Of a stretch of DNA of 64,000 nt, positions 1 through 64,000 are shown piece by piece. Location of the stretch: assembly GCA_016937175.1 (NCBI GenBank), contig JAFGWL010000013.1, positions 18,821-82,820 of the forward strand. The letters are read 5' to 3'. Under the pieces are notes generated by a model that saw only the letters and a program-made list of their open reading frames with translations, was not told the origin of the DNA and searched no databases. Both the position numbers and the translations under genes were made by a program. This DNA comes from Candidatus Mcinerneyibacteriota bacterium. Its GTDB lineage: Bacteria; Macinerneyibacteriota; Macinerneyibacteria; Macinerneyibacteriales; DSCS01. Numbering within the stretch: position 1 is the first letter of the stretch; each line of letters opens with the position of its first letter.

Positions 1-971
1 TGGCCTGACATCTCTCCTCCTAAAGGTGCGTCATCTTCTTTCATCTTGGCTTTGATAAGAGAGTGCCCGGCTTTCCACATCACCGGATTTCCCCCCTTTT
101 CTTTGATATATTCCACAAGCCCCTGGGAACATTTCACTTCAAAGACGATCTCAGATCCGGGCCTTCTTTTCAGGAGTTCACCGGCGTAGATCCCCAGAAG
201 CGTATCTCCGTAGAGAAGGTTTCCCTGAGCATCTACGACACCTATGCGGTCGACGTCGCCGTCAAAACCGATTCCGATATCATACTTCTCTTCAGTGACA
301 CGGCGGCGCAGTTCTTCAATGTTCTTTTCCACTGTAGGATCGGCGATATGGTTGGGAAACTTCCCGTCGGGCTTTTCAAAAAGAATATCCGCATCAAACC
401 CGCACTTTTCGAAAATCCGCCGGGCGTAGATCCCCGCTGAACCGTTTCCGCAGTCCAGAAGTACTTTCAGATCTCCTTTAAAGTTAAACGGGGCCGTCAG
501 ATCTTCCATATAACGTTCATCGATATCGGCCCTTTCAACCCCCCCCTCCCCTTCTTCAAAATCATCCTTTTCGATCAGGTGCAGAAGGCTCTGGATCTCT
601 TTTCCGTACAGGGCATCTACCCCTTTGCACATCTTGAAACCGTTATACTCAGGGGGGTTATGGGATGCTGTGATCATGACACCTCCCTGGGTTTCCAGAG
701 CTCCGATGGAGTAATAAAAGACCGGGGTAGCGACTTTCCCGATATCCAGCACGTCAAGGCCGGTACTTCTGATCCCTTCGATGAGAACGGGATTGATCCT
801 GGGGCCGCTGAGGCGGACATCATGTCCTACAGTGACTTTGCGGCCGCCCTGACGCTTGATCATGGTCCCGAAAGCCTGTCCGATAAGACGGACACTCTTA
901 TCGTCCAGGTCCTTGTCGGCCAGTCCTCTGATATCATATTCGCGAAAAATATACGGATTCACCTTGCTCAT
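1..971 (-). CDS. phosphomannomutase/phosphoglucomutase (alpha-D-phosphohexomutase family), 3'-end truncated by window edge
   Basis: Minus-strand ATG at 969-971 preceded by GGAGGAGGAG RBS; translation MSKVNPYIFREYDIRG...TASHNPPEYNGFK (phosphoserine loop) stays open to position 1, so no stop in window and it is absent from the ORF track. Confidence 0.8.
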   Translation of the reverse strand, partial: MSKVNPYIFREYDIRGLADKDLDDKSVRLIGQAFGTMIKRQGGRKVTVGHDVRLSGPRINPVLIEGIRSTGLDVLDIGKVATPVFYYSIGALETQGGVMITASHNPPEYNGFKMCKGVDALYGKEIQSLLHLIEKDDFEEGEGGVERADIDERYMEDLTAPFNFKGDLKVLLDCGNGSAGIYARRIFEKCGFDADILFEKPDGKFPNHIADPTVEKNIEELRRRVTEEKYDIGIGFDGDVDRIGVVDAQGNLLYGDTLLGIYAGELLKRRPGSEIVFEVKCSQGLVEYIKEKGGNPVMWKAGHSLIKAKMKEDDAPLGGEMSG

Positions 972-995
972 GATCTCCTCCTCCTTTCTGTTTTC

Positions 996-2369
996 TTAAA
1001 TATCATTGAATTCAGTGGCTACGGCCTTTTCCTCCGGCAGGATCATATTGAGGAAGACTCCGATGATGCCCGCCAGGCCGATTCCCGCCAGTGAAAGGGT
1101 GATCTGGAACCGCACAGCCACATAGGAGAGGATGACAAACAGAAGAGTCACCATAGTGATGAATATCGCACTTGAGATCCTGAAATCTGCTTTAGCTCTG
1201 CGCAGTTTTATAAGATGATAGAGAAGCCCTGCAAGGCTTGCCAGAAGGATTCCGTAGACCCCCTGCCAGGGGATGTCAAAAACGGCTCCGCCGATCCCGA
1301 TGACCAGGATTACAGCAACGATAATAAGTTTTTTGTTGGAATCGAGATTGGTCTTGTTTTGGATCATATTCTTCACACCGATGGCGGCGATGCTTCCGAA
1401 GAGGATGACCATGATCCCGCCCATGACGGGAGCAGGGATCGTCTTCAAGACAGCCCCTACCTTGCCGAAAAAGGCCAGAAGAATAGCCGTGACAGCTGCT
1501 ATGCGCATGACCACGGGGTTGAATACCCTGGTCAGGGCCACTGCCCCGGTGACTTCGGAATAGGTCGTGTTAGGCGGCCCGCCCAGAAAAGAGGCAGCTG
1601 TCGTGGCGATCCCGTCTCCGAACATGGTCCTGTGAAGGCCGGGCTTTTCATAGAATTTTTCCCCGGTGATGTCAGAGATCACCATGATGTCCCCTATATG
1701 TTCGATAGCCGGAGCAATGGCCACAGGGACGATGTAGAGTATAGCTTTCCAGTTAAACGCCGGCAAAGTAAAGGAAGGGACGGAAAACCAGGCGGCATTT
1801 TTGATGGGAGTGAAATCGATATCTCCGAATAGGATAGCAGCGGCATATCCGAAGGCGATTCCTGCTAAAATGGGAGTCAGTTTCATCACGCCCTTACCGA
1901 AAAGAGCAAAAATAACCGTCATACCGAAGGCGATACCGGCCAGGGCCATATTATGAGGGGCATCGGGGGTATTTTTGATCATGCCGATGGCTACAGGAGC
2001 CAGGCTCAGTCCGATGACCATGATCACGGGCCCGATGACATAGGAAGGCAGCAGTTTATCGATAAAGCCTATCCCCCGCCACTTGATGAAACCTCCGAAG
2101 AGCATCTTGACCAGTCCGGCGGCTGCCAGGCCGCAAAGTGTTCCTTTGATCCCGTAGAGTTTGGTAGCTACGAGAATAGGTGCAATATAGGCAAAAGACG
2201 AGGCCAGAAACACCGGGACTTTCCCACGGGTCACCAAATGAAAGATCAGGGTTCCAGCACCTGCCGTGAACAGGGCCACATTCGGGTCAAGGCCTGTGAT
2301 CAGCGGGACAAGGACCAGCGCCCCGAAGGCGACAAACAGCATTTGAACACCCACAATAATCTTTTTCAT
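996..2369 (-). CDS. uraA: uracil permease (NCS2 family)
   Basis: 457-aa multi-TM protein; N-terminal region GVQMLFVAFGALVLVPLITG...GKVPVFLASSFAYIAPIL closely parallels UraA/PyrP; sits directly downstream of upp. Confidence 0.85.
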   Translation of the reverse strand: MKKIIVGVQMLFVAFGALVLVPLITGLDPNVALFTAGAGTLIFHLVTRGKVPVFLASSFAYIAPILVATKLYGIKGTLCGLAAAGLVKMLFGGFIKWRGIGFIDKLLPSYVIGPVIMVIGLSLAPVAIGMIKNTPDAPHNMALAGIAFGMTVIFALFGKGVMKLTPILAGIAFGYAAAILFGDIDFTPIKNAAWFSVPSFTLPAFNWKAILYIVPVAIAPAIEHIGDIMVISDITGEKFYEKPGLHRTMFGDGIATTAASFLGGPPNTTYSEVTGAVALTRVFNPVVMRIAAVTAILLAFFGKVGAVLKTIPAPVMGGIMVILFGSIAAIGVKNMIQNKTNLDSNKKLIIVAVILVIGIGGAVFDIPWQGVYGILLASLAGLLYHLIKLRRAKADFRISSAIFITMVTLLFVILSYVAVRFQITLSLAGIGLAGIIGVFLNMILPEEKAVATEFNDI

Positions 2370-2382
2370 GCAGACTCCTTAT

Positions 2383-3003
2383 CTATTTAGTTCCGAACAG
2401 CCTGTCTCCGGCATCTCCCAGGCCGGGGACGATATATTTATGGTCATCCAGGTAAGAATCGATGTGTCCCGTAAAGATCTCGATGTCGGCATAAGCCTTT
2501 TCCACGGCTTCGATCCCCTCGGGGGCCGATATGATGGAAATGATCTTGATGCGGTCAAACCCTTTTTTGCGCAGAAGGGCGATGGTCGCTATGATGGATC
2601 CTCCCGTGGCCAGCATGGGGTCGATGATGACCACCAGGGGATTCACGGGATTGACAGGCAATTTTTCATAATACTCTACGGGCTGTTTTGTATCGGGGTC
2701 GCGGTAGATACCGACAAAGCCTACACGGGCATTGGGGAGAAGGTTCAGGATCCCTTCCAGCATCCCTACTCCGGCCCGGAGAATGGGAACGATGATAATA
2801 TCGTCTTTGATCTCGTAACCTTCCGTCTCTGTCAGAGGGGTCTCCAGGGACTTTTTCGACAAAGGCATATCCTTGAAGGCTTCATAGGTCAGAAGCATAG
2901 TGATCTCTGAAGATAATTCCCTGAACTCTTTCTGTTTTGTCCCCTTATCCCGGAGAAGAGAGAGTTTGTGCTGCAGCAGCGGGTGTCTGATTTCAACATG
3001 CAT
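2383..3003 (-). CDS. upp: uracil phosphoribosyltransferase
   Basis: 206 aa; motifs ILRAG, VIIDPMLATGGS (PRPP-binding), YIVPGLGDAGDRLFGT are typical of Upp. Confidence 0.95.
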   Translation of the reverse strand: MHVEIRHPLLQHKLSLLRDKGTKQKEFRELSSEITMLLTYEAFKDMPLSKKSLETPLTETEGYEIKDDIIIVPILRAGVGMLEGILNLLPNARVGFVGIYRDPDTKQPVEYYEKLPVNPVNPLVVIIDPMLATGGSIIATIALLRKKGFDRIKIISIISAPEGIEAVEKAYADIEIFTGHIDSYLDDHKYIVPGLGDAGDRLFGTK

Positions 3004-3021
3004 AAGATTCCCCCTTGGTTT

Positions 3022-4320
3022 TTACAGGATTTCAGCGGCCAGAGAGGCCAGCATACTTCGTTCGCTTTTGACCAGGGTAATATGGCCGAAGATCCTCTCC
3101 CCCTTGAAGCGCTGGATGAGGTAGGTCAGGCCGTTGGATTCCGCATCCAGGTAAGGATTGTCTATCTGGTGGGGGTCTCCGGTGAGGATGATCTTGCTGT
3201 TTTCCCCTGCCCGGCTTACGATGGTCTTGATCTCATGAGGGGTCAGGTTCTGAGCCTCATCTATGAGGATGAACTGGGAAGAGATACTCCTTCCACGGAT
3301 AAAGGTCAGGGCTTCCAGTTCGATTATATCAGATGTCAGGAAATAACCCCTGTTCTTTTTCCCCAGATGGTTGGCGTCTACGACAAAATCCAGGTTGTCG
3401 AAAATGGGCTCCATCCAGTTTTCCAGTTTATTCTCTTTGCTTCCCGGAAGGTAGCCGATGTCACGCCCCATGGGCATAATGGGACGCATGACGAGGACTT
3501 TTTTGTATTTTTGCTCCTCTGTCACCTTGTGGAGTCCGGAAGCCAGTGTAAGAAGAGTCTTTCCAGTCCCTGCCTGGCCTATCAGAGTCACCAGTTTGAC
3601 ATCGTCGTCCAGAAGAAGTTCCAGGGCATAGGATTGCTCACGGTTGAGGGGTTTGATTCCCCAGGGATAGATCCCCTGGCTCTTCAGAGGGACTAGCTTC
3701 TCCCCTTCACAGCGGGAAGCCAGAGATTCCCGTCCTTCGGCGGTGATATTGATCATCTGGTTCGGGTAGAAGAGGCCGGGAGGGCATTCCAGACTGCCTT
3801 TGCTGGAAAAGGATTCCCATTGGCCGGGGCCGGCTGTGTACTCCCCTGTCCCGGCATAGAGTTCATTGAGGTCGATCTTGGTGTGTTCATAGACTTCAGC
3901 CTTAATGGATAAAGCTTCGGCCTTGACCCGGGCGTTGATATCCATGGAGACAAAGACGACATCTTCGTACCCTTTGTCCTGAAGGTGTCTGGCTGCCATG
4001 ATGATGCGGTTGTCTGTGTTGCGAAGGTCGATCCCCTCAGGAAGGGGCGTCTCAAAATCAATGAGGATAAAGAGCTTTCCCCCCTCGTCATTGAGGGAGA
4101 TCCCGTTGAGGAGATTGTCGCCTTTGCTCAGAGAGTCGATAGAGCGGATGACGCGCCGTGCGTTTCGGCCCCGTTCGCCCAGGTCGGACTTGAAACTGTC
4201 CAGCTCTTCCAGGACATCGATGGGAATATAGACGAAATTTTCCTGGAAATTAAAGAGAGAATGAAAGTCATGCAGAAGCACATTCGTGTCAAGGACAAAA
4301 TGCTTGACCCGCTCCTTCAT
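3022..4320 (-). CDS. PIN-domain plus PhoH-like ATPase fusion (PhoH2 family)
   Basis: N-terminal PIN (VLDTNVLLHD...), central Walker A GQAGTGKT, PhoH signature ILTGDPHQID, Walker B FILIDEAQN. Confidence 0.85.
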   Translation of the reverse strand: MKERVKHFVLDTNVLLHDFHSLFNFQENFVYIPIDVLEELDSFKSDLGERGRNARRVIRSIDSLSKGDNLLNGISLNDEGGKLFILIDFETPLPEGIDLRNTDNRIIMAARHLQDKGYEDVVFVSMDINARVKAEALSIKAEVYEHTKIDLNELYAGTGEYTAGPGQWESFSSKGSLECPPGLFYPNQMINITAEGRESLASRCEGEKLVPLKSQGIYPWGIKPLNREQSYALELLLDDDVKLVTLIGQAGTGKTLLTLASGLHKVTEEQKYKKVLVMRPIMPMGRDIGYLPGSKENKLENWMEPIFDNLDFVVDANHLGKKNRGYFLTSDIIELEALTFIRGRSISSQFILIDEAQNLTPHEIKTIVSRAGENSKIILTGDPHQIDNPYLDAESNGLTYLIQRFKGERIFGHITLVKSERSMLASLAAEIL

Positions 4321-4322
4321 TC

Positions 4323-4736
4323 TCAGCGATACCTCTTTGTCATGACCAGCCGTGAGCCGTGGCTCCCCTGTTTTAATTTGACGTCATCCATATAGGTTTT
4401 GATGATAAAAAGCCCCCTGCCGTGGATTGCTGTCTCGTCGGGGAGCTGGAACGCCTCTTCATCCAGAAAGGCTCCCCCCCCTTCCGGGTTGGAATCTTCG
4501 ACAGAGAGAGAGATGATCTCTTTTTCCAGTGAGAGATCCACATAGATCGGCTTCAAAGCCTCTTCGTGATTTCCGTGGATGATGGCATTACTGGCCGCTT
4601 CCGCCAGGGAAGCGACCAGAGTGCCTATCAGGTCTGAGTTGATATCATTACGTTCAAGAAACAGCTCCACAGAGTCCAGTAGGGTTTCGAGGTAATCCAG
4701 AGATGACGGGAGCTGCAGTTTGATGAATTCAGCCAT
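4323..4736 (-). CDS. anti-sigma factor-like serine protein kinase (RsbW/SpoIIAB-type GHKL ATPase)
   Basis: 137 aa; N-box EAASNAIIHG, G-box HGRGLFIIK; immediately downstream of STAS gene (2-nt gap). Confidence 0.75.
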   Translation of the reverse strand: MAEFIKLQLPSSLDYLETLLDSVELFLERNDINSDLIGTLVASLAEAASNAIIHGNHEEALKPIYVDLSLEKEIISLSVEDSNPEGGGAFLDEEAFQLPDETAIHGRGLFIIKTYMDDVKLKQGSHGSRLVMTKRYR

Positions 4737-4738
4737 GT

Positions 4739-5083
4739 TCAGCGGGTCATATCTCTTAAAGCGTCGGCCTCCGAGTCGTAGCAGTCGAACAGAGTCAGGA
4801 GCTTTGTGATGGTCAAAAGGTCTTTGATACGCTGTGTGATCTTGACCAGGCTCATCTGCCCCTCTTTGGATTTAAGTGTCGTATACGCTGCGATGAGGAC
4901 TCCCAGGCCTGTGGAATCCATAAAAGGAACATCTTCAAAGTCGACGATGACCTTGACAAAGCCGTCTTCCACAGCCTTATTGATGGCCTCTTTGAGGGAC
5001 ATGACCTTTTCACCGCTGACGATCTTCCCGTGGGGGCGGATCATCACTATGTTATTGGATTTTTTCTCGACATCGATCTTCAT
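4739..5083 (-). CDS. STAS-domain anti-sigma factor antagonist (SpoIIAA/RsbV-like)
   Basis: 114 aa; conserved phosphorylatable-serine motif DFEDVPFMDSTGLGVL. Confidence 0.8.
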   Translation of the reverse strand: MKIDVEKKSNNIVMIRPHGKIVSGEKVMSLKEAINKAVEDGFVKVIVDFEDVPFMDSTGLGVLIAAYTTLKSKEGQMSLVKITQRIKDLLTITKLLTLFDCYDSEADALRDMTR

Positions 5084-5111
5084 GTAAATCCTCCTTTCAA
5101 TCTTTCACTAA

Positions 5112-5139
5112 ATTATAGCAGATGTTTTTTTCTGCGCAA
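5112..5139 (-). promoter_or_regulatory. sigma70-like promoter (TTGCGC-16-TATAAT) for STAS/RsbW/PhoH2/upp/uraA operon
   Basis: On minus strand: TTGCGC (5134-5139) ... 16 nt ... TATAAT (5112-5117), followed by GGAGG RBS and ATG of STAS gene at 5083. Confidence 0.45.
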
Positions 5140-5144
5140 TATCT

Positions 5145-5696
5145 TTATCCCGTTTCCGAAGGCGAAAAATCATCTTTACAGAGGGTGGCTGTAGAGAAAA
5201 AATGATGGAGTTCATATAAAAGATTTTCCGAAAAGAGGGGCCGTTTTTCCAGGATCTCTTCTTTTTCCCAGAATCGTGTTTCTTCGATCTCTTCCGGATC
5301 AAAACAGACGGTTTCTCCCCTGTAATCAGCGATGTAGAGGGAGACAAGCTCCCGCTCACGGGATGATTCCCAGATATAGCGCGTTTTGAAGAGAGCCTGC
5401 GACGGGAAAAACCCAATCTCTTCAAGAGACTCCCGTTTCAGGGCCTGGTAAAAGGTCTCACCCCAGGAGACATGGCCGCCTACGGCAGTATCCCATTTTC
5501 CAGGCTGGATCTGTTTCTTGCAGCTTCTCTTCTGTAAGAGAAAACGTCCCTCTTTATCAATGATCTGAAGATGGATAACGGGGTGCAGGATCTTTGTTCC
5601 GTCGTGACACTGGCCACGGGAGACTTTTTCCAGAGGCCTTCCCTCCGGTGAGCAGCGGATGAGCCATTCCATAGGCTCAATTCTAATGCGGGACAT
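5145..5696 (-). CDS. NUDIX hydrolase
   Basis: 183 aa; Nudix box GGHVSWGETFYQALKRESLEEIG matches GX5EX7REUXEEXGU. Confidence 0.8.
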   Translation of the reverse strand: MSRIRIEPMEWLIRCSPEGRPLEKVSRGQCHDGTKILHPVIHLQIIDKEGRFLLQKRSCKKQIQPGKWDTAVGGHVSWGETFYQALKRESLEEIGFFPSQALFKTRYIWESSRERELVSLYIADYRGETVCFDPEEIEETRFWEKEEILEKRPLFSENLLYELHHFFSTATLCKDDFSPSETG

Positions 5697-5733
5697 TCAA
5701 AAAAGCAATGTTTCCTTTCCTGAACGAATATCA

Positions 5734-5761
5734 TTGACACTGAAAAAAAGGGCTATATAAT
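5734..5761 (+). promoter_or_regulatory. consensus sigma70 promoter (TTGACA-16-TATAAT) for MFS transporter gene
   Basis: TTGACA at 5734-5739, TATAAT at 5756-5761, AAGGGA RBS, ATG at 5785. Confidence 0.5.
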
Positions 5762-5784
5762 TCGCAAAGCGAAAGGGATGAACT

Positions 5785-6987
5785 ATGTTACGAGAATATC
5801 TGGAAAAGATCAGGATGATCTCTCCCAATGCCCGTTTTTTCCTCGTAGGAGGGCTTTTTAACGGGCTCGGGATGTCTGTCTTCTCTCTTTTGTTTAACCT
5901 TTACTTGAAAGATTTCGGTTATTCGGAAACAGCGATCGGACATATTCTCTCTGCCGGAGCCCTGGGAGCCGCCGTGGTGGCTGTCCCGGCAGCCATGATC
6001 ATCGAGAGGTTTCATCTAAAGCATGTCCTCATCCTGGGAACCCTCCTCTCCTCCATCTCCTACGGGCTTCAGGTCTTTTTTCAGGATATCCAGTTTATCC
6101 TCTTTTTCTCCTTTACAGCGACCATGTTCATCACCGTCTACCGGGTCTCCGTGGCGCCGTTTTTTATGCGTAACAGCACTCCCGCCGAACGGATCCATCT
6201 TTTCAGCCTCAGTTATGCCATCATGATGTTCTCCCAGCTGCTGGGGTTCTTTCTCGGAGGATTTCTGCCTAAACTGACCATGGGGCTCGGCCTTGCCGGT
6301 TCTCTGACAGAAGCTTACCGCCTTTCTCTCTACACCTCCATTTTTCTGACCATGATATCCGTCATCCCCTTCCTTTCCATCGAACAGAGGCCTGTTCCCC
6401 GGATAAAAAGCAGATTCGCAGAAAGGATCCGGCGCTATAACTGGGGAATAATCCTCCGGCTGATGATCCCGAAGATCTTTGTCGGGATGGGCGCCGGGCT
6501 GGTCATCCCCTTTATGAATCTCTATTTCAAGATCGTCTTTAATCTTCAGGCAGAGACCATCGGCATCTATTTTTCCATTCTCCAGGTCTTTATGTTTTTC
6601 GGGATGCTCGCCGCTCCGTTTCTCACCAGACGTTTCGGGATGATCAAGAGCATCGTCCTCACAGAACTTTTGTCTGTTCCCTTTATGCTTACATTAGCCC
6701 TGACCCACAACCTGCCTCTGGCTGTGATGGCCTTTATCCTGAGGGGAACATTGATGAACATGAATATTCCCATAAGCAGCAATTTTGAGATGGAACTTGT
6801 ACGTGAGGCTGATCAACCCTTTACCAATGCGATTTCCATGTTGGCCTGGAACGGGGCATGGACAGTGAGCGCTCACTGGGGTGGGAGGATTATAGAGGAG
6901 TATTCCTTTTCTTTTTCCTTCTACATCACCATAGCACTCTATGTCATCTCAGCTTTGACCTACTACTTCTTCTTTAAAGACAAATAG
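5785..6987 (+). CDS. MFS transporter
   Basis: 400 aa, ~12 predicted hydrophobic helices; one of only two plus-strand genes. Confidence 0.7.
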   Translation: MLREYLEKIRMISPNARFFLVGGLFNGLGMSVFSLLFNLYLKDFGYSETAIGHILSAGALGAAVVAVPAAMIIERFHLKHVLILGTLLSSISYGLQVFFQDIQFILFFSFTATMFITVYRVSVAPFFMRNSTPAERIHLFSLSYAIMMFSQLLGFFLGGFLPKLTMGLGLAGSLTEAYRLSLYTSIFLTMISVIPFLSIEQRPVPRIKSRFAERIRRYNWGIILRLMIPKIFVGMGAGLVIPFMNLYFKIVFNLQAETIGIYFSILQVFMFFGMLAAPFLTRRFGMIKSIVLTELLSVPFMLTLALTHNLPLAVMAFILRGTLMNMNIPISSNFEMELVREADQPFTNAISMLAWNGAWTVSAHWGGRIIEEYSFSFSFYITIALYVISALTYYFFFKDK

Positions 6988-6990
6988 AGC

Positions 6991-9900
6991 TCAATTCCCT
7001 GTATACTTCATGGAACTCCAGTATGCCGGGTGAGGGAAGAAAAGGCGCAGTTCTTTTTTTGCTTTCCAGAGGGCCAGAGGCGCCGGAGTCCCTTTGTCAA
7101 GTTCCCGGTAGAAGTGTTTGAAGAGCATTCCCGTAGCCACATCAGAGATTCGCCAAAGCGAGGAGATGACCGCGCTCTCTTCGGTTTTCATAAAGGCTCT
7201 GTCCAGGGCTGTGACTTCATCCCCCTCCCCCAGGACTCCGACTCCCGAATCACAGGCACTCAGGACCGCCAGGCGGGCTTGAGGGGTGAGATTGCGTATC
7301 TCTTCCACGTCGAACCTGCCGTCCAGATGGCCGCCGGAAGCAAAGAGAAGATGGGAAAGAAGTGAATAATGGCGGTTAAAGTAGCCATGGCAGGCAAAAT
7401 GGATGATGTCATAATCCTTTGAAGCCATCTTTTCTCTGACCGCCTCTTCTGTGGCCGCTTTCCCTTTGAGGATATCGGTGATGGGCCCGAAGATAAAACG
7501 GATCTCTCCGGCTTCTTTCTGGGCAAAATAGAGTTCCAGGTCGGGATTGTCCAGGTCCGGGTTTCCCACAGCCAGGATCGAACGGAAAGGCCCTGCCCCG
7601 GAGTTTTCCCTGAGCATGAAAAGGTCCGGGATATAGGTCACCGGAAAACGGTCGATAAGGTACTCTCCCTTTTTTACAAGAAGAGAGAAAGGCAGATAGT
7701 TGAGGACCCCTGAAGGCGATACGACCAGGTGGCCTGACTTCGGCAGGTCAAAGGGCAGGAGAAGGTCTCCCAGACGCGATGACTCCCCGCGGATAACCTC
7801 TTCGCCGGCTGTTTCAGAGATCAGGTCGCGCAGACGGCTTACCTCTTCATTCAGGCGCTCTTTTCCCGCCGGGATGGAGTAACCGCTGATGGCTCCGTCC
7901 AGCCAGGACAGGAGAAGAGTCCGGTTTTCAAGGACAAGAAAAGACAGCACCAGGGTTCCCTGTGGAATCGTACCGGCGAAATCCCGCTCCCCGGGGATGT
8001 CAGCGGATCCCTTCTGATTCATGGCGATCTCAAGTTTTAAACGGTCCAGGTCTTCTTTTCTCGCTTCATATTCTCGCACGATGCTGGCGTCGTTTTTCAT
8101 GAGAAGGTCGAGATGGTAGAGCTCTTTTTTCAACTTATCAAGGGCCTCTTCCTCCTCAGGCTTCAGGGTCGATTGCCCCGCCCCCAGGGGATTATTGACC
8201 AGGAAGGCTATCCGCTTCACCTTTTCCGTCGTAAAAAAAGACTTCTCAAATAGTCCTGCATCAAAATAGGCTTCAGCCAGAGAGCGGTAGATACCCTGAT
8301 ATTTTTTCAATAGCTTGACTTGAAGCCCGGGAGAGTCCATATCCTCCGCCATGGCTTCCAAAAGGGAAACCGCCATTTCAAAGTGATCGATCCGGCCTGA
8401 AAAGAGACCGAGATGATTGGCGATCTCCAAAGCCGTGGATATATCCCTGATGTCAAGAGCTTCCTGCCTGGCTTTCTCCAGCATGGGTATATCCTTTGTC
8501 ACAAGCCCTGTGTAGTAGGAGGCATACATGGACTCTTCAGGAGTCAACTGGCCAAGATCCTTCATCTTCCCGAGATAAAGAAGCGCCTGCCCGGATGACC
8601 CGATCTGATAGGAGGTAATGGCCAGATGACGGTAAAGGCCTTTCAAAAGATAGCTGTTGTTCCGTGCCTGAGCTTCAGGAAGCTCACTTTCAAGAAGTGC
8701 CAGCGCTTCTTCCGGGCGTCCCGTTTCTCTCAGGATCAGGGATTTATTGATGATGAGAGCCGTCGTCTCCCCCACGATATTGTATCGGCGGGCTGTTTCC
8801 AGCGCGCCATCTATCTCTGAAAGAGCCAGATGCTCACTTCCCGTCTCCAGAAGAGCCAGGGAGAGAAGGTTTTTGAGAATGACTCGTTCAGCCTGGTTCT
8901 CTTTTTCCGGGAGGGATTGCAAAGTACGGCGGATGTAATCCAGACACTCATGATAGGCATTCGTCTTGAAGAGAAGATTGGCCATGCCGATGGCGGCATT
9001 GATCCTGATATTCCGCTCCGGAGATTCCGTGAGAGGCCGAAACAGAGCTTTAGCCGTCTCATAGTCCCCCTCTCTCAGGCTGATGGACCCCTTGAGGAGT
9101 TCCACAGTCTGCTGTTTGTCCCGGGAACGGACTTTTTCAAGAAGAGCCCTTGCCTTTTCATTTTCATTGAAGTACTTATAGTGGATCACAGCCCGTCTGA
9201 TCAGGCTTTCTTCCGTATTGACAAGGTTCAGAAGCTCTGAAGCTTCTTCGTATTGGCCGTTTTTTTCATAAAGAGAGGCCAGCTGGAGTGTCTGGTCACC
9301 GGGGATCCGCCCCTCTTTGTAGAGGGCTATGGCGCGGCTGTAAAATCCCGTTCTCTCATAGAGGATGGCCAGATTTTTCTCGTAAGCCGATTCAGGCAGC
9401 CCCTTCAGGGATATATACTCTTTCAACTCTTGGCGGATCAGTTCCGGGTCCCTCAGATGGTCTGTTGCGATGGTGATCATGAGGTAGAGGCGGCTTGTCA
9501 GGGTGGCTGTATCCTTTCGGGCCTTTAAAAGGGGGATCAAATTGGCCAATTCCCGGAAAGAACGGCTGTAATGCCCCTCTTTGTAATAGAGATAAGCCCT
9601 GCGGTCGATCTCACTTGTCTTTTCAGACAAAAAGGAAGCAAACTGTTTTTCTGTCATCTCCCTGTAGGAGAAGGTAATCTCCCCTATCTTGATTGTGTTA
9701 AGGCCTGCATAGATCAAAATATCTGTAAAAAGCCGCATAGAAATCGGAGAAGTAACCTCAGCTTCATCGACCCACAAGCCGTCCACCGTCAGGCCCTCCT
9801 TTAAAAACTGCAGCCCTGTATAGTCTCCTGCCTTACTGGCATAGGGATTGACCTGGTCACTCTCCAGGCTCCCGGAAAGACGGAAATAACCGCTGCTTTC

Positions 9901-12900
9901 CTCGATCAGGGGTTTCCCCTCTGACAAGGACCACGGCCGGGGCATATGACGTCCTTCATAGAGAAGATAGAGCTGGGAGAGCGAAAAGGCATTATAGGCG
10001 GAAGAGCGGAACGAATCAGCCTTGCGGTCTATGATAAAAGTGGCATCCGGCGGAATATCCTGCTCGATACGGGCTCTGTCCCGTGTAAGCAGAAGAAATT
10101 TCTTCTCCAGCCGGTAGGCGATGATATCATCGGGAGAGAGCATCCTGCGGAGGCTCTCCCCTTTCAGGAAGGGGATACCTGAGATGAGTCTGGCGCGTTG
10201 ATCCAGTTTCTCCGCGTAGCGGGATGCTTCTGCAAGGTCTTCACGGCCCAGATAGTAGAAATAGTTGCCCAGATTCACCGTATCCAGCTGGGAAAAGAGC
10301 TCAGGTTTATAGAAAAGGTAGCGTATCCTCTCTTCAAAGGACTCGAACCCGGACAAAAGGCGCACAAGACGATCGAAGTCGGTTTTCTCCGTTACGGCAT
10401 CTTCCAGAAGCTGAAAGGGAATATAGCCTTTGTCCCTGAAAAAGGCTGCAAACCGGGGAGCTGTTTTATCATCGGCCCGATTGATGGAATCAGATGCTTT
10501 TTCAAGGAATTCGAAACATGATTCGGGAGAAGATCTCCTTGTCAAAAGCGCTGCATCTATATTGATCAGAAAATCAAGAAAAACATCTTCTCCCTGCAGG
10601 CTCATAAGAGAAGAGAGGACGTCGTCTCCGAGAAACCGGTGCAGGAAAAGGTAAAAAAGACGCTTCATGGCGGGACTCACTCCGGGCCTTTGGAGGAGAG
10701 AACGGATCTTCTCATAGCGCCTGAAATCCTTCTCCTGTTTGTCTACAGCTTCCCTGAGGGTGGAGAAAGACTCCTCCCGGGGAGCCGTCTTCATAAAAGC
10801 CAGAATCATCATCCATTGATGAAGCTCCTGCAGATCCGGATCCCTGATGGCTTTCACCCGTTCCTCCATGCCTTCCAAAATTCCCAGGGGATCCGGAGAT
10901 GAGTCCATATTAAGGAAGAGTGATGAAAGCTCGTTGATCAGCAGCCCCTTCTGGAACTTGTTCTCACGTGAGATCTCCAAAGAGCGGTCCAGATACTCCT
11001 GAAGGAGCTGATCATTGCCGATACGATAATAGAGAGAAGCGAAATTATTGGTGATGACCATATCCGCATAGGGGCTGTCGGAAACAGCGAGTTTTTCTTT
11101 GAACAGGTCCACGGCTGCTGACATCTCCCCTTTGTTCATGGAGGCCGCAGCCATGATGGAAAGAAGAAGGTTCCGTTCCATCTCCGGGGTAAATCCCCGG
11201 TAAGCACCGGTCTCATGAGCTCCTGAGAGCGCCATGGCAATGCTTATATCCAGGAGGCCTCCCCCCTCTTTTTTGCGTGCCTGATCCCCCTGCAGAAGGT
11301 CCAACCCCTTTTTGGCATGAAAAAGAGCCTTGTCGGTATCGTCTCCCAACAGGGCATTGTAGGCGATATTCCTGTGATAAAGGACCTGCCGGACAGGGTC
11401 TTCTCCCGAAAGCCCCAGGGAAAGAGCCCTTTCAAAGTAACGGACAGATTCCAGATGTTTTCCTGAAAGAGAAGTGACCATTCCAAGATGTTTGAGAATA
11501 TAATCCTGCCCCCGGATATCCTGGTCTTCCAAATAGAGAGTCAAAAGTTTCCGGTCGAAGGAGGCTGTCTCTTCATATTGATTGAGATTGTAATGGATGG
11601 TGGATAAGCGGAGCAGATACTGTTTTTCCTCCTGACGTCCCTGATAAGGAGGTATCTTTCCTGACATGGCGGTATAATAGTCAAGCGCCTTGTCAAAGAT
11701 CCGGAGTTTGAAGTAGATGTTGGCCATGTTCTTTTCAAAATAGCCTCTGAGAAGTCTATCGTCTGTATCGGCCAGGGCCAGGCCTGTCTTGTACTCTCCC
11801 AGGGCCATTTCCAGGTATTGCCCCTGTCCAAGACGCTCCATCTCCTCGTAAAGCCATCCCAGGGTCAGATGCATGATCCCCTCCTGGGGACGACGGCCCA
11901 CAGAGCTTACGACCAGATCCAGGGCCTCTTCATAGGCTGCGAGGGTGAGGTCAGTTCTCCCTCGCACTTCGTAGGATGTCCCCACATAGGTCAGGGCAAA
12001 CCCGTAAAGGTACTGCATGAGAGGGTCTTCCGGATGATCCAGGTATAGGGCTTTATAACGCCCTGCTGTCTCCATGATATTTCCCAGGAGGTAATCCAGC
12101 CGGATCATGGCCCGGTTGATCTCCAGATCCCCGGGCAAGGCCTCCCTCAAAAGAAGGATTATCTTTCGTGCCTTCAGAAGGTCCTCTTCTTTTTCATACT
12201 CTTCAGCCACGGCTACAGCCCTGGACCTCAGAAAGGAGACGATATCTTTATAATAGACGCCGTTATAGCCTGATGTGAGAATATTTGAAAAGGCTGTTAT
12301 CCCTTCTTCTGTCTCATAACGGCTGTAGATCTCAAGCAGGATGGGATAGAGCATCTCCCGGTTCTCATCTTCCCGGCCCTTGACCTTATGCCACTCCTGA
12401 AGTGCGCCGGCATAGTCTCCGACTACAAGGAGAGAATCCATGAGTGCCCCTGTGGCTCCGTAAAAGAGAGTGGAGCCGGGAGGGTTCTCATCCCGTATCC
12501 GGCTCAGAATATTGAGGGAATAGCCGCTCCCGGCTTTGTATTCCGCCCTCACCTTCAGATAAAGGCTCACAGCTTCGGTCACGTAACGGTCACGGTAGAA
12601 GGCGTTATTGATTATCTTTTCCAGGAGTCCGAGTGCCGGGGTTTTCCGGCCTGTCATCAGCGCTGAGCGGGCAGCTAAGAGGGAAAGTTTGTTTTTCAGC
12701 CCGGTGGAGCGGATCCTGTTTTCCAGTGTAGAAAACGTCTCCAAAACAGCGCGATGCTCACCGGCTTCATAAAGACGGAAAATCAGGCGCTCAGACATCC
12801 CCTCTTCATAAAGAGAGGGAGCCCCGGCAATATCTTCTTTTGTGACCAGAGGTTTCAAAAGAGTCCCTTCGGCCAGGTAGGAAAATTTATCCGCCTCCCT

Positions 12901-13938
12901 TTCAGCCAGACGCGGGTATCCTGTTTCCAGGAGCTTATTGATATAATGTGTCAAAAAAAGAAGTGATTCGCGGGGCGAAAAGAGAGAGACGACTTTCTCG
13001 GCCAGAGGGAGGATCTCCTCTGGCTTGTCTGTCCGCTCCAGGTAATTGTTGTAATGGTAGACCGAAGAAAAACTGTAGGCAAGGTCTTCCCTGCTTTTAT
13101 AGGAGAGTTTCGGGCCCTTTGTAAAAAAAAGGGTATCACTTGAAAGCGTAAAACTATGAAGTCCTTCTGCTCCAAAGAGATAATGCTCTCTGCCCTCCTC
13201 CGATGAAGTGAGAAAGGCTGTCTGCAGATTCTCTTCCCTTCCGGGCACATCTTCTGCCAGTGGATAGGAGAGATAATAGAGTTTCCCTGTGACAGGATCA
13301 TAAAAAAGGTCTGATTTGGGCAAAGGAGAAGTCTTCAGAACCCGGATATTCCCGGTGGCGGTCTCCACGGACAGGATCTCTCTGTCTCTGAGAAGATAGA
13401 CCTCCCCTTCTCCAAAGGCAAGGTCTTCCGCGCCGGAGAACTCAGACCGATAGACCTCCTTCCCCTCACGGCTTAAGATGACAAGGTCTGTCTTTCCCTC
13501 TTCGCGCGACAGGGCTGCGATCAGGGAGCCGTCGGGAGAGAACCGGGGAGACATCTCCCGGACGAAAGGCCTGCCCAGATTTGTCATCTTTCCTCCCTGC
13601 AGAAGCAGGATGTCCCCCAGGACATCATACTGGTCCGAGGTGACAAGCAGGCTTCCCCTGCTGTCAGTATCTTCCAGGCTCTCTTCATAAGATGTTGAAA
13701 AAAGAGCCTCGCTCATTTGTGCGGTAAAATCATATTTGATGACTTGACGGTTGTTGTTGTCGATAACGGTATAGTAGAGACACCCTGTCTCCGGGCAGAA
13801 ACGCACAGATTCTATTCCCCCCAGCTGGACATCGATCTGCCCCTCAGGAGGCATCTCCTGCACGAGTCCGCTTTTGAGAGTACATCCTCCGGCTCCCAGA
13901 AGAATCAGGAGGAGAAACAGAAACGTTTTACGGTGCAC
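6991..13938 (-). CDS. giant (2315 aa) lipoprotein: TolB-like beta-propeller (PD40) N-terminus, very long TPR array, C-terminal CHAT (caspase-like) peptidase domain
   Basis: Signal peptide/lipobox MHRKTFLFLLLILLGAGGC; PD40-like RFSPDGSLIAALSREEGKTDLVIL; hundreds of residues of TPR-like repeats; C-terminal CHAT signature DYDIIHFACHGYF...RLAVLSACDSGVG...ISSLWRISD; GTG start at 13936-13938 with GGAAGGAGAAGA RBS, overlapping stop of upstream gene. Confidence 0.8.
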   Translation of the reverse strand: MHRKTFLFLLLILLGAGGCTLKSGLVQEMPPEGQIDVQLGGIESVRFCPETGCLYYTVIDNNNRQVIKYDFTAQMSEALFSTSYEESLEDTDSRGSLLVTSDQYDVLGDILLLQGGKMTNLGRPFVREMSPRFSPDGSLIAALSREEGKTDLVILSREGKEVYRSEFSGAEDLAFGEGEVYLLRDREILSVETATGNIRVLKTSPLPKSDLFYDPVTGKLYYLSYPLAEDVPGREENLQTAFLTSSEEGREHYLFGAEGLHSFTLSSDTLFFTKGPKLSYKSREDLAYSFSSVYHYNNYLERTDKPEEILPLAEKVVSLFSPRESLLFLTHYINKLLETGYPRLAEREADKFSYLAEGTLLKPLVTKEDIAGAPSLYEEGMSERLIFRLYEAGEHRAVLETFSTLENRIRSTGLKNKLSLLAARSALMTGRKTPALGLLEKIINNAFYRDRYVTEAVSLYLKVRAEYKAGSGYSLNILSRIRDENPPGSTLFYGATGALMDSLLVVGDYAGALQEWHKVKGREDENREMLYPILLEIYSRYETEEGITAFSNILTSGYNGVYYKDIVSFLRSRAVAVAEEYEKEEDLLKARKIILLLREALPGDLEINRAMIRLDYLLGNIMETAGRYKALYLDHPEDPLMQYLYGFALTYVGTSYEVRGRTDLTLAAYEEALDLVVSSVGRRPQEGIMHLTLGWLYEEMERLGQGQYLEMALGEYKTGLALADTDDRLLRGYFEKNMANIYFKLRIFDKALDYYTAMSGKIPPYQGRQEEKQYLLRLSTIHYNLNQYEETASFDRKLLTLYLEDQDIRGQDYILKHLGMVTSLSGKHLESVRYFERALSLGLSGEDPVRQVLYHRNIAYNALLGDDTDKALFHAKKGLDLLQGDQARKKEGGGLLDISIAMALSGAHETGAYRGFTPEMERNLLLSIMAAASMNKGEMSAAVDLFKEKLAVSDSPYADMVITNNFASLYYRIGNDQLLQEYLDRSLEISRENKFQKGLLINELSSLFLNMDSSPDPLGILEGMEERVKAIRDPDLQELHQWMMILAFMKTAPREESFSTLREAVDKQEKDFRRYEKIRSLLQRPGVSPAMKRLFYLFLHRFLGDDVLSSLMSLQGEDVFLDFLINIDAALLTRRSSPESCFEFLEKASDSINRADDKTAPRFAAFFRDKGYIPFQLLEDAVTEKTDFDRLVRLLSGFESFEERIRYLFYKPELFSQLDTVNLGNYFYYLGREDLAEASRYAEKLDQRARLISGIPFLKGESLRRMLSPDDIIAYRLEKKFLLLTRDRARIEQDIPPDATFIIDRKADSFRSSAYNAFSLSQLYLLYEGRHMPRPWSLSEGKPLIEESSGYFRLSGSLESDQVNPYASKAGDYTGLQFLKEGLTVDGLWVDEAEVTSPISMRLFTDILIYAGLNTIKIGEITFSYREMTEKQFASFLSEKTSEIDRRAYLYYKEGHYSRSFRELANLIPLLKARKDTATLTSRLYLMITIATDHLRDPELIRQELKEYISLKGLPESAYEKNLAILYERTGFYSRAIALYKEGRIPGDQTLQLASLYEKNGQYEEASELLNLVNTEESLIRRAVIHYKYFNENEKARALLEKVRSRDKQQTVELLKGSISLREGDYETAKALFRPLTESPERNIRINAAIGMANLLFKTNAYHECLDYIRRTLQSLPEKENQAERVILKNLLSLALLETGSEHLALSEIDGALETARRYNIVGETTALIINKSLILRETGRPEEALALLESELPEAQARNNSYLLKGLYRHLAITSYQIGSSGQALLYLGKMKDLGQLTPEESMYASYYTGLVTKDIPMLEKARQEALDIRDISTALEIANHLGLFSGRIDHFEMAVSLLEAMAEDMDSPGLQVKLLKKYQGIYRSLAEAYFDAGLFEKSFFTTEKVKRIAFLVNNPLGAGQSTLKPEEEEALDKLKKELYHLDLLMKNDASIVREYEARKEDLDRLKLEIAMNQKGSADIPGERDFAGTIPQGTLVLSFLVLENRTLLLSWLDGAISGYSIPAGKERLNEEVSRLRDLISETAGEEVIRGESSRLGDLLLPFDLPKSGHLVVSPSGVLNYLPFSLLVKKGEYLIDRFPVTYIPDLFMLRENSGAGPFRSILAVGNPDLDNPDLELYFAQKEAGEIRFIFGPITDILKGKAATEEAVREKMASKDYDIIHFACHGYFNRHYSLLSHLLFASGGHLDGRFDVEEIRNLTPQARLAVLSACDSGVGVLGEGDEVTALDRAFMKTEESAVISSLWRISDVATGMLFKHFYRELDKGTPAPLALWKAKKELRLFFPHPAYWSSMKYTGN

Positions 13939-14503
13939 TCTTCTCCTTCCAGCTGCCCGAGGCGTCCTGAATCAGCCAGCCTGGCCTGGCCTCGTCATGC
14001 ATTTTATGAGCAAAGATCTCTTCCACTTTTCCCAGGTCATTCTCGCTTAATCCCTGGGTGATGCTGATAATGCGGTTATAGATGATCCTCCGGTCACGGT
14101 TCTCTTCCTGCAAAAACCGGTCGACCAGACGGGCAAGCTCTTTGTCCTCATCCAGCCGTCGGGAATCCCTGATCTCCACATACCCGCTGTTGGACTCCCC
14201 TATGATCTTCATATCCATAAAACGCTGATAGTCGTCTTTATTGTAGAGTCTGTTCTGATAGGCTAAAAGAGATCTCCTTTTTTCATCGGAAATCTCGGCG
14301 ATATCATCGGGGAGAGCCCTGACAGAGACAAGCAGCATAGGATCAGCCCCGATAAAGGAGTAGTTGCCCAGAACCTGGTTTTCCAGAGAGGTCTTCTCTC
14401 CCACCAGAGTGATCTCGATCTTCGCCTTGGGGCTTAAGAGAGAACACCCCGCAATAGCCAGCCCCGCGGCGAGATATGAGATGAGAAGAACGGCTTTGTT
14501 CAT
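13928..14503 (-). CDS. YdbL (DUF1318)-like periplasmic lipoprotein, possibly a YnbE-YdbL fusion
   Basis: Lipobox LAIAGC; C-terminal RRIIYNRIISITQGLSENDLGKVEEIFAHKMHDEARPGWLIQDASGSWKEK matches DUF1318 (YdbL) pattern; located between the YdbH-like gene and the CHAT gene, as in the E. coli ydbH-ynbE-ydbL order. Confidence 0.55.
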   Translation of the reverse strand: MNKAVLLISYLAAGLAIAGCSLLSPKAKIEITLVGEKTSLENQVLGNYSFIGADPMLLVSVRALPDDIAEISDEKRRSLLAYQNRLYNKDDYQRFMDMKIIGESNSGYVEIRDSRRLDEDKELARLVDRFLQEENRDRRIIYNRIISITQGLSENDLGKVEEIFAHKMHDEARPGWLIQDASGSWKEKSAP

Positions 14504-14515
14504 GACACTCCTTTC

Positions 14516-17137
14516 TTAAAAGACAAGACCTGCTTCTTTGAGGATACTGTCCAGAGGAATACGCCTGATGGGTTCGACATCCAGCCCTCCTATAAGAAAA
14601 CCCAGGGCGAATGAGACTAAATTGGATCGGCGGAATCCGAAGGTGGGATGGATGTTGACAAACCCGTTGGATGTGGTGACCAGCACATTTTTGGGTACTA
14701 CCCCTACCATATTAAGCTTCTTGCGCATGCCTTGTATCTGGGGGTTTTTCTTGTCCGGGTCGAGAGAGAGGAGAGCTTTGTCCAGGACATCGCTGTCGAT
14801 CTTTGTAATATCCCAGAATCCTTCCACTTCCGTTCCTTTACCCTTAAAGCGGGAAACCATGGAGAGAAGAGAGGTTCCTCCTTTGCCTGTCCCTTTTCTG
14901 ATGTTCAGGTCGATGGCATTGAATTGAATATCGTAACTCAACACGTCCAGGTCGGCCGAAAGAGCCCCTCCGATCTGGCCATCCAGAAAACGGCCATAAA
15001 AAGTGTGGACAGAGGCTTTTTTATTGACAGCGCTCAGAGAAGCCGCGAAATCTCTGATGACGAAATGCTGAAAACCGCCCTTCTCCATCCTGAAATTGAT
15101 CTCTTCTCCCTGCCTCAACTCCCCGGGGGCGAATGGCCCGAAGTAGTAGGGAAGCGAAAGAGTCAGGCCCGTGACTGAGATATCCCTGTCGTATTGGAGA
15201 GATCCCATTGAACAGTCAAAGACAGCCTTCCATTTTTTCTGAGTTCCTTCAAACCAGAGCCTCCCGTCGATTTCCTCCAACCGGATCTTCTTTTCCGGAT
15301 AAGAGAGAGATACACCGTCCATGGTGTTGTCTGTCTTGATGAACGGGGCAGCGAGGGTCCCTGAGAGATCCAATGTGAAGTTGACAGTCCCCTTTGATTC
15401 GATTGCCGGCAGTCCCGGGGCGAAGGAGATGAGTTCAGGGATATCGATCTTGGAATGGGAGAGAGTCAGATTGATGTTTTCTTCCCCCCACTTTTCCAGG
15501 GAGCCGTTTACAAGGAAGCGGTTGTTCTTCCCCAGTTTCAAAAAAAAGTTATCGCAGTAAAGATACTTCTGCATAGGAGCGATGATGAGCCCTCCTCCCA
15601 TGCTGACTTTGGGGATCTTGACCGGCGAAAAATCAGTCCGGAAATCGATCTCCTGGGCTCCTGCCGAGATCAGCAGAGTCAACCCTTTGGAAATGGAACC
15701 GGTGACTTCTGCCAGGGCGTTCAGTTTTGCATAAAGAGGAATATCAAAATAGTTATAAAAGGTGAAATCACGCATCTGGAGGTTAAGCTGCAATGAATCC
15801 AGGTCCGGGGTATTACCCCGAAGTTTCAGCATTCCCCCGTAGAGGGAGAAGGAGAAATCTTCCAGGGTACATGCTCCTGTCATGCGCTGCGGATCCAGAT
15901 GGCCCTTCACGGCCAGATGGATATTCTTCAAAGGCTCTGTCATGCGGGAGACTAAAAGAGAAGCGATCTCGGCTTCGGCGCTGATCTCCAGGTTCTCAGG
16001 GGTCCCTCCCAATGACAGGGTCACCAGAGCGTCTTTTAAAGAGGCTTCGCTGGCTGATGCCGAAGGGATACGGAGGATCACCTTGCCTCTCATCGTCTCC
16101 TTCCGCGCTTCTCCCCGGGTCCGGATGTAACCTTCTACAGAGACCGGGGGAAAGCCGGGAATAGCCCGCCGGAGGATACTGGTGAGCCCGTCCAGGTCAA
16201 TGTCCGAAAAAAGACGGCTGAAGGAGAGGGACTCAAACTTCATCGCATCATCAAAGAGGATTTTTCCCCGTATTTCGGCCAATGTCAACTGGTTCACAGC
16301 CACAGTAAAGTCTCCTGCTGTCAGGCTCTTCCTGGTTGTGCTGAGAAGATAGGATCCTTTCTGTGTCAGGGTCACCTCTCTTTCGGGTTCTCTGGCAGAG
16401 ACAGCCTCCTTCAAAGCCAGAGAGCCGTCTGAGACAGCCGCCTGTAAGGATACTCCGTAGGGGAGAAAAAGCCTGTCCGGTCCGTTACCCAGCGTGACAT
16501 TGTTATCATTAGTGCGGAGTCTGAAATAGCCTGTAAGTCCCTGAAATGTCCCGTCAGGAGCTTCAACAGCGCCCTCAAGGGAAAACGAGCCGGAATGAGA
16601 GACTCCCTTCCCCTGATAAAGAAGGCGAAGATTCCTGACATCAAGAGACCTGACCCGGAAACGGGGTATCTTTTCGGGGATCAGAGGCTTTTTCTCAAGA
16701 GGTGTCTCTTCCTCTTTCCCTCCAGGGACACTTTCCTTTATTCGCCCATCTGAAAAAGAGGCCTCCTTCATGGAAAAGGTGACATCTTCCAGTGATATCG
16801 ACTCGATTTCAACAAGCCCCCGAAAGAAAGCGAAGGGAGAAATCCGGATATGAATACGGCCTGCCGAAAGGTCTCCCCGGGGAAGAGAAAGGGTGAGGTC
16901 TTTTAACGTCAGGGAAAAAGGCAGTCGGGAAACGGACGATCCTGCAGAAAGGGGTAAAAAACGGGAGACAAGTGAGCTGTTCAGGACTCCTGGTGAAAGA
17001 AGGCTGTTGAGAAGAGAGAAGAAGAAAGCCATATGGACCAGAAAAGAAACAACGACTCCGCCTGCAGCAAGAAGAAGAGCTTCCCCCTTCCGGCCTTCCC
17101 TCTGATCTTGCTTTTTATCGTGTTTCAGACGACTCAT
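14516..17137 (-). CDS. AsmA-like family protein, YdbH-like (intermembrane lipid-transport family)
   Basis: 873 aa (E. coli YdbH is 879 aa); single N-terminal TM anchor then long beta-rich periplasmic region; followed by YdbL-like gene. Confidence 0.55.
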   Translation of the reverse strand: MSRLKHDKKQDQREGRKGEALLLAAGGVVVSFLVHMAFFFSLLNSLLSPGVLNSSLVSRFLPLSAGSSVSRLPFSLTLKDLTLSLPRGDLSAGRIHIRISPFAFFRGLVEIESISLEDVTFSMKEASFSDGRIKESVPGGKEEETPLEKKPLIPEKIPRFRVRSLDVRNLRLLYQGKGVSHSGSFSLEGAVEAPDGTFQGLTGYFRLRTNDNNVTLGNGPDRLFLPYGVSLQAAVSDGSLALKEAVSAREPEREVTLTQKGSYLLSTTRKSLTAGDFTVAVNQLTLAEIRGKILFDDAMKFESLSFSRLFSDIDLDGLTSILRRAIPGFPPVSVEGYIRTRGEARKETMRGKVILRIPSASASEASLKDALVTLSLGGTPENLEISAEAEIASLLVSRMTEPLKNIHLAVKGHLDPQRMTGACTLEDFSFSLYGGMLKLRGNTPDLDSLQLNLQMRDFTFYNYFDIPLYAKLNALAEVTGSISKGLTLLISAGAQEIDFRTDFSPVKIPKVSMGGGLIIAPMQKYLYCDNFFLKLGKNNRFLVNGSLEKWGEENINLTLSHSKIDIPELISFAPGLPAIESKGTVNFTLDLSGTLAAPFIKTDNTMDGVSLSYPEKKIRLEEIDGRLWFEGTQKKWKAVFDCSMGSLQYDRDISVTGLTLSLPYYFGPFAPGELRQGEEINFRMEKGGFQHFVIRDFAASLSAVNKKASVHTFYGRFLDGQIGGALSADLDVLSYDIQFNAIDLNIRKGTGKGGTSLLSMVSRFKGKGTEVEGFWDITKIDSDVLDKALLSLDPDKKNPQIQGMRKKLNMVGVVPKNVLVTTSNGFVNIHPTFGFRRSNLVSFALGFLIGGLDVEPIRRIPLDSILKEAGLVF

Positions 17138-17204
17138 TTCCGGCCCCTTTTACTCTGTCTCCGCTTTTCTGCTAAAAAGCATAAAAGTCTTTACCAGTAT
17201 AGCT

Positions 17205-17242
17205 GAATTAATGAAAAAATAAAGGGGAGCTTAACGCTCCCC
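17205..17242 (-). terminator. rho-independent terminator of valS
   Basis: GGGGAGC-ttaac-GCTCCCC hairpin (stop codon TAA of valS in the loop) followed on the minus strand by UUUAUUUUUUCAUU. Confidence 0.6.
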
Positions 17243-19666
17243 CCATTTGATGGCCATGAGAAGGTCTCCCTCGCCGCACCTGGCGTCCGGCTCTTTAACC
17301 GGCGCCCGCTTTTCAACCTTCAGAAGAGAATCTATCTGACGGAGGACCCCCTCTTCGAACTCCTTTTTGGCATATCCCTCATCGTCCAGTAATGCGATGG
17401 GATGAGCCAGAGAAAGTTTATGTTCTGATTTAGCTTTTCTTATAAATTCCACATATCTGAGGACTTTCTCTCCCTCTTCAGCTGCTCCGTCGAAAGCCTG
17501 ATAGTTTTCAGGCAGAGGCCAGGGGGCCAGATGAATGGACTTTTCGGGTAAAAAGTCAGTGAAATAGAGTTGATAGATCTCTTCTGTGATATGAGGCAAG
17601 AAGGGAGCGAAGAGGCGCAGAACCCCGTAAAGGACTGTAAAAAGAGCCCACTGACTCCCCTTTTTCTCCTCTCGGGTCCCTTCCTTGATCTTGCCTTTCA
17701 CCAGTTCGATATAATTATCGCAGAGGTCTTTCCAGAAAAAAGTCTCGATGGACTGAAGTGCAAGGCCGTATTCATAGCGCTCGAGATATTCGGTGGCCGT
17801 TCCTGCCGTGGACCGGAAAGATTCCAGGATCCAGCGGTCCACACTGTTAAGGCTCCCCCCTTTTTCGCCTGAATAACCTTCCAGGTTCATGATGGCGAAT
17901 TTTGAGGCGTTCCAGAGTTTTGTGACGAGTTTACGCCCGTCTTTAAGGACATCTTCTGAAAAAAAAGTGTCCATCCCCAACCGCGACCCTGCCGTCCAGT
18001 ACCTGACCGGATCGGCTGAATGCTGAGCTACCAGAGCCTGGGGAGTCTGTCCTGCATTTCCTTTGGATTTGGATATCTTTTTGCGCTGAGGGTCCAGGCT
18101 GTGCCCGGATATCATGATGTTCTTCCAGGGTGGCACTCCATGATGGTAATAGGACTTGACGATGGTATAGAAAGCCCATGTGCGGATGATGTCATGTGCC
18201 TGGGGGCGCAGGTCCATGGGGAAGATCTCCTTCATCCGGTCGTCTTTTTCGCCCCATTTCCCGTTTATCTGAGGCGTCACCGACGAGGTGGCCCAGGTGT
18301 CCAGGACATCTCTCTCGGGGACAAAAGAGGTCCCTCCACAGGACGGACAGGGCTTTCCCGGGCCATCTTTCAGGGGGTTGACCGGAAGGGAGCTTTTATC
18401 GGCCACAACAGGCTCCCCGCAATCGTCGCAGTACCAGAGGGGGAACGGTACTCCAAAATAACGTTGTCTGGAGATCCCCCAGTCCCATTTGAGATTGGAA
18501 ACCCAATGTATATAACGCTCTTTCATGAATTCAGGGTACCATTTAATGGAATCAGCCAAGCGGATAAGCTCTTCTTTATGCTCGAGGATCTTGATAAACC
18601 ACTGTTTTTTAACGATAAACTCCATCTCCCGCCCGCAACGGTCATGAGTGTTTACAGGATGGGTGACATGGCGTTTCCCGCGTACGAAACCGCCCTCTTC
18701 CAGGTCGTTTATGATGGCTTTTCGCGCCTCTTTGATCTTCATCCCCTCGTAGGGACCCGCCAGGGTATTCATGCGGCCGTTTTCGTCTATGGCCTGGCGC
18801 AGCTCCAGGTTGTGGGTATGATACCATTCCACATCGGTGGAATCGCCGAAGGTACAGCACATGACCGCCCCGGAGCCCTTCTCCGGATCGACTTTGTCAT
18901 CGGGACGGATAGTCACATCGATATCAAAAAGCGGTGGGCGGACAGTCATCCCGTGGGCCTTTTTATACCTGGGGTCTTCCGGATGGACGAAGACAGCGGT
19001 CAGCGCCGGAAGGAGTTCAGGGCGCGTGGTGGAGATGATCAGTTCCTCTCCGTTTTCCAGCGTAAAGGCGATATCCACGAATTCCGAATCGAACTCTTTG
19101 TCTTCTGTCTCAGCCTGGGCCACAGTAGTCCGACAATGGGGACAATAGAGCGCCGGGGTAGCCTTATGGACCACATAGCCCTTTTCAAAGAGATCGATAA
19201 ACGAACGCTGGGAGATCCGGCGTGAACGCTCATCGATGGTGGAATAGAGCTGATTCCAGTCAGCCGAGAAACCCAGGCTTTGCCAGAGAGCCTTGAATTC
19301 CGCTTCTACTTCAGCAGAGACCTCAAGACAATGAGAGATGAACTCCTCCCTGTCCATGGAGGAGGCGTTTTTTTTCAGCTTTTTCTCCACAAGGCGCTCG
19401 GTAGGAAGCCCGTTATCATCAAACCCGAAGGGATAGAAGACATTGTAACCCCGCATGCGTTTGTATCGCGTCATGATCTCAGCCTGGGTATAGGAAAAGA
19501 CATGGCCGATATGCAGCTGTCCCGAGACCGTGGGGGGAGGAGTGTCTACTGAATAGACGGGCTTATCCCCTTTCCCTTCGTATGAAAAGATATTCTCCTC
19601 TTCCCAGAAACGTTGCCATTTTTTCTCTGAATCCAATCCGCCGTAATATTTTGGCAGCTCTTTCAT
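17231..19666 (-). CDS. valS: valine--tRNA ligase (short form lacking C-terminal coiled-coil)
   Basis: Class I aaRS: PPPTVSGQLHIGH (HIGH), KISKSKGN (KMSKS); editing-domain region TTRPELLPALTAVFVHPEDPRY resembles ValRS TRPETMxGDTAVAVHPEDERY; 811 aa. Confidence 0.65.
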   Translation of the reverse strand: MKELPKYYGGLDSEKKWQRFWEEENIFSYEGKGDKPVYSVDTPPPTVSGQLHIGHVFSYTQAEIMTRYKRMRGYNVFYPFGFDDNGLPTERLVEKKLKKNASSMDREEFISHCLEVSAEVEAEFKALWQSLGFSADWNQLYSTIDERSRRISQRSFIDLFEKGYVVHKATPALYCPHCRTTVAQAETEDKEFDSEFVDIAFTLENGEELIISTTRPELLPALTAVFVHPEDPRYKKAHGMTVRPPLFDIDVTIRPDDKVDPEKGSGAVMCCTFGDSTDVEWYHTHNLELRQAIDENGRMNTLAGPYEGMKIKEARKAIINDLEEGGFVRGKRHVTHPVNTHDRCGREMEFIVKKQWFIKILEHKEELIRLADSIKWYPEFMKERYIHWVSNLKWDWGISRQRYFGVPFPLWYCDDCGEPVVADKSSLPVNPLKDGPGKPCPSCGGTSFVPERDVLDTWATSSVTPQINGKWGEKDDRMKEIFPMDLRPQAHDIIRTWAFYTIVKSYYHHGVPPWKNIMISGHSLDPQRKKISKSKGNAGQTPQALVAQHSADPVRYWTAGSRLGMDTFFSEDVLKDGRKLVTKLWNASKFAIMNLEGYSGEKGGSLNSVDRWILESFRSTAGTATEYLERYEYGLALQSIETFFWKDLCDNYIELVKGKIKEGTREEKKGSQWALFTVLYGVLRLFAPFLPHITEEIYQLYFTDFLPEKSIHLAPWPLPENYQAFDGAAEEGEKVLRYVEFIRKAKSEHKLSLAHPIALLDDEGYAKKEFEEGVLRQIDSLLKVEKRAPVKEPDARCGEGDLLMAIKWGER

Positions 19667-19687
19667 CTCTGTTCCTCCTCGTTGATG

Positions 19688-20194
19688 TCAGGGTATAAAA
19701 GGGTCCCAGTCATGGGCCTTCATAATAAGATCGGTGATTTCACGGGCCGCTCCCCGTCCTCCGGGAAGGCTTGTCACATAATCGGCTTCCTGCAGCATGA
19801 GTTCGTGGGCATCGGACACGGTAAAAGCGATACCTGCACGCTTGAAGACCTCCAACTCGGGGATATCGTCTCCCACACAAGCTGTCTCTTCATCCTGAAG
19901 ATGATATTTGGCTTTCAACTCTTCATAGACAGAGAGTTTGTCTTTGATCCCCTGATAGACCTCTGTGATTCCCAGGTCCCGGGCCCTCTTTTCTACAAGG
20001 CGGGATTTTCGTCCTGTCACGATAGCAAGGACGATCCCCCGCGAGAGAAGCATTTTCATCCCCAGCCCGTCGCGGGAGTGGAACGCCTTATATTCTCTTC
20101 CTTCGTCATCCATATAGAGAGAGCCGTCGGTAAGGACGCCGTCCACATCGAAGATGATAAGCCTGATCTTTCTGAGCTGGTCTTCAAATGTCAT
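19688..20194 (-). CDS. kdsC: 3-deoxy-D-manno-octulosonate 8-phosphate phosphatase (HAD family)
   Basis: 168 aa; IIFDVDGVLTDG, GDDIPE motifs; in kdsA-kdsD-kdsC order. Confidence 0.85.
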   Translation of the reverse strand: MTFEDQLRKIRLIIFDVDGVLTDGSLYMDDEGREYKAFHSRDGLGMKMLLSRGIVLAIVTGRKSRLVEKRARDLGITEVYQGIKDKLSVYEELKAKYHLQDEETACVGDDIPELEVFKRAGIAFTVSDAHELMLQEADYVTSLPGGRGAAREITDLIMKAHDWDPFIP

Positions 20195-21147
20195 AAGATC
20201 CCCGCTTTGAGAATGTCATGAATATGGATAACGCCTTCGATATGCTCGGAATCGTCCACCACCACAAGAGAGGTGATATTGTAGTCTTCCATGTTTTTGA
20301 GGGCAAAAGCAGCTAACTTATCCTCAGTGATGGTCTTGGGGTGGCGGATCATGATATCTTTCATAAGGATTTGATTGAGAGAGTCATGGGTCTGCAGAAA
20401 ACGTTTGAAATCTCCGTCGGTGAAGATGCCCAAAAGATGTCCTGAATCATCTGCAACGGTGGTCATCCCCTTTCCCTTGGAGGAGATCTCATAGATGGCC
20501 TCTTTCAGCGGCGTCTCCGGCGAGACCCTCGGGATGGCTTCTCCTGTGACCATGAGATCGGCCACGGTAAGCAAAAGTTTTTTCCCTAAAGCTCCTCCTG
20601 GATGGTAGAGGGCGAAATCTTCAGCTTTAAACCCCTTCTCTTCAAGAAGGGTGATAGCCAACATGTCTCCGAGGACGAGAGTGACCGTCGTGGAAGCTGT
20701 AGGGGCCAGGTTCAGGGGGCAGGCCTCCTTCTCCACAGAGATATCAAGGACTTCGTCGCTGTATCGGGCCAGGGTAGACTCCTTTTTCCCGGTAATAGCT
20801 ATGAGAGGGACGCCCATGCGTTTCAGAGTCGGCAGTATCTTGATGAGTTCTTCTGTCTCCCCGCTGTTGGAGATGGCGATGACCAAGTCTTCCCGGCGGA
20901 TCATACCCAAGTCGCCATGAGAAGCTTCCGCCGGATGAAGAAAAAATGATGGAGTCCCGGTACTGGCCAGGGTTGCCGAGATCTTTCGGCCCACGAGCCC
21001 CGATTTGCCCATCCCGGTGATGACGACGCTTCCCTTGACCGAGGCCAGCAGAGTCACTGCATGAAAAAAGCGATTGTCGATCCTGTCGTAGAGTCTCTTC
21101 AAAGCCTCCAGTTCCACATCCAGAACGCGCCGGGCCGCCTCTTTCAC
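20191..21147 (-). CDS. kdsD: arabinose-5-phosphate isomerase (SIS + tandem CBS)
   Basis: 318 aa; SIS motif [11 protein letters not shown]-terminal CBS pair; overlaps kdsC and kdsA by 4 nt. Confidence 0.85.
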
Positions 21148-21968
21148 AGGCTCTCCTCCTTGACAAGGGTATCGAGTTTTTTGAAAAAATCCAGCATAGC
21201 GGGAAGGTCTCTCAGAGAGACCATATTGGGCCCGTCGGAGAGTCCTTTGTCCGGGTCGGGATGTACTTCCATAAAGAGTCCTGCGATACCGGCGGTAAGA
21301 GCGGCTTTAGCCAGGGGAAATACATACTCACGGTTTCCCCCGCTTCGCCCTCCCAGCCCGCCAGGCTGCTGGACACTGTGGGTGGCGTCGAAAACAACCG
21401 GATATCCCATCTGACGCAACACGACCAGAGAGCGGATATCTGTGATCAGGTTATTGTAACCGAAACTTGCTCCTCTTTCGGTGAGAAGGATCTTTTCATT
21501 TCCCGTAGAGGCCACTTTTGCAGCGGCATGGGTCATGTCCCAGGGAGCTAAAAACTGTCCTTTTTTGATATTGACGGGGATCCCGGTCTTTCCCGCTTCC
21601 AGGAGAAGGTCAGTCTGACGGCAGAGAAATGCGGGAATCTGTATCATGTCGACCACTTGTGCAGCAGCCTTGGCCTGTTCCTCTGTATGGATATCCGTGA
21701 CCACCGGGAGTCCAAGCTCATCCTTGACCTTTTGCAGGATGCGGAGGCCCTCTTCCAGGCCGGGCCCGCGGTAGCTTTCTATTGATGACCTGTTGGCTTT
21801 ATCGAAAGAGGCTTTGAAGATAAAAAATATGCCTCTGTCCCTGCAGATCTTCTGAAGATCCTCGGCAATATCGAGCACCATTTTCTCCCCTTCGATGACA
21901 CATGGGCCGGCGATGAGAAAAAACGGTGAATCGTTGGAAAGTGTATGGTTTTGGATTGAAACAGCCAT
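21144..21968 (-). CDS. kdsA: 2-dehydro-3-deoxyphosphooctonate aldolase (KDO8P synthase)
   Basis: MAVSIQ...[11 protein letters not shown]...[11 protein letters not shown]...[17 protein letters not shown] signature; ORF-track N-terminal extension (MTFPTACDM...) is probably not translated. Confidence 0.9.
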
Positions 21969-22056
21969 GAGCCCTCCCTCGTTTAAATAACGGCGGGGCC
22001 CTTCTGACCCCACCGAAATCATATCACAGGCCGTTGGAAAAGTCAACGAAGGATGG

Positions 22057-25000
22057 TCAGCTGTTGATAAGGAGGAAAGGCCGGATTACCCCGGCTCTGA
22101 TCTGTGTCCGCCCGCTGATGCTGCCTACCTCTCCTGAATACTTCTCAAGGAAAGCGCGTGTCTCTTTGTTGAATGAACCCTGTCCGAATCCCCTGGTAAG
22201 GAGAAGGGTGAACCCGAGCCCCTCATCCCCGGTGATGGCGCTTCCCAGCTCTTCCCCCATGAAAGTGCGCCAGTCAGAGAGGACCATGGAAGGAGCGACA
22301 AGCCCTCTTACGCTTTTTTCCCGGCAGGCCTTAAGATGGTCCAGCGTTACTTCTCCGTTCAAAAAGAGGATCTTCCCCTCTTTTTCGCTTACTTCCCAGG
22401 GTACGACTTCTCCCCAATGCTCATGCCCGAACCCTATGCGCCCCGTCAGACGGTGTCCTTTTGCCTCTATAATGACTTCATAGCCCGGAAGGATCTCTTT
22501 GACACGCCCCCGGACAAAGGCATAGGTGATGAGAGGTTTGAAATCATACTGTATCGTCACACTTCCCTCTTCATGGTCTATTTTTTTCACGATTCCTGTA
22601 ACCGGGGCTTTCAGGCCGGGAGATTCCCGCATATAAAGAGTCTCTGAAGACAGTTTAACAAGGTGCATTCCCTTTTCGATGAAATCACCCTCTTTTACAC
22701 TAAGATATCCCTTCATATGCCGCGGCCTGATATTGAGAAGAGAAGCCAGGGGGATTTTCACAGGTTTTGTGGAGTAGTCCTGGATCTCCTCAAGGACAAT
22801 GATCCCGTTCTCCTCTACAGCCAGGACACGTCCGCGGACAGGAGTCTTCAAAACATGATGTTTTTTCCCGATCTTTCCGTCAAAAACTGTCTGGTTGGTG
22901 GAGACGATGTCGTTTTCCCGAACCGTGACACCTGCCAGAAGCTCCTCTTTTTCAGCCTTGATGTCATATCCCAGAAGCCTTCTGAGGTCTACCATGAAGA
23001 TCCGCGGAGGAGTCATATTGTTTTCTCCCACGGGGGTCTCAGGGCGGACTTCGTCTCCTGCTTTTACCAGGACCTCCCCTTTGTAGGGCATCCTGCGGGG
23101 GACATCAGCCTTGATATCTTGCTCCAAAGAGACATGTTCGAGAGGAGCCTCCTCGCCGGGTTCTGCCTCCCCCTGATAAAGAGTGACATAGGAAGTGAAT
23201 GGTTTCCCGTTGAAGAAGCGCCCCCGCCCCCGGCAGTCTATGACCACGGGAAGAGCGGAATCGATAGTGACTTCGTTACCGTTTTTGTCCAGAGAGACGT
23301 TTTTGGCCGGGATAACTCTGGCTTTGAGCCCCTGGGGATAAAAGAGCAGAGAACCCCATGCGACTTCCGTAGAGACAGCCCCCTCTTCCCGGATGAGAGT
23401 CAGGGCGCTCTTTTTTTCATCGTAGACCTTCCCGGTGGGAGCCAAAACATAAGCTATCTCCCTGAGGCTCGACTCGACAAAGGCATCCAGGGCTTCGGTG
23501 GGTGTGAGCGTACTTAGGATACCGAAATGGGGGCTGCGGAAGCCCTTGTCTATTGCCAGAGTCGTGATCCCTTCAGGGAGGAATCCGTCCAGAAGCATAT
23601 GAACAGCTTCAGCATCTTGGCGGGTATGGGAAAGGACGCCTCCGGATCCGATAAACAGGTCGATATCGGCAAACTGAAAGGATTTCGGTGTATCTCTTAT
23701 TGAAAGGATCTCAGAGAAGGGATCGAAATTCTCGTCCCGTCTCCTCCGGTCAAGAAACCCTACACGCAGAATCCGGAAATTAGTCTTCTGATGCTGCTCC
23801 CAGGCAAGACGCAGGCCCAGAACAGCTAAGTGCTGTTCCACTTCGATCTCCCACTCTTCTTGAGGAAGGCGGGTGGGATAGAGCATCTTGTTTCCGCAGT
23901 ACCTGCGTGCCGCCTCAGCGCTTAGCGGTGCTTCCAGGCGACCCGCCACCGCCTCTTCCCCGGCCTCTTTGAAGATCTGGCCTATTGAATAACTCATCCC
24001 GATATTGGCTGCTACGGTCCGGTTATATTCTCCGATGATATTGGAGAACAGGTCGGTGGTGGCTCCTCCCATATCGGCCATGACTACGTTTTTGCGTTTC
24101 ATCTCACCATAGAGAGAGAGGATCTTCTCTACACCTACAGGAGTCGGCAGGATATGGTCTCCGGCCCATTTTTTCAGCTTGGGGTATCCCGGAGCCTTTT
24201 CCATGACATGGTTGAGGAAGAGATGATGAATAGAGGCCTGGGCGGGAAAGATATTGGTCTTTTCAAGCGAAGGGCGGAGGTTCTCTGTCACATGGCAATT
24301 AAATCCCTGCAGAGTCTTCAGAACCAGTCCACGGGCATTGGTATTTCCCGCATAGACAACAGGAGGCCTTTCCTGACGGGAATATTTCATAGTAGGCTCC
24401 GAAAGAGCCAGTATCTCGGCCAGACGCACAACTCCGGCGATATTCCCCCCGTCGATCCCCCCAGCCATAAGGATCATGTCGGGATGGATGTCGTAGAGAA
24501 AACGCATGCGCTCTATCACAGGAAGCTCGTCATCGATGGTGAAACGCCTGAGGATGACTCCTCCCGCTCCATTAGCCGCCTGAGACGCCACTTCTCCGGT
24601 GTCGGTGGAAGAGACGCCGAAGACAGCTATCTGAAGTCCCCCGCCGGCTGAACTGGTGGCCAGCATCGGGATTTGCGGCTTTCCGGCTGATGTGACGATC
24701 TTCTTCCCCTTGTACCGGGAATCGATCTCCCTTAGTGCCGCAGTTACCCCTATGGTGACATCATTATCCGGGTCTTCCACTGTGGTTTTTACATAGGAAT
24801 CGGCTGCCACCACCCATCTATTGCCCTCTTTAGTCAAAAGGACAGCTTTTGTGGCTGTACTGCCTATATCGACAACGGCAAAGGCCTCCTCCTTCTCCAG
24901 AGGGTCTCGCCCCCCGGATCCGAAAAGGTCATCCAGAGAGCGGCCGAAGATCTGGGCCATCTTCAGGCAGATCTTCAAAGAAGGGTTGTACCTTCCTCCT

Positions 25001-25104
25001 TCGATAAGGGCTACAGTCTGACGGCTGATGCCCAGTTCCGCTGCCAGGTTTTCCTGGGTATATCCCGCCGCTTCACGATATTTCCTGATCCGCTCACCGT
25101 CCAT
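22057..25104 (-). CDS. 1015-aa fusion: XRE-family HTH, ASKHA (actin-like) ATPase domain of GlmL/MutL family, C-terminal ~440-aa extension with barrel-sandwich-like repeats
   Basis: N-terminal [41 protein letters not shown]; phosphate-1 [20 protein letters not shown], phosphate-2 [15 protein letters not shown]; C-terminal repeats like [20 protein letters not shown] at 25102-25104 with GGAGG RBS. Confidence 0.7.
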
Positions 25105-25118
25105 AAAGCCTCCTTTGT

Positions 25119-25168
25119 AACATATATTATATATTGTATAGTATAATATACATTTCTTTCATTGTCAA
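25119..25168 (-). promoter_or_regulatory. sigma70-like promoter (TTGACA-17-TATACT) plus AT-rich quasi-palindrome (candidate operator) for HTH-ATPase gene
   Basis: Minus strand TTGACA (25163-25168), TATACT (25140-25145); between -10 and RBS lies ACATATATTATATATTGTATAGTATAATATA (imperfect inverted repeat). Confidence 0.4.
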
Positions 25169-25204
25169 GGTTGCATCCCTCGTTTCTTCGTGTATATTAT
25201 CTTT

Positions 25205-25885
25205 ATGAAAGAACTTCTTTTGTTTGATATCGATGGTACATTGATCAAAGTAAATCATGCCGGCCGTGAGGCCTTTTGCGAGGCTCTCTTCTCACTTTTT
25301 CCCGATCTGATGAGGGGAGAGTTCTGTTTTTCCCTGCGTGGCGCCACAGATCTGGGTGTCTTCAAAGCCTTCTGCCGACAATCCGGAATTACTTTTTCTC
25401 AAGATCTCTGGGAAAAGTTCACATTCCTCTTCACAGAAGCCCTGAAAATGACATCTGAAAACTATCAATGGGAGGTTATTCCCGGTGCGCGCAAAATGTT
25501 AAACCATTGCTTGAATATCGGCCTCTCTCTGGGATTAGCTACAGGGAATACAAGGGCGGGATCTATGCTTAAACTCTCCTCGGCCCTTTTTTCTTTGAAA
25601 GATCCCGTCGGTGGTTTCGGCGATGATTGCCTGACAAAAATCGAAGCCGTCCGTAAGGCCCTTCTCGCCTTTTCTTCTGTAACACCGGACCACATCCTCT
25701 TTTTCGGAGATACACATAGCGATTACCAGGCGGCCTGTGAATGCGGGATCTCATTCACAGGGATCGCGGGACTCGATTTTCAATTGAAAAAGCGTAAATA
25801 CCCTTTTCCTGTGATCAAAGATTACCTTTCAATTCTTGACTCCCCCGGCTCACCCCTTTACAGGGAAATCTTCGGGGAATCCTGA
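25205..25885 (+). CDS. HAD-superfamily hydrolase (phosphoglycolate phosphatase-like)
   Basis: MKELLLFDIDGTLI (motif I), GDTHSDYQAA (motif IV-like); start probably ATG 25205; -10-like TGTATATT ends 6 nt upstream and there is no SD, so it may be leaderless. Confidence 0.7.
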   Translation: MKELLLFDIDGTLIKVNHAGREAFCEALFSLFPDLMRGEFCFSLRGATDLGVFKAFCRQSGITFSQDLWEKFTFLFTEALKMTSENYQWEVIPGARKMLNHCLNIGLSLGLATGNTRAGSMLKLSSALFSLKDPVGGFGDDCLTKIEAVRKALLAFSSVTPDHILFFGDTHSDYQAACECGISFTGIAGLDFQLKKRKYPFPVIKDYLSILDSPGSPLYREIFGES

Positions 25886-26500
25886 TATAAAGAGCAGGAT
25901 CCGTCCCTCTGTATAGGATATCTCTGTCTTTTCTCCGCTGACATTACTCAAAGAGAGGGTATCGGGGTCCAGAATGACACTGTCCAGGGGATAACGGGCG
26001 TCTTTTATGGTCACACCGTATGAACGCTCCAGAGGGAGAAGCGAAAAGAGAGTCTCCTTCAGGACAGAAAGCCGGAGAGTCTCGCCCGGATTTAATAGAG
26101 ACACAAGGCCATGGGATGTGGCCATCCTGACCTGGGGGCCGAACCTTTCCACGGCCCGAAGATTAAAATAAAAATGATCGGTACGGCCTCCGTCTGCGTT
26201 GAAAAGAGTGATCGTCTCATATGAATCTATTGAGCGTATATACTCCAGAGCATAAAAGAGGTCCGAAATATCCTTTTCGACGGGCAGCCTGATGACAAGG
26301 GGCTTCTTCCCCTCCAGAAGAGATGAATCTCTGAGAGAATCAAAATCTCCGATGAGGGCAAGGGGCTCAAGATGGAGCTTTTGACAGACATCCGCCCCGT
26401 GGTCTGCAGCATAAATATCAAACCGATCCCAGAGGACTCTTTTCAAAAAGCTGTAATCAGGAGACTCCCGGCCGGCGATGAGTGCTGCATCCTTTTTCAT
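25850..26500 (-). CDS. thiamine pyrophosphokinase
   Basis: 216 aa; GDFDS motif and NADGGRTDH region typical of TPK. Confidence 0.7.
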   Translation of the reverse strand: MKKDAALIAGRESPDYSFLKRVLWDRFDIYAADHGADVCQKLHLEPLALIGDFDSLRDSSLLEGKKPLVIRLPVEKDISDLFYALEYIRSIDSYETITLFNADGGRTDHFYFNLRAVERFGPQVRMATSHGLVSLLNPGETLRLSVLKETLFSLLPLERSYGVTIKDARYPLDSVILDPDTLSLSNVSGEKTEISYTEGRILLFISGFPEDFPVKG

Positions 26501-26519
26501 AGCCTGCTACGCCACCCCC

Positions 26520-26867
26520 TCAAAGGGTAAGGCTCTCACGGAGCCGGGAAGTCTCGCGGAGATAACAGAAAAAACGCTTGTCTCTTCCCCTGGCCGTGAG
26601 GAGAAACCTTATGGTCAGAGGAAGGCTCTTTTCAACACCCATCTCCTGGACGCACAGCAGGGGAAGTGTTTCAAACCCCAGACTTCTGATGGCAGCGCAA
26701 GGATAGGAAGCAGTGATATCTGGAGTAGCACTGATGAGAAGAAAATGGATCTGCCGGGGCTTTATCGACGCTTTTTTGAGAACGGCGGCAAAAAGTTCCT
26801 GTGTCCCCTTTCGGATCTCTTCTTCGGTATTGGACGGAATATTAACGGCACCCCGGACGACCTTCAC
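26520..26867 (-). CDS. aroH: chorismate mutase, AroH class
   Basis: 115 aa; MKVVRGAVNIPSNTEEEI...LISATPDITASYPCAAIRSLGFETLPLLCVQEM parallels B. subtilis AroH. Confidence 0.8.
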   Translation of the reverse strand: MKVVRGAVNIPSNTEEEIRKGTQELFAAVLKKASIKPRQIHFLLISATPDITASYPCAAIRSLGFETLPLLCVQEMGVEKSLPLTIRFLLTARGRDKRFFCYLRETSRLRESLTL

Positions 26868-26871
26868 CCTG

Positions 26872-28176
26872 TCACTCCCCGACTCGTTCGATCTCTGCCC
26901 CTAAACCCTGCAGGCGCGTGTCTATATGCTCATAGCCCCTGTCGATCTGAATGATATTATGGATCTCCGATATCCCCTGAGCTCCCAGAGCCGCGATAAG
27001 AAGAGAGATCCCCGCTCTGATGTCCGGGCTGACCACTTCGCTCCCCAGAAGAGGAGAAGGCCCGATGATAACGACTCTGTGGGGGTCGCACAAGACGATC
27101 TGAGCTCCCATATACTTAAGTTTATCCACAAAGAACATGCGGCTTTCAAACATCTTTTCATGGACGATAACGCTTCCGTGAGCCTGTGTAGCCGCCACGA
27201 TGATGACCGAAGTGAGGTCGGCCGGGAAAAGAGGCCATGGCCCGTCGCTGATGGTGGGGATCGCTCCCTTGAAATCGGGCCTGATCTTCATCTTCTGAGA
27301 GCCGGGTATAAAGAGGTCTTTTCCCTTTTTTGAGAATTGAAGCCCAAGGCGTTTGAACCCTGATGAGATCACGGCAAAAACATCTTCATTGTCCCTGAAG
27401 ACGTCAGAAATGGTTATCTCTCCGCCGGTTACAGCCGCCAGAGACATAAAACTCCCCGCTTCGATATAATCATACTGGATACGGTACCGGCCTCCGGAAA
27501 GGTTTCGGACGCCTTCGATGGTGATACGGTTTGTCCCTGCCCCTTCAATGCGGGCCCCCAAGCTGTTGAGAAAGTTACAGAGTCCCTGGACATGAGGCTC
27601 ACAGGCAGCGTTATAGATGACCGTACGTCCCCGGGCCGTGACCGCAGCCATGACGGCATTCTCCGTGGCTGTCACAGAGGGCTCATCCAGCAGGATGGAG
27701 GCTCCTGTAAGGCTTTTTCCCGAGACTGAAAAGTGGAGCCTTTCTGCTTTTTCATCATGCTCCAGATTTGCGCCGAGCTGTTCCATGACTAAAAGATGAG
27801 TATCTATCCTCCGCCGCCCGATCCTGTCCCCCCCGGGAAGAGGGCAGCTCACCTCCCCTTTTCGCGCAAGAAGAGGCCCGATGAGAGTCAGAGAGGCTCT
27901 CAACTGTTTGAACAGCCCTTCATCAAGGTCGCTTGAGTCAAGAGAAGAGGCATTGATCTTCCACTCATTTGCGCCCAGCCGCTCAACGCTTGTTCCCAGG
28001 GACCGGATCAGGTCAAGAAGGACATGGACATCTTTGATATCGGGCACGTTCTCCAGAATGATATCGTGCGGAGTCAGAAGGGATGCAGCGATGACAGGAA
28101 GCGCTTCGTTTTTATTGCCGGCTGGCCTTATAGGCCCTTTCAGGGGACGCCCGCCGGTGACCTTGAAATAGGACAT
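26872..28176 (-). CDS. murA: UDP-N-acetylglucosamine 1-carboxyvinyltransferase with Asp in place of active-site Cys
   Basis: [15 protein letters not shown], active-site loop [17 protein letters not shown] (E. coli PGGCAIGARPVDLH), C-terminal [22 protein letters not shown]. Confidence 0.85.
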
Positions 28177-28184
28177 AGGCCCTC

Positions 28185-28358
28185 CTAGTTTTTGATTTTT
28201 GTGACTTTTTCGATCTCGCCGGTCAGCTGGACCACACTGTCCTTGATATCGCTCAAGTTGCGAAGCAGGAGATTCATGTCTCTTTTGAGATACTCCATCC
28301 TCTCATTGAGCCGTGCTATGACCTCATCAAAATAATCCTTCTCTTTGTCGCGGATCAT
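28185..28358 (-). CDS. small (57 aa) coiled-coil protein, paralogue of 32216..32458; below the ORF-track size cut-off
   Basis: ATG at 28356-28358 preceded by AAAGGAGGAG RBS overlapping the stop of the upstream HisKA gene; translation [57 protein letters not shown]; its stop overlaps the murA RBS. Confidence 0.6.
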
Positions 28359-28359
28359 T

Positions 28360-29268
28360 TTACTCCTCCTTTGGCTTATCTATGGAAAAATCGACCATAT
28401 GGACATCTTTCAGATACTCTTTGATCTTATATTTACGTTTCAGGATCTCCAGATTCTGCACGATTTCGGAAATCGCAGACACCGCTTCCTCAATCCGTCC
28501 GATATTCTTTAAGACGGTATCATCTTTTCCGGCAGCTTCGCTCTTTTTCATGAGATAGAGAGCTCCCTTGATCACAGCCAGGGGGTTATTGATCTCATGG
28601 TTCAAACCGACCGTAAACTGGCTGAGCAGGACAAGGTTCTCTGTCTTTTTGAGCTTTTCATGTTCCTCTTCGAACTGCTTTTTGAAATCTTTGTCTGAAT
28701 TCTGCTGCAGAAGGTCGTAAGCGCGTCCCCTATCCAGAGCCGCTGAAGCAAAGAAAGAGAAGAGGGAAGCCAGCTTTACAAAAGGAGCTGCCGTCATGTC
28801 CGGCTTTTTCCCCTGGAGGAGGAGAATATGAGATATCTCACTCCCACTTTTCAAAGCCATGGCCAGCAAGGACACATCCTTAGTGGCCCAGGTGAAATAT
28901 CCTTTGGAGACTAAGGCCTGATGGAATGAATGTTTTGAGACCCGGTCGTCCAGATGGGAAAGACATGCTTCATCGCAGTCTGTGTCTTCGCAGGAGATCA
29001 TGAGAGATGAAGAGGCAGGAAATAGTTCCAGGGCTTTTTTCTCGACAGCGGCACCCGCTTCCCGGTATCCTGATCCTCCGCCCGGAATCAGGTCATAAAG
29101 TGACTGGATCTGGCGAAAAGACTTCCCATAATGGACATTTTCCTGTAAACGGGAGAGAGCGGCAGAGAGAAGTTCTTCATCGCTCATCTCCTCTCTGTAG
29201 GAAATGGAGCTGATGAATCCCTGTTCAGTGAGAAAATCGATCAGCCTGTCTACAGCTCGTCTGCCCAT
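28360..29268 (-). CDS. HisKA (dimerisation/phospho-acceptor) domain protein lacking an HATPase domain
   Basis: 302 aa; C-terminal LSQFTVGLNHEINNPLAVIKGALYLM...IEEAVSAISEIVQNLEIL is an H-box/HisKA; no N/G1/G2 ATPase boxes follow. Confidence 0.6.
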   Translation of the reverse strand: MGRRAVDRLIDFLTEQGFISSISYREEMSDEELLSAALSRLQENVHYGKSFRQIQSLYDLIPGGGSGYREAGAAVEKKALELFPASSSLMISCEDTDCDEACLSHLDDRVSKHSFHQALVSKGYFTWATKDVSLLAMALKSGSEISHILLLQGKKPDMTAAPFVKLASLFSFFASAALDRGRAYDLLQQNSDKDFKKQFEEEHEKLKKTENLVLLSQFTVGLNHEINNPLAVIKGALYLMKKSEAAGKDDTVLKNIGRIEEAVSAISEIVQNLEILKRKYKIKEYLKDVHMVDFSIDKPKEE

Positions 29269-30476
29269 CAGCGGCCCCTATTGAACAAAAGGACGATCTC
29301 TCCGGCCAGATGTCCGGCAATATCCCTTTTTGACATCCGTTTCAATTCACGGGTCTCTTCCATTGAGACAAAATAGCAATGGTTGAAATCAGAACGGAAT
29401 CCTCCCTCTTTCTGGGTGATATCATTGGCGACGATAAGGGACAATCCCTTCTTTTTTAATTTTTCACGGGCATATTCCACGACATTGTCCGATTCGGCGG
29501 CAAACCCGATAACAGGGACTTGGCTCGTTTTTTTGATCTCAGAGATGATGTCCGGGGTTCTTTTCAATGAAAGGGTCAATCCCCCTTCTCCTTTTTTTAT
29601 CTTTCGGCTCTCCGTCTTCTCAGGAGTGTAGTCGGCGACTGCTGCCGTCATGACCACAAGGTCGGCTCCCTTTTCTTTCAGGCGGCGCAAGACGGCCTCT
29701 TTCATCTCTGAAGCCCCCGTGACTCTTTCCTGGGGTACTGTCAGGCTTGGAACGGCATCCCTACCGCTGATCAGAAGGACATCGGCTCCCAGGCGCCAGC
29801 ACTCTTCGGCCACAGCCAGCCCCATCTTCCCGGAAGAGTGGTTTGTGATATATCGAACCGGGTCGATGGATTCCACAGTGGCTCCCGATGTCACGATGAT
29901 CTTTTTCCCTGAAAGCGCCTTGCCGGAGGTTTCCCTCTCAGTGACAGCAAAGATGACCTCTTCCCTGGGAAGGCGCCCTTTCCCTTCTACTCCGCAGGCC
30001 AGTTCGCCGGCATCAGGCTCTATGATGATAAACCCTCTCTTCTTCAATGTCTCGAGATTATCCCGGGTGGCCGGATTTTCATACATCCGGACATTCATGG
30101 CGGGGCAGATGATCTTTGGAGTCTCTTTTTTCAGGGCAAGGATCGTCGTGGATAGGATGTCATCCGCCAGGCCGGCCGCAGCTTTGGCAATGATATTCCC
30201 CGTAGCGGGAGCGCAGACGAAGACATCGATGGAGTCGGCCAGGGAGATATGTTCCATGGAACCGTAGACGGGAAGGCTTCGTTCAAAGCTGTCGGTGATA
30301 ACCGGATTCCCCGAAAGAGTCTCAAAAGTCAGCGGGGTGATAAACTCCATGGCGTTCTTTGTCATGGCCACGATAACGTTCCAATGAGCTTTCTTAAAGA
30401 GCCGGACAAGAGTGGCGATCTTGTAGGCCGCTATCCCTCCGGTGATGCCGATGAGGACACTTTTCTTCTCATTCAT
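29268..30476 (-). CDS. coaBC: bifunctional phosphopantothenoylcysteine decarboxylase / phosphopantothenate--cysteine ligase
   Basis: 402 aa; N-terminal flavoprotein ITGGIAAYK, C-terminal CoaB ligase region. Confidence 0.9.
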   Translation of the reverse strand: MNEKKSVLIGITGGIAAYKIATLVRLFKKAHWNVIVAMTKNAMEFITPLTFETLSGNPVITDSFERSLPVYGSMEHISLADSIDVFVCAPATGNIIAKAAAGLADDILSTTILALKKETPKIICPAMNVRMYENPATRDNLETLKKRGFIIIEPDAGELACGVEGKGRLPREEVIFAVTERETSGKALSGKKIIVTSGATVESIDPVRYITNHSSGKMGLAVAEECWRLGADVLLISGRDAVPSLTVPQERVTGASEMKEAVLRRLKEKGADLVVMTAAVADYTPEKTESRKIKKGEGGLTLSLKRTPDIISEIKKTSQVPVIGFAAESDNVVEYAREKLKKKGLSLIVANDITQKEGGFRSDFNHCYFVSMEETRELKRMSKRDIAGHLAGEIVLLFNRGR

Positions 30477-32235
30477 CCCCTTTTCCTCCTTTATACGGAA
30501 CGGGATAATAGAGCATATCTGTAATCCGGGTTCCGTCGCTCAAACGAGCATAGACGGAAATATAGTTCCGCTTCAATCTTGTATTACTATACCTGTAAGG
30601 CAGATGTATTTCAAGTGTTCCCTTGGGAGGGATCTCTTCTCCGTCCAACAAAAAGGGTTTCCAGAGATCCGGGAAGATATCCATAAAGCCGATCAGGGCC
30701 TTTTGGTCAGTATTGTTATGAAGGCTCCAGATGAAGCCCCCCTTTTTTTCTCTCAGGGACGAAGAGACCGGAGCCTTCCCACGCTTCTCGAGGAAACGCT
30801 GCCTTACCGTCCCGGCGGCAAAGAGCCATTCTTCTGAATAGTGAGGTAATATGCGTCCGTTGAAGGTCCTCACCAGGTCATGGAGGAAAAATCCCGCAAG
30901 TTGTCCCCGCTCATAGAGGACTCTGATATTATCCTCATACCGCCGGAGCATCTCTTCAGGCCCCTGACGGGCCGGGTCCGCTGCATCATTGAGGACCACA
31001 TCCACATCCTGGCCGGCCAGGACTTGTAGAGGCCCCGCCTCTTTTAGATAATCCCTCCAACTTTCCATCATCTGGTCATGCTGGAGATAGGTAGCTTCAT
31101 AAAACATCACCATGATGACATCGGCTCCCGCATCGGAGAACATGGCCGGATCCTGGCCGTGTGAATGGCCCTGCTCCCATCCCAGGGTAAAGACAAAAAG
31201 AGGTTTTCTTACAGCTTTGCTCACCCTTCTGATGACCTGGGCTGTCTTGTACGCTCTGAAATAACGCCACTTCTCCCTCAGATCGGGGATGGTACCCAGG
31301 CGGACATGGGACCCGACATATGCGATCTTCTCATCTTCTTCTCCCCCAGGGAGGGTTATCCCGAAGATGTCGGCAAACTCCTGATAATGCTCAAATCCTC
31401 CGGGGCCCATGCGGATATAGTCAAGCCCCACAAAATCGATATCTTCGCTCTCATCCAGTTCCTTCGCCAGCTTGAGAATATCGGCTTCTCTTTGAGAATC
31501 GGTTATTGAGATGAATTTGTTGGTAAAGATCCTCTTTTTGTCATCATCAAAATCCTTCGAAAAGCGATACTGCTTCAGTTTTCTGTTTCCGTTCCCGAAA
31601 GAGAGATAACTTCCGATGTAACCCCCTTTGTAGGAGGCCTGGCGATGACGGGCAAATCCCCGCCATGTCTTCAACGGCCCCGGGATCCAGGGATTTCCTT
31701 CATCGACACTTTTCAGGGACGAATTCGTCTGTCCGATCATGAAATAGAGCGTGTTGAACCCCGTCCTCTCTATCCAGCGGTCGATATGTTCAGCAGAAAA
31801 GGAAGGCTCTCTGAGAAAGTCAGCTTCCAAATGATCGTAGCGCCCTCCGTTCTCCACAGTCCACATGAAGAGAGGTTCAGGCAAAGGCTGCAGAGGGCGT
31901 CTCGTAACCAGAAAGTGATATTTCCGGTGCTCATCACCGTCGAGAAGCACCGTATAGACTCCCCGGGGAGCATTGAACCCTAAAGGGATATAAGCCCTTT
32001 TCAGTCCCTCCTTATCACCTTTGCAGGGAGCCAGCGGGATAGTGGAAGAGCCTTCGAAAGGGTCAAAGGGTCTCCCGTTATATGAAACGGTGATGAAAGT
32101 GCCTGTATCGGTGAAAAAAAGAGGGATCTCATCCCGTGTATAATAAGGCCGGTCGAAAAAAGCAGCGTGACTCAGGCTCCAAAGGGAAAAGAGAAGTATC
32201 CCGAGCGAGAAGATCTTATGTAAAAGGTTTTTCAC
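30469..32235 (-). CDS. secreted hypothetical protein (588 aa), possibly glycoside-hydrolase-like TIM-barrel
   Basis: N-terminal signal peptide MKNLLHKIFSLGILLFSLWSLSHA; no motif I can assign with confidence. Confidence 0.55.
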   Translation of the reverse strand: MKNLLHKIFSLGILLFSLWSLSHAAFFDRPYYTRDEIPLFFTDTGTFITVSYNGRPFDPFEGSSTIPLAPCKGDKEGLKRAYIPLGFNAPRGVYTVLLDGDEHRKYHFLVTRRPLQPLPEPLFMWTVENGGRYDHLEADFLREPSFSAEHIDRWIERTGFNTLYFMIGQTNSSLKSVDEGNPWIPGPLKTWRGFARHRQASYKGGYIGSYLSFGNGNRKLKQYRFSKDFDDDKKRIFTNKFISITDSQREADILKLAKELDESEDIDFVGLDYIRMGPGGFEHYQEFADIFGITLPGGEEDEKIAYVGSHVRLGTIPDLREKWRYFRAYKTAQVIRRVSKAVRKPLFVFTLGWEQGHSHGQDPAMFSDAGADVIMVMFYEATYLQHDQMMESWRDYLKEAGPLQVLAGQDVDVVLNDAADPARQGPEEMLRRYEDNIRVLYERGQLAGFFLHDLVRTFNGRILPHYSEEWLFAAGTVRQRFLEKRGKAPVSSSLREKKGGFIWSLHNNTDQKALIGFMDIFPDLWKPFLLDGEEIPPKGTLEIHLPYRYSNTRLKRNYISVYARLSDGTRITDMLYYPVPYKGGKGDE

Positions 32236-32458
32236 GGCTGTCTGTCATTTCGTTGATCTTACCCTCTTCAGGTGACGAAAGGTACAGGCTCTGCCGGACC
32301 TGGGCAAACTCCTGTTCCAATGCGGACAGGTCCTGGCCGATATTAGCTACATCTTTTTCGATCATATTGATATCACGAATCAGATACTCCAGCCTTTCCT
32401 GGAACATCCCTTTCGCTTTTTCAATTCTTTTTTTGAGATCTTCTTTCATGGACTTCAT
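32216..32458 (-). CDS. small (80 aa) coiled-coil protein, paralogue of 28185..28358
   Basis: Shares core ERLEYLIRDINMIEKDVANIGQDLSALEQE with [30 protein letters not shown] of the 57-aa ORF (~35-40% identity over 35 aa). Confidence 0.6.
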   Translation of the reverse strand: MKSMKEDLKKRIEKAKGMFQERLEYLIRDINMIEKDVANIGQDLSALEQEFAQVRQSLYLSSPEEGKINEMTDSREKPFT

Positions 32459-32465
32459 CCCCCTT

Positions 32466-33143
32466 TTATATCAAGGATTGCAGGACTTTGCCGAGGGCTT
32501 TTCCTCTCAGCCTTTCAACGTTGATTATCATATCATAGAGCTCCGGGGAGTCAACCTTCTTTCCGTAAAAGTAATCGATGTAGTCTCTCCGCTTTTTATC
32601 GATCTTTTTGATCCTGTCTTCCGCCTCATTTTCCGGGATCCCCTCCTTTTCAACCACTTTCTTCACGCGATACTCGAGGGACGCGTCAAAACGCAAATGG
32701 ATCACATCGGGGTAAGGTTGCAGTATGATCTGGGAACCTCGTCCGATGATGATGACATCACCTTTACGATAGAGGTCTTCGATGACTTTTTTCATGAGAT
32801 CAGTATAGGATTTCCTGTTTTCGATCTTCTTCTCCTCTTCCTTTCCGTGAAGAGTGGGGAAAAAGAGAGGAAAATAGACCGGGGCATCGATCTGAGAGCC
32901 GGTGACCATAAGGGAAGAGGAGTCGGCCATGGACTGGAGCATTTCTGCGATGAAGATCTTGAAGGAATTAAAAGAATCCATGGAATAGAGGTCTTCTATT
33001 TTGTCCAGGGGCTGCTGAACCGACTTGGCGACTTCCATAAGAAGCTCATGGGAAAAAATATCCAAATTGTTCTTTTCGGCAAATTCCTGAATCATCTCCT
33101 CAACATCCAGCCCGTAAGTACGTGAAACGGTAAAGACAGCCAT
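32466..33143 (-). CDS. cytidylate kinase-like family P-loop protein
   Basis: Likely start MAVFTVSRTYG (the ORF-track extension upstream is implausible); cytidylate-kinase-like AAA region. Confidence 0.5.
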   Translation of the reverse strand: MAVFTVSRTYGLDVEEMIQEFAEKNNLDIFSHELLMEVAKSVQQPLDKIEDLYSMDSFNSFKIFIAEMLQSMADSSSLMVTGSQIDAPVYFPLFFPTLHGKEEEKKIENRKSYTDLMKKVIEDLYRKGDVIIIGRGSQIILQPYPDVIHLRFDASLEYRVKKVVEKEGIPENEAEDRIKKIDKKRRDYIDYFYGKKVDSPELYDMIINVERLRGKALGKVLQSLI

Positions 33144-33156
33144 GGGTTCAACCTCC

Positions 33157-34152
33157 TTAGTGATGACGTCCGGCCAGCTGCCCGCAGGCCGCGTCGATAT
33201 CATTTCCTTTGCTTTCCCGCACCGTGGCCACAAGGCCTTCAGCCTGAAGGATCCCGGAAAACGCTTGAACGGCCTCAGTTCCGGGCCGCTCATAATCGGC
33301 ATATGGGTGTGCATTATAGGGGATCAGGTTGACCTTGGCGTTCAGCATCCGCGCAAGGGAAGCCGTTGCCCTGGCCAGTTCCGGTGCATCGTTGACACCC
33401 TTGAGAAGGATATATTCCAGCGTCAAAGACCCGCCTGTACGTCGTCCGTATTCTTTCATGGCCGCCATGACCTCGTTTATGGGATAGCGTCTGTTCACAG
33501 GGATCAGAGTAGAGCGCAAATCGTCTGTCGGCGCATGAAGCGACCAGGAAAGGCCGTATTGACGGTTTTCGTCCGCCAAAGCCCTGATCCCGTCGGGGAT
33601 ACCCACTGTGGAAATGGTAATCCGGCGGGCGCCGAAATTCATCTTGTCGGGATGGTTTAGAAGACGAAGAGCCTTGATCAGCTGGGAAAGATTATCCAGG
33701 GGCTCTCCCATCCCCATAAAGACAATATTTGTCAGCGGGGAATCATTGAGGATCTGGCCCATGATCTCGCCTGCGGTCAGATCCCTTGTCAGGCCCCTGG
33801 TCCCCGTGGCACAGAAGCGGCACTTGTTCCGGCAGCCCACCTGTGTGGAGACACACAGGGTCTTGCGGTCCTCGTAACCCATCAGGACCGATTCCACAAA
33901 AAGGCCGTCTGCTGTCTCGTAGAGAGTCTTGGCCGTGGATCCGTCCCCTGATCTCTGCCTGTCCGCAACCTTCAGAGGGATAATATCCCAACCGCCGGCA
34001 AGTCTTTCCCGGAGCGGGAGGGGAAGGTTTGTCATCTTTAAAAAATCATAGAGATATTTCTGGAATATCCACTCATCTGCCTGTTTCAGGCGGTATCGTT
34101 GTTCGACAGCCTCCAAAAAGGCTTCTTCTTCATCGAAATAGGATCTATTCAT
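33157..34152 (-). CDS. rlmN: 23S rRNA (adenine2503-C2)-methyltransferase, radical SAM
   Basis: CVSTQVGCRNKCRFCATG (CxxxCxxC), MGMGEPLDN, C-terminal DIDAACGQL. Confidence 0.9.
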   Translation of the reverse strand: MNRSYFDEEEAFLEAVEQRYRLKQADEWIFQKYLYDFLKMTNLPLPLRERLAGGWDIIPLKVADRQRSGDGSTAKTLYETADGLFVESVLMGYEDRKTLCVSTQVGCRNKCRFCATGTRGLTRDLTAGEIMGQILNDSPLTNIVFMGMGEPLDNLSQLIKALRLLNHPDKMNFGARRITISTVGIPDGIRALADENRQYGLSWSLHAPTDDLRSTLIPVNRRYPINEVMAAMKEYGRRTGGSLTLEYILLKGVNDAPELARATASLARMLNAKVNLIPYNAHPYADYERPGTEAVQAFSGILQAEGLVATVRESKGNDIDAACGQLAGRHH

Positions 34153-35791
34153 AAGCCTTTTTCATTTTTTCGATCTCTTTGTCCAGTTTGCTCAAAACAT
34201 CTTCCCGGCTTTCTCCCGAATAGGCCAGAGCCCCTACCAGGAGGTTCACCCGGTGGTAATTCCCCGACTCTTCGCTCAGCATGGTGTTTTCAAACTTCTC
34301 TAAGATCCGTTCGGCTACGATCCTCAGGTTCTCTTCGGGGGTGTCTTCCAGAAGGACGATGAAATCGTCCTCTCCGAAGCGGAAGATCATATCGGTGGGG
34401 CGGAGGGTCTGTTCCAGGATGGCAGTCACCTTTCTCAGGATCTCGTCACCGGTCAGATTCCCGAAAAGGGAGACGATCTTGCTGAAATCCTCTACCTGTA
34501 TCATCAGGGCTGAGAACATCCTTTTTTTACGCTTATAACGGCTGATGAAGCTGTCCAGGGTATCGTTTAGGTAATTCCGATTATAGGCTCCGGTGAGAAA
34601 GTCTGTGATGGAGAGCATCTTGAGGTTCTGGCTCTGGTTGAAGATATACTCCCCTGTCTCCTTCATCTTCACCTGGTTATTGATGCGCTTGATCAGCTCT
34701 TCGGGGAAGAAGGGCGTCTTGATGAAATCATCGGCAAACTCCTGGAGGCCGTAGAGCAGCTCTTCCATATCGCCGGGGCCGGCTATGAGCACGATGGGGA
34801 TCCACTGCCCCTTCTCACGGGAAAGAGCATACCTCTGGAGCATGGGGAATGAATGAGTGCTGGTTCCGATATCGCACAGGATCACATCGATATTTCCCTC
34901 ATTGATGATGTTCTCCGCTTCAGTGCACTGAGATGTATTCAACACATGATACCCCTCTTTTTGAAGGATATAATTGACTGTATGGATCATAATGGGAAAA
35001 TTTGAGAAGTGGAGAGCTGATTTATACTTCTTTTCGCTGATTTTTGTCACGATCTCAGTGATAAACCAGAGAAAGGCGCTGCTTTTCTCATCTTCCACAT
35101 AAAAGTCCACAATACCTGCCATAAGGCTTTTACGCTTCAATTCAGCTGAAAGGGCTTTTGTCAGGAGAATGATGGGTATATGACTTGTCAGGCGGTTGGA
35201 TTTCAAGGCCCGGCTCACTTCAAAGCAGTCTTTGTCCGTGAGGCTGTCGCTGAGTACGATATAGTCGGGGTTATTCTCTTCGGCCAGCATGACCCCTTTC
35301 AGGCCTTCCGATGTCTCCCATGCTGTGAAATTGCCGCCACGGAGTTCAAAAAGGTGTCTTTCACGACGGAGGGGGTTTTCGTCGATGAGAAGAATGGAAG
35401 CGGGCTTGGGTTCACTCCAGAGAAGGTCGAAGACCTTGATATGTTTCATGAGCTCGCTCTCTTTGATCTTTTCAGGGAGAAAAATATTGATCCCCGACTC
35501 CCTTGCTTTTTTAAGAAGGTCCCTGCTGATAGATGGAGCCAGCCCCATGATGGGAGCCCTTACGTGAAGGTCATGGCGCAGAAAACGGGCTATCTCAGTG
35601 GTATCTGTCCCGTCTTTCAAAGGCCCGCCGATGATAACCAGATCCAGGCTTTCGCGGTATTCCTTTATAAAGGAACCCGCCTCTTCCATGGTATCGAACC
35701 CCGAGACAAAAAGGTCATGGCGCAAAAGGATATTTGAGAGTGCTTTGACAAAGTACTCATTTTCATGAATACACAAAATATTCTTTATCAT
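34145..35791 (-). CDS. triple receiver-domain protein with C-terminal degenerate GGDEF domain (GEDDF) retaining RxxD I-site
   Basis: REC1 lacks the phospho-Asp (LVIIGG); REC2 (YIVLSDS...IPIILLT) and REC3 (IDVILCD) are plausible; GGDEF region DFLTGAYNRNYL...RPTDMIFRFGEDDF. Confidence 0.75.
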   Translation of the reverse strand: MIKNILCIHENEYFVKALSNILLRHDLFVSGFDTMEEAGSFIKEYRESLDLVIIGGPLKDGTDTTEIARFLRHDLHVRAPIMGLAPSISRDLLKKARESGINIFLPEKIKESELMKHIKVFDLLWSEPKPASILLIDENPLRRERHLFELRGGNFTAWETSEGLKGVMLAEENNPDYIVLSDSLTDKDCFEVSRALKSNRLTSHIPIILLTKALSAELKRKSLMAGIVDFYVEDEKSSAFLWFITEIVTKISEKKYKSALHFSNFPIMIHTVNYILQKEGYHVLNTSQCTEAENIINEGNIDVILCDIGTSTHSFPMLQRYALSREKGQWIPIVLIAGPGDMEELLYGLQEFADDFIKTPFFPEELIKRINNQVKMKETGEYIFNQSQNLKMLSITDFLTGAYNRNYLNDTLDSFISRYKRKKRMFSALMIQVEDFSKIVSLFGNLTGDEILRKVTAILEQTLRPTDMIFRFGEDDFIVLLEDTPEENLRIVAERILEKFENTMLSEESGNYHRVNLLVGALAYSGESREDVLSKLDKEIEKMKKAYE

Positions 35792-35842
35792 ACTTCCCCC
35801 TTTATCTCATAGTATACTCTTTTTTTGTGAACAATTCAATAT

Positions 35843-36646
35843 TTAGATGGTAATGTCGATCTCCACGGACCGGGAAGATTCGTTCTTATTCATTTTTTTC
35901 CGTATCTCGTCGTAGTATTTCCCATTCTTCAGGTAAATGGTCTGATACCGGACAAAGAGCTCCGGCTCATAGATCTTCAGCAATTCAAAGAGATTCTTTT
36001 TGACGATGTTGGCTTTCCAGTTGGGGCTGGCGATACGGAAAAAGGAGACATCATCGTTAAAAAGGTCAATCAGACGGAAAAGAGGTGTGATCTCAGGAAG
36101 AAACGGGTCTATGTTGAGAAAAGTCGTGATTCCGCTGTCTCCCAGAGCATAGAGAGTCTCCACCCTCTCATCCGACGAAGGAAGCTTTCCTTCGATGAGC
36201 TTTACGTGGAAGTCGTTTGTCGTGGTCAGGGAAATGCCCACATGGACATTGTTCATATTTTTCAGGACATCCAGGTCGCGAAGGACAAGGTCTGAATGGG
36301 TGATCAAACGGACATGACAGTCGATATCAGACAAACGCTCCAGCAATCCCCGGGTGATCTTGTACTTCTTTTCAGCAGGCTGATAAGGGTCTCCCAGAGA
36401 AGAGAGATAGACCTTTTTCCCGGCCCACCGGCTTGCGTTCTTCTCCACCGAGTCCAGAATATCTTTCCGGACTTCAACGATCTCTCCCCATTTGTAGCCC
36501 GGATAGGCTGTCTTGGTCGGGATCTGGGCAGAACAGTGGGAACAGCCGTATTGACATCCCTTGTAGGGATTGACCACAGTGTATGGCTCCCCCTGGAAGA
36601 GGGCTCTGGTAAAGGGCGTGACACCTGAGGTTTCGACAAACTTCAT
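35843..36646 (-). CDS. radical SAM protein, SplB/photolyase-like family
   Basis: 267 aa; CQYGCSHC (Cx3Cx2C) near N-terminus. Confidence 0.65.
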   Translation of the reverse strand: MKFVETSGVTPFTRALFQGEPYTVVNPYKGCQYGCSHCSAQIPTKTAYPGYKWGEIVEVRKDILDSVEKNASRWAGKKVYLSSLGDPYQPAEKKYKITRGLLERLSDIDCHVRLITHSDLVLRDLDVLKNMNNVHVGISLTTTNDFHVKLIEGKLPSSDERVETLYALGDSGITTFLNIDPFLPEITPLFRLIDLFNDDVSFFRIASPNWKANIVKKNLFELLKIYEPELFVRYQTIYLKNGKYYDEIRKKMNKNESSRSVEIDITI

Positions 36647-37407
36647 TATTTGATCCTCAGATTGGAGTTCGGTAAGCGGGCGATATGTTTCCCCTCGATA
36701 AAGACGATATCAGGATCATTGAGATCGAGGGCGATCTCCTCTGTATTGTCTTCAGTTTCGATGGTAAAGACCCACATATGAGCTTCGGCGCCATGGGCGA
36801 ATTCTTTGACTTCATGGACAGGGTCTTTCCCATTCCCTTTGTATTTACGAAAGGAGACCACCGGATAGATGACCACGGGGTCGACATCCAGATGCTGGGG
36901 AAGCCAGTAGATAAACTGAAGGCCTACGATATTCTCGATCTCCACAGGCTCATCCTCTTCATCAGGGTCCTGAGGATCCTCCATCTGGGGGATCTTGACC
37001 TTAAAGGCGATCTCAGCCTCCCCCTTCTCTCCTGTCAGGTAGTTATGGATCCTCTGCTCCATGACATGCTCATAGATCGTTCCGGACAATTCCAATAACT
37101 CTCCTTCATCACCGCTTATTTTAAATGTATCTCCATTGAGGATTATATCAAGTCTCTCACGCCCCTTTTTCATAATTTTTTTCAGGTCTACCCAGTCCTT
37201 ACGGCCGATATATCCATAATCCATAAGTGACCTGAAAAACAAGGTGAGGGCCTTCTTCAGCTCTTCTTCATCGTCGCACTGATGATCAAGGGCTGTGTAC
37301 TGATAGAGCCATTTGACAGCCATGGAGAGTGTTTCGAGGCGTTCTTTGGGAGTGTAGACATTTTTGCGCAGCAGTATGCGCAGAAGGCCATCTTTAAAGT
37401 GTTTCAT
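36646..37407 (-). CDS. hypothetical acidic protein (253 aa)
   Basis: Intact ORF translationally coupled between purE and the radical SAM gene; no recognisable motif. Confidence 0.5.
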   Translation of the reverse strand: MKHFKDGLLRILLRKNVYTPKERLETLSMAVKWLYQYTALDHQCDDEEELKKALTLFFRSLMDYGYIGRKDWVDLKKIMKKGRERLDIILNGDTFKISGDEGELLELSGTIYEHVMEQRIHNYLTGEKGEAEIAFKVKIPQMEDPQDPDEEDEPVEIENIVGLQFIYWLPQHLDVDPVVIYPVVSFRKYKGNGKDPVHEVKEFAHGAEAHMWVFTIETEDNTEEIALDLNDPDIVFIEGKHIARLPNSNLRIK

Positions 37408-37409
37408 TT

Positions 37410-37928
37410 CTATCCTTTGAGGTAATTTTTGTATCCTTCTTTTTGGAGTCTCTCATTTTTGGCCAGGACATCATCGCGCATCTTCCTCTGATAATCCTCC
37501 ATCTTGCCCCTGAGTTCTTTGTCAGAGACAGAAAGAATACGTACAGCCAGGAGAGCGGCGTTTTTGGCTCCGGTATCTCCGATGGCCACAGTGGCCACGG
37601 GTATTCCCGACGGCATCTGGACTATGGAGTAGAGGGAATCCACGCCTCCCAGGTCTGAAGTCTTCATGGGAATGCCGATGACAGGAAGAGTCGTCTTGGA
37701 AGCCAGGACGCCGGGAAGATGAGCCGCTTTCCCTGCTCCTGCTATGATCACCCGGACTCCCCTCTCCACGGCTGTGGCGACCCGTTCCAGGGCCTCTTCT
37801 GTGGTACGATGAGCCGAAAGGATATACATATTATAAGAGATCCCGAAATCATCCAGGACCTCGGCGCATTTGGCCATACTTTTCAGGTCGGAATCACTAC
37901 CCATGAATATTTCAACATCACATTTCTT
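37410..37928 (-). CDS. purE: 5-(carboxyamino)imidazole ribonucleotide mutase
   Basis: Start at MKKCDVEIFMGSDSDL; SAHRTP-like SAHRTT, IIAGAGKAAHLPGV motifs; ATG overlaps lgt stop. Confidence 0.85.
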   Translation of the reverse strand, partial: KKCDVEIFMGSDSDLKSMAKCAEVLDDFGISYNMYILSAHRTTEEALERVATAVERGVRVIIAGAGKAAHLPGVLASKTTLPVIGIPMKTSDLGGVDSLYSIVQMPSGIPVATVAIGDTGAKNAALLAVRILSVSDKELRGKMEDYQRKMRDDVLAKNERLQKEGYKNYLKG

Positions 37929-38749
37929 CATGTCGCCTCCTCCTTCTTTTTGATGAAGACCAGATAGACAAACAGAGAGAAAAGAATGACAAAGAGGCTT
38001 AAGACTTGCCCCATGGTCACCCACCCCCAGAGGAGATAACCCAGTTGAATGTCGGGTTCTCGGCAGAATTCCACGAGAAAACGAAAAAGGCCGTAAAAGA
38101 TCCCAAAGAGCGGCCCCATGAGGGGGATATTCTTTGTCTTTCTGAGTGTCAGCATGAGAATGAGAAAAAGAAGCGCCCCTTCCAGGAGGGCTTCATACAA
38201 CTGAGACGGGTGGCGCGGGCTGATCCCAGCCATAGGGAAGATCACGCCCCAGCTCCCGTCTGTGGGTTTACCCCAGAGCTCACCATTTATAAAATTGGCG
38301 ATACGTCCGAAAAAGAGCCCGACAGGAGCAAAAAGAGCCATGCTGCCCAAAATGGTCCATAGTCCCTGCTTCCTCTGCCGGGCAAAGAGCCAGGCAGCCA
38401 GTAGCACGCCGATAAACCCGCCGTGAAAGGACATCCCCCCTTCATAGACCTTGAAGATGGCCAGCGGATGGGACAAAAAGGCTTTCAGGTCATAAAAGAG
38501 CACATATCCGAGACGCCCCCCGATGATCACACCGAGGGCTGCATAAAAGACCAGGTCGTCCACATCCCGCTGCGTGAAGGGAAGAATCCCTTTGCGGGAA
38601 AGAAGTCTCATTCCCAGGTAAGCTGCCAGGAAACCCAGCAGGTAGGCGATGGGGTACCACCGCAGGGCCAGGGGCCCCCAGATATGAAGGATGACCGGAT
38701 TGATATCATGTACCCAGATCACAGGTTCCCCCCCTCTTTGTTCAAGCAT
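37928..38749 (-). CDS. lgt: prolipoprotein diacylglyceryl transferase
   Basis: 273 aa; Lgt signature region GRIANFINGELWG. Confidence 0.9.
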   Translation of the reverse strand: MLEQRGGEPVIWVHDINPVILHIWGPLALRWYPIAYLLGFLAAYLGMRLLSRKGILPFTQRDVDDLVFYAALGVIIGGRLGYVLFYDLKAFLSHPLAIFKVYEGGMSFHGGFIGVLLAAWLFARQRKQGLWTILGSMALFAPVGLFFGRIANFINGELWGKPTDGSWGVIFPMAGISPRHPSQLYEALLEGALLFLILMLTLRKTKNIPLMGPLFGIFYGLFRFLVEFCREPDIQLGYLLWGWVTMGQVLSLFVILFSLFVYLVFIKKKEEAT

Positions 38750-39495
38750 CCAAGAAGCCTGCTGAATTCTTCTACGGTCAGTTCCTGGGCCCGGGCATCA
38801 GGGCTCTTTCCCAGGGACTGTAAAAACTCTATGACGACTTCTTTGTTATACTCTTTTTTGAGATTATTGACAAGAGTTTTCCTCCGTTCCCGGAAGGCCC
38901 GGAACAGGATATCAGCCTCTTTTCCACTGAACAGCGTTTCAGATACCGGCCTCATGGTTATCTTCAGAAGGGCCGAATCGACATTGGGGACCGGACGGAA
39001 GTCTCCCCTTTTGACCGTCCAAAGCTTTTCCACATGGGCGAAAAGACGGAGAAAGACACTGTAGGCGTTATAGTTTTCCGAATGGACAGGAGCTGTCAGG
39101 GCCAGCCCCACCTCTTTCTGGACCATGACGATGCCGCCGGCTATGGATTCCCTGTAGCGGATAAGATGGTTGAGAATAGGCTTTGTTATATAATAGGGCA
39201 GGTTGCCTGCAATGACCTGTTTTTTTCCGAAATCCAGGGGAATGTCAAGTATATTTCCCTGAACCACTTCTATTCCGGGGGAAATATCCCTGAGTACCGG
39301 GATCAGCTCCCGGTCGATCTCGATAACGACGAATCGGGGGAACGAGAGGCCGGCCAGTTCCCGTGTAAGGTTCCCGGTCCCACCGCCGATCTCCACCAGC
39401 GCATCCCCGTCGAATCCGGAAACAGCCTCGGCTATAGATTTAAGCCAGTGAGGATTGATTAAAAAATTCTGCCCGAACCTCTTCTTAGCCTTCAA
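38719..39495 (-). CDS. rsmA: 16S rRNA (adenine1518/1519-N6)-dimethyltransferase
   Basis: KKRFGQNFL N-terminus, SAM-binding VEIGGGTGNLT. Confidence 0.9.
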   Translation of the reverse strand: MKAKKRFGQNFLINPHWLKSIAEAVSGFDGDALVEIGGGTGNLTRELAGLSFPRFVVIEIDRELIPVLRDISPGIEVVQGNILDIPLDFGKKQVIAGNLPYYITKPILNHLIRYRESIAGGIVMVQKEVGLALTAPVHSENYNAYSVFLRLFAHVEKLWTVKRGDFRPVPNVDSALLKITMRPVSETLFSGKEADILFRAFRERRKTLVNNLKKEYNKEVVIEFLQSLGKSPDARAQELTVEEFSRLLGCLNKEGGNL

Positions 39496-39766
39496 CGACT
39501 TCCTCGGAAATGGTCTTGTAGAGAGAAGAAGCCTTCTGTTTTGAGACGTTTTTGGTCTGAGGTATCTCGCTGATCTCCACCACCAGGATCTTGTTATAGG
39601 CCTGGATCCTGATCCTGTCTCCCTCGTGTACTTCAGAGGCAGCCTTCAAAGTGACAAAACCGTCGGGCTCCTGAAGCCGCCAGACATGTCCCGCTTCACA
39701 GACTTCTTTGGCGGTGGAACGTTGTTTTAAAATCCTTGATAGCTGCAAAAACTTATCAGTTCTCAT
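39485..39766 (-). CDS. S4-domain RNA-binding protein
   Basis: 93 aa; MRTDKFLQLSRILKQRSTAKEVCEAGHV is S4-like. Confidence 0.65.
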   Translation of the reverse strand: MRTDKFLQLSRILKQRSTAKEVCEAGHVWRLQEPDGFVTLKAASEVHEGDRIRIQAYNKILVVEISEIPQTKNVSKQKASSLYKTISEEVVEG

Positions 39767-41010
39767 ATCAATATCTCTATATAATATTTATTTTGCAATT
39801 TAGCATATAGTTTTTCAATCTCTTCTTGAATTTTCTGCCCGTAGACATAATTTTTCACATAGTCCCGGACCTCTTCAAAAGCCATCTGTCGTGCTTCCTG
39901 GTGCTGATCGAGATAGATAAATGTCAGCCCGTTATTGATATAACTGACTGGTGAGATCTGGCCGGGTGCCAGCCTGTTAAGAATATCGAGTATGATGGTG
40001 TTTATCTCTCTTTTTTTGGCTTCCTCAAAGGGTATCAGCTGAACACCGCTCAGGCTGGCCCATTCGCTTATCCCTTCCATCCCCTTCTTCTCAAAGGCGG
40101 TCATTACGTTCTTCTCAAAGGCTTTGCGCTTCTCTTCACTCACAGCCGGCAGAAGGATGATATGGCTGATGGCTCTCTTCTCTCCCTGTATATCACGGCA
40201 TAGGGCGATATGATAGCCGAACTTTGTCTTGAAGGGGCGTGATATCTCCCCTTTTTTCAAATTGAAGGCGACTTCCTCGAACTCAGGGACCATCATCCCC
40301 TTTCCTATAAGGCCCAGATCGCCTCCCTTGGGAGCTGTGGGGCCCTGGGAGTATCGGCTGGCGGCCTCTTCAAAAGTCGTCTCATGGTCGAGAATACTTT
40401 TTCGGATATCAGCCAGCTTCATCATTATGGCCCGTTCGTCTTCGTCAGTCATAGCCAGAGGAAGATAGCCGATGGTATAGGTAAATGTTTCTGGAGTCTT
40501 GAACTCAGCGGAATTCTCATCGTAGGCCGCCTTGACTTCATCGTCGGAAATGGATATCCCCGGGCGGATCACAGTGGCGACATAGTTCTGGACGTACATC
40601 TCTTCTTTTATCTGCTGCCTGTAGATGGAGCGGAGGGTATTTTCATCCAGCCCCTCCTCCTTGAGGGCCTTTTTAAAAGAAGCTTCTCCTCCGAGGTTTT
40701 CCCGGATCCTTTCGATCATGGCATCCAGGCGCTTCTCGATATCATCGGAATTTACGACGAGTTCTTCGCTCTCAAGGGCTTCCATGTAGAGGACTTTGTT
40801 CTTTATCATCTCTTTCAGCACTTTACGCTGTTCTTCAATACTCTGGTCCGGGTTGCCCATCATAGCTTCTTTGACTTCACTTTTCAGAATGACCGTATCA
40901 TTGATACGGGCGGCGATTCCGTCGGAATAACCTTCTCCCTGGGCCAAAACCGATCCCGCTGTCATGAGAAGAACCGTAAGACATCCGATGATGTGTTTCA
41001 TATGCAACAC
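39763..41010 (-). CDS. SurA-like periplasmic chaperone / parvulin-type peptidyl-prolyl isomerase
   Basis: Signal peptide; SurA-N-like region; parvulin motif FKTKFGYHIALC. Confidence 0.75.
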   Translation of the reverse strand: MLHMKHIIGCLTVLLMTAGSVLAQGEGYSDGIAARINDTVILKSEVKEAMMGNPDQSIEEQRKVLKEMIKNKVLYMEALESEELVVNSDDIEKRLDAMIERIRENLGGEASFKKALKEEGLDENTLRSIYRQQIKEEMYVQNYVATVIRPGISISDDEVKAAYDENSAEFKTPETFTYTIGYLPLAMTDEDERAIMMKLADIRKSILDHETTFEEAASRYSQGPTAPKGGDLGLIGKGMMVPEFEEVAFNLKKGEISRPFKTKFGYHIALCRDIQGEKRAISHIILLPAVSEEKRKAFEKNVMTAFEKKGMEGISEWASLSGVQLIPFEEAKKREINTIILDILNRLAPGQISPVSYINNGLTFIYLDQHQEARQMAFEEVRDYVKNYVYGQKIQEEIEKLYAKLQNKYYIEILI

Positions 41011-41013
41011 TCC

Positions 41014-41955
41014 TTACCTTTTAAAATAGTTTTCATTGATTGTAATGTCATAACTCCGTTTTTTGAGAGAATTGATCCACTGGTCATACCGGAGCTCTCT
41101 TTTTTTCAGTAAAATGATCTGCTTGATAGTAGCTTCCACCTCTGAAAGGCTGATCTTTTTGGCATAGACCTTTTTTTCCACTTTAAAGAGGTGGTAACGT
41201 CCGTATTCATCTTCAAGGATCTGTGATACGCCCCCTGTCCTCAGGGCAAAGAGCTCCTTGGCGTAATTTTCAGGCAGGTCGTCACGGGTATAGATGCGGG
41301 TCCCGCTTTCATCCAGCTGTCCGGTCAGGGTGACATAGATATCATCAAACTTTTCACCCGCTTTCAGCCGTTCGGTGACGGCATTGGCCTCCTCCAAAGT
41401 GGCAAAATCAAGCTCTTTCACTTCAATGGATTCCGAATGGGTGTAATCATCCTGGTTGTCAGCGTAATACTTCAGGATCTCTTTGTTGGTGACATTGATA
41501 TTGTTATAGACCTTCTGTTCCTCCACAAGCCTGATAAGCCAGTAACGCCTGAGAAATTCTTTGAATCTGTCCCGGGTAAGCCCGGCCTTTTTGATGTAAT
41601 CCTGAAAATGTTCTTCGCCGTATTGGCCTATGATGTTCCTCAACTCCTCTTCCAGCTGATAATCGTTCACTTCGATCTTCTCGCGTCTCGCCACTTCGAG
41701 GATGATCTCCTCGTCGATATAGTCATTGAGGATCTTATATTTGAGCTGGATAAGATCGGCTTCCTTGACACCCTGAGTCGCAGCCCCCAGCCTAAAGGCG
41801 AAAAAATCCTCGAACTCACCGACGGTGACGATCTTGTCATTGATCTTGGCCAGGATGGCATTTCTCTTGATCTCTTCACTGCTGCGGGAACAGGCGCCGG
41901 CCAGAAGAGCCAGTGACGTCAAAACAGCGATGATTTTCCCTTTTGACAGAATCAT
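41014..41955 (-). CDS. SurA-N-domain lipoprotein with degenerate parvulin domain
   Basis: Lipobox LLAGAC; SurA-N-like; weak parvulin remnant EDEYGRYHLFKVE. Confidence 0.65.
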   Translation of the reverse strand: MILSKGKIIAVLTSLALLAGACSRSSEEIKRNAILAKINDKIVTVGEFEDFFAFRLGAATQGVKEADLIQLKYKILNDYIDEEIILEVARREKIEVNDYQLEEELRNIIGQYGEEHFQDYIKKAGLTRDRFKEFLRRYWLIRLVEEQKVYNNINVTNKEILKYYADNQDDYTHSESIEVKELDFATLEEANAVTERLKAGEKFDDIYVTLTGQLDESGTRIYTRDDLPENYAKELFALRTGGVSQILEDEYGRYHLFKVEKKVYAKKISLSEVEATIKQIILLKKRELRYDQWINSLKKRSYDITINENYFKR

Positions 41956-42809
41956 AATGTCCCTTCGAATCCTTTTACTCTATATTTAACCAGCAGGTGC
42001 TTGAGAAGTTCCTCCAAAGCCTCTTTTCCCTTGATCTTACGGATAGCCTCGCGGATCTCTCCGGCTACGGCTTCACGCTTTAAAAAGTCATTTTTCCAGA
42101 CCTTATCACGGACGACAAAGACATAATAAAAGGTCCGACCCTCCTCCTCATAACGCACGGGCCTGAGGGCTCTCCCTGTAGGGGCTGCAAGGATATCCTC
42201 CCGTATATCGTCTCCCAGGTCATTGAAGGGGAGATACCCCAGATCGGAAAAACCCGAAGTCTCTATCTCGCTGTAAAAAGTTGCGGGATCCATCTTCTGA
42301 TCGTTGACTGACTCCATGGCTTTCAGGGCTTCTTCTTCATTCCGTGTGAAGATGACGACAAGCCAGGCCATCCCCTCTTCTGCTCTGTATTCCTCTTCTT
42401 TTCGATTCTGATAATAGCGGTTCACTTCATCGTCGGTTACGGTGACCTCTTTTTGGACATACTGACGGATTGCTTCAGCGACAACAAGGTTTTCTCTGTA
42501 ATCCTCTACCTTCCGTTCAATGGAGCGGTAGGATGCGCTCCCCTTCTCAAGCCCCATGTTTGAAGACTCCAGCAGGATAAGACGGCTGCGAAGCCATCCC
42601 CTGATGATCTCGCTGCGTTGGGATTCGGTGAGTTTCTGTTCATCGATCCCCCGGTCACGCAGATAAGAGGAAAACTCCCCGGTGCTCAGGGTGAACCCTC
42701 TCCCTTCCAGAAGCAGTTCTCCCTCTCCCGGCCTCACGACAAAGAGGATAAGAGCGGCGATCAGCAGAACCGCACATACCATAAGAATGATCCATTTCTT
42801 TTTATTCAC
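41952..42809 (-). CDS. membrane-anchored SurA/PpiD-like chaperone-domain protein (no clear PPIase)
   Basis: GTG start with GGGGG RBS; N-terminal TM helix; third tandem paralogue. Confidence 0.55.
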   Translation of the reverse strand: MNKKKWIILMVCAVLLIAALILFVVRPGEGELLLEGRGFTLSTGEFSSYLRDRGIDEQKLTESQRSEIIRGWLRSRLILLESSNMGLEKGSASYRSIERKVEDYRENLVVAEAIRQYVQKEVTVTDDEVNRYYQNRKEEEYRAEEGMAWLVVIFTRNEEEALKAMESVNDQKMDPATFYSEIETSGFSDLGYLPFNDLGDDIREDILAAPTGRALRPVRYEEEGRTFYYVFVVRDKVWKNDFLKREAVAGEIREAIRKIKGKEALEELLKHLLVKYRVKGFEGTL

Positions 42810-42870
42810 TGAAAACCCCCATCATTAGAATAAAAGAAGCCCTTTCCTTTGTCAATCATCATCCGCCCTC

Positions 42871-42897
42871 GGCGGGGGAAACTAGACTTCCCCCGCT
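42871..42897 (-). other. GC-rich stem-loop (9-bp stem GCGGGGGAA/TTCCCCCGC) 3' of argF; lacks a U-tract
   Basis: Perfect 9-bp stem with 7-nt loop 17 nt downstream of argF stop; no adjacent T-run on either strand, so possibly an mRNA-stabilising hairpin rather than an intrinsic terminator. Confidence 0.35.
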
Positions 42898-42913
42898 AAA
42901 GGGCATGAGAGCC

Positions 42914-43894
42914 TCAGGCTCCCAGAGTCGCCACCATCACGGCTTTGATGGTGTGCATGCGGTTTTCCGCCTGGTCGAAGACTTTGGAATGCTTGCTTTC
43001 AAAGACTTCATCGGTCACTTCCTGGATCTCAGGATTGGCTTTGGACATGTCTGTATCTTCATTATGGAAAGAAGGCAAGCAGTGGAGGAAGATCATCTCT
43101 TCTTTCCCTGTCTTGCGCACCATATCCATGGTGATCCGGTAGGGTTTTAAAAGGTTGATCCTCTCCTGGATCTTGTCCTCTTCACCCATGGAGGCCCAGA
43201 CGTCTGTGTAGAGGACATCGCAGTCTTTGACGCCCTTATCCACATCATCGGTGATCGTGATAGAGGCTCCTGTCTCGGCAGCGATCTTTTCAGCATAATC
43301 CACCAGGGAATTTTCAGGGAAGAGGGATTTGGGAGCCACGATCCGGAAGTCCATACCCATCTTGGCCGCGCCGATCATCAGAGAATTGGCCATATTGTTG
43401 CGTCCGTCGCCGACATAAGCGAAGACGATCCCCTTGAGGCGTCCGAAATTCTCTTTGACGGTAAGGAAGTCGGCCAGGATCTGTGTGGGATGATATTGGT
43501 CAGTCAATCCGTTCCATACGGGGACTCCCGCCCAGCGTGCGAGTTCTTCCACGGTCTCATGCTTGAAGCCGCGGAATTCTATACCGTCGAACATCCTTCC
43601 CAGGACACGGGCTGTATCTTTGACCGTCTCTTTTTTCCCAAGCTGGATATCGTTTTTCCCGAGATATTCGGGATGTGCCCCTTCATCCACACAGGCCACG
43701 GTAAAAGCGGCGCGTGTCCTAGTCGAGGGTTTCTCGAAAATAAGGGCGATGTTCTTGCCTTCAAGGCTTTTTGTCCTGATGCCTGCATACTTGTTCTTTT
43801 TCAGGGTCTCTGACAGGCCGATGAGAAAATCGATCTCTTCAGGGGTAAAGTCTTTTAAAGCCAGCAGATGTCTTCCTTTCAGATTGAAAGCCAT
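42914..43894 (-). CDS. argF: ornithine carbamoyltransferase
   Basis: STRTR carbamoyl-phosphate motif, [13 protein letters not shown] ornithine-binding motif. Confidence 0.9.
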
Positions 43895-43912
43895 AATTCC
43901 TCCTTTAAATTT

Positions 43913-44860
43913 TTATTCGATAATGGTTCCTGTTTTGCCTTCTAAAGCTTCTTCAATGGTCTCGGGGAGAGTAATGATGACCTTTTTTCCGCCCATTTCA
44001 ATAAAATCGATGGCGGCTTTGATCTTGGGGCCCATGCTTCCCTTGGGGAAGTGCCCCTCTTCCATATACTTTTTGCATTCTGCCACAGTCATCCTGTCCA
44101 ATGTCCTCTCCTGGGGAGTCCCGAAACCCAGGGCGACTTTTTCCACCCCTGTGGAAATGACCAGTATCTCAGCCCCTATCTCCAGAGCCAGGACAGCGCT
44201 GGCCAGGTCCTTGTCTATAACGGCATCCACCCCTTCAAGGGTCCCGTCTTCTTCATAGTAGACAGGGATCCCGCCGCCGCCTACTGTGATGACGACGACA
44301 CCCTCTTCAATGAGGCGTTTGATGACATTCTTTTCCACCACAGTCTGGGGAACGGGAGAAGGGACCACCCGGCGCCATCCGCGCCCGGCGTCTTCCACTA
44401 TGCTCCAGCCCTTTTCACTGATCAGCCCTTTAGCCTGCTCTTCAGTATAGAACGGGCCCACGGGCTTTGAGGGATTAAGCATCTGGGGGTCCTGAGGATC
44501 CACGACCACCTGAGAGAGGATGGTGACCACATCCCGTTCGATCCCCTCTTTGGCAAGCCTGTTCTGCAGGGACTGTTCTATCATATATCCCATTCCGCCT
44601 TCTGTATCGGCCACAATGACACCAAGGGGCCGGTCAGGCACGTTTCTGGAAAGCCCGGCTTCGACCCGAAGCATCATATTTCCGGCCTGGGGACCGTTCC
44701 CGTGGGTAATTGCGACGTTGTAATCGTGTTTGATGACCTTTATTATCCCGTCCAGAGACGCCCTTGTATTGGCGAATTCTTCGGCGACGGTTCCCTTTTG
44801 CCCTTTGCGGATAATAGCATTCCCGCCCAGGGCGATGACGACTTTCTTCTTCTCTGACAT
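43913..44860 (-). CDS. arcC: carbamate kinase
   Basis: 315 aa; VIALGGNAI, THGNGPQ motifs of amino-acid kinase family (carbamate kinase). Confidence 0.9.
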   Translation of the reverse strand: MSEKKKVVIALGGNAIIRKGQKGTVAEEFANTRASLDGIIKVIKHDYNVAITHGNGPQAGNMMLRVEAGLSRNVPDRPLGVIVADTEGGMGYMIEQSLQNRLAKEGIERDVVTILSQVVVDPQDPQMLNPSKPVGPFYTEEQAKGLISEKGWSIVEDAGRGWRRVVPSPVPQTVVEKNVIKRLIEEGVVVITVGGGGIPVYYEEDGTLEGVDAVIDKDLASAVLALEIGAEILVISTGVEKVALGFGTPQERTLDRMTVAECKKYMEEGHFPKGSMGPKIKAAIDFIEMGGKKVIITLPETIEEALEGKTGTIIE

Positions 44861-44902
44861 GTCTTACCTCCAAAAAATAAAAGCCTGGCGTGTTGCTCCA
44901 TC

Positions 44903-44930
44903 ATTATAGTGAAAACATGGTCTTTAACAA
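44903..44930 (-). promoter_or_regulatory. sigma70-like promoter (TTGTTA-16-TATAAT) for arcC-argF
   Basis: Minus strand TTGTTA (44925-44930), TATAAT (44903-44908), GGAGG RBS, arcC ATG at 44860. Confidence 0.45.
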
Positions 44931-44945
44931 GAGAAATCAAAGAGG

Positions 44946-44972
44946 CCCGGGGAGAGGATTTCTCTCCCCGGG
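44946..44972 (-). terminator. probable intrinsic terminator of the COG2403 GTPase gene
   Basis: 11-bp perfect stem CCCGGGGAGAG-gattt-CTCTCCCCGGG just after the stop at 44981, followed on minus strand by CUCUUUGAUUUCUCUUGUU. Confidence 0.45.
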
Positions 44973-44980
44973 GAAAGATA

Positions 44981-46297
44981 TTATTTAATCTTTTTGGTGA
45001 TAATATCTTCCAGAGTGGGCTCGCCGATCTCCTGAAGTTCGTACTTCACGCGGACGGCAGGCTGTTTGATATTGATGATCCGACGCAGGTCGATGGGTGT
45101 CCCGATGATGACCATCTCGGCATCGCTCTTATTTATCGTCTTTTCCAGGTCTTTCATCTGATCTTCGCCGTAACCCATAGCCGGAAGGAGGATCCCGATC
45201 TCGGGATAGATCTCGAAGGTCTCGGCAATGGAACCCACAGCGAACTCCCTGGGGTCGATAAGCTCGGAAGCGCCGTATTTCATAGCGGCGATGACGCCGG
45301 CTCCGTACTGCATCTCACCATGGGTAAGTGTGGGGCCGTCTTCCACGACGAGGACACGTTTTCCGGCGATCTCATGACCGTTCTCCACAAAAATGGGAGA
45401 AGCGCCGTCCACGACGATGGCGTTGGGGTTGTGCAGGCGGATGTTCTCACGGACCTCTTCGATGCCTTCCAGGTCGGCGGTGTCGATCTTGTTGATGACG
45501 ATGACATCGGCCATACGGAGGTTGGCTTCGCCGGGATAATAGCTCACTTCAGCTCCGGGCCTGTGGGGATCGGCGACGACGATGGCCAGGTCAGGCTGAT
45601 AGAAGGGGAAATCGTTGTTTCCGCCGTCCCAGATGATGACGTCGGCTTCTTTTTCCGCTTCGCGCAGGATAGCCTCATAATCGACACCCGCATAGATAAC
45701 GCTGCCCATGGCGATATGGGGCTCATACTCTTCCATCTCTTCAATGGTGCAGTCATGTTTTTTCAGATCCTCGATAGAGGCAAAACGCTGGACTTTCTGT
45801 TTGACCAGGTCGCCGTAAGGCATGGGGTGACGGATTGAAACGACTTTTTTGCCCATAGCCTGAAGGATCTTGACAACACGGCGTGTCGTCTGGCTTTTTC
45901 CGCAACCTGTCCGTGTTGCGCAGATAGAGATCACGGGTTTGCTGGATTTGATCATCGTCGTCTTTCCGCCCATGAGCCAGAAGTCGGCTCCGGCTGCATT
46001 GGCGATGGATGATTTATGCATGACGTCGATATGCTTTTTATCGGAATAGGCAAAGACCACCACATCGATATTGTGCTTCTTGATCAGGTCCGTCATCTTC
46101 TCTTCAGGGTAGATCGGGATTCCCTGGGGATAAAGTTTTCCGGCCAGTTCAGCAGGATATTTCTTATCATCGATTCCGGGGATCTGAGTCGCAGTGAATG
46201 CCACCACGTTATAATCTTCATTGTCCCTGAAAAAGACGTTGAAGTTGTGGAAATCTCTTCCGGCTGCGCCGAGAATCAATACGTTTCTTTTTGCCAT
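44981..46297 (-). CDS. COG2403-type P-loop GTPase (cyclic 2,3-diphosphoglycerate synthetase-like domain)
   Basis: 438 aa; Walker A ICATRTGCGKSQTT; overall resemblance to the 'predicted GTPase' family found beside arc genes. Confidence 0.5.
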   Translation of the reverse strand: MAKRNVLILGAAGRDFHNFNVFFRDNEDYNVVAFTATQIPGIDDKKYPAELAGKLYPQGIPIYPEEKMTDLIKKHNIDVVVFAYSDKKHIDVMHKSSIANAAGADFWLMGGKTTMIKSSKPVISICATRTGCGKSQTTRRVVKILQAMGKKVVSIRHPMPYGDLVKQKVQRFASIEDLKKHDCTIEEMEEYEPHIAMGSVIYAGVDYEAILREAEKEADVIIWDGGNNDFPFYQPDLAIVVADPHRPGAEVSYYPGEANLRMADVIVINKIDTADLEGIEEVRENIRLHNPNAIVVDGASPIFVENGHEIAGKRVLVVEDGPTLTHGEMQYGAGVIAAMKYGASELIDPREFAVGSIAETFEIYPEIGILLPAMGYGEDQMKDLEKTINKSDAEMVIIGTPIDLRRIINIKQPAVRVKYELQEIGEPTLEDIITKKIK

Positions 46298-46372
46298 AGT
46301 TACCTCCTGTTTTTGTTAAGTTTTCATCCGATAATTACAATATATCCTTAAACCTTTTTGTCAAATCTTTTT

Positions 46373-47446
46373 TTAGAGCCCCAAACGCTCCAAAACTCCC
46401 AGAATTAGGGTGTTGGAGATGAAAAAGGCGTCCGGGACAAGGGACAGCTGCCGCCCCTCCAGTTTTAAAAAGCTTCGCAGCTCCCCCAGGGAGTGTTCCA
46501 GGATCCCGGTTTCTGCTTCTGTCAGAGTGATGCCCTCTTCCAGGCGGAGGCCCATCATCACTTCGATATTTCTCTTCTCTTTTGTGCCGAGACGCTGCCG
46601 CGCACTTCCCTCTCCGCTCATATAGAGAGCCAGATCATCAGGATTCCGGGTCATCTCTCTTCCTGTATACCCTGAAGCTCCTGCTCCCAGGCCGATATAA
46701 GGAGTAAAGTGCCAATATTTAAGGTTATGGAGAGATTCATATCCGGGACGGGCAAAATTGGAGATCTCATATCGCCTGTAGCCTCTTGTTTCCAATTCAG
46801 CCACAAGTTTTGCATAGGACTCGGCTTCTTCATCATTGCCGGCTTCAGCAGCCTCTCCTCTGTCGATCCTTTTTTGCAGGGGTGTCCCCTCCTCTACCTT
46901 GAGGTCATACCATGAGATGTGATCGGGATCGATCCTGCCCAACACCTCCCCCTCCTCTCGGACATCCTCGCCGGGAATTCCGAAGATCAGGTCTACAGAG
47001 AGGTTGTCGAAGGCCTCCCGGGCCAGGAGAAGGCGTTCTTCCATATCAGACACAGAGCGCCGTCCCAGATATCGCCGCTTCTTTTCAGAAAAGGACTGCA
47101 CACCCACGGAGAGACGGTTGAACCCGGCCTCTTTGAGACAGGAGAGCTTCTGAGGTGAGATATCCTCAGGGTTGACTTCCATGGTGACTTCCCGGCGGGT
47201 GCCCGGGAAAAAACGTTCTGTAGCCGCCATAAGCCGCATGATCTGGCTGCAGGAAAGAAGAGAGGGTGTCCCCCCTCCCACATAAAGGGTGTCGGCGGCA
47301 TCTCCCCCCTTCTCCTCCATCTCCCGGATCAGGGCATCCAGATAGGAGTCGGGAACAGACGAACTCTCCTCAGAGTAGAAGGCGCAGTAATCGCATTTGC
47401 GACGGCAGAAAGGAATATGGATATAGAGCCCGTTTTCAAGGCTCAT
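46373..47446 (-). CDS. hemW: radical SAM heme chaperone HemW (HemN-like, oxygen-independent coproporphyrinogen oxidase family)
   Basis: LYIHIPFCRRKCDYCAF (CxxxCxxC), YVGGGTPS. Confidence 0.85.
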   Translation of the reverse strand: MSLENGLYIHIPFCRRKCDYCAFYSEESSSVPDSYLDALIREMEEKGGDAADTLYVGGGTPSLLSCSQIMRLMAATERFFPGTRREVTMEVNPEDISPQKLSCLKEAGFNRLSVGVQSFSEKKRRYLGRRSVSDMEERLLLAREAFDNLSVDLIFGIPGEDVREEGEVLGRIDPDHISWYDLKVEEGTPLQKRIDRGEAAEAGNDEEAESYAKLVAELETRGYRRYEISNFARPGYESLHNLKYWHFTPYIGLGAGASGYTGREMTRNPDDLALYMSGEGSARQRLGTKEKRNIEVMMGLRLEEGITLTEAETGILEHSLGELRSFLKLEGRQLSLVPDAFFISNTLILGVLERLGL

Positions 47447-48668
47447 AGGGCCTCACAGCATAAAGATGATGGCTGTCGGCCCCGAAGATGAGATATTTGC
47501 TGCCCATAGCCGGCGTTGTACGGTCGATATGGTGTTTGATGGCAAACTTATACCGGCGTTCAAATGTGGCTGTATCATATCCGTAAAGAGCATAATCGTA
47601 GGAGCCGAAATAGAGGATCCCTTCGTGGAGAAGAAAACCTCCGTTGACAGCGCCCCCTTTCCGGAATTTCAGGTCGAAATCCATCCAGCGGTGATCGGTG
47701 TTAAGCTCGCCTTTTTTCTCTCCGGTGATACGGTCAAATAGGGCCACGCCCGTCTCAGTCCCGGCGGCGATGGTATCTCCGAAAAAAACAGGCCTGGCAG
47801 GAGTCAACCCCGCCTCATAGACCCGGAGCTCGTCCTCCCAGGCGGCGATGTCAAAAAGATGGAGATAATCCCCCCGGGTGGCAAAGAGCGCTGTGCTGCC
47901 TTCTACAAAGAGAGGCGATGTAATGGGAGCGTTTTTCTTTTCGATCCCGTCATAATCGATGTATTTATCATCAGATTCCCAGCTTTTGAAAAGAGCGCCC
48001 CTCTCATCAAGGAGGAAAAGTGTATTCCCTGAAGCTCCGAAAAAGCCGTGGGGTGTCAGAAATAGGCTGTCCCGAAACCCCCCGGAGAAATGCTTTTCAA
48101 ACAGGACTTTTTTATCCTCCCGGCTCCAGCAGACCAGGCGCCCGTTTTCATTCCCGGCAGCGATAAACCGGTCTGTAACCAGGGGAGCCGCGGTAACCCA
48201 TCCTCCCGTATCCTCGCTCCAGAGGATCTCTCCGTTAGAAGCGTCGATCTCGTAGACCCGGCCTGTATCAGACCCCACAAAGACGGATCCGCCGTGATAG
48301 ACCGGTGATGAGAGGTTCTGGTCTGACTCTCCCAGGGGCTCTGTTTCCCAGCGCACCTCTCCGTTGTCCTCTTCCAGGGCCACAAGGACCGCCTTAAATC
48401 GTTTCTGCTCCAGCTCCAGAGCGATACCCGGTTTGATCCTCTGCACCCTGGGGATCACATAGCGCCCTTCGGCTGTCTCATCCTTGGTGATAAGGACTTT
48501 CCATGTGATCACAAGACCGTGTTCCGGAAGGGTCAGGGGGACGGTCTGGACCTTCAGCGTCTCCCCCAGGTCATAGCGCCAGACTTCTTCTGAGCGTCCG
48601 CAGCCCGATAAAACGATAAACGAAAGAAAAGGGATAAAAAAGAGGAAGGACCTTCTACTTATCATCAT
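47436..48668 (-). CDS. PQQ-repeat beta-propeller lipoprotein (BamB-like)
   Basis: Lipobox IVLSGCG; repeated PQQ-like strands ([13 protein letters not shown]..., [17 protein letters not shown]...). Confidence 0.6.
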
Positions 48669-50442
48669 CCACCTGCAGAACAGAGAGGAAGGCTTCCTGG
48701 GGGATCTCCACCTTTCCCACCCGTTTCATGCGTCTTTTCCCCTCTTTCTGTTTTTCAAGGAGTTTCTTCTTCCGTGTGATGTCGCCGCCGTAGCATTTGG
48801 CTGTGACGTTTTTGCGCAGGGGCTTGACCGAGGAGCGGGTAAGGATCTTGGAGCCCAGGGCTGCCTGGATGACCACTTCAAAAAGCTGTCTGGGAATATT
48901 CTCCTTGAGTTTTCGCACCACTCCCATCCCCCTGTGATAGGCCTGCTCCTTATGGACGATCACGGTAAGAGCGTCCACGGGTTCTCCGTTGATGAGGATA
49001 GAGAGTTTAGCCAGCTCCCCTCTCCTGTGCCCACAATATTGATAATCGAAGGAGGCGTAACCCGAAGTCAGGGATTTCAGGCGGTCGAAGAATTCAAAAA
49101 TGATCTCGCTCAGGGGCATGTCGTATTTGAGCATGACCCGTTCTTCAGTGAGATAGGTCATCCCCTTATGGATCCCGCGCTTGTCGATACAGAGCTTCAT
49201 CACCGCTCCTATATATTCCGAAGGAAGCAGGATCTCCACATTGACATAGGGCTCTTCAAGATATTCCAGTTTTGTCTCATCCACCTGGGACGGGTTGTGG
49301 ATCTCAGCCACAGAGCCGTCTTTCATAAAGGCCTTGTAGACTACGCTTGGCGTCGTGATAACCAGATCCATATTGAATTCCCTCTCAAGACGCTCCTGGG
49401 TCACCTCCATGTGAAGAAGGCCCAGAAACCCCACACGAAACCCGAATCCCAGCGCCTGGGAAGTCTCGGGTTCAAACATAAGGGCGGCATCATTGAGTTG
49501 GAGTTTATCCAGGGCTTCACGAAGCTCGGGATATTTGTCGTTGTCGGCGGGATACATCCCGCAGTAGACCATGGGAAGGATCTCCCGGTATCCGGGCAAG
49601 GACTTCTCCGTGGGCCGGGCTGCCAGGGTGATGGTGTCTCCCACTTTGGCGTCGCTGATGGTCTTTATCCCGGCGATTATATATCCTACATCTCCGGCTT
49701 CCAGTTCGGAGACATTCTTCATCACAGGCTGGAAGATCCCTGTCTCCAGGACATCGTGGACCGCTCCTGTGCTCATCAGCTTGATCTTGTCTCCTTTACG
49801 TACAGACCCGTCGAAGATACGTACGTAGAGGATGACTCCTTTGTAGGAGTCGTAATGGGAGTCGAATATAAGGGCCTTGAGAGGCTTTTCTGAATCTCCC
49901 GTGGGAGCCGGGATCCGCTCGATGATGGCATCCAAAACAGCCTCTATCCCGATCCCTTCCTTGGCGCTGGCAGGGATAACGGCATCGGGGTCGAAGCCGA
50001 TCTGGCCCACAAGCTCCTCTGTGGTCTTGTCAACATCGGCTCCGGGAAGGTCTATCTTGTTCAGAACCGGGATGAGGACCAGGTCGTGGTCCACAGCCAG
50101 GTAGGCATTGGCAAGGGTCTGGGCCTGGATCCCCTGGGAAGCATCCACCACAAGAAGAGCTCCCTCGCAGGCCGTAAGGGCCCGGGATACCTCATAGGAG
50201 AAATCCACATGCCCGGGCGTATCGATGAGATGAAGGCGGTAGCCTTTGTATATGATGCGTACAGCCTGGGATTTGATTGTGATCCCCCGTTCGCGTTCGA
50301 TATCCATGGAATCAAGATACTGCTCCTTCATGTCCCGTTTGGAGACAGTCTGGGTAAACTCAAGCATCCGGTCTGCAAGTGTCGACTTGCCGTGGTCGAT
50401 ATGGGCTATAATGGAAAAATTCCTTATTTTGTCAATACTCAT
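48655..50442 (-). CDS. lepA: elongation factor 4
   Basis: [31 protein letters not shown]-domain plus LepA C-terminal domain. Confidence 0.95.
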
Positions 50443-50450
50443 CTTTCACC

Positions 50451-51233
50451 TCAAAATCTGTAGCTCAGGGAGAAGATATTAGCCATTAACTCCCCGTCAT
50501 CTATCTGTGTTGCATATTCCAGTATAAAGATCCCGGCCCGGAGGACCATCCCTCCGGTCCAATGCTCCTCATTAAATCCGCTCACCAGGGAAAAGGCTTC
50601 GCTGACAGCCCATTCGGCTCCTCCGTGGAGAGTCTTCTCGCCCTGCGTTGACTCCCAGCGGGCAGTCAGGGTCAGAAAACGCCAGGAAGTCCCCCCGTAG
50701 AGGTTGATACGGCTCTCGTTTCCCATGGTTTCGAAAGAGCCCCCGGCCATGAAGGCATCCCCTTTCCAGCCGGCGGCCAGAGCCGGGATGAAGAAGGTCT
50801 TCTTCTCAGGGCCGTTTTCCCGGAAAAGGAAACGGAAAGAGCCTGTCAGGCGAAAAGGTCCTTTCAGCTTTCTGTATCCCAGGCTGAAAGCTGTATCCCG
50901 GGAGCGGTAATCCCTTGTGATCTCCCCCCATTCATCCCGTCCTTCGATCTCCCCCCAGTTATAGTGGATGAGATCGGCAAAGTACTCCCTCCAGGCAGCC
51001 GAGATATAGTGGACCCTTATATCAGCCGGGAGGAAAGAGGTGGAGAAGTAGGCATGGTTCCCGTCCGCCCAGAAAGGGTTCCCTGTATAGGCCCGGCCTT
51101 CCGGGTCGAAGGAATTTCCCGCCCCCAGGGCCCGGACCGAATAGGGAAAAGAGAGAACGGAAATATCACTCTTTTCAGCTCTTAAAGGGTTCCAAAAAGC
51201 AAAAAAGAGAATCAAGATCAGAAGCTTTTTCAT
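50451..51233 (-). CDS. putative outer-membrane beta-barrel protein
   Basis: Signal peptide; alternating amphipathic strands; C-terminal aromatic (…SLSYRF). Confidence 0.5.
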   Translation of the reverse strand: MKKLLILILFFAFWNPLRAEKSDISVLSFPYSVRALGAGNSFDPEGRAYTGNPFWADGNHAYFSTSFLPADIRVHYISAAWREYFADLIHYNWGEIEGRDEWGEITRDYRSRDTAFSLGYRKLKGPFRLTGSFRFLFRENGPEKKTFFIPALAAGWKGDAFMAGGSFETMGNESRINLYGGTSWRFLTLTARWESTQGEKTLHGGAEWAVSEAFSLVSGFNEEHWTGGMVLRAGIFILEYATQIDDGELMANIFSLSYRF

Positions 51234-51315
51234 TTGTGTGAGAATAGTGAAAATTCATGTCACCGTCAACCCCTTTCTCCACAGGCGAAAGGGAGGGGCG
51301 AGCCATAAAAGAAAC

Positions 51316-52293
51316 CTATTCCCAGAGATACCGGGTCAGTTTCCGGATGACGATATAAGGGTCTTCTCCTCGTTTAAAGGCGATATCCGCATCTGAAAAC
51401 GAGGTCAGTGTCTTTTTCAGCGCCACTTCGGAATGGCGCAGCGCTGTTGCTTTATAATCCTTGAGCTGCATAAGATAGGGATGCATTCCGATCCGGGCGG
51501 CCAGGGCCTTTCCTGATTCGTTTCTGTAGGCGTGGACCAGAAGCATTTTTTTCACTTCATTAAAAAGGAGTGTCAGGACGGCCAGAAGGTCTCCTGTGTC
51601 CATCTTCCGGATCAAAGGGAGAAGAGACGTAAAAAAGTCTCTCTTTTTCTTTTCCCGGAGCCTGTCGAGACAATCGAAGACCGTCCATTTTGCGAAGGTC
51701 CCTGAAAAGTGATCCAGATCCTCACGGGTAACCTTTTTTTTGTCTCCCAGAAAAAGGATAAGTTTATCGGCTTCCTGGAGGAGGATGACGATGGAGTTCT
51801 CGTTGATCTCCAGAAAACACTGAAGAGCTTCGGGGGACAGGGATATGCCGCGCGCCCTGAAGCGCTCCCGTACGATATCGGCAATCTGCTTTTCATAGAG
51901 GCGCGGCCCCTTGATGACCTGTTCCCCTTTGAGTGCGCTGAAAGGCTTTTTTTTGGTGGCTGTTTCGTTTTCCGTGTAGAAAATAACAGTCTTCCCGGCT
52001 GAGGCACTCTGGCGAAGAGGCTCCTCCAGTAAAGTATTCCCTGTAAATTTTTCGGACCTTTTGATGAAATAGACCTTATTTTCTGAAAACATATCCCGTG
52101 AGGAGAGTTCATCGCTCAAAAAGTCCGGGGGCGTATCGTCGCCCGAGAGAAGTTCAACGGCTTCTTCGCTTTCTCGGGACGAGAGGGCTTCCCTCAGAGC
52201 CGCTTCATAGTAGGGAGAAGCGGAAACGATCAGATAGGCCCCGGGCGGGAGCGTCCCCTTTTCCAGACGGCCTAAAAGCTCCTGAAAGGTCAT
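51316..52293 (-). CDS. holA: DNA polymerase III delta subunit
   Basis: 325 aa; positioned after lptE as in the E. coli leuS-lptE-holA block; delta-like N-terminal region. Confidence 0.6.
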   Translation of the reverse strand: MTFQELLGRLEKGTLPPGAYLIVSASPYYEAALREALSSRESEEAVELLSGDDTPPDFLSDELSSRDMFSENKVYFIKRSEKFTGNTLLEEPLRQSASAGKTVIFYTENETATKKKPFSALKGEQVIKGPRLYEKQIADIVRERFRARGISLSPEALQCFLEINENSIVILLQEADKLILFLGDKKKVTREDLDHFSGTFAKWTVFDCLDRLREKKKRDFFTSLLPLIRKMDTGDLLAVLTLLFNEVKKMLLVHAYRNESGKALAARIGMHPYLMQLKDYKATALRHSEVALKKTLTSFSDADIAFKRGEDPYIVIRKLTRYLWE

Positions 52294-52294
52294 A

Positions 52295-52777
52295 TCAGAA
52301 CCCTTCCATGACCGTATCTCTCAGGTCTGAAGCCAGGGCTTTGGCTGTTCTCTCCACAAGCACAGAGTCACTTACACTGATATCATACTCGTAAAAGGCT
52401 TCATAATTATAATCATCGTCTGATTCCACAACCTTCTCTCCCTGGGAGAAGGTGTATCCCAGGCGGATAGTGATCTTGACTGACGTCGGGTTTCCGGCGC
52501 TGTCGATGGACCCGGTCTCCTTGCGGTACTCCTTCACCTTCACATCGAGGATGCTGTCGGCGTCCCCTTCGCTTTCCGGGGACAGATTCCCGTCATTGAT
52601 AAACGAATCATTCAGATAGCGGTAGAGAAGGTCCCCCAACTCGTATTTAATGGTCTTGTTCTCCACAGGGCGTATATGGAGGGTCCTGACTCCTTCCAGC
52701 CTTGTATTACGAAATGTATAGGTACAGGCGGCAAGAAAGGCCAGGATAAGGAAAAGAAAGGTCTTTAGAAGTCTCAT
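52295..52777 (-). CDS. lptE: LPS-assembly lipoprotein LptE-like
   Basis: Lipobox LAFLAACTY; 160 aa; lptE-holA synteny. Confidence 0.55.
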   Translation of the reverse strand: MRLLKTFLFLILAFLAACTYTFRNTRLEGVRTLHIRPVENKTIKYELGDLLYRYLNDSFINDGNLSPESEGDADSILDVKVKEYRKETGSIDSAGNPTSVKITIRLGYTFSQGEKVVESDDDYNYEAFYEYDISVSDSVLVERTAKALASDLRDTVMEGF

Positions 52778-54372
52778 TCCAGCTCCTTTTTGGTGAAATC
52801 GGTGTAGCGGTCCTGAAAAGCCTTGCTTTTTTCAGGATAGTCTATCATATAGTGGATCCCCCTCGATTCTTTGCGCCATTGGGCCGAACGCACAGTGATC
52901 AGGGCGTTGATGATAATATTGCGCATCTCGATGAGATTCACCGAGAGAGGGTTGGCGTAATAAAACTCCCGGATCTCGTCCCGGATAAGATGGATTCTTT
53001 TCAGAGCCGCCTCCAGGCGCTTGTCCGATCGCACGATCCCCACAAAATTCCACATGGTCCGCCGGAGTTCATCCCAGTTATGGTTGATGAAGACATTTTC
53101 GTGTTTGGGGGTGGTGGGAGATTCCCAGGGGTCCAGTTCAGGCACAGGGTCCCCCTTTTCTCCGCGGTGTATGCTTTCGGCGGCCATTAAGGCCATGGCG
53201 CCCCCTTCCAGAAGAGAATTGCTGGCCAGCCGGTTTGCCCCGTGAAATCCTGTGCAGGCTGTCTCCCCCAGGGCATAGAGGTTCTCTATATCGGTCTGCC
53301 CGTCTATATCAGCTTTGATCCCGCCGCAGGTGTAGTGAGCTGCCGGGACCACGGGGATCATCTCTTTGGTGATATCGATGTTGTACTCCAGACATTTACT
53401 GTAGATATTGGGGAAACGGCCGGTGATAAACTCTTTGGGCTTCATGGATATATCCAGATAGAGGTGGTCAGCCCCGGACCGTTTCATCTCGGTATCCATG
53501 GCCCTGGCTACGACATCCCGGGGCGCCAGGGATTTCAGGTGATGATACCGGTGCATAAAGGGCTCACCGTTCTCATCCTTGAGGATCCCCCCCTCTCCCC
53601 GGACCGCTTCTGAGATAAGGAAATTCTTGGCGTAAGGGTGATAGAGCGTCGTGGGATGAAACTGCATAAACTCCATATTCCGGATAACAGCCCCGGCCCG
53701 GTAGGCCATGGCTATCCCGTCTCCCGTTGCTGTATCGGGGTTGGAGGTGTAGAGATAGATCTTGCCGGCGCCGCCTGTAGCCAGAAAAGTCTTCCGGGCC
53801 CCCACAGCCAGGACTTCATTATTCTGTTTATTGTAGACATAGGCGCCCCAACACCTTTTTCTCTCTGATTTTACCGACTTCATCTTATATTCCATGATCA
53901 GGTCGATGGCAAAATGGTAGGGCATGAAGATGATGTTAGGATGCTGGCGCACTTTTTTCAGAAGTTTACTCTGGATCTCCCGCCCTGTGATATCTTTATA
54001 AAAGAGGATCCGGTTCTCTGAATGGGCCCCTTCCCGGGAAAGCCGGTATTCTGAACCCGATTTCTCAAAGAGGACACCGTGCCGTGTCAGGGCTTCGATG
54101 ACAGGCGCTCCGCAGCCGACCATACGGCTCACCACATCCTGATCGCAGAGACCGTCTCCGGCCACGAGGGTGTCCCGGATATGCTTGTCGGCACTGTCCT
54201 GCGTTCCCGGAAGGACTGCAGCGATCCCGCCCTGGGCGTAATAGGTATTGTTCCCCTCTTCGGGGCCCTCTTTACACAACAGGATCACCTGCCCCTTTGA
54301 AGCGATCTCCAGGGCCAGAAGAGATCCGGCGATGCCGTTTCCGATGATAAGATAATCGGTTTTAAAAATCAT
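52774..54372 (-). CDS. nadB: L-aspartate oxidase
   Basis: FAD-binding DYLIIGNGIAGS; RAGAVIRNMEFMQFHPT; HGANRLASNSLLE. Confidence 0.9.
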   Translation of the reverse strand: MIFKTDYLIIGNGIAGSLLALEIASKGQVILLCKEGPEEGNNTYYAQGGIAAVLPGTQDSADKHIRDTLVAGDGLCDQDVVSRMVGCGAPVIEALTRHGVLFEKSGSEYRLSREGAHSENRILFYKDITGREIQSKLLKKVRQHPNIIFMPYHFAIDLIMEYKMKSVKSERKRCWGAYVYNKQNNEVLAVGARKTFLATGGAGKIYLYTSNPDTATGDGIAMAYRAGAVIRNMEFMQFHPTTLYHPYAKNFLISEAVRGEGGILKDENGEPFMHRYHHLKSLAPRDVVARAMDTEMKRSGADHLYLDISMKPKEFITGRFPNIYSKCLEYNIDITKEMIPVVPAAHYTCGGIKADIDGQTDIENLYALGETACTGFHGANRLASNSLLEGGAMALMAAESIHRGEKGDPVPELDPWESPTTPKHENVFINHNWDELRRTMWNFVGIVRSDKRLEAALKRIHLIRDEIREFYYANPLSVNLIEMRNIIINALITVRSAQWRKESRGIHYMIDYPEKSKAFQDRYTDFTKKELE

Positions 54373-54413
54373 ATTCCACCTTACCGAAAAGTTTAGTCGT
54401 CACCTGAAAAAAG

Positions 54414-55694
54414 TCAACGGCCAATCTCGTCCCCCTCTTGTAAAGACAGCTTCATCTCCTCTTTGACGCGTCCGGCCGCTTCCGGGACAGAAAGCGATTC
54501 TGTCGCTAAAATAAGGTCTGATAGGGAGAAATAGGAACTCAGCCGCGCTTCATAGAGCCGGAAGATCTCTTCCTTGTCTTTCCCGCTTAACAGAGGTCGG
54601 TCAGAAGCCCGCTTGAGGGCAGTTTCCGGTGTCGTCCACAGAAAGAGGACAAGGGCTTCCGGAGGGATCCTTTCCCTGTTTACCGGATCCAGCCAGAGTC
54701 CGCCCCCCGAATCAATGACATCATAGGAAAAGAGCTCGCCCCGTTTGACGATATCGCTTTCCAGGGCGCGGAATCCCTTTTCCCCCAAGGTAGAAAAAGC
54801 TTCGTGGCGGTCGAGAGCCGTTCTCTTCTCAATCTCATCGTCTGTGGAAAAATGAGTCATCCCCTCTTTTTGCAGCTCCCGGGCCAGTGCTGTCTTTCCT
54901 GTTCCCATAAATCCAGTGAGTATCAGAGGTTTACCTTTTTTCAGAGAACGCAGCCCCTCTTTCCCGGGATCACCGGTTAAAGGCCCTGAGTGGGTCATCA
55001 GGACGAAAGAAGCCCTTCCCTGCTCTATGAGCCATTCTTCTCCGCGGAAGGTTTTTAAGCCCCTTTTGAGGCCTCTGAGAGCGGTTTCAGAGCCGGGATA
55101 GGCTGCATCGATTATTATTCCGTTAAATTCCGGATGAAGTGCCAGAGGATCCGCCTGACGAGGGAGAGCGCAGATAAGCAGTCGGAAGCTTTCCCAGGAG
55201 GATTCCCATCTTATCAGGGGTATTTTGAACAAATCAGCAGTCTTTTCCCCTCGCGAAGTACTTCTATTGGCCAGAAAGACGTCCATCCCCTCGTGAAGGG
55301 CCGCAAGGACCGCCGCTTTCCCCGCCCCGCCGGCTCCGGCGATGAGCACACGGCATCCTTTGGGGATTCCGCTCTTTCGGATGAAAGCCCGCACAGCTGC
55401 ATAATCAGTGTTGCAGGCTTTCCAGAGCCCCTCTTCCCTTATAAGCAGGTTGGCTGCACCGACGTTTCGTGCAGCCTCGTCGCTTTTGTCAGCCAATTTC
55501 AGGGCCGTTTCCTTGAGAGGGCTTGTGATATTGAGCCCTTTTAAGGGGAAATGAGTAAGGATCATGCGCAGTTCTTCTTCTGTCGCTGCTAAAAAACGCC
55601 CGTAACGGCCCTTTTCTCCAGAAAAGAGAGAAAAGAGTTCAGGGCTTTTGGAATGAAGGACAGGAAAACCCGCCACACCGTACAACCCGTTCAT
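54414..55694 (-). CDS. bifunctional shikimate dehydrogenase (N-terminal) / shikimate kinase (C-terminal)
   Basis: AroE motifs GFPVLHSKSP, NTDY; C-terminal P-loop LILTGFMGTGKTALAREL. Probable start MNGLYG (GGAGA RBS) rather than the ORF-track start at 55709. Confidence 0.8.
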   Translation of the reverse strand: MNGLYGVAGFPVLHSKSPELFSLFSGEKGRYGRFLAATEEELRMILTHFPLKGLNITSPLKETALKLADKSDEAARNVGAANLLIREEGLWKACNTDYAAVRAFIRKSGIPKGCRVLIAGAGGAGKAAVLAALHEGMDVFLANRSTSRGEKTADLFKIPLIRWESSWESFRLLICALPRQADPLALHPEFNGIIIDAAYPGSETALRGLKRGLKTFRGEEWLIEQGRASFVLMTHSGPLTGDPGKEGLRSLKKGKPLILTGFMGTGKTALARELQKEGMTHFSTDDEIEKRTALDRHEAFSTLGEKGFRALESDIVKRGELFSYDVIDSGGGLWLDPVNRERIPPEALVLFLWTTPETALKRASDRPLLSGKDKEEIFRLYEARLSSYFSLSDLILATESLSVPEAAGRVKEEMKLSLQEGDEIGR

Positions 55695-55752
55695 CTTAAA
55701 AATCTCCATAACTCAGTGTAGCACAGATCGGAAGTTTTTCATCAGGGGATAT

Positions 55753-55781
55753 AAAAAAAAGGGGCCGCTTCATGCGGCCCC
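55753..55781 (-). terminator. rho-independent terminator of the TPR-SLH lipoprotein gene (bidirectional-type hairpin)
   Basis: GGGGCCGC-ttcat-GCGGCCCC followed on minus strand by U8 (A-run 55753-55760), 10 nt after the stop at 55791. Confidence 0.8.
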
Positions 55782-55790
55782 TGAAGGGAC

Positions 55791-56885
55791 TTATTTGAGG
55801 ATCGTCTTGAGCTTTTTAATGGCCATGATGGCTTTTCGCCCCGGAACTTTTTCATCGATTCCGAAGGTCCCTGTGATATTGGTCTCCAGGATACCGCGGC
55901 TGGTGCAGATCATGACAGCGTTGAAAGCGAAGTGGCTCCCGGGAACATCTGAAAAGGGTGACGGTGTCCCGATGAACTGAGTGGCCATCTTGGGATCATT
56001 GGCGATCTTCATGATGATACGGGAGATGAAGACAGCGTAGTCGGCTTTGGTGATGGCTCTTTCCGGATGGTACATCCCGTCGGGATAAAGGTCGATGATG
56101 CCCCCTTCCACGACTTTGGAAATAAAGGAGTAGGCCCAGTGATCGGTGCTTACATCGGGAAGAGAAAACTCCTCTTCAGGGACATTCCCCGCTCCATACT
56201 CCTGGAAACCCTGTTTTTCCTCCTCTTTGAAGAGGTCTTCCACGTCGATCTCATCCACGAAGAGAGCAGCAGCATCCGCCCTTGTGATGGCGGGGCTCAT
56301 GGCGATACGCCGGGCAGCTTTTCCCATACCGGCCACAGCCATCTGCATCTCGTTCAGTTCGTTGAGATACTTCATGGTCTGGGGATCATTGGCTTTGATG
56401 TTCAGGGCGTTGGTATACCAGTTGCGGGCTTCTTCATATTCTCCCAGGCGGTACTGAGCATAGCCCACCATACGTGTGGTGACTTCTGAATTCTCATTGA
56501 GCTTGTAGGCTTTCATAAAGGCTTTCAGGGCGTCTTTGGGCTCGTTCATGGCCAGGGAGACTTTCCCCATGACGATGTAGCCGGGCCAGTACTTGGAGTC
56601 TTTGGAGACGCACTCTTCAGCCATTTTAAGGGCGGGTTTGTACTTCTCTTCCCCGAGGTAGGCGTAAGCCATCCCCTCATAGGCCGGGGCATATTTGGGA
56701 TCCAGGCTCTTGGCCAGGTTGAACTCGTTGAAGGCTTTTTCCCATTCACCGGCATCGATATACTTCATCCCCTCTTTATAATGGGATTCAGGTGTATCCA
56801 TGATGCTTTCCTGTTTCCTCTCGGGGCCGCATCCGGCCACAAGGATCACAGCAAGCAGAATAATGACAGCATAAAAACGTTTCAT
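55791..56885 (-). CDS. lipoprotein with N-terminal TPR repeats and C-terminal tandem SLH (S-layer homology) domains
   Basis: Lipobox ILVAGCG; TPR-like helices (AFNEFNLAKSLDPKYAPAYEGMAYAYL...); SLH motifs DVSTDHWAYSFISKVVEGGI...ITKADYAVFI and FSDVPGSHFAFNAVMICTSRGIL. Confidence 0.7.
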   Translation of the reverse strand: MKRFYAVIILLAVILVAGCGPERKQESIMDTPESHYKEGMKYIDAGEWEKAFNEFNLAKSLDPKYAPAYEGMAYAYLGEEKYKPALKMAEECVSKDSKYWPGYIVMGKVSLAMNEPKDALKAFMKAYKLNENSEVTTRMVGYAQYRLGEYEEARNWYTNALNIKANDPQTMKYLNELNEMQMAVAGMGKAARRIAMSPAITRADAAALFVDEIDVEDLFKEEEKQGFQEYGAGNVPEEEFSLPDVSTDHWAYSFISKVVEGGIIDLYPDGMYHPERAITKADYAVFISRIIMKIANDPKMATQFIGTPSPFSDVPGSHFAFNAVMICTSRGILETNITGTFGIDEKVPGRKAIMAIKKLKTILK

Positions 56886-56903
56886 GTCGATCCCCCGTCC
56901 TTC

Positions 56904-57725
56904 CTATTGCAGCAAAAGAATGACTTTGCAGCGTTTTATCTGGTCCAGCAGATTGGCATCATTTGTGATCTTGGCGGCATCAGCACCGGAGATGTAAAGA
57001 TCCATGCTGTTGTCGGCCACACCTGTTGCTTTGACCACCAGGGGATTCCCTTTGACACGCTCATCGGCTTTGGCCATATCCAGATTCTTGGCATAACCCA
57101 CGACGCCCATCTTCACCGCATAATCGGGATCCACATAAGAAGCGTCGTAGATCGTGGTGTTATCCTCTGTGTAGACACGGGGAGACATACAGGGAAGCAG
57201 CGTATAGTCCCGGGCATCGATGATGATCCCCGTATAAGCTGCATCGGCAGATGATGTCACACCTTCCCCGACCTTGGGAACATCTTTAGGCGTATCGTAA
57301 AGGGGAAGCATGAGTTTCGCCAGGTCGCCGGTTATGGCGATGCTCAGGACGACTTCTATAGTCCCGTCTGACATGTATTTGATCTTCTCTTCTTTGTATC
57401 CTCTCAGGATACCTTCCACTTTGGATTTGATGACATCATCCTTGAGCATAAAGTTCTCCACCGTGGTCTCGGATGTCACGTGGACACCCTGCATGACTTC
57501 CAGTAGATTCCTCTGTGCATCCTGCAAAGCGGCTCTTTTCGCAGCAGGCCTCTGGGCTGCTGCAGGGAGATTGGGGTTGGGGGCTCCGATGCCCACTGCT
57601 CTGATGACAAGCTCCGTCCAATCTATTTCGCCCTTGTCCAACTGTTGAATCATGTTGTCTTCCTGGGCTGAAAGCAACGTAATGCCGCACAGGAGCACGA
57701 GCATTATGATCAATCCTTTTTTCAT
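56904..57725 (-). CDS. secreted hypothetical protein (273 aa)
   Basis: Signal peptide MKKGLIIMLVLLCGITLLSAQ; no assignable catalytic motif. Confidence 0.5.
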   Translation of the reverse strand: MKKGLIIMLVLLCGITLLSAQEDNMIQQLDKGEIDWTELVIRAVGIGAPNPNLPAAAQRPAAKRAALQDAQRNLLEVMQGVHVTSETTVENFMLKDDVIKSKVEGILRGYKEEKIKYMSDGTIEVVLSIAITGDLAKLMLPLYDTPKDVPKVGEGVTSSADAAYTGIIIDARDYTLLPCMSPRVYTEDNTTIYDASYVDPDYAVKMGVVGYAKNLDMAKADERVKGNPLVVKATGVADNSMDLYISGADAAKITNDANLLDQIKRCKVILLLQ

Positions 57726-57791
57726 ATCGACCTCCTTGGTTCCACCAATTTTTACAAGTATAGCAACACTCCTTTTTTTATCAAGGGGACA

Positions 57792-58796
57792 TTACCCAAA
57801 ATTTATCACCTGTAACAGGGCAAAAATAAGGGCTCCGGACATCACGCCGGCAGCTACGTCATCCATCATGATGCCCACCCCGTTTTTCATCTTATCGAAG
57901 AAAGATACCGGAAAGGGTTTCCAGATATCAAAGATCCGGAAGAGGATGAAGGAAGCCCCGACAAGCCACAGATTCCGCCCCGCCAGAAAGAGCGGGATAA
58001 ACTGAGCCACAAACTCGTCCATGATGATGGGAGAAGCGTCATCACTTCCGTAAAGATCTTTTGAGCGGTTGGAAAGAATCAGCCCGAGGATAAAAAGAGC
58101 CGGAAGCAGCCAGGTCAGGACATTAATATGAGTGACTCCCCAGAAAACCCAGAGGATCACCGCAGCCAGGCTTCCCCATGTACCTGGAGCCAGCCTGATA
58201 TGCCCCAGATAGAAGAGAGAGAGGAAAAAGCGGCTGACCTGGTCTAAAAACTCTCTTCCCGTGACGATCCTGCGGTTTTTGATATAGAAATCGATTCCCG
58301 AGTAGACGGTGAGGATCAGAGCAGCATAGAGGAGAAGAATATCCAGGTTTCTTAAGCTGTCACGCGTCAGAATATTCAGCATGGCCGCGATAATGGCAGA
58401 GAGCTGGACCACGGTCTTGATCTTGCCGCTCCAGACCGCGGCGATGACCACTTTTTTGCGTAAAGCCGCATCCCTGTGAAGGGTCACATAGATCTCCCGA
58501 ACCAGAAGCACCAGGACAGCCCAAAGGGGGAAGCGGCCCAGCCAGACAAGCAGGAAAAGAGCCGAATAGACCAGGAGTTTGTCGGCGAAGGGATCCCAGA
58601 TCTTACCGAAATCACTCACCCATTGATATTTCCTGGCCTGGCAGCCGACAAAAAAGTCTGTGAGGGACTTAAAGACAAAAAGACCTAGGCGGATGTACCC
58701 GTAAGTCCTGTTGGTGTTCACCTGGGCAAAAAACCAGACAAACGCCGGGACCAGGATGATCCGTAAAAGAGTCAGTACATTGGGAAGCCGTTTCAT
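57792..58796 (-). CDS. fusion of CDP-diacylglycerol--glycerol-3-phosphate 3-phosphatidyltransferase (N-terminal) and phosphatidylglycerophosphatase A (C-terminal)
   Basis: CDP-alcohol phosphotransferase motif DFGKIWDPFADKLLV; C-terminal PgpA-like GTWGSLAAV...DEFVAQ...RIFDIWKPFP. Confidence 0.75.
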   Translation of the reverse strand: MKRLPNVLTLLRIILVPAFVWFFAQVNTNRTYGYIRLGLFVFKSLTDFFVGCQARKYQWVSDFGKIWDPFADKLLVYSALFLLVWLGRFPLWAVLVLLVREIYVTLHRDAALRKKVVIAAVWSGKIKTVVQLSAIIAAMLNILTRDSLRNLDILLLYAALILTVYSGIDFYIKNRRIVTGREFLDQVSRFFLSLFYLGHIRLAPGTWGSLAAVILWVFWGVTHINVLTWLLPALFILGLILSNRSKDLYGSDDASPIIMDEFVAQFIPLFLAGRNLWLVGASFILFRIFDIWKPFPVSFFDKMKNGVGIMMDDVAAGVMSGALIFALLQVINFG

Positions 58797-60082
58797 AATG
58801 TTATCTCTCCTTCCAGGTCATATTCATAACTTCCGGTGATCCGCACCGGAACAAGTTCTCCTTCAAGGGCTCTATTATTATTGAAAAAGACGACTCCGTC
58901 AACATCCGGGGCATCCCTCCAGATCCTCCCCTCTTCTCCGGTATAATCCACCAGGCAGTCAAACTCCTGTCCTACAAGGTCTGCCATCTTCCCGGCGCTG
59001 ATCTCCCGCTGCAGGGTCATGATCTCCTCCACTCGCTCTTCTTTGACATGCCCCTTCACCGGGTCTCCCAGGGAAGCTCCCGAGCTCAACTTCTGCCTTG
59101 AATAGGCAAAAACACCCATCTTGTCAAAATAGCCCCTCGCCACGAAATCACGCAGGTCTTTGAACTGAGCCTCACCTTCGGCGGGGAACCCGACGATAAA
59201 AGTAGTCCGCAGAACGGGGTCACTGAAGATCTTTTTGATCATGTCAAGTTTGGAGAGGGCCTCATTCTGTGTGTAGCCGCGTTTCATGGCGCGGAGCACC
59301 TCGTCATTGGCATGCTGGAGGGGAATATCGAAATAGGGAAGGATCCCGTTGTCTGCAACGGCTTTGAGAAATTCTTCGTCGATCCCCCGGATATCCAGAT
59401 AGAGGAGCCTTTTCCAGGGAAAATCATAGCGGCCCAGCAGCGACAGGAGCTCCTTCAGAGAAGCCCCGTTGTCTTTTCCGTAAAAAGAGGTGCTCTGGGA
59501 GACAAGGATCATCTCCTTGATCCGCTTGTCCCGGGACAACCTGTCCAGCTCTTCTTTTATATCGGGAAGTGTACGGCTCTTCAGAGGCCCACGGATCCTG
59601 GGTATGGTACAGTAGCTGCAGGGAAGGTCGCAGCCATCGGAGATCTTGAGATAACGGAAGTGGGCCTTGTCCAGGGGAATCCGATGTGTAAAGGGGCCTA
59701 TAAAGCCCTTTATCCCCTTCTCTTCCGGGACACTCTTCTGCTTTGCCAGTTTTTCAATTTCTCCGTAACCGGCGGGAGTGATCCACTCCTCCACTTCGGG
59801 GATCTCACGGGCAAGCTCCTCTTTATGGAGTTCGGGAAGACATCCGATGACAGCGATACGCATCTTGAGGCCCCGCTCTTTTTTCAGCTGGGCATACTCC
59901 AGGATAGTCTCGATGCTCTCTTCTTTGGCTGCGTCGATAAAAGCGCATGTATTGATAAGAAGCAGATCGGCCTCATCCCATTGCGTTGTCAGGCGAGCCC
60001 CGGCTTTGTCCAGGCGTCCTGCGATCTCTTCTGAATCGACGAGGTTTTTGTCACATCCCAGCGTTACAATATGGTATTTCAT
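58793..60082 (-). CDS. rimO: ribosomal protein S12 methylthiotransferase
   Basis: MTTase N-domain, radical SAM CDLPCSYC, C-terminal TRAM. Confidence 0.85.
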   Translation of the reverse strand: MKYHIVTLGCDKNLVDSEEIAGRLDKAGARLTTQWDEADLLLINTCAFIDAAKEESIETILEYAQLKKERGLKMRIAVIGCLPELHKEELAREIPEVEEWITPAGYGEIEKLAKQKSVPEEKGIKGFIGPFTHRIPLDKAHFRYLKISDGCDLPCSYCTIPRIRGPLKSRTLPDIKEELDRLSRDKRIKEMILVSQSTSFYGKDNGASLKELLSLLGRYDFPWKRLLYLDIRGIDEEFLKAVADNGILPYFDIPLQHANDEVLRAMKRGYTQNEALSKLDMIKKIFSDPVLRTTFIVGFPAEGEAQFKDLRDFVARGYFDKMGVFAYSRQKLSSGASLGDPVKGHVKEERVEEIMTLQREISAGKMADLVGQEFDCLVDYTGEEGRIWRDAPDVDGVVFFNNNRALEGELVPVRITGSYEYDLEGEITL

Positions 60083-60084
60083 CT

Positions 60085-60687
60085 CTATTGGGCCAGAAAG
60101 GTTGAGTAGGAATTGAGGTCAAAAATAGCTTTCCTGTAATTCACAGCCTCAAAACTGGAAAAGGAGTAGTATACGATGCTTCCGCTGTAGAAATTAATGC
60201 TTATCTTCTGCGGTTTCACGCGCCCGTCAAAGGTCAGGGAAATCTTTTCTATATCACCTGTCTCTTCTCCTTTGGATGTGAGGACATAAGCTTCCTCTCC
60301 CTTCTTTTCCACGGTGAAGAGGGTCCGGGCCTCCTTTAAAATGGCAAAGGGTGAGATAAAGATAAAATCATCCAGCCCCCCTTCGATGAGCTCGTCATCT
60401 TCAGGGATATAGTCCACATAACCCGTTTCATTGGTGATGATCACCTCTTTGAGGGGGGAGGTATACTCCACACGGAACTCTTTGTCGGGCCTGAACCAGA
60501 GCACCCCCTTCATCTCCCCCTGGAGTTCACCCAGGTAGGAGTAGGTCCTCTGTGTAAAAGCAGCTCGCATGGTGGGGTTCTCCTGGAGAGAAGTTATAAA
60601 ACGGTCCAGAGTATCGCCTGAGGCCTCCGAAACGAAGGCTCCCAGGAGAAACACTCCCGTAAAAATCGTAAAGAGAATCTTTTTCAT
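60085..60687 (-). CDS. lolA: outer-membrane lipoprotein carrier protein LolA-like
   Basis: 200 aa with signal peptide; ftsK-lolA synteny as in E. coli; LolA-like F(T)Q motif region. Confidence 0.6.
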   Translation of the reverse strand: MKKILFTIFTGVFLLGAFVSEASGDTLDRFITSLQENPTMRAAFTQRTYSYLGELQGEMKGVLWFRPDKEFRVEYTSPLKEVIITNETGYVDYIPEDDELIEGGLDDFIFISPFAILKEARTLFTVEKKGEEAYVLTSKGEETGDIEKISLTFDGRVKPQKISINFYSGSIVYYSFSSFEAVNYRKAIFDLNSYSTFLAQ

Positions 60688-62900
60688 ATATAATCCTTCA
60701 GCGTTTCCACATCGACGAGGATCTGACGCCCTTTGGAGCCCCCCTCGGTGTCGATGATCCCCTCATCGGCCAGGGTCTCGATGATCCGGGCCGCGCGGTT
60801 GTATCCGATACTGAACTTCCTCTGGATGAAGGAGGTGGAAATGGAATTCTGGTCATCCAGCAGGTTGTTGTAGATGAGCCGGATCACTTCGGGGAAAAGC
60901 TCGTCCTTGTCATCCATCTCCAGAGTGATCTCCTTATCCTTTTCAAACATCTCCTTATACTCGTCATCCCTTGCTTTAAAGCGCCGGAGATACTGCACTG
61001 TTCGGGTGATCTCCTCAACTGTGACCAGAGAGGCCTGTCCGCGGACGATCTCGCCGTTCACTTTGTGATAGAGGAAGTCCCCTTTTCCTAACAATGTCTC
61101 CGCCCCGTGGGTTCCCAGGATTATGTGGGAATTGATCTTGGAGGCGGTCTTGAAGGCGATCACCGCGGGGAAGTTGGCTTTGATGGTGCCGGTGATGATA
61201 TCCGCCGATGGCCGCTGGGTGGCCAGGATCAGGTTGATTCCGATGGCCCGGGCCTTCTGCCCCAAACGTATTATGGACTGCTCCACATCCTGGCCCGTAG
61301 TGACCAGGAGGTCGGCAAGCTCATCGATGACGATGAGGATAAAGGGGAGTTTTTCTCCGGGATTAGCGTTATTGAAGGATTGGATATCCCGGTAGCCGTG
61401 ATGGGCCAGGAACTTGTAACGCCGTTCCATCTCATAGAGAGCCCATTTGAGCACATTCACCGCTTCATGGGTCTCCACGATGACATCACTCAAAAGATGG
61501 GGTATCCCGTTGTAATAGGGAAACTCCAGCCGTTTGGGATCGATGAGAAGGACACGGACTTCTTCATAAGTGGCTTTATAGAGAATACTTGTTATAATGC
61601 TGTGAATGCCGATGCTCTTGCCCGACATGGTGGCCCCGGCGATGAGAAGATGAGGGAGCTCGTCGATGCGCAGGATCACAGGCTTGCCGTTGGTGCCTTT
61701 GCCGAAGGCCGCAGTAATCGGCGACGGAGAGTTCTGAAATTCGTCCATCTCGATGATCTCTCGCAACGAGACGAACTGGCGCTTCTGGTTGGGAATCTCG
61801 AATCCTATTGTCCCCCGCCCGGGCAGAGGTGCGATGATACGGATATTGGTCTTGCTCAGGGTGAGGGCCAGTTCGCGGTCCAGAGAGACGATCTTGTTGA
61901 CCTTGATCCCCTTCTCCACTTCCACTTCATAGAGAGAGACCATGGGCCCCGTCTCCACGTTCACCACCCGTCCCTGTATCCCGTATTCGTTTAAAGCGTC
62001 TTCCAGAAGGTCGGCGATCTCCTGAACATTCTCCTCTTCCTGTTTCTGGACCAGATAGGAAAGAAGGTCTGTAGGCGGTATCGGGCCGGCATCGGGAATA
62101 TCAGAGACATCCTGCTCAAACCCCGAATGGACGGGTTCATCCCGCCTGGCCTCTCCGGGGACGATTTCCTTTTCGTTGGGAGTTTCTGATTCGTCTACTC
62201 CCTTGAAATAACGTACATGATAGACAAACTCTTCCCCGGGTGTTTTGGGCTCTTTTTTCTCTTTTTCCTTTTTTCCCTTCGGGGGACGTATTGTCCGCTC
62301 TTTCACGGGACGCTCCGGCTTAAGCTTTTCTCTTTTTTCAGGCTTCTTCCTCTCATGTCTGAAAAGACTTAATAGAAGCAAAAGCCCCCTTTTAAACAGA
62401 GATACAGGGATAAAAGCAGGCAGCACAAACATGATAAGAATAGCCAGGATAATATACGTCCCCACTTTTCCGGTAAACCTGAGCATAAAAGCTCCGGCGG
62501 CTTCGGGAAAGACCCCTCCCCACTCCAAAGGAGAGAAGAGGCGGACGCTGTTGATCTGAAGAAGGATCACCAGGGCCGCGGCTGCGACCACAAAGAGGGC
62601 TCCTTTTCGCCCGGCGAGTATTTTCTGGTCCAGAAAGGCATTGATACCGCCGATAAAGAAGAGTAAGGGGATGATCAGTGCCAGATCACCCAGAAAAAGA
62701 AGAAGATAATGGGAAAGGTAAGCCCCCATAAGGCCGATAAAGTTCTGGATCTTCTCGCCGGATGAGCCCTGAGGTGGGTCCTGGGGAGAGTAGGTCACAA
62801 GGGCCAAAAAAATAAGCACGGCGAACCCGATAAACAGGATGCTTTTGATATCACCCGTCGAGTTTTGCGCTTGTTTCCGGGATTTCTTCCTTCTTGTCAT
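60684..62900 (-). CDS. ftsK: DNA translocase FtsK
   Basis: N-terminal TM segments, linker, Walker A AGATMSGKS, C-terminal gamma (KOPS-binding winged-helix) domain. Confidence 0.9.
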   Translation of the reverse strand: MTRRKKSRKQAQNSTGDIKSILFIGFAVLIFLALVTYSPQDPPQGSSGEKIQNFIGLMGAYLSHYLLLFLGDLALIIPLLFFIGGINAFLDQKILAGRKGALFVVAAAALVILLQINSVRLFSPLEWGGVFPEAAGAFMLRFTGKVGTYIILAILIMFVLPAFIPVSLFKRGLLLLLSLFRHERKKPEKREKLKPERPVKERTIRPPKGKKEKEKKEPKTPGEEFVYHVRYFKGVDESETPNEKEIVPGEARRDEPVHSGFEQDVSDIPDAGPIPPTDLLSYLVQKQEEENVQEIADLLEDALNEYGIQGRVVNVETGPMVSLYEVEVEKGIKVNKIVSLDRELALTLSKTNIRIIAPLPGRGTIGFEIPNQKRQFVSLREIIEMDEFQNSPSPITAAFGKGTNGKPVILRIDELPHLLIAGATMSGKSIGIHSIITSILYKATYEEVRVLLIDPKRLEFPYYNGIPHLLSDVIVETHEAVNVLKWALYEMERRYKFLAHHGYRDIQSFNNANPGEKLPFILIVIDELADLLVTTGQDVEQSIIRLGQKARAIGINLILATQRPSADIITGTIKANFPAVIAFKTASKINSHIILGTHGAETLLGKGDFLYHKVNGEIVRGQASLVTVEEITRTVQYLRRFKARDDEYKEMFEKDKEITLEMDDKDELFPEVIRLIYNNLLDDQNSISTSFIQRKFSIGYNRAARIIETLADEGIIDTEGGSKGRQILVDVETLKDYI

Positions 62901-62903
62901 AGC

Positions 62904-63683
62904 TTATAGAGTATAGGTTAGGAGGACCAAAAAGGCAAGGATAAAGAGGTAGAGGGAAAAGGCCCGGAGGCGCCCTTTCTGTGTGACAGCGACCAGGAGT
63001 TTGATGGAGAAATAGCCCACGATCCCCGCAACCATCGCTCCAAAAAGAAGCACGGGGAGGACAAAGTTCTCGCTTCGCTCCCATCCGTCTTTAAAGGAGA
63101 AGAGAGCTCCTCCCGCTATGGCGGGAATGGAGATGAAAAAGATATACTGAAGGGCCTCTTTACGCTTCAACCCCAAAAGAAGAGCCGCCGCCAGGGTGAT
63201 CCCCGAACGCGAGATCCCGGGGAAGATCGCCACGGCCTGGGCCAGGCCTATAAAAAGGGCTGCTGCCACAGTCAGAGGGCGCGTATCCTCTGTTCGTTTG
63301 TCTGTGAGGAAAAGTATCACGGCCGTGATAAGCCACATAAAGGCGACAAAATGGAGGGAGGAGAAAGCCTCTTCAGCTTGAGAGGCGAAAAGAATTCCGA
63401 CTGCCCCCGTGACTATGGTCGAGAGAGCCAGGCAGAGGAAATAGTGCCAGCTTTCTTTTGCACCCCTGAAAAGACCCTGAAGAAAAGCGACGATCTGTTT
63501 CCAATAGTAGACGATGACTGCTCCCAAAGTCCCCAGATGGAGCATGGCTCCTGTCATCAGAGTCATCCCCCCGTGGCCGAAGAGCTTGTCCACCAGGACG
63601 AGGTGTCCTGAAGAGCTCACGGGAAGAAATTCCGTGAGCCCCTGGATTATTGCTTCAGGAAGGATCTTGAGAAATTCACTCAC
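62904..63683 (-). CDS. uppP: undecaprenyl-diphosphatase
   Basis: 259 aa; LPVSSSGHLVL and ISRSGITLAAALLLG signature motifs. Confidence 0.9.
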   Translation of the reverse strand: MSEFLKILPEAIIQGLTEFLPVSSSGHLVLVDKLFGHGGMTLMTGAMLHLGTLGAVIVYYWKQIVAFLQGLFRGAKESWHYFLCLALSTIVTGAVGILFASQAEEAFSSLHFVAFMWLITAVILFLTDKRTEDTRPLTVAAALFIGLAQAVAIFPGISRSGITLAAALLLGLKRKEALQYIFFISIPAIAGGALFSFKDGWERSENFVLPVLLFGAMVAGIVGYFSIKLLVAVTQKGRLRAFSLYLFILAFLVLLTYTL

Positions 63684-64000
63684 GTCCCCACTCCGGAAAA
63701 TGAGAGATGACGATGGGCTCTTTGGAGCGTTTCTTTTTCAGAAAGCGCTTCATCCGGCGGTTGACCGCTTCTTTGACATACTCGCGGTTTTTACGCTCTT
63801 TTTCATCCATGGAGTAGAGGATATCCTGAAGGCGCTGCCCGATCTCGGTAACATGGTCCTCATTGAGCAGAAGCCCGGCGCTGGCCACTTCGGGGCCCAT
63901 GATGATGTCCCCGGTCTCGACCATATAATCGTAGATGAGGAAGAGGACCCCTTCCTGGCCGATGATCTTACGCTGAGTGATAAGCTCTTCGTCTGCGGTG
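63676..64000 (-). CDS. rnj: ribonuclease J, C-terminal part (5' end beyond window)
   Basis: Minus-strand frame is open from 64000 through the ORF-track 'start' at 63924; GPEVASAGLLLNEDHVTEIGQRL resembles RNase J C-terminal GPDIISRGFVY...; the 82-aa ORF in the track is an internal Met, not a separate gene. Confidence 0.6.
   Translation of the reverse strand, partial: TADEELITQRKIIGQEGVLFLIYDYMVETGDIIMGPEVASAGLLLNEDHVTEIGQRLQDILYSMDEKERKNREYVKEAVNRRMKRFLKKKRSKEPIVISHFPEWGRE

Follow-up and report, generated by a model that had tools for sequence, protein, structure and literature searches.

The gene for a STAS-domain protein, that for an RsbW-like kinase and that for the PIN–PhoH fusion protein PhoH2 lie contiguously and in the same order in every public family member with enough contig, and this arrangement extends over at least eight lineages. 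Conservation of the order STAS–RsbW–PhoH2 in relatives had been set as a check by an earlier, first-pass annotation of the same DNA; the check has now been run, and the order is kept. PhoH2 is widespread in bacteria and archaea, and its role and control are poorly understood; partner-switching modules are very common, and many of them are without a known output. It is quite possible, and we tentatively propose, that the observed locus is a partner-switching module dedicated to the co-transcribed PhoH2 RNA helicase/RNase as its output.

Within the window, by which we mean the whole 64-kb stretch of DNA that was analysed, the genes for STAS, the kinase, PhoH2, upp, uraA and PGM/PMM are all read from the minus strand in that transcription order (Table 1). 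The spacers are 2 nt between STAS and the kinase gene, 2 nt between the kinase gene and PhoH2, 18 nt between PhoH2 and upp, and 13 nt between upp and uraA, and the transcription unit probably continues into the PGM/PMM gene. The first-pass annotation had read the genes as far as uraA, including a STAS protein with a DSTG serine and a PIN+PhoH fusion 2 nt 3' of the kinase gene; all of them are where it had placed them, on the minus strand, and both domains of the fusion are detected by profile. A search of positions 1–8000 gave no Rfam match at E ≤ 0.1, and there is no tRNA in the window. A leader RNA, riboswitch or PyrR-type attenuator was rejected on the lack of an Rfam match in positions 1–8000 and because the intergenic gaps are too short. 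The NCBI labels of the relatives disagree ('Bacillota', 'Aminicenantes', 'uncultured bacterium'), and diderm markers are present in the window.

Table 1. Features of the STAS–kinase–PhoH2 locus; positions are counted from the first nucleotide of the window.
Feature	Position	Strand	Basis
STAS, RsbV/SpoIIAA-type anti-sigma-factor antagonist, single-domain, 114 aa	4739..5083	-	PF01740, TIGR00377
RsbW/SpoIIAB-like GHKL (HATPase_c_2) putative STAS Ser kinase, 137 aa	4323..4736	-	PF13581, sequence and fold
PhoH2, PIN_4 nuclease domain plus PhoH P-loop (SF1-like) RNA helicase/ATPase domain, 432 aa	3022..4320	-	profiles
upp, uracil phosphoribosyltransferase	2383..3003	-	NF001097, 273 bits, above cut-off
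uraA-like NCS2 uracil/nucleobase permease	996..2369	-	PF00860 E=5.8e-88; TIGR00801 above cut-off
PGM/PMM-family phosphohexomutase (PgmG-like), 5' part, runs off the window	1..971	-	ORF 971 to 1
Nudix hydrolase	5145..5696	-	PF00293 E=3.6e-17
Promoter-like element, -35 TTGCGC 5139-5134, 16-nt spacer, extended -10 TGcTATAAT 5120-5112	5112..5139	-	sequence reading
Shine-Dalgarno AAGGAGG, 6 nt 5' of the STAS ATG	5090..5096	-	sequence reading

The STAS domain was identified with PF01740 (E=1.7e-19; 70 bits against a cut-off of 22.6), and the protein also exceeds the cut-off of TIGR00377, 'anti-sigma factor antagonist' (71.6 against 53.45 bits). Its Ser57 lies in the motif FMDSTGLG, of which D56-S57-T58-G59 is unchanged in all eight aligned family members; 51 further columns of the family alignment are invariant besides Ser57. 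The DSTG loop aligns with MDSSGLG of SpoIIAA, the relatives in the PDB are SpoIIAA and RsbV, and Ser57 is a putative phosphorylation site for the kinase of the same operon. Purifying selection is evident from a dN/dS of about 0.03, and the protein is conserved as well as PhoH2 and far better than the kinase.

The kinase carries a HATPase_c_2 domain (PF13581, 73.8 bits against a cut-off of 27.4), and its best solved relatives by sequence are SpoIIAB (E~1e-10) and RsbW (E=4e-8). Foldseek searches with a kinase model of only moderate quality (mean pLDDT about 70; 69.8) returned RsbW 6M37 (TM 0.73/0.87) and SpoIIAB 1TID/1L0O as top matches, with SiaB–SiaC also among the fold matches. The first-pass annotation had credited this protein with N and G boxes. 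The N box (E46, N50 and H54-G55-N56) and the G2 box (G106-R107-G108) are indeed present and invariant, but the G1 box reads E80-D81-S-N83 instead of DxGxG, with the adenine-binding Asp81 kept. The N-box Glu/Asn and the G1 Asp are required for ATP binding (PMC9137472). The G1 motif E-D-[S/C/E]-[N/S] occurs in all kinases of the clade, whereas DxG is found in 139 of 159 compared sequences, a set made up of the nearest relatives, the window protein and two reference sequences. The kinase falls short of the NCBIfam equivalog cut-offs of TIGR01925 (40 against 135 bits), NF003144 (38 against 145) and TIGR01924 (34 against 155), and its dN/dS of 0.10–0.17 indicates purifying selection. The kinases form a small, sharply delimited clade, at the edge of which the scores drop from 112 to 83 bits among 1.84 billion representatives and from 141 to 110 bits among 5.8 billion proteins; they therefore look like a specialised module rather than a generic RsbW.

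PhoH2 combines a PIN_4 domain (E=4.8e-28, residues 8–145) with a PhoH domain (E=7.9e-47, residues 222–418). Its sequence contains D11, E38/E39, D103 and D127, which we take to be the PIN catalytic acids, and the motifs GQAGTGKT and LIDEAQ, presumably Walker A and Walker B of the PhoH domain. The best NCBIfam match is NF053827, 'RNA 5'-3' helicase PhoH2', which is matched over the full length (PhoH2 residues 6–432 to positions 2–423 of the 427 in the model) at 269 bits, below the cut-off of 680. The protein is under purifying selection (dN/dS 0.02–0.03). No clear clade-specific adaptation of PhoH2 was found: the clade's proteins show no indels and just six subtle substitutions, for example R225L, and sequence comparison revealed no conserved clade-specific gain of Ser or Thr. 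No fusion of STAS or HATPase_c_2 to PIN/PhoH occurs among the best 120 PhoH2 matches or the best 150 kinase matches.

Transcription of the genes from STAS to uraA had been ascribed to one TTGCGC-16-TATAAT promoter. Its -10 element is a perfect extended TGcTATAAT (form TGnTATAAT), and the element is conserved in place: TTG(N~17-19)TGnTAnnnT is found in every lineage 25–35 nt 5' of the STAS ATG, regardless of which gene lies upstream. The -35 half of that assignment is weak, since TTGCGC agrees with TTGACA at just three of six positions, and for this reason it was unlisted by the consensus scan. The Shine-Dalgarno motif 'GAAAGGAGGA' 5' of STAS is also kept in all lineages. As both the extended -10 promoter and the Shine-Dalgarno motif before STAS are conserved, the unit starts with STAS. 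The STAS/kinase junction ranges from an 8-nt overlap to a 13-nt gap in every lineage, and the kinase/PhoH2 junction does the same in all lineages but one, a low-GC lineage with a spacer of about 100 nt. Judged by these distances, both junctions look translationally coupled.

The triad was recovered from three directions: by a PhoH2 anchor at L013–L016 and L008–L011, by a STAS anchor at all nine metagenome loci where STAS identity is 65% or more, and by a kinase anchor at L001–L007, L173, L174, L175 and L177. Divergence within the clade is considerable, with identities down to 35% for the kinase, 53–60% for PhoH2, 59% for PGM and 56% for upp, and with locus GC contents of 26–51%. At least four different contexts are found upstream of the triad (Nudix, REC, gamma-glutamyltranspeptidase (GGT) and a divergent ECF-transporter gene), and this flank has undergone three or more replacements; since the upstream neighbours differ among lineages, the block has been kept while its surroundings were reshuffled. 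The Nudix gene of the window, 61 nt upstream of STAS on the same strand, is restricted to the closest lineages (L001, L004 and L006), and REC, GGT or ECF-transporter genes take its place in the others; because of this restriction, the Nudix hydrolase was rejected as a part of the system (for example, in RNA decapping before a 5'-3' helicase). Farther 3' of PhoH2, upp, uraA and GGDEF genes have been gained or lost, whereas kinase and PhoH2 are never separated by an insertion in the at least eight lineages. Both upp (missing in L001, L010, L174 and L177) and uraA (missing in L001, L008, L010 and L177) are variable operon passengers, and OsmC is often retained downstream.

In all relatives whose contig reaches far enough, a PGM/PMM gene lies 3' of PhoH2, and it is as well conserved as PhoH2; the ORF in the window is 59–84% identical to the PGM of relatives, and the family was assigned from full-length orthologues. 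Because PGM/PMM is equally conserved, PhoH2 cannot be picked out as the target from synteny alone. Outside the clade, neither STAS nor the kinase was found within about 5 kb of PhoH2 at any of 76 loci of other phyla (Holophagae, Planctomycetota, Spirochaetes, Myxococcota and others). PGM/PMM follows PhoH2 at none of these 76 loci; at one of them, L045, a PGM-like ORF lies on the upstream side. The link between the STAS/kinase pair and PhoH2 is therefore clade-specific, belonging to one rare uncultured clade. Inside this clade the triad is constant, and the kinase is seen nowhere without PhoH2.

In keeping with the earlier reading that no sigma factor gene follows the kinase gene, no gene with a Sigma70 or SpoIIE/PP2C domain is present in the 64-kb window, and none for a sigma factor or PP2C lies within about 5–6 kb on either side of the module in any relative. 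This bears on the possibility that the locus is an ordinary orphan pair, in which the RsbW-like protein would sequester a sigma factor or other regulator encoded elsewhere, and PhoH2, upp, uraA and PGM would merely be co-expressed, as in a stress or nutrient operon and perhaps in the same regulon. Pairs of STAS and kinase genes with no sigma gene beside them are frequent, and most of them act at a distance; the nearest outgroup STAS/kinase genes, in GGDEF-kinase-STAS or STAS-HK-REC/SpoIIE-kinase-STAS clusters, are likewise without a sigma gene. The fold and key residues of the kinase are those of RsbW/SpoIIAB, PGM is conserved in the block like PhoH2, and PhoH2 of this clade is unremarkable. 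However, such a pair would not lead one to expect that kinase and PhoH2 stay uninterrupted while upp, uraA and GGDEF genes vary farther 3', that the two genes overlap or adjoin at their stop and start codons, or that the kinase clade never occurs without PhoH2 and has no sigma gene in 64 kb. We consider it rather doubtful that the locus is of this ordinary kind. The suggestion that it forms a defence switch finds no support in our searches, and defence or phage origin was rejected: PADLOC gave no system match (neither STAS nor the kinase was hit, and PhoH2 had just generic SF1-helicase motif matches), viral contigs contain no member of the STAS family, and the neighbours in the window are housekeeping genes.

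Similar to RsbV-RsbW-sigmaB and SpoIIAA-SpoIIAB-sigmaF of Bacillus, the locus has a single-domain STAS gene with a DS(T/S)G serine directly 5' of a gene for a kinase of some 140 aa with a GHKL HATPase_c_2 domain. In contrast to the Bacillus systems, the third gene is PhoH2 and not a sigma factor, the kinase has DxN rather than DxGxG in its G1 box and SpoIIAB/RsbW equivalog scores of 34–40 bits against cut-offs of 135–155, and there is no linked PP2C gene. Non-sigma outputs of a STAS or STAS-like protein and a Ser kinase are also found in SypA/SypE (Vibrio fischeri), BtrU/V/W (Bordetella), RbaV (Rhodobacter) and SiaB/SiaC-SiaD (Pseudomonas). None of these is linked to PIN/PhoH, and their kinase or phosphatase genes usually lie alongside the output locus and a phosphatase gene, whereas this locus has STAS and kinase only, with an RNA helicase/RNase as candidate output. 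STAS-only proteins are known to have outputs other than sigma factors, even post-transcriptional ones, and post-transcriptional control has been suggested for BtrV (PMC8256260). The PIN+PhoH architecture is shared with the type II toxin–antitoxin-like PhoAT-PhoH2 of mycobacteria and Thermobispora, in which PhoH2 is bound and neutralised by PhoAT, the product of a small, adjacent, upstream and co-transcribed gene (PMC4826407). In the present family the slot directly upstream of phoH2 is taken, with 2-nt gaps to 8-nt overlaps, by the GHKL RsbW-like kinase gene, itself preceded by STAS, and not by PhoAT; PhoH2 scores 269 bits against the equivalog cut-off of 680.

Other precedents raise the question of whether control could run in the reverse direction, or as feedback, with PhoH2 acting on its own polycistronic mRNA or on transcripts of a partner-switch regulon and so tuning the level of STAS and kinase. 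A functional connection between PhoH2 and the SigF partner-switch regulon is on record in Mycobacterium smegmatis, where PhoH2 was proposed to act in this way on sigF and rsbW-sigF mRNA: deletion of phoH2 raises expression of the SigF regulon, the sole down-regulated gene is a STAS antagonist gene, and PhoH2 degrades sigF and rsbW-sigF RNA in vitro (PMC7390352). In Listeria and Staphylococcus, mazEF lies directly 5' of the rsb-sigB operon and is co-transcribed with it (PMC5308263, PMC4885055). Those loci, like this one, physically unite an endoribonuclease module with a partner-switching operon; however, their RNase is MazF and not PIN-PhoH, is encoded before the Rsb genes and comes with an antitoxin of its own, and they include a sigma factor. 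Reversed control would leave the need for adjacency and translational coupling unexplained, the operon has no conserved RNA structure or Rfam element, and the evidence from mycobacteria is modest and was obtained in vitro; we regard reversed control as improbable.

It is also possible to see the block as the inherited synteny of a single, moderately deep clade, with no functional link among its genes. The association is missing everywhere outside the clade, and PGM and often OsmC are retained downstream as well. Yet the triad has stayed contiguous through the replacements of its upstream flank and the gains and losses downstream, and the overlapping junctions and conserved promoter have persisted while GC drifted from 26% to 51%. 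We give inheritance alone little chance of being the explanation. The PGM/PMM enzyme family needs an active-site phosphoserine, and we know of no substrate of RsbW-type kinases but the STAS partner. That the kinase phosphorylates PhoH2 or PGM/PMM, with STAS as a competitive pseudo-substrate or regulator, is speculative and very improbable: kinase, PhoH2 and PGM are invariant neighbours and the N-box and G1 residues for ATP binding (PMC9137472) are invariant, but no conserved clade-specific gain of Ser or Thr was seen in PhoH2.

We therefore return to PhoH2 as the output of the pair. The first-pass suggestion that the pair controls PhoH2, rather than a sigma factor, is strengthened by the conserved gene order and by the lack of a linked sigma or PP2C gene, and weakened by the restriction to one clade and by the equal conservation of PGM/PMM. 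Its proposed means, phosphorylation or sequestration of PhoH2, is wholly inferred, and the protein–protein contacts, kinase activity and direction of control described here are likewise those that we infer. From one extended -10 promoter, STAS, the RsbW-like kinase, PhoH2, in some lineages upp and uraA, and PGM/PMM would be transcribed in turn, and the kinase gene, overlapping or abutting phoH2, would occupy the slot of an antitoxin gene before a PIN toxin. The RsbW-like protein would bind PhoH2 and keep it inactive, as RsbW does with sigma-B; unphosphorylated STAS would compete for the kinase, and the freed PhoH2 would unwind and cleave its target RNAs. Phosphorylation of STAS Ser57 by the kinase with ATP would reset the switch, which might take its input from the ATP/ADP ratio, from a PP2C phosphatase with its gene elsewhere, or from both. 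Alternatively, unphosphorylated STAS itself may contact PhoH2, as SypA-type STAS proteins do with their targets, and the kinase would only set the phosphorylation state of STAS; we slightly favour this sub-variant over binding of PhoH2 by the kinase, because STAS is conserved like PhoH2 and far above the kinase. In either form, and more tentatively than the assignment of PhoH2 as output, the RsbW-like protein (or STAS) might serve as a reversible, signal-controlled 'antitoxin' of PhoH2, with RNA unwinding and cleavage switched on by dephosphorylation of STAS or a fall in ATP.

In weighing PhoH2 as the output, we counted against it the single clade, the unremarkable PhoH2, the equally kept PGM/PMM and the spacer of about 100 nt in one lineage. 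Also counted were the frequency of orphan pairs that act at a distance, the lack of a linked phosphatase, the atypical G1 box and the lack of fusion proteins among the best matches. If PhoH2 is not confirmed as the output, the locus would amount to a conserved housekeeping operon with one more orphan Rsb pair in it.

In summary, this triad of three small soluble proteins bears on two problems, the control of PhoH2 and the outputs of partner switches. If the proposal is true, partner switching would for the first time have a ribonuclease/helicase as its output, and the PhoH2 family outside mycobacteria would gain its first defined regulator. Partner-switching logic would then reach from transcription to RNA turnover, which would tie in with the mycobacterial connection between PhoH2 and SigF.

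The STAS gene, the kinase gene and phoH2, followed by upp and the uraA-like permease gene, lie on the minus strand as the first-pass annotation had proposed, and both the domain matches and the coordinates confirm their presence (table). The spacers between these five genes, in that order, are 2, 2, 18 and 13 nt. The operon does include upp and uraA but probably does not end there, as a PGM/PMM-family mutase gene follows on the same strand. The gap between the Nudix and STAS genes holds the promoter-like TTGCGC-16 nt-TATAAT that had been named as the driver of the operon, followed on its 3' side by an AAGGAGG Shine-Dalgarno sequence before STAS. A TG preceding TATAAT makes this an extended -10, but the -35 is weak; because it agrees with consensus at only 3 of 6 positions, the element is absent from the output of the consensus scan. 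The MFS transporter gene, with its perfect consensus promoter, stands back-to-back with the Nudix gene. No Rfam element was found near the operon and no tRNA in the window.

Coordinates of features in the window and, where a locus handle (L) is given, in relatives' or outgroups' loci read for gene order
Feature	Position	Strand	Remarks
PgmG-like phosphoglucomutase/phosphomannomutase (PGM/PMM), 5' part	1-971	-	window's first 971 nt
PGM/PMM in relatives	L006 9766-11151; L010 7339-8748		
uraA-like permease	996-2369	-	
upp	2383-3003	-	
PhoH2	3022-4320	-	PIN_4+PhoH fusion, 432 aa
Kinase (HATPase_c_2)	4323-4736	-	137 aa; PF13581, 73.8 bits
STAS	4739-5083	-	114 aa; PF01740, E=1.7e-19; TIGR00377 'anti-sigma factor antagonist', 71.6 bits, above cut-off
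Nudix	5145-5696	-	ends 61 nt upstream of STAS
TTGACA-16-TATAAT promoter	5734-5761	+	perfect consensus
MFS transporter	5785-6987		divergent
TPR-CHAT protein	6991-13938	-	2315 aa; many TPR repeats, C-terminal CHAT (caspase-like) domain
HTH_3-'MutL' fusion	22057-25104	-	1015 aa; N-terminal XRE-type HTH_3, PF13941
HisKA protein	28360-29268	-	302 aa; phospho-acceptor domain
GGDEF diguanylate cyclase	34145-35791	-	REC-GGDEF
GGDEF genes in other loci	L010 8738-10372; L104 2574-4328		
Outer-membrane (diderm) biogenesis region	38-63 kb		
SurA-like	39763-42809		
BamB-like	47436-48668		
LptE	52295-52777		
Shikimate fusion enzyme	54414-55709	-	dehydrogenase N-domain + shikimate kinase
SLH+TPR	55791-56885		
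Phospholipid fusion enzyme	57792-58796	-	CDP-alcohol phosphatidyltransferase + PgpA phosphatidylglycerophosphatase
LolA	60085-60687		
Kinase-PhoH2 spacer, low-GC lineage	L010 5897-6000; L101 4088-4186; L174 6421-6525		AT-rich, ~100 nt

The 64-kb window belongs to the core chromosome of a diderm bacterium; it includes genes for LptE, LolA, SurA-like and BamB-like proteins, FtsK, LepA and a class I aminoacyl-tRNA synthetase, as well as aromatic amino-acid genes. The closest relatives among metagenome-assembled genomes are named 'Bacillota/Firmicutes bacterium' or 'Candidatus Aminicenantes' at NCBI; as these names conflict with clear diderm genes, the lineage probably either bears a wrong label or has not been classified. 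Elsewhere in the window, the HTH_3-'MutL' fusion has an unusual architecture, and the HisKA protein has no detectable HATPase_c domain.

Gene order was examined with STAS, the kinase and PhoH2 each used in turn as anchor. Relatives of the kinase are very few: a first search returned 8 clusters, a family-profile search returned 20 before scores fell abruptly from 141 to 110 bits, and exhaustive HMMER analysis of 1.84 billion representatives yielded only five of at least 112 bits, the next scoring 83. Conservation of the order in relatives had been set beforehand as the refutation test, and all kinase relatives with a readable contig (L001-L007, L173, L174, L175 and L177) have STAS upstream and PhoH2 downstream; at these loci, the kinase clade was never seen without PhoH2. 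With STAS as anchor, the triad was present at each of the nine metagenome loci whose STAS identity reached 65% or more, and no PhoH2 gene lay near STAS at the 71 loci of 46% or less. With PhoH2 as anchor, the pair was present in only 4 of the 80 best genome loci, those with 67-95% PhoH2 identity; relatives at 62% and 58% likewise carry it, and it is missing from one at 53%. In the remaining 76 genome loci, which share no more than 50% identity and come from Holophagae, Planctomycetota, Spirochaetes, Myxococcota, Elusimicrobia and other groups, family HMMs recognised neither a STAS nor a kinase gene in the surrounding ~5 kb, and Pfam detected neither in 61 ORFs of 70-400 aa upstream of non-clade PhoH2 genes. 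The STAS HMM is sensitive enough for these negative controls, as it detected STAS proteins of 27-43% identity.

The clade is deep, with lowest identities to the window of 63-66% for STAS, 35-38% for the kinase, 53-60% for PhoH2, 59% for PGM and 56% for upp, and the GC content of the locus spans 26%-51%. The upstream neighbour may be a Nudix gene, a REC-only response regulator, a gamma-glutamyltranspeptidase or a divergent ECF-transporter gene, and downstream of PhoH2 the presence of upp, uraA and a GGDEF gene varies; the PGM/PMM gene is constant there. No insertion interrupts STAS-kinase-PhoH2 in any lineage compared, and a TTG...TGnTAnnnT promoter with a Shine-Dalgarno sequence is retained ahead of STAS in all of them. 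Genes within the triad overlap by up to 8 nt or are separated by gaps of up to 13 nt except in one low-GC lineage (27-28%), in which the long kinase-PhoH2 spacer may hold a second promoter. All three genes are under selection: dN/dS is ~0.03 in STAS, 0.10-0.17 in the kinase and 0.02-0.03 in PhoH2. STAS and PhoH2 are equally constrained, and the rate of evolution of the kinase is 3-5 times higher.

The STAS protein has the canonical D-S57-T-G loop, and its nearest solved structures are SpoIIAA and RsbV; those of the kinase are SpoIIAB (E~1e-10) and then RsbW. An AlphaFold model of the kinase, with a mean pLDDT of only 69.8 and a low-scoring ATP-lid, superposes best on RsbW 6M37 and SpoIIAB (TM 0.73-0.87). 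The kinase is an orthologue of neither, falling ~100 bits short of both NCBIfam equivalog models. Of the N and G boxes previously ascribed to it, the N box (E46, N50, HGN) and G2 box (G106-R-G108) are invariant across the family, but G1 reads E-D81-[S/C/E]-[N/S] instead of the usual DxGxG. DxG occupies this position in 139 of 159 aligned sequences (the window protein, its 156 nearest relatives, and reference sequences of SpoIIAB and RsbW), and the DxN form is essentially a signature of this clade. The N-box Asn and G1 Asp, considered essential for binding Mg-ATP (PMC9137472), are both kept, and on this ground we regard the protein as a probable kinase with an odd lid hinge. In PhoH2, the acidic residues of the PIN domain and the Walker A and B motifs are in place.

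Because the uninterrupted, translationally coupled and promoter-led order is kept while flanks and base composition change, and because the kinase clade never occurs without PhoH2, the STAS/kinase pair and PhoH2 are likely to be functionally linked. We found no paper describing a STAS/RsbW-PhoH2 cluster. The most economical mechanism, which we advance tentatively, would be a partner switch with PhoH2 as the sequestered client. The RsbW-like protein would then occupy the 'antitoxin' position; in mycobacteria, PhoAT, whose gene adjoins phoH2 on its upstream side, neutralises PhoH2 (PMC4826407). In an alternative form of the switch, STAS, which is highly conserved, would be the effector. The conserved coupled order gives partial support to the earlier proposal that the pair controls PhoH2, but the association is confined to a single rare clade, PGM shares it equally, the clade's PhoH2 is unremarkable and no phosphatase gene lies nearby.

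The main rival, which we consider somewhat less likely, is an ordinary orphan Rsb pair whose target is a sigma factor encoded at a distance, or some other partner, and which simply shares its operon with PhoH2. The window contains no Sigma70 or SpoIIE/PP2C domain. The nearest outgroup STAS/kinase genes also form sigma-less clusters (GGDEF-kinase-STAS or STAS-HK-REC/SpoIIE-kinase-STAS), so the lack of a neighbouring sigma factor is not unusual in itself. SypA, BtrV and RbaV are established STAS-only proteins with non-sigma or unknown targets (PMC8256260), and in Listeria and Staphylococcus the sigB partner-switch operon is immediately preceded by the RNase module mazEF. GGDEF genes recur near these STAS/kinase modules: as REC-GGDEF in the window, flanked by PGM and OsmC in the low-GC lineage, and as GGDEF-kinase-STAS in the nearest outgroup.

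Of lesser weight is feedback of PhoH2 on the module's RNA; in M. smegmatis, the SigF regulon is up-regulated on loss of PhoH2, which in vitro breaks down sigF and rsbW-sigF RNA (PMC7390352). A second kinase substrate, either PhoH2 or the phosphoserine enzyme PGM, is a similarly minor candidate. PGM linkage downstream of PhoH2 is as faithful as that of STAS/kinase upstream, and this family needs an active-site phosphoserine, which is notable beside a Ser kinase. Plain synteny is also a lesser explanation, given the changing flanks. The suggestion of a defence switch finds no support, with no PADLOC system match and the STAS family absent from viral contigs; the TPR-CHAT protein, which adjoins the locus in the closest lineages too (L001, L004), gave only weak PADLOC matches (BovA/TPR). 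The likely link between the STAS/kinase pair and PhoH2 offers a system that is testable directly with three small proteins.

What the first reader, a model, noticed from the sequence alone, without database searches (positions are those of the whole stretch)
6991..17137. CHAT-protease/TPR/TolB-propeller giant lipoprotein translationally coupled to a YdbH(AsmA-like)-YnbE/YdbL lipid-transport module
Three co-directional genes: a YdbH-like 873-aa AsmA-family protein, a 191-aa lipoprotein carrying a DUF1318/YdbL signature (possibly fused YnbE+YdbL), and a 2315-aa lipoprotein. The third gene's GTG start (13936-13938) overlaps the TAA of the YdbL-like gene (13928-13930). That protein combines a TolB-like PD40 propeller, a roughly 1600-residue TPR array and a C-terminal CHAT caspase-like domain with an intact His/Cys dyad (HFACHG near nt 7387-7401; LSACDSG near nt 7243-7263). 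In E. coli, ydbH-ynbE-ydbL forms an intermembrane phospholipid-transport bridge with no protease partner. Here a periplasm-facing giant TPR-CHAT peptidase is hard-wired to that module. This suggests a proteolytic regulator or quality-control arm of AsmA-like lipid transport, or an envelope-stress or defence effector that uses the YdbH bridge. I know of no description of such an association.
Basis: partly seen in the sequence, partly recalled or inferred. Interest (0 to 1): 0.78.

Follow-up and report, generated by a model that had tools for sequence, protein, structure and literature searches.

The report
Lipid-bridge operon with giant periplasmic caspase-like protease
Three tightly coupled genes encode an AsmA-like lipid-bridge protein, a YdbL-like lipoprotein and a 2315-residue exported caspase-like protease, and this same trio recurs in many bacterial phyla, which suggests an undescribed protease partner for outer-membrane lipid transport.

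Summary
Three co-directional genes lie on the minus strand, with an 11-nt stop/start overlap between genes 2 and 3.

- **Gene 1 (873 aa):** an inner-membrane-anchored repeating-beta-groove protein of the AsmA/DUF748/TamB_N type. It does not match the YdbH Pfam model.
- **Gene 2 (191 aa):** a lipoprotein whose C-terminal domain is a true YdbL/DUF1318 fold. It carries an extra, highly conserved N-terminal segment. A YnbE fusion has no sequence support.
- **Gene 3 (2315 aa):** a lipoprotein with a degenerate PD40-type propeller region, a long TPR scaffold and a CHAT domain. Its His2184/Cys2229 align with the Craspase catalytic dyad.

The association is not a local accident. I anchored a survey on the long-form DUF1318 gene in one genome per species. 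Of 74 loci with enough downstream sequence, 63 have the giant protein immediately downstream. Of 68 loci with both flanks, 40 have the full trio. These span Nitrospirota, KSB1, Calditrichota, Desulfobacterota, Myxococcota, Magnetococcales and others.

My best reading is a periplasmic AsmA-like bridge module with a dedicated clan-CD protease, which probably controls the YdbL-like component. I found no description of it in the literature I could search. The mechanism is inferred, not shown.

The parts
17222..17244 (-). Terminator-like hairpin (9 bp stem, 6 GC, T-run) straddling the valS stop codon (17231-17233) and lying upstream of the module. It marks the 5' boundary of the three-gene unit.
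   Evidence: valS is 17231-19666. No comparable minus-strand hairpin lies between 17137 and 6991.
14516..17137 (-). Gene 1: an 873-aa AsmA-like intermembrane bridge protein. It has an N-terminal TM helix (about residues 10-46), a continuous repeating beta-groove sheet to about residue 780, and a conserved mixed alpha/beta C-terminal region (about residues 680-870).
   Evidence: AF2 gives pLDDT 81.6. Foldseek top hits are LPD-3/BLTP1 (9cap_A) and TamB in TamAB. Remote homologues carry DUF748, AsmA, TamB or YhdP. Precomputed TamB_N and AsmA hits are faint. There is no YdbH-like hit.
13928..14503 (-). Gene 2: a 191-aa long-form DUF1318 lipoprotein. It has lipobox Cys20, a short disordered or strand-prone tether (residues 21-35), the near-invariant motif E36-K-T-x-L-E-N-Q-x-x-G-x-Y48 (helix 40-53), an invariant S60-V-R62 loop, and a YdbL-fold core (residues 92-188).
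   Evidence: Pfam DUF1318 44.9 bits. AF2 plus Foldseek match the E. coli YdbL crystal structure 28oj with TM 0.83 and rmsd 2.4 A. Conservation was measured over 85 sequences. BLASTP against YdbL gives E 2e-5.
13928..13938 (-). 11-nt overlap between the gene 2 stop (TAA 13930-13928) and the gene 3 start (GTG 13938-13936), a translational-coupling arrangement.
   Evidence: Equally tight or overlapping junctions occur in relatives.
6991..13938 (-). Gene 3: a 2315-aa exported lipoprotein (Cys19) with a degenerate PD40-type propeller region, a TPR scaffold and a C-terminal CHAT peptidase.
12874..13893 (-). Giant protein residues about 16-355: a divergent beta-propeller-like (PD40/Tricorn_N-type) region.
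   Evidence: Pfam PD40 is only E 0.002. hhalign of the window-clade profile against the distant-clade N-terminal profile gives 99.5%, E 5.9e-23. The distant relatives carry PD40, Tricorn_N and Tricorn_2nd.
7747..12762 (-). Giant protein residues about 393-2064: a TPR/helical-repeat scaffold, colinear with the scaffold of distant family members.
   Evidence: TPR_12, TPR_7, TPR_19 and related hits. A profile of 41 distant giants aligns to residues 392-1010 (E 3.5e-55) and 1425-2314 (E 5e-91).
6997..7746 (-). CHAT caspase-like peptidase domain, residues 2065-2314. The catalytic His2184 codon is at 7389-7387 and the Cys2229 codon at 7254-7252.
   Evidence: Pfam CHAT E 3e-47. His and Cys are conserved in 54 of 58 family members. 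The family profile aligns them to H585/C627 of Craspase TPR-CHAT 7x8a_D (the catalytic role is stated in PMC9729208).

Best explanation
This is a conserved three-component cell-envelope module, probably transcribed as one operon.

- **(1) The bridge protein.** An inner-membrane-anchored AsmA-like repeating-beta-groove protein reaches from the inner membrane toward the outer membrane, like YdbH, TamB or YhdP.
- **(2) The lipoprotein.** Its globular part is a YdbL-type (DUF1318) domain. It keeps the residues that matter in E. coli YdbL, including the two predicted to touch YdbH. It also has a conserved N-terminal tether that E. coli YdbL lacks.
- **(3) The giant protease.** An exported propeller-TPR-CHAT protein has an intact, family-wide conserved His/Cys dyad. 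Its gene is translationally coupled to gene 2.

The most likely working model has two steps. First, the lipoprotein docks on or caps the C-terminal end of the AsmA-like bridge, combining the anchoring role of YnbE and the modulating role of YdbL in one polypeptide. Second, the giant protein uses its propeller and TPR scaffold to bind this complex, and its CHAT domain cleaves a module component. The most plausible substrate is the YdbL-like lipoprotein, possibly at the invariant SVR loop. Cleavage would set the level or assembly state of the bridge. This would be a hard-wired counterpart of the DegP-dependent control of YdbL recently reported in E. coli.

**Shown:** gene structure, folds and domains, dyad conservation, export signals and cross-phylum gene linkage.

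**Inferred:** physical complex formation, the substrate, the cleavage site and the regulatory direction.
For: **Gene structure and coupling**
- ORFs, overlap and lipoboxes are confirmed.
- A terminator-like hairpin lies at the end of valS, and no strong one lies inside the unit.

**Gene 1 is AsmA-like**
- AF2 predicts a TM helix followed by a long beta-groove.
- Foldseek finds LPD-3 and TamB.
- Remote homologues carry DUF748 or AsmA in 11/17 and 8/17 cases.
- In 7 of 8 sampled upstream partners from the surveyed loci (several phyla), curated AsmA, DUF748 or YhdP models match.

**Gene 2 is YdbL-like**
- Pfam DUF1318 matches, and the fold matches the YdbL crystal structure.
- The equivalents of YdbL E35, N58, R61, W104 and K107 are 95-100% conserved as E103, N135, R138, W185 and K188. 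Residue roles come from PMC13464000.

**Gene 3 is a likely active, exported protease**
- CHAT matches strongly, and the dyad is conserved in 54/58 members.
- The dyad aligns to the Craspase catalytic residues H585/C627.
- Every family member inspected has a signal peptide or lipobox.

**Linkage**
- Five of 7 distant giant homologues have a long-form DUF1318 (or unannotated equivalent) gene immediately upstream; four of these also have a large upstream gene, annotated AsmA/DUF748 in one, shown AsmA-like by iterative search in two more, and untested in the fourth.
- Anchored on DUF1318L, 63 of 74 loci have the giant directly downstream, and 40 of 68 are full trios. The phyla are diverse.

**Precedent for proteolytic control**
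- Excess YdbL is toxic, and apo-YdbL is degraded by DegP (PMC13464000).
Against: - There is no direct evidence for a complex, for protease activity or for a substrate.
- In 18 of 68 loci the AsmA-like gene is not adjacent. In 7 the DUF1318L gene stands alone. Two distant giants (L006, L008) lack an adjacent DUF1318L. The trio is therefore frequent but not obligatory in cis.
- The window's AsmA-like protein fails the YdbH model, so the analogy with YdbH-YnbE-YdbL rests on the DUF1318 partner and on fold class only.
- No YnbE-like gene or domain was found.
- CHAT domains can be kept inactive until triggered, so an intact dyad does not prove constitutive activity.
Confidence: 0.5

Rival explanations
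1. The giant protein is mainly a structural outer-membrane-side docking platform for the AsmA-like bridge. The propeller and TPR scaffold would play a role like TamA for TamB or YnbE for YdbH. Its CHAT domain would act as a general quality-control protease on other envelope proteins at the contact site, not on the module itself.
For: - About 1600 residues of TPR scaffold are conserved colinearly across phyla.
- The giant carries a lipobox in the window clade, Myxococcota and some KSB1 members.
- An 873-aa AsmA-like protein is similar in size to YdbH, which is too short to span the periplasm alone (PMC11126948).
- L006 keeps the giant near an AsmA-like gene without DUF1318L.
Against: - In Nitrospirota and others the giant has an ordinary signal peptide and no lipid anchor. 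Outer-membrane anchoring is therefore not a family constant.
- The tightest and most frequent linkage is with DUF1318L, not with the AsmA-like gene.
- The dyad is strictly conserved, which argues that catalysis is central.
Confidence: 0.25
2. The module is an envelope-stress or anti-phage effector. The caspase-like protease would be held inactive by the TPR and propeller and triggered by envelope damage or invasion. It would then cleave envelope targets, including the bridge, to arrest growth or kill the cell, by analogy with CHAT proteases in Craspase and gasdermin systems.
For: - The best-studied prokaryotic CHAT proteases work in conflict systems and are activated by conformational change (PMC9729208).
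- The closest solved relatives by sequence are Craspase TPR-CHAT proteins.
- Toxin-antitoxin genes occur near some loci (L008: ParE, PIN, HEPN).
- The distribution is sporadic: 226 of about 185,000 species genomes.
Against: - All members are exported, whereas the characterised conflict-system CHAT proteases cited here (Craspase) work with cytoplasmic Cas effectors (the general statement rests on my own knowledge).
- In the window clade the module sits in conserved housekeeping synteny, kdsA-kdsD-kdsC-valS. I saw no mobile-element or defence-island genes immediately next to the module in the loci I listed, though toxin-antitoxin genes lie within a few kb in L008 and L028.
- Sequence divergence broadly tracks taxonomy.
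- I did not run a PADLOC search, so this is argued from context only.
Confidence: 0.12
3. The clan-CD domain works as a transpeptidase or ligase rather than a hydrolase, as PorU and GPI transamidase do. It would attach the lipoprotein or another cargo covalently to an envelope component.
For: - Clan CD includes transpeptidases (established knowledge).
- Some loci carry envelope-glycolipid or T9SS-type neighbours: a PMT_2/ArnT-like gene inserted in L032/L034 and a Por_Secre_tail peptidase in L009.
Against: No specific evidence supports this. The neighbours in question are lineage-restricted. The CHAT family members characterised so far (separase, Craspase) are hydrolases.
Confidence: 0.05
4. 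The adjacency has no functional meaning, and the giant gene merely sits next to an AsmA-like/DUF1318 pair.
For: Close relatives are fully syntenic, so their conservation alone is uninformative.
Against: The same order recurs in many phyla with otherwise unrelated flanking genes, often with overlapping or near-abutting reading frames.
Confidence: 0.03

Closest known systems
E. coli YdbH-YnbE-YdbL intermembrane phospholipid-transport bridge (PMC11126948, PMC13464000)
   Same: - An inner-membrane-anchored AsmA-like beta-groove protein of about 870 aa is followed in the same operon by a DUF1318/YdbL-fold protein.
- Key YdbL residues are conserved.
- An envelope lipoprotein is part of the module.
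- YdbL levels are protease-controlled in E. coli.
   Different: - The AsmA-like protein is not of the YdbH Pfam family. It is of the AsmA/DUF748/TamB_N type.
- There is no separate YnbE.
- The DUF1318 protein is itself lipidated and carries a conserved about 70-residue N-terminal extension.
- A 2300-3000-aa propeller-TPR-CHAT protease gene is added and translationally coupled. E. coli has none, and uses the general protease DegP.
TamB-TamA and YhdP (other AsmA-like systems)
   Same: Both have an N-terminal TM anchor and a repeating-beta-groove fold. Foldseek matches TamB in TamAB structures. Relatives hit the TamB, YhdP and DUF748 models.
   Different: There is no Omp85 partner gene. The partner set here is DUF1318 lipoprotein plus CHAT giant. 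The protein is much shorter than TamB or YhdP in the window clade.
TPR-CHAT / Csx29 of type III-E CRISPR (Craspase) and separase
   Same: They share the CHAT caspase-like fold with a preceding TPR scaffold. His and Cys align with H585/C627. By analogy, the protease is probably held in check by its partners.
   Different: - This protein is exported or lipidated rather than cytoplasmic.
- It is about three to four times larger and has an N-terminal propeller.
- It has no CRISPR or Cas7-11 context.
- Sequence similarity is confined to about 110 residues around the dyad (E 1e-6 to 1e-11 with a family profile).
TolB / Tricorn-type PD40 propeller proteins
   Same: Relatives' N-terminal regions hit PD40, Tricorn_N and Tricorn_2nd. 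The location is periplasmic.
   Different: The window protein scores only 11 bits on the TolB equivalog model (cutoff 343). The propeller is one module of a giant multidomain protease, not a Tol-Pal component.

Membership tests
AsmA-like (repeating-beta-groove bridge) superfamily | N-terminal inner-membrane anchor followed by a long continuous beta-groove ('beta-taco') periplasmic domain | tested here: met
   AF2 predicts helix 10-46 and then about 45 consecutive strands to about residue 780, with pLDDT 81.6. Foldseek finds LPD-3 at E 1.3e-6 and TamB at prob 0.97-1.0.
AsmA-like (repeating-beta-groove bridge) superfamily | Match to curated AsmA/DUF748/TamB/YhdP sequence models | tested here: inconclusive
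   The window protein has no hit in the local Pfam copy. NCBIfam TamB and GspN hits are weak, E about 4e-4. A 73%-identical orthologue has faint precomputed TamB_N and AsmA hits. Remote homologues and cross-phylum positional equivalents do match AsmA or DUF748, some above the gathering score.
YdbH family (Pfam PF11739) | Match to the full-length YdbH-like model, or sequence similarity to E. coli YdbH | tested here: not met
   No PF11739 hit at E<=10. None was found in 17 remote homologues or in 11 positional equivalents from other loci. BLASTP against E. coli YdbH gives no significant alignment. The control, E. coli YdbH, scores 969.8 bits.
YdbL / DUF1318 (PF07027) | Match to the DUF1318 model above the gathering score | tested here: met
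   44.9 bits against a cutoff of 27, residues 92-188. All 16 aligned family members match.
YdbL / DUF1318 (PF07027) | YdbL three-dimensional fold | tested here: met
   The AF2 model against crystal structure 28oj gives TM (target) 0.83, rmsd 2.4 A and prob 1.00.
YdbL / DUF1318 (PF07027) | Conservation of functionally required YdbL residues (E35, N58, W104, K107; interface Arg) | tested here: met
   The pairwise alignment maps them to E103, N135, R138, W185 and K188. These are 95-100% conserved in 85 long-form sequences. Residue roles come from PMC13464000.
YdbL / DUF1318 (PF07027) | Soluble periplasmic protein of about 90 mature residues | tested here: not met
   Here the protein is a lipoprotein (Cys20, 100% conserved) with a conserved extension of about 70 residues. 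I treat it as a long-form subfamily.
YnbE (PF13617) | Match to the YnbE-like lipoprotein model, or a separate small lipoprotein gene between the AsmA-like and DUF1318 genes | tested here: not met
   No PF13617 hit in 16 members at E<=10. BLASTP against YnbE finds nothing. Only 12 nt separate genes 1 and 2. The control, E. coli YnbE, scores 59 bits.
CHAT peptidase (PF12770, clan CD) | Match to the CHAT model | tested here: met
   161.9 bits against a cutoff of 24, residues 2065-2314.
CHAT peptidase (PF12770, clan CD) | Catalytic His-Cys dyad at the canonical positions | tested here: met
   H2184 and C2229 are conserved in 54/58 members. They align to H585/C627 of 7x8a_D, which are catalytic.
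CHAT peptidase (PF12770, clan CD) | Proteolytic activity | not testable with these tools
   This needs an enzyme assay.
TolB / PD40 beta-propeller | PD40 repeats forming a propeller | tested here: inconclusive
   One sub-threshold PD40 repeat is seen (E 0.002). The TolB equivalog scores 11 bits against 343. However, hhalign gives 99.5% to the PD40/Tricorn_N-bearing N-termini of relatives. No structure prediction was run for this region.
Type III-E Craspase TPR-CHAT (Csx29) | Association with Cas7-11/gRAMP and a CRISPR array; cytoplasmic location | tested here: not met
   Signal peptide and lipobox are present. No cas genes appear in any surveyed neighbourhood.

The most novel reading that the evidence does not exclude
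A dedicated periplasmic caspase-like protease is an ancient, integral subunit of a widespread class of AsmA-like lipid bridges. It would switch the bridge on or off by cleaving the tethered YdbL-like lipoprotein at its invariant S-V-R loop. This would separate a YnbE-like lipid-anchored docking segment from the YdbL-like chaperone domain. Intermembrane lipid transport in these phyla would then be gated by site-specific proteolysis.
Probability: 0.2. Interest if true: 0.85.

Novelty: new variant of a known kind. Interest (0 to 1): 0.68.

Why it matters
How Gram-negative bacteria move phospholipids to the outer membrane, and how AsmA-like bridges are assembled and regulated, is an open question.

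In E. coli, YdbL dosage is critical, and YdbL is degraded in vitro by the general protease DegP. Here, evolution has attached a specific giant TPR-CHAT protease to an AsmA-like/YdbL-like pair and kept it there across many phyla.

That gives three things:
- a concrete, testable candidate for proteolytic control of a lipid bridge;
- what appears to be an undescribed envelope role for a family otherwise studied as separase and CRISPR-linked or cell-death proteases;
- a defined long-form DUF1318 lipoprotein family that may merge YnbE-like anchoring with YdbL-like modulation.

Tried and rejected
- **YdbH orthology:** rejected.
- **YnbE fusion or a separate YnbE gene:** no sequence support. It survives only as a structural speculation. 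AF2 leaves residues 19-37 disordered and predicts a confident helix at 40-53.
- **Single-sequence phmmer of the CHAT domain against PDB:** no hit. A family profile was needed.
- **Foldseek against afdb50:** not available on the machine, so I could not ask which AsmA-like paralogue is structurally closest.
- **AF2 with the more diverse alignment A3:** I used A6 instead.
- **Close-relative synteny (58-100% identity):** uninformative. I moved to distant homologues.
- **The seven DUF1318L loci with neither partner nearby:** these show unrelated neighbours such as LutABC-like genes. The partners may lie elsewhere in those genomes; I did not check.
- **My AsmA-family HMM:** it misses some upstream candidates, for example the L069 1418-aa TM protein. 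The trio count is therefore a lower bound.
- **PADLOC defence models, viral contigs and metagenome-contig scans:** not run.
Full report
**1. The observation**

The three ORFs exist as described, all on the minus strand:
- 14516-17137, 873 aa, ATG start;
- 13928-14503, 191 aa, ATG start;
- 6991-13938, 2315 aa, GTG start.

Twelve bases separate genes 1 and 2. The GTG of gene 3 (13938-13936) lies 5 nt upstream of the TAA of gene 2 (13930-13928), giving an 11-nt overlap. It is preceded by GGAAGGAG.

This GTG is the only start that retains the signal peptide MHRKTFLFLLLILLGAGG-C19. Gene 2 encodes a lipoprotein signal (..LAIAG-C20).

Upstream lies valS. A 9-bp, GC-rich, T-tailed hairpin on the minus strand at 17244-17222 overlaps its stop codon. 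No comparable hairpin lies inside the three-gene unit. Downstream, an MFS transporter gene converges on gene 3. A three-gene transcription unit is therefore plausible, though it is not shown.

**2. What each gene encodes**

*Gene 3.*
- Pfam gives CHAT at residues 2065-2314 (161.9 bits, cutoff 24). It also gives several TPR families between about residues 700-880 and 1530-1750, and a sub-threshold PD40 repeat at 127-152.
- HFACHG and LSACDSG are at residues 2180-2185 and 2226-2232, so the dyad is H2184/C2229.
- In 58 family members, His and Cys are each present in 54. The other four columns are gaps or misalignments.
- A profile of 21 CHAT domains from the family finds Craspase TPR-CHAT chains in the PDB. 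Counting through the printed alignment to 7x8a_D puts the family's His on residue 585 and its Cys on residue 627. These are the catalytic dyad, and C627A/S abolishes cleavage (PMC9729208).
- A profile built only from 41 distant family members aligns colinearly to the window protein at 392-1010 (E 3.5e-55) and 1425-2314 (E 5e-91). Homology therefore covers the scaffold, not just CHAT.
- The N-terminal 16-355 region is divergent. It is nonetheless homologous to the PD40/Tricorn_N-bearing N-termini of the distant members (hhalign 99.5%, E 5.9e-23).

*Gene 2.*
- DUF1318 matches residues 92-188 (44.9 bits, cutoff 27). BLASTP to E. coli YdbL gives E 2e-5.
- AF2 (pLDDT 80.5) predicts a disordered tether (residues 19-37), a confident helix (40-53), two further helices, and a core.
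- Foldseek matches that core to the E. coli YdbL crystal structure 28oj (TM 0.83, rmsd 2.4 A).
- Across 85 long-form sequences, several features are 95-100% conserved: the lipidated Cys, the motif E-K-T-x-L-E-N-Q-x-x-G-x-Y, S60-V-R62, D90-D91, G102-E103, E134-N135, R138, W185 and K188.
- Through the pairwise alignment, E103, N135, R138, W185 and K188 correspond to YdbL E35, N58, R61, W104 and K107. Substitutions at E35, N58, W104 and K107 impair YdbL. W104 and K107 are predicted to contact YdbH (PMC13464000).
- No YnbE signal was found (positive control).

*Gene 1.*
- There is no hit in the local Pfam copy even at E<=10. NCBIfam gives only weak GspN and TamB hits.
- An exhaustive HMMER search of 1.84 billion cluster representatives found only 21 relatives.
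- The remote relatives share the N-terminus and a C-terminal region of about 150-200 residues. They carry DUF748 (11/17), AsmA (8/17), TamB or YhdP.
- A 73%-identical orthologue has faint precomputed TamB_N and AsmA hits.
- AF2 (pLDDT 81.6) predicts a TM helix followed by one long beta-sheet of about 45 strands.
- Foldseek's best PDB matches are the bridge-like lipid-transfer protein LPD-3 and TamB in TamAB.
- It is therefore an AsmA-like repeating-beta-groove protein. It fails the YdbH model, which E. coli YdbH hits at 970 bits.

**3. Is the association conserved?**

Close orthologues (58-100% identity) are completely syntenic, including kdsA-kdsD-kdsC-valS upstream. They are therefore uninformative.

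*Distant giants.* These share 25-35% identity over parts of the protein and have PD40 + Tricorn_N + TPR + CHAT architecture in 2300-3000 aa. Their neighbourhoods are:

| Locus or protein | Upstream of the giant |
|---|---|
| L005 | AsmA/DUF748 (1411 aa), then DUF1318 (172 aa) |
| L010 | 1201-aa protein, then DUF1318 (184 aa) |
| L007 | 1818-aa protein, then 191-aa protein |
| P0019 contig | 1114-aa protein, then 178-aa protein, with a 4-nt overlap into the giant |
| L009 | DUF1318 only |
| L006 | No DUF1318; an AsmA-like gene lies about 2 kb downstream |
| L008 | Neither partner |

Iterative profile searching puts the large upstream proteins of L005, L007, L010 and L006 in the same AsmA-like family as gene 1. 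The L007 191-aa protein aligns as a long-form DUF1318.

*Genome scan.* I scanned one genome per species (GTDB) with the long-form DUF1318 alignment. This gave 226 genomes with a relative, and 80 loci were retrieved.

I then scored six-frame ORFs with HMMs for the AsmA-like family, the giant's N-terminus, its CHAT domain and DUF1318L:
- Of 74 loci with at least 1.5 kb downstream, 63 have the giant directly downstream, usually abutting or overlapping.
- Of 73 loci with at least 1.5 kb upstream, 44 have the AsmA-like gene directly upstream.
- Of 68 loci with both flanks, 40 are full trios, 18 have DUF1318L + giant only, 3 have AsmA-like + DUF1318L only, and 7 have neither.
- At least one upstream candidate was missed (L069), so the trio count is a lower bound.

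Curated Pfam models confirm AsmA, DUF748 or YhdP in 7 of 8 sampled upstream partners, and none matches YdbH-like.

The record titles name Ca. Mcinerneyibacterium (the nearest named relative of the window, phylum Ca. Macinerneyibacteriota), KSB1/Zhuqueibacterota, Caldithrix, Nitrospirota, Nitrospinota, Magnetococcales, Nitrotoga, Desulfobacterota, Myxococcota/Bradymonadia, Sumerlaeota and Gemmatimonas.

Flanking genes differ between lineages. The repeated order is therefore not one conserved chromosome block.

All giants carry an N-terminal export signal. It is a lipobox in the window clade, Myxococcota and some KSB1 members, and an ordinary signal peptide in Nitrospirota and others.

**4. How it most likely works**

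*Shown:*
- a probably co-transcribed, translationally coupled trio of exported or membrane proteins;
- an AsmA-like bridge fold;
- a YdbL-fold lipoprotein that keeps YdbL's functional residues;
- a CHAT domain with a conserved catalytic dyad;
- linkage across phyla.

*Established elsewhere:*
- YdbH needs the outer-membrane lipoprotein YnbE to complete the bridge.
- YdbL binds YnbE's C-terminal helix and probably YdbH.
- The YdbL:YdbH/YnbE ratio must be right.
- Apo-YdbL is degraded by DegP in vitro.
(PMC11126948; PMC13464000.)

*Inferred:*
- The long-form DUF1318 lipoprotein docks at the C-terminal end of the AsmA-like protein. It would provide both a lipid anchor and the YdbL-type module.
- The giant protein binds this assembly through its propeller and TPR scaffold, and its CHAT domain cleaves a module component.
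- The invariant S-V-R in a low-confidence loop between the N-terminal helix and the YdbL core is an attractive but untested cleavage site. Several clan-CD peptidases are Arg-specific (established knowledge).

*Rivals:*
- a structural docking platform with a general quality-control protease;
- a damage-triggered envelope effector;
- a transpeptidase role;
- chance adjacency, which the survey makes very unlikely.

**5. Comparison with what is known, and novelty**

The module works like YdbH-YnbE-YdbL in outline: an AsmA-like bridge plus a DUF1318 partner plus a lipoprotein. It is not a member of the YdbH or YnbE families, and it adds a component with no E. coli counterpart.

The CHAT domain is a bona fide CHAT peptidase. 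However, the protein is not a Craspase-type TPR-CHAT, because it is exported, far larger, carries a propeller and has no CRISPR context.

Full-text searches found no paper combining 'CHAT domain' with 'AsmA-like'. There was no relevant paper on DUF1318 and none on periplasmic TPR-CHAT proteins. The library does not cover all journals, so absence is not proof.

I rate it a new variant of a known kind: an AsmA-like/YdbL-type envelope module with a dedicated giant caspase-like protease.

**6. Verdict**

The hard-wired association is real and broad. The labels 'YdbH' and 'YnbE fusion' are not supported.
- The mechanism is inferred. Interest is 0.68.

Noticed in passing
L032:5683-7221 and L034:10658-12217: In some KSB1 loci a PMT_2/ArnT-like membrane glycosyltransferase of about 515 aa (Pfam PF13231, E 6e-10 for L034) is inserted between the DUF1318 lipoprotein gene and the giant CHAT gene. 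This hints at a link to envelope glycolipid modification.
   Followed up: partly
L006:19782-23782: A giant CHAT homologue without an adjacent DUF1318 gene still has a FecR-like gene followed by an AsmA-like gene of the same family about 1.4-2 kb downstream.
   Followed up: partly
window 14318-14326 (gene 2 residues S60-V61-R62): Ser and Arg in the S-V-R tripeptide are 100% conserved (Val 87%) across 85 long-form DUF1318 lipoproteins. It lies in a low-confidence loop between the N-terminal helix and the YdbL-like core, and could be a protease cleavage site.
   Followed up: no
window 22057-25104 (-): This 1015-aa ORF corresponds, in syntenic relatives, to a protein combining HTH_3/HTH_31 domains with a MutL-family domain (about 1014-1018 aa). 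That is an unusual architecture.
   Followed up: no
window 3022-5696 (-) and relatives L002:18317-20967: Beyond the convergent MFS gene, a conserved cluster follows: NUDIX hydrolase, STAS anti-anti-sigma-like, HATPase_c_2 (RsbW-like) and PhoH/PIN ATPase genes. It is syntenic in all close relatives.
   Followed up: no
L022:8961-9805, L036:5325-6153, L051:9464-9844: In KSB1-type loci that lack an adjacent AsmA-like gene, two small membrane-protein genes (about 130-140 aa) recur just upstream of the DUF1318 lipoprotein gene. By eye the first looks YtxH-like; I did not test this.
   Followed up: no
L012 (DSCS01000058.1): A 76%-identical DUF1318 lipoprotein locus carrying the full trio is deposited as 'Bacillota bacterium SpSt-1200'. 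The presence of kds (LPS) genes in the syntenic relatives of this clade, and the module itself, suggest the record's phylum label is wrong.
   Followed up: no

Follow-up and report, generated by a model that had tools for sequence, protein, structure and literature searches.

A gene of a Candidatus Mcinerneyibacteriota bacterium encodes a 1015-residue protein in which an HTH is joined to an actin-fold ATPase, and it precedes, on the same strand, a kdsA-kdsD-kdsC-valS string. Does this protein control the KDO genes next to it, does it control its own gene, or is it a chaperone of glutamate mutase with additional domains? We addressed this question in a window of 64,000 nt (assembly GCA_016937175.1, contig JAFGWL010000013.1, positions 18,821-82,820, forward strand), to which all coordinates below refer. 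The coding sequence and the domains that it encodes are as follows:

22057..25104 (including the stop codon), minus strand: coding sequence of the HTH-ASKHA-barrel-sandwich fusion protein, 1015 aa, from the ORF list and its translation
24919..25104, minus strand: Xre/Cro-C1-type HTH, aa 1-62, five helices, from Pfam HTH_3
23479..24876, minus strand: ASKHA (actin-fold) ATPase domain, Pfam MutL/PF13941, aa 77-542, from profile and Foldseek matches
22060..23472, minus strand: C-terminal module, aa 545-1015 (~470 aa, beta-rich), from the model (pLDDT 84) and Foldseek

The start codon is an ATG with an AAGGAGG Shine-Dalgarno sequence, full-length homologues span 92-100% of the protein (query coverage, >100 proteins), and the AF2 model is confident (pLDDT 89.1, pTM 0.84). 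At the N-terminus, HTH_3 matches residues 6-60 (E 6.6e-15, 55.3 bits against a Pfam cut-off of 23), the five helices of the model cover residues 3-12, 17-24, 28-35, 43-53 and 57-61, and the best PDB sequence matches are repressors, namely those of the PbsX family, CylR2 and SinR. PDB sequence and profile searches with the fusion protein returned these HTH matches and weak lipoyl/NqrA matches only. An anti-phage defence reading was dropped because PADLOC gave HTH matches only, confined to aa 2-117. The next domain matches PF13941 over profile positions 3-446 of 450 (E 1.5e-85, 288 bits against a gathering score of 27) and displays the hallmarks of the ASKHA superfamily, i.e. an RNase-H-like fold in duplicate and the motifs phosphate-1 (DxGxT), phosphate-2 and adenosine (DxGG), which read D79-I-G-S-T, G215-G-I-D-G-G and D344-M-G-G-A-T-T-D in this protein. 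The nucleotide-binding motifs (D79-G-S-T-x-T-K86, G215-G-x-D-G-G220 and D344-x-G-G-A-T-T-D351), DMGGATTD and the others quoted in an earlier, sequence-only reading of this DNA among them, are invariant in 115 family sequences. Foldseek matched the domain to acetophenone/acetone carboxylase, FtsA, PilM and DnaK (probability ~1.0 for these), as well as to a hydantoinase-family NMHase and glycerol dehydratase reactivase.

The C-terminal module comprises, in order, a small beta domain (residues 547-625), a linker modelled with low confidence (~626-658), repeats of the barrel-sandwich-hybrid domain and, at the end, an alpha/beta domain, which bears the family-invariant motifs IGFG, APS, TGxE and TxGFG and for which neither Foldseek nor profile searches found a relative. 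Foldseek matched the module to RNAP beta' Si3/SBHM arrays, to the adaptors MexA, ZneB and BesA and to NusG domain II, and the C-terminal half gave weak, sub-threshold matches to the Biotin_lipoyl, RnfC_N and NQRA_N profiles. Sandwich-barrel-hybrid-motif arrays (those compared were RNA polymerase beta' Si3, the Thermus beta' insert, lipoyl/biotinyl domains, MexA-type adaptors and the NqrA/RnfC N-terminal domain) are the best fold matches for residues 545-1015; the TM-scores are low, however, and the family alignment has no invariant lysine to which lipoyl or biotin could be attached. Altogether, profiles and model bear out the architecture that the sequence-only reading had proposed: a Cro/C1-type HTH on the first ~60 residues, fused to a GlmL/MutL-family (GlmL-like) ASKHA domain and followed by barrel-sandwich repeats.

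Upstream of the coding sequence, on its 5' side, a promoter and two inverted repeats occupy a 100-bp control region that is shared with a divergent gene:

25140..25168, minus strand: own promoter P1, TTGACA-17-TATACT, 11/12 consensus positions
25135..25152, minus strand: predicted operator site 1, TGTATATTATACTATACA, of the form TGTATA-N6-TATACA, both 6-bp inverted arms perfect; the -10 hexamer lies inside it
25116..25133, minus strand: predicted operator site 2, degenerate, TATATAATATATGTTACA, 9/12; begins at the predicted transcription start and stops just short of the Shine-Dalgarno sequence
25205..25885, plus strand: divergent HAD-family hydrolase gene, from the ORF and from Pfam HAD on the orthologue in loci L002, L003 and L009

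P1 was found as first read from the sequence. The AT-rich repeat placed behind it as an operator turned out to be two 18-bp dyads, one over the -10 and one over the start of the leader; its palindromic nature and its location at the gene's own promoter are backed by phylogenetic footprinting, but it does not simply lie downstream of the promoter. Both P1 hexamers are kept in the related loci L001, L010 and L003, and the -35 of L009 is TTTACA. Site 1 scores 12/12 in the window and in the same three loci, at a constant distance (-48) from the ATG, its position and full match being constant in relatives at 86% and 68% protein identity; in L001, it lies inside a perfect 20-bp palindrome. The position equivalent to site 2 scores 12/12 in L003 and 11/12 in L009, and both dyads are kept in relatives down to 68% identity. 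Over the segment between -35 and RBS, both included, L001, L010 and L003 show 78-88% identity, compared to 49-65% in the remaining spacer. The dyad pattern occurs once in the 64-kb window (0.01 expected) and, among the 91 loci fetched, was found at the fusion-gene promoter only. Three Mcinerneyibacterium loci have a related 18-mer, 13/18 identical (manual count on the alignment), that overlaps their -35; a search in front of the HTH-bearing genes of the distant loci L005, L090 and L091 gave no convincing matching dyad. These conserved and unique dyads at P1 point to autorepression. Synteny of the HAD gene is kept down to 42% fusion-protein identity. The Rfam scan found no RNA family within the window, so neither spacer appears to hold a riboswitch or a known leader. 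Promoter function by itself accounts for some of the conservation of AT-rich promoter DNA. Part of the conservation of site 1 is not operator-specific, because this site contains the -10.

On balance, we consider it rather probable that the fusion protein is a bifunctional ASKHA-family protein with a gained HTH, which represses its own promoter via the two dyads and does not target the KDO genes. We infer binding to DNA, repression and, if there is any, a gating role of ATP or a ligand, along the following lines: an N-terminal Xre-type HTH would have been gained in Candidatus Mcinerneyibacteriota and a few other lineages; the protein, which is cytoplasmic, would dimerise and bind the two TGTATA-N6-TATACA dyads; it would thereby repress its own gene and perhaps the divergent HAD gene as well; the ATP-dependent job of the family would be kept alongside DNA binding; and the strength of DNA binding may vary with the nucleotide, ligand or partner that the protein has bound. 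Because all family-invariant ATP-binding and C-terminal residues are kept, and on this ground of residue conservation solely, the protein is most likely bifunctional and trigger-enzyme-like. In the trigger enzymes BirA, PutA and NadR, an added DNA-binding domain represses the enzyme's own gene or operon according to catalytic or ligand state; the likeness proposed here lies in a DNA-binding domain appended to an enzyme or to a protein that uses ATP, whereas there is no relationship between the catalytic domains. That an actin-fold domain can gate a repressor has a precedent in the ROK family (NagC, Mlc, XylR), where a DNA-binding HTH is N-terminal to a small-molecule-sensing ASKHA-fold domain. 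ROK proteins differ by their winged HTH, their sugar-kinase-type ASKHA domain (~300 aa) and the usual loss of catalysis in ROK repressors, whereas the fusion protein keeps all family-invariant residues and has no match to ROK (PF00480) at E <= 1 in the Pfam scan. Finally, the five-helix HTH_3 and the palindromic, here predicted, operators over the promoter recall Xre/Cro-C1 repressors such as SinR, CylR2, PbsX and 434 Cro; these are proteins of 65-110 aa or have simple oligomerisation domains, while the HTH makes up 6% of the 1015-aa fusion protein.

The other candidate target lies on the 3' side of the gene, where kdsA, kdsD, kdsC and valS, each above its NCBIfam cut-off, are the genes that had been named there:

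21144-21968, minus strand: kdsA, NCBIfam KdsA 421 bits (cut-off 242)
20191-21147, minus strand: kdsD/kpsF-type isomerase gene, NCBIfam KpsF/GutQ 350 bits (cut-off 204)
19688-20194, minus strand: kdsC, NCBIfam KdsC/YrbI 181 bits (cut-off 107)
17231-19666, minus strand: valS, NCBIfam ValS 1038 bits (cut-off 738)
22018..22046, minus strand: candidate independent promoter of kdsA-kdsD-kdsC-valS, TTGACT-17-TATGAT with an upstream TG (extended -10; TTGACT-17-TG-n-TATGAT), 10/12 plus TG
21991..22015, minus strand: hairpin of 10 bp (8 G-C) followed by TTATTT, from the terminator-like scan

The gap between the fusion gene and kdsA had been given as 11 nt, a figure that uses a TTG at 22046. The start of kdsA is the ATG at 21968: the Shine-Dalgarno sequence GAGGGAGG lies upstream of it, the alignment to the KdsA profile begins at residue 3 of the resulting protein and gene callers give KdsA lengths of 272-274 aa in relatives. 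With this start, the gap is 88 nt. It folds at -34.2 kcal/mol (z -2.4) and contains the promoter listed above, whose hexamers and TG are kept in 5/5 syntenic loci, even in L009, where protein identity is 42%, as well as the hairpin, whose stem is kept in L001, L010 and L003 and which could act as a weak terminator of the fusion gene or, alternatively, form a 5' stem-loop on the kdsA mRNA. The claim that the fusion gene heads a KDO operon is thus contradicted by a conserved candidate promoter and a hairpin in the spacer, a finding named beforehand as speaking against it.

In its full form, that claim holds that an ATP- or metabolite-gated transcription factor heads and controls one fusion-kdsA-kdsD-kdsC-valS operon, coupling LPS-core (KDO) synthesis to a metabolic signal by direct control or by repression of P1 cutting read-through; we think it unlikely. 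The five genes are tightly packed on one strand, in an order kept in relatives at 86%, 68% and 42% identity, yet their 88-nt gap harbors a near-consensus extended -10 promoter, and no second copy of the operator was found near kdsA or elsewhere in the window. Because the T-tract of the hairpin is weak, substantial read-through into kdsA is possible; folding of such a transcript, however, predicts base pairing between the kdsA Shine-Dalgarno sequence and the 12 nt that follow the fusion-gene stop. Comparison of gene neighborhoods also cuts both ways: two other deep lineages (L024/L027 and L028/L046) have kdsD or kdsA-kdsD next to a family member devoid of the HTH, whereas the HTH-bearing orthologues of Mcinerneyibacterium, Zixibacteria and the P0011 lineage do not adjoin kdsA and have no kds neighbors (the P0012 contig stops at the fusion-gene orthologue, and its downstream side is outside the comparison). 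Moreover, the cluster is not a dedicated KDO unit, because valS lies in the same string. The link between regulator and KDO genes suggested by the sequence-only reading therefore keeps the recurrent adjacency in its favor and has the kdsA promoter, the missing operator and the location of the HTH-bearing orthologues against it: a functional tie is possible, because gene order is kept to 42% identity and kdsD adjacency recurs in two other lineages, but kdsA, kdsD, kdsC and valS are most likely neighbors of the regulator rather than its target, with most of their transcription coming from the conserved promoter in front of kdsA. Annotation of this cluster as the regulon of the fusion protein is not warranted.

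Judged by its sequence, the fusion protein belongs to a large, uncharacterised family of long MutL-like ASKHA ATPases with a barrel-sandwich C-terminal module, since its ASKHA domain and C-terminal module are colinear with those of the family and bear the motifs PYxG, EIQDY, IGFG, APS, TGxE and TxGFG. Relatives devoid of the HTH are colinear over residues ~70-1015 at 36-46% identity and have all invariant residues in common with it; they number hundreds across candidate phyla, are either fused (~950 aa) or split (~600 + ~375 aa) and stay far under the GlmL cut-offs of NCBIfam. Hosts of the family include Fermentibacteria, Zixibacteria, WOR-3, Aegiribacteria, Edwardsbacteria and Delongbacteria, among others, and databases automatically name its members 'glutamate mutase L' or 'TIGR01319 family'. 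The homology search gave >6000 word-sharing matches, the best 120 being full-length proteins of ~940-1040 aa. An HTH is present in 16 of these 120, all of which keep the invariant ASKHA and C-terminal residues. After clustering at 50%, there were 267 representatives at E <= 1e-30, and the alignment reached residue 1 in two of the best 150; family members were found at no fewer than 596 metagenome loci. A search with the N-terminal 200 residues for further HTH fusions returned one fragment. On these alignments, rarity is limited to the HTH fusion: the first 62 residues are unusual and the body is common, so that the 'unusual architecture' noted earlier holds for the fusion and not for the rest. 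Similarly, the remark that GlmL-like proteins are normally standalone and ~460 aa long does not fit the nearest relatives, which form a ~950-aa family with the same C-terminal module and no HTH. In the NJ tree, the HTH-bearing sequences fall into three or four basal groups, which neither favors nor refutes a single HTH gain. In other members, GntR and Zn-ribbon domains are joined to the same ASKHA family.

In the split form, the part from residue ~660 onwards is a separate gene product of ~375 aa (C1; 33 loci), and stand-alone C1 proteins align to residues ~660-1013 of the fusion protein. For many split-form members, the gene belongs to a conserved cluster that also encodes DUF6754 and four further small/membrane proteins; no homologues of the partner genes C2-C6 were found within the 64-kb window, and the fusion protein thus departs from its family both by its HTH, which most members lack, and by the absence of the DUF6754 cluster from its surroundings. 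Genes of the split-form group also adjoin cdsA, a lipid kinase gene and rlpA. A search in a full-text library of PMC and bioRxiv papers found none for PF13941, TIGR01319, DUF6754 or PF20539, and the literature matches for Mcinerneyibacteri* merely mention the phylum. It is conceivable, if distinctly unlikely, that the whole family is the cytoplasmic ATPase of a membrane-associated machine for envelope or lipid/LPS biogenesis, with DUF6754 and the four other proteins as partners; DNA-binding-type domains (Xre, GntR, Zn ribbon) would have been captured independently, the state of the machine would feed back on transcription, and the KDO genes might be reached by read-through in Mcinerneyibacteriota. 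The context cited for such a machine is the kdsA/kdsD adjacency in three deep lineages, together with cdsA, the lipid kinase and rlpA in the split-form group.

The HTH could also be a protein-protein interaction module rather than a DNA-binding domain, the dyads being ordinary promoter sequence: the Xre-type HTH of RodZ reportedly binds the actin-fold protein MreB (van den Ent et al. 2010), an HTH is likewise joined to an actin-fold domain here and chance dyads are frequent in AT-rich promoters. We hold this to be improbable. The RodZ-type HTH_25 model does match the fusion protein (E 0.0019), but with 18 bits, under its Pfam cut-off, versus 55 bits for HTH_3, and the nearest solved sequences are the DNA-binding repressors cited above. 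Likewise, the dyad has arms that are perfect over 6 bp, is unique in the window and the 91 loci and is kept in position in relatives, and a DNA-binding domain, GntR, is joined to the same family elsewhere.

Last, that the protein is a true GlmL/MutL chaperone reactivating a B12-dependent glutamate mutase (the role described for GlmL; PMC4682846) or ornithine aminomutase, with regulatory or accessory domains added, is highly improbable: the ASKHA ATPase domains are homologous, with the same phosphate-1, phosphate-2 and adenosine motifs, a PF13941 match, best NCBIfam matches to GlmL and to a GlmL-related ornithine-degradation protein and the database name 'glutamate mutase L', but scores are far under the curated cut-offs (179 versus 475 bits for the GlmL equivalog NF040745, 129 versus 204 for subfamily TIGR01319 and 150 versus 600 for a further model), no B12-dependent mutase gene, glmS and glmE included, was found among ~10 flanking genes or in the neighborhoods of about a dozen relatives, the conserved split-form partners are membrane proteins including DUF6754, and GlmL stands alone, with a length of ~460 aa and its gene between glmS and glmE, whereas here the ASKHA domain takes up only residues 77-542 of 1015 and is accompanied by an HTH and by a ~470-aa barrel-sandwich module that GlmL does not have.

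For annotation, the consequence is modest, in that the fusion gene should not bear the name glutamate mutase L. More broadly, a widespread family, with hundreds of 50%-identity clusters over many candidate phyla, is labelled 'glutamate mutase L' and yet fails the criteria for GlmL. Autorepression by the fusion protein should be easy to test because the predicted operator is well defined. If true, it would provide a clean natural example of a large ATPase made its own repressor by the addition of a 62-residue HTH, and the HTH-bearing members would offer a handle on the ligand or function of the whole family, because whatever relieves autorepression would point to it.

The fusion gene is a genuine 1015-aa minus-strand ORF (22057..25104), as claimed from the sequence alone; its start codon is an ATG, and AAGGAGG stands ahead of it. 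Pfam matches HTH_3 to residues 6–60 (E 6.6e-15) and MutL/PF13941 to residues 77–542 (E 1.5e-85); in the C-terminal half, the Biotin_lipoyl, RnfC_N and NQRA_N matches are all sub-threshold. All the motifs quoted earlier, including the V-x-V-K-x-G-D-like strands, are found in the protein. An AlphaFold2 model computed from 115 homologues is confident (pLDDT 89.1, pTM 0.84) and displays the following parts:

aa 1–62: five-helix HTH
between the HTH and the ASKHA domain: short linker, lower confidence
aa 74–545: ASKHA domain
aa 547–625: small beta domain
aa ~626–658: second lower-confidence linker
beyond the second linker: beta-rich region with a small alpha/beta domain at its end

By Foldseek comparison with the PDB, the middle domain belongs to the ASKHA superfamily: subunits of acetophenone/acetone carboxylase and of hydantoinase type are closest, and FtsA, PilM, DnaK and glycerol dehydratase reactivase come next. 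Residues 545–1015, modeled separately (pLDDT 84), resemble arrays of sandwich-barrel-hybrid domains, albeit with low TM-scores (RNA polymerase beta' Si3/Thermus insert, MexA/ZneB/BesA adaptors, NusG domain II). The Pfam, AlphaFold2 and Foldseek results thus bear out the parsing into HTH, GlmL-like ASKHA and barrel-sandwich parts proposed by the sequence-only reading.

The promoter proposed for the fusion gene, TTGACA-17-TATACT, lies at 25168..25140 (11/12 matches). The AT-rich quasi-palindrome is indeed an inverted repeat but consists of two 18-bp dyads, the first of which contains the −10 hexamer:

25135–25152: site 1, TGTATATTATACTATACA, perfect 6-bp arms, −10 hexamer inside
25116–25133: site 2, 9/12, reaching from the predicted start site and ending just short of the Shine-Dalgarno sequence

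TGTATA-N6-TATACA occurs once in the 64-kb window (0.01 expected) and, across all 91 fetched loci, at this promoter only. Site 1 is 12/12, at an unchanged distance from the ATG, in the relatives at 86% and 68% protein identity, and in the relative L001 it lies within a perfect 20-bp palindrome; site 2 is 12/12 in L003, another relative, and 11/12 in the syntenic locus L009, whose fusion protein is 42% identical. Between the −35 and the RBS, identity reaches 78–88% in the 86% and 68% relatives, as against 49–65% in the remaining spacer. This uniqueness, kept position and raised local identity argue that the dyads are more than chance. Three Ca. Mcinerneyibacterium loci carry a related 18-mer, TGTAA[TG][AG]TATACTTGACA, which is 13/18 identical to site 1 by our own count and, unlike site 1, overlaps the −35; the Zixibacteria locus and two other loci yielded no clear dyad. 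Most simply, the dyads point to negative autoregulation: as a dimeric repressor of Xre type, the fusion protein would repress its own promoter via sites 1 and 2.

On the plus strand, TGTATATTAT (25191–25200), just before the ATG of the divergent HAD gene (25205), repeats operator arm 25143–25152 perfectly in inverted orientation; in relatives, a TATA[AT]T-like element is kept some 6 nt ahead of the HAD start codon. This sequence is a candidate −10 of a divergent, leaderless HAD mRNA and could also act as a putative third repressor half-site. The HAD gene (+) and the thiamine diphosphokinase gene (−; TIGR01378, 102 bits) converge, their 3' ends overlapping by about 36 nt (25850–25885), as in L002/L003 and L009.

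Downstream, the genes named as those for KdsA, a KpsF/KdsD-type isomerase, KdsC and ValS are confirmed. The 11-nt gap to kdsA, in contrast, had been measured from TTG 22046, and the true gap is 88 nt from ATG 21968: the match to the KdsA profile begins at residue 3 of the protein encoded from this ATG, gene callers give 272–274 aa for KdsA in relatives, and GAGGGAGG stands before the ATG. The gap contains a predicted promoter (TTGACT-17-TATGAT, TG upstream, 22046..22018, 10/12), both hexamers of which are kept in 5/5 syntenic loci, even the one whose protein is only 42% identical. Three nucleotides downstream lies a 10-bp hairpin with 8 GC pairs, followed by TTATTT; a transcript from this promoter would start within the 5' arm, and only read-through RNA is predicted to form the full hairpin. 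In such RNA, folding predicts pairing of the 12 nt after the fusion stop (CCAUCCUUCGUU, 22045–22056) with the Shine-Dalgarno region of kdsA (AACGAGGGAGGG), the spacer (21969–22056, minus strand) having an MFE of −34.2 kcal/mol (z −2.4). As a transcript from the kdsA promoter would lack this anti-Shine-Dalgarno segment, kdsA may be translated poorly from read-through RNA. No operator copy was found near kdsA, and separate promotion of the kdsA cluster is the best-supported explanation.

Down to 42% identity, relatives preserve the gene order thiamine diphosphokinase / HAD (divergent) / fusion / kdsA-kdsD-kdsC-valS / TamB-like. After valS come genes for an 873-aa TamB-like protein and a 191-aa lipoprotein (13928–17137, minus strand; DUF1318 in the L002/L003 orthologue), which probably serve outer-membrane biogenesis and continue the same-strand gene string. 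In two other deep lineages, kdsD or kdsA-kdsD adjoin HTH-less family members 30–39% identical to the window protein, so that KDO-gene adjacency recurs in independent lineages:

L024, 2922–3848: KDO gene, kdsD directly upstream of a fused form
L027, 487–1431: KDO gene, kdsD directly upstream of a fused form
L028, 2–1764: KDO genes, kdsA and kdsD just upstream of a split form
L046, 3–1171: KDO genes, kdsA and kdsD just upstream of a split form

The orthologues with an HTH from Ca. Mcinerneyibacterium (three loci), Zixibacteria and the lineage of homologue P0011 have unrelated neighboring genes and no kds neighbors; the P0012 contig stops at the gene, which makes this locus uninformative on the downstream side. 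These orthologues speak against the proposal that the fusion gene heads a KDO operon, and so does the conserved kdsA promoter, an independent promoter being among the results that the sequence-only reading had itself listed as refuting. A regulator of this single KDO operon is unlikely; the conserved order and the kdsD/kdsA adjacency favor a looser KDO connection.

An N-terminal HTH is rare in the family: it occurs in 16 of the 120 best 90%-clusters, and only 2 of the 150 best 50%-representatives align from residue 1. Members with the HTH were found in Candidatus Mcinerneyibacteriota, Zixibacteria and other MAGs and form three or four basal groups in an NJ tree. They keep every family-wide invariant residue, which speaks for a retained family function and against decay into sensors alone. 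The N-terminus of this ASKHA family has also gained a GntR winged HTH (homologue P0188), a Zn-ribbon (Zn_ribbon_2; P0120, P0145) and a peptidase M1 region (P0174). That DNA-binding-type domains were captured repeatedly lends indirect support to a regulatory use. We regard a RodZ-like HTH that does not bind DNA as quite improbable.

The protein body does not qualify as an odd GlmL: the NCBIfam GlmL models match far under their curated cut-offs (179 vs 475, 150 vs 600 and 129 vs 204 bits). A genuine B12-mutase reactivase is the least credible of the alternatives. The closest relatives form a large family of ~940–1040-aa proteins, colinear with residues ~70–1015 at 36–46% identity and found in Fermentibacteria, Zixibacteria, WOR-3, Aegiribacteria, Edwardsbacteria, Eisenbacteria, Delongbacteria and others. 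HMMER, run exhaustively over 1.84 billion representatives, returned 267 clusters at E <= 1e-30, and a metagenome scan at least 596 loci. Invariant residues are numerous over the whole length; they include the ATP-binding motifs and, C-terminally, PYxG, EIQDY, IGFG, APS, TGxE, TxGFG and one further motif. Lipoyl or biotin attachment is unlikely because no lysine of the barrel-sandwich region is invariant across the family. Automatic names are 'glutamate mutase L' or 'TIGR01319 family', the former also borne by a 98%-identical protein (MBN2726110.1) that assigns the window's organism to Mcinerneyibacteriota, and a full-text literature search found no paper on PF13941, TIGR01319 or DUF6754. The architecture is already in public databases under a misleading name and, as far as the searchable literature shows, undescribed.

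ORF clustering of 89 loci revealed a split form of the family as well (33 loci), in which an ASKHA protein of ~600 aa (cluster C0) is followed by a ~375-aa barrel-sandwich protein (C1), the split point corresponding to the low-confidence linker of the fusion protein. A frequent conserved order is C2-C0-C1-C3-C6-C5-C4 (L028, L035, L040, L053, L058, L065, L079, L087). Among the partners, only C3 has a Pfam match (DUF6754, E 4.5e-105); the C2, C4, C5 and C6 exemplars have none and are apparently small or membrane proteins. This cluster, none of whose C2–C6 partners lies within the window, looks like an undescribed membrane-associated system. The split form frequently has cdsA, a lipid-kinase gene of YegS type and an RlpA-like gene upstream: cdsA (CTP_transf_1) directly precedes the ASKHA gene in L032, L035, L061, L069, L076, L079 and L087, and ahead of cdsA there are often genes for a lipid kinase of the YegS/DAG-kinase type and an RlpA-like DPBB lipoprotein as well as a DHODH-like gene. 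In L051, L052, L057, L063, L070, L074 and L083, glycine-cleavage genes (gcvPA, gcvPB, gcvH) lie immediately upstream, gcvH being present in four of the seven. The cdsA, lipid-kinase and RlpA-like neighbors hint at an envelope connection for the family as a whole, if too faintly for a claim.

On balance, we consider it more likely than not that the fusion protein is an autorepressed, probably bifunctional member of an uncharacterized ASKHA/barrel-sandwich ATPase family, akin in logic to trigger enzymes such as BirA, PutA and NadR and in domain principle to the ROK repressors, which combine an HTH with an ASKHA domain.
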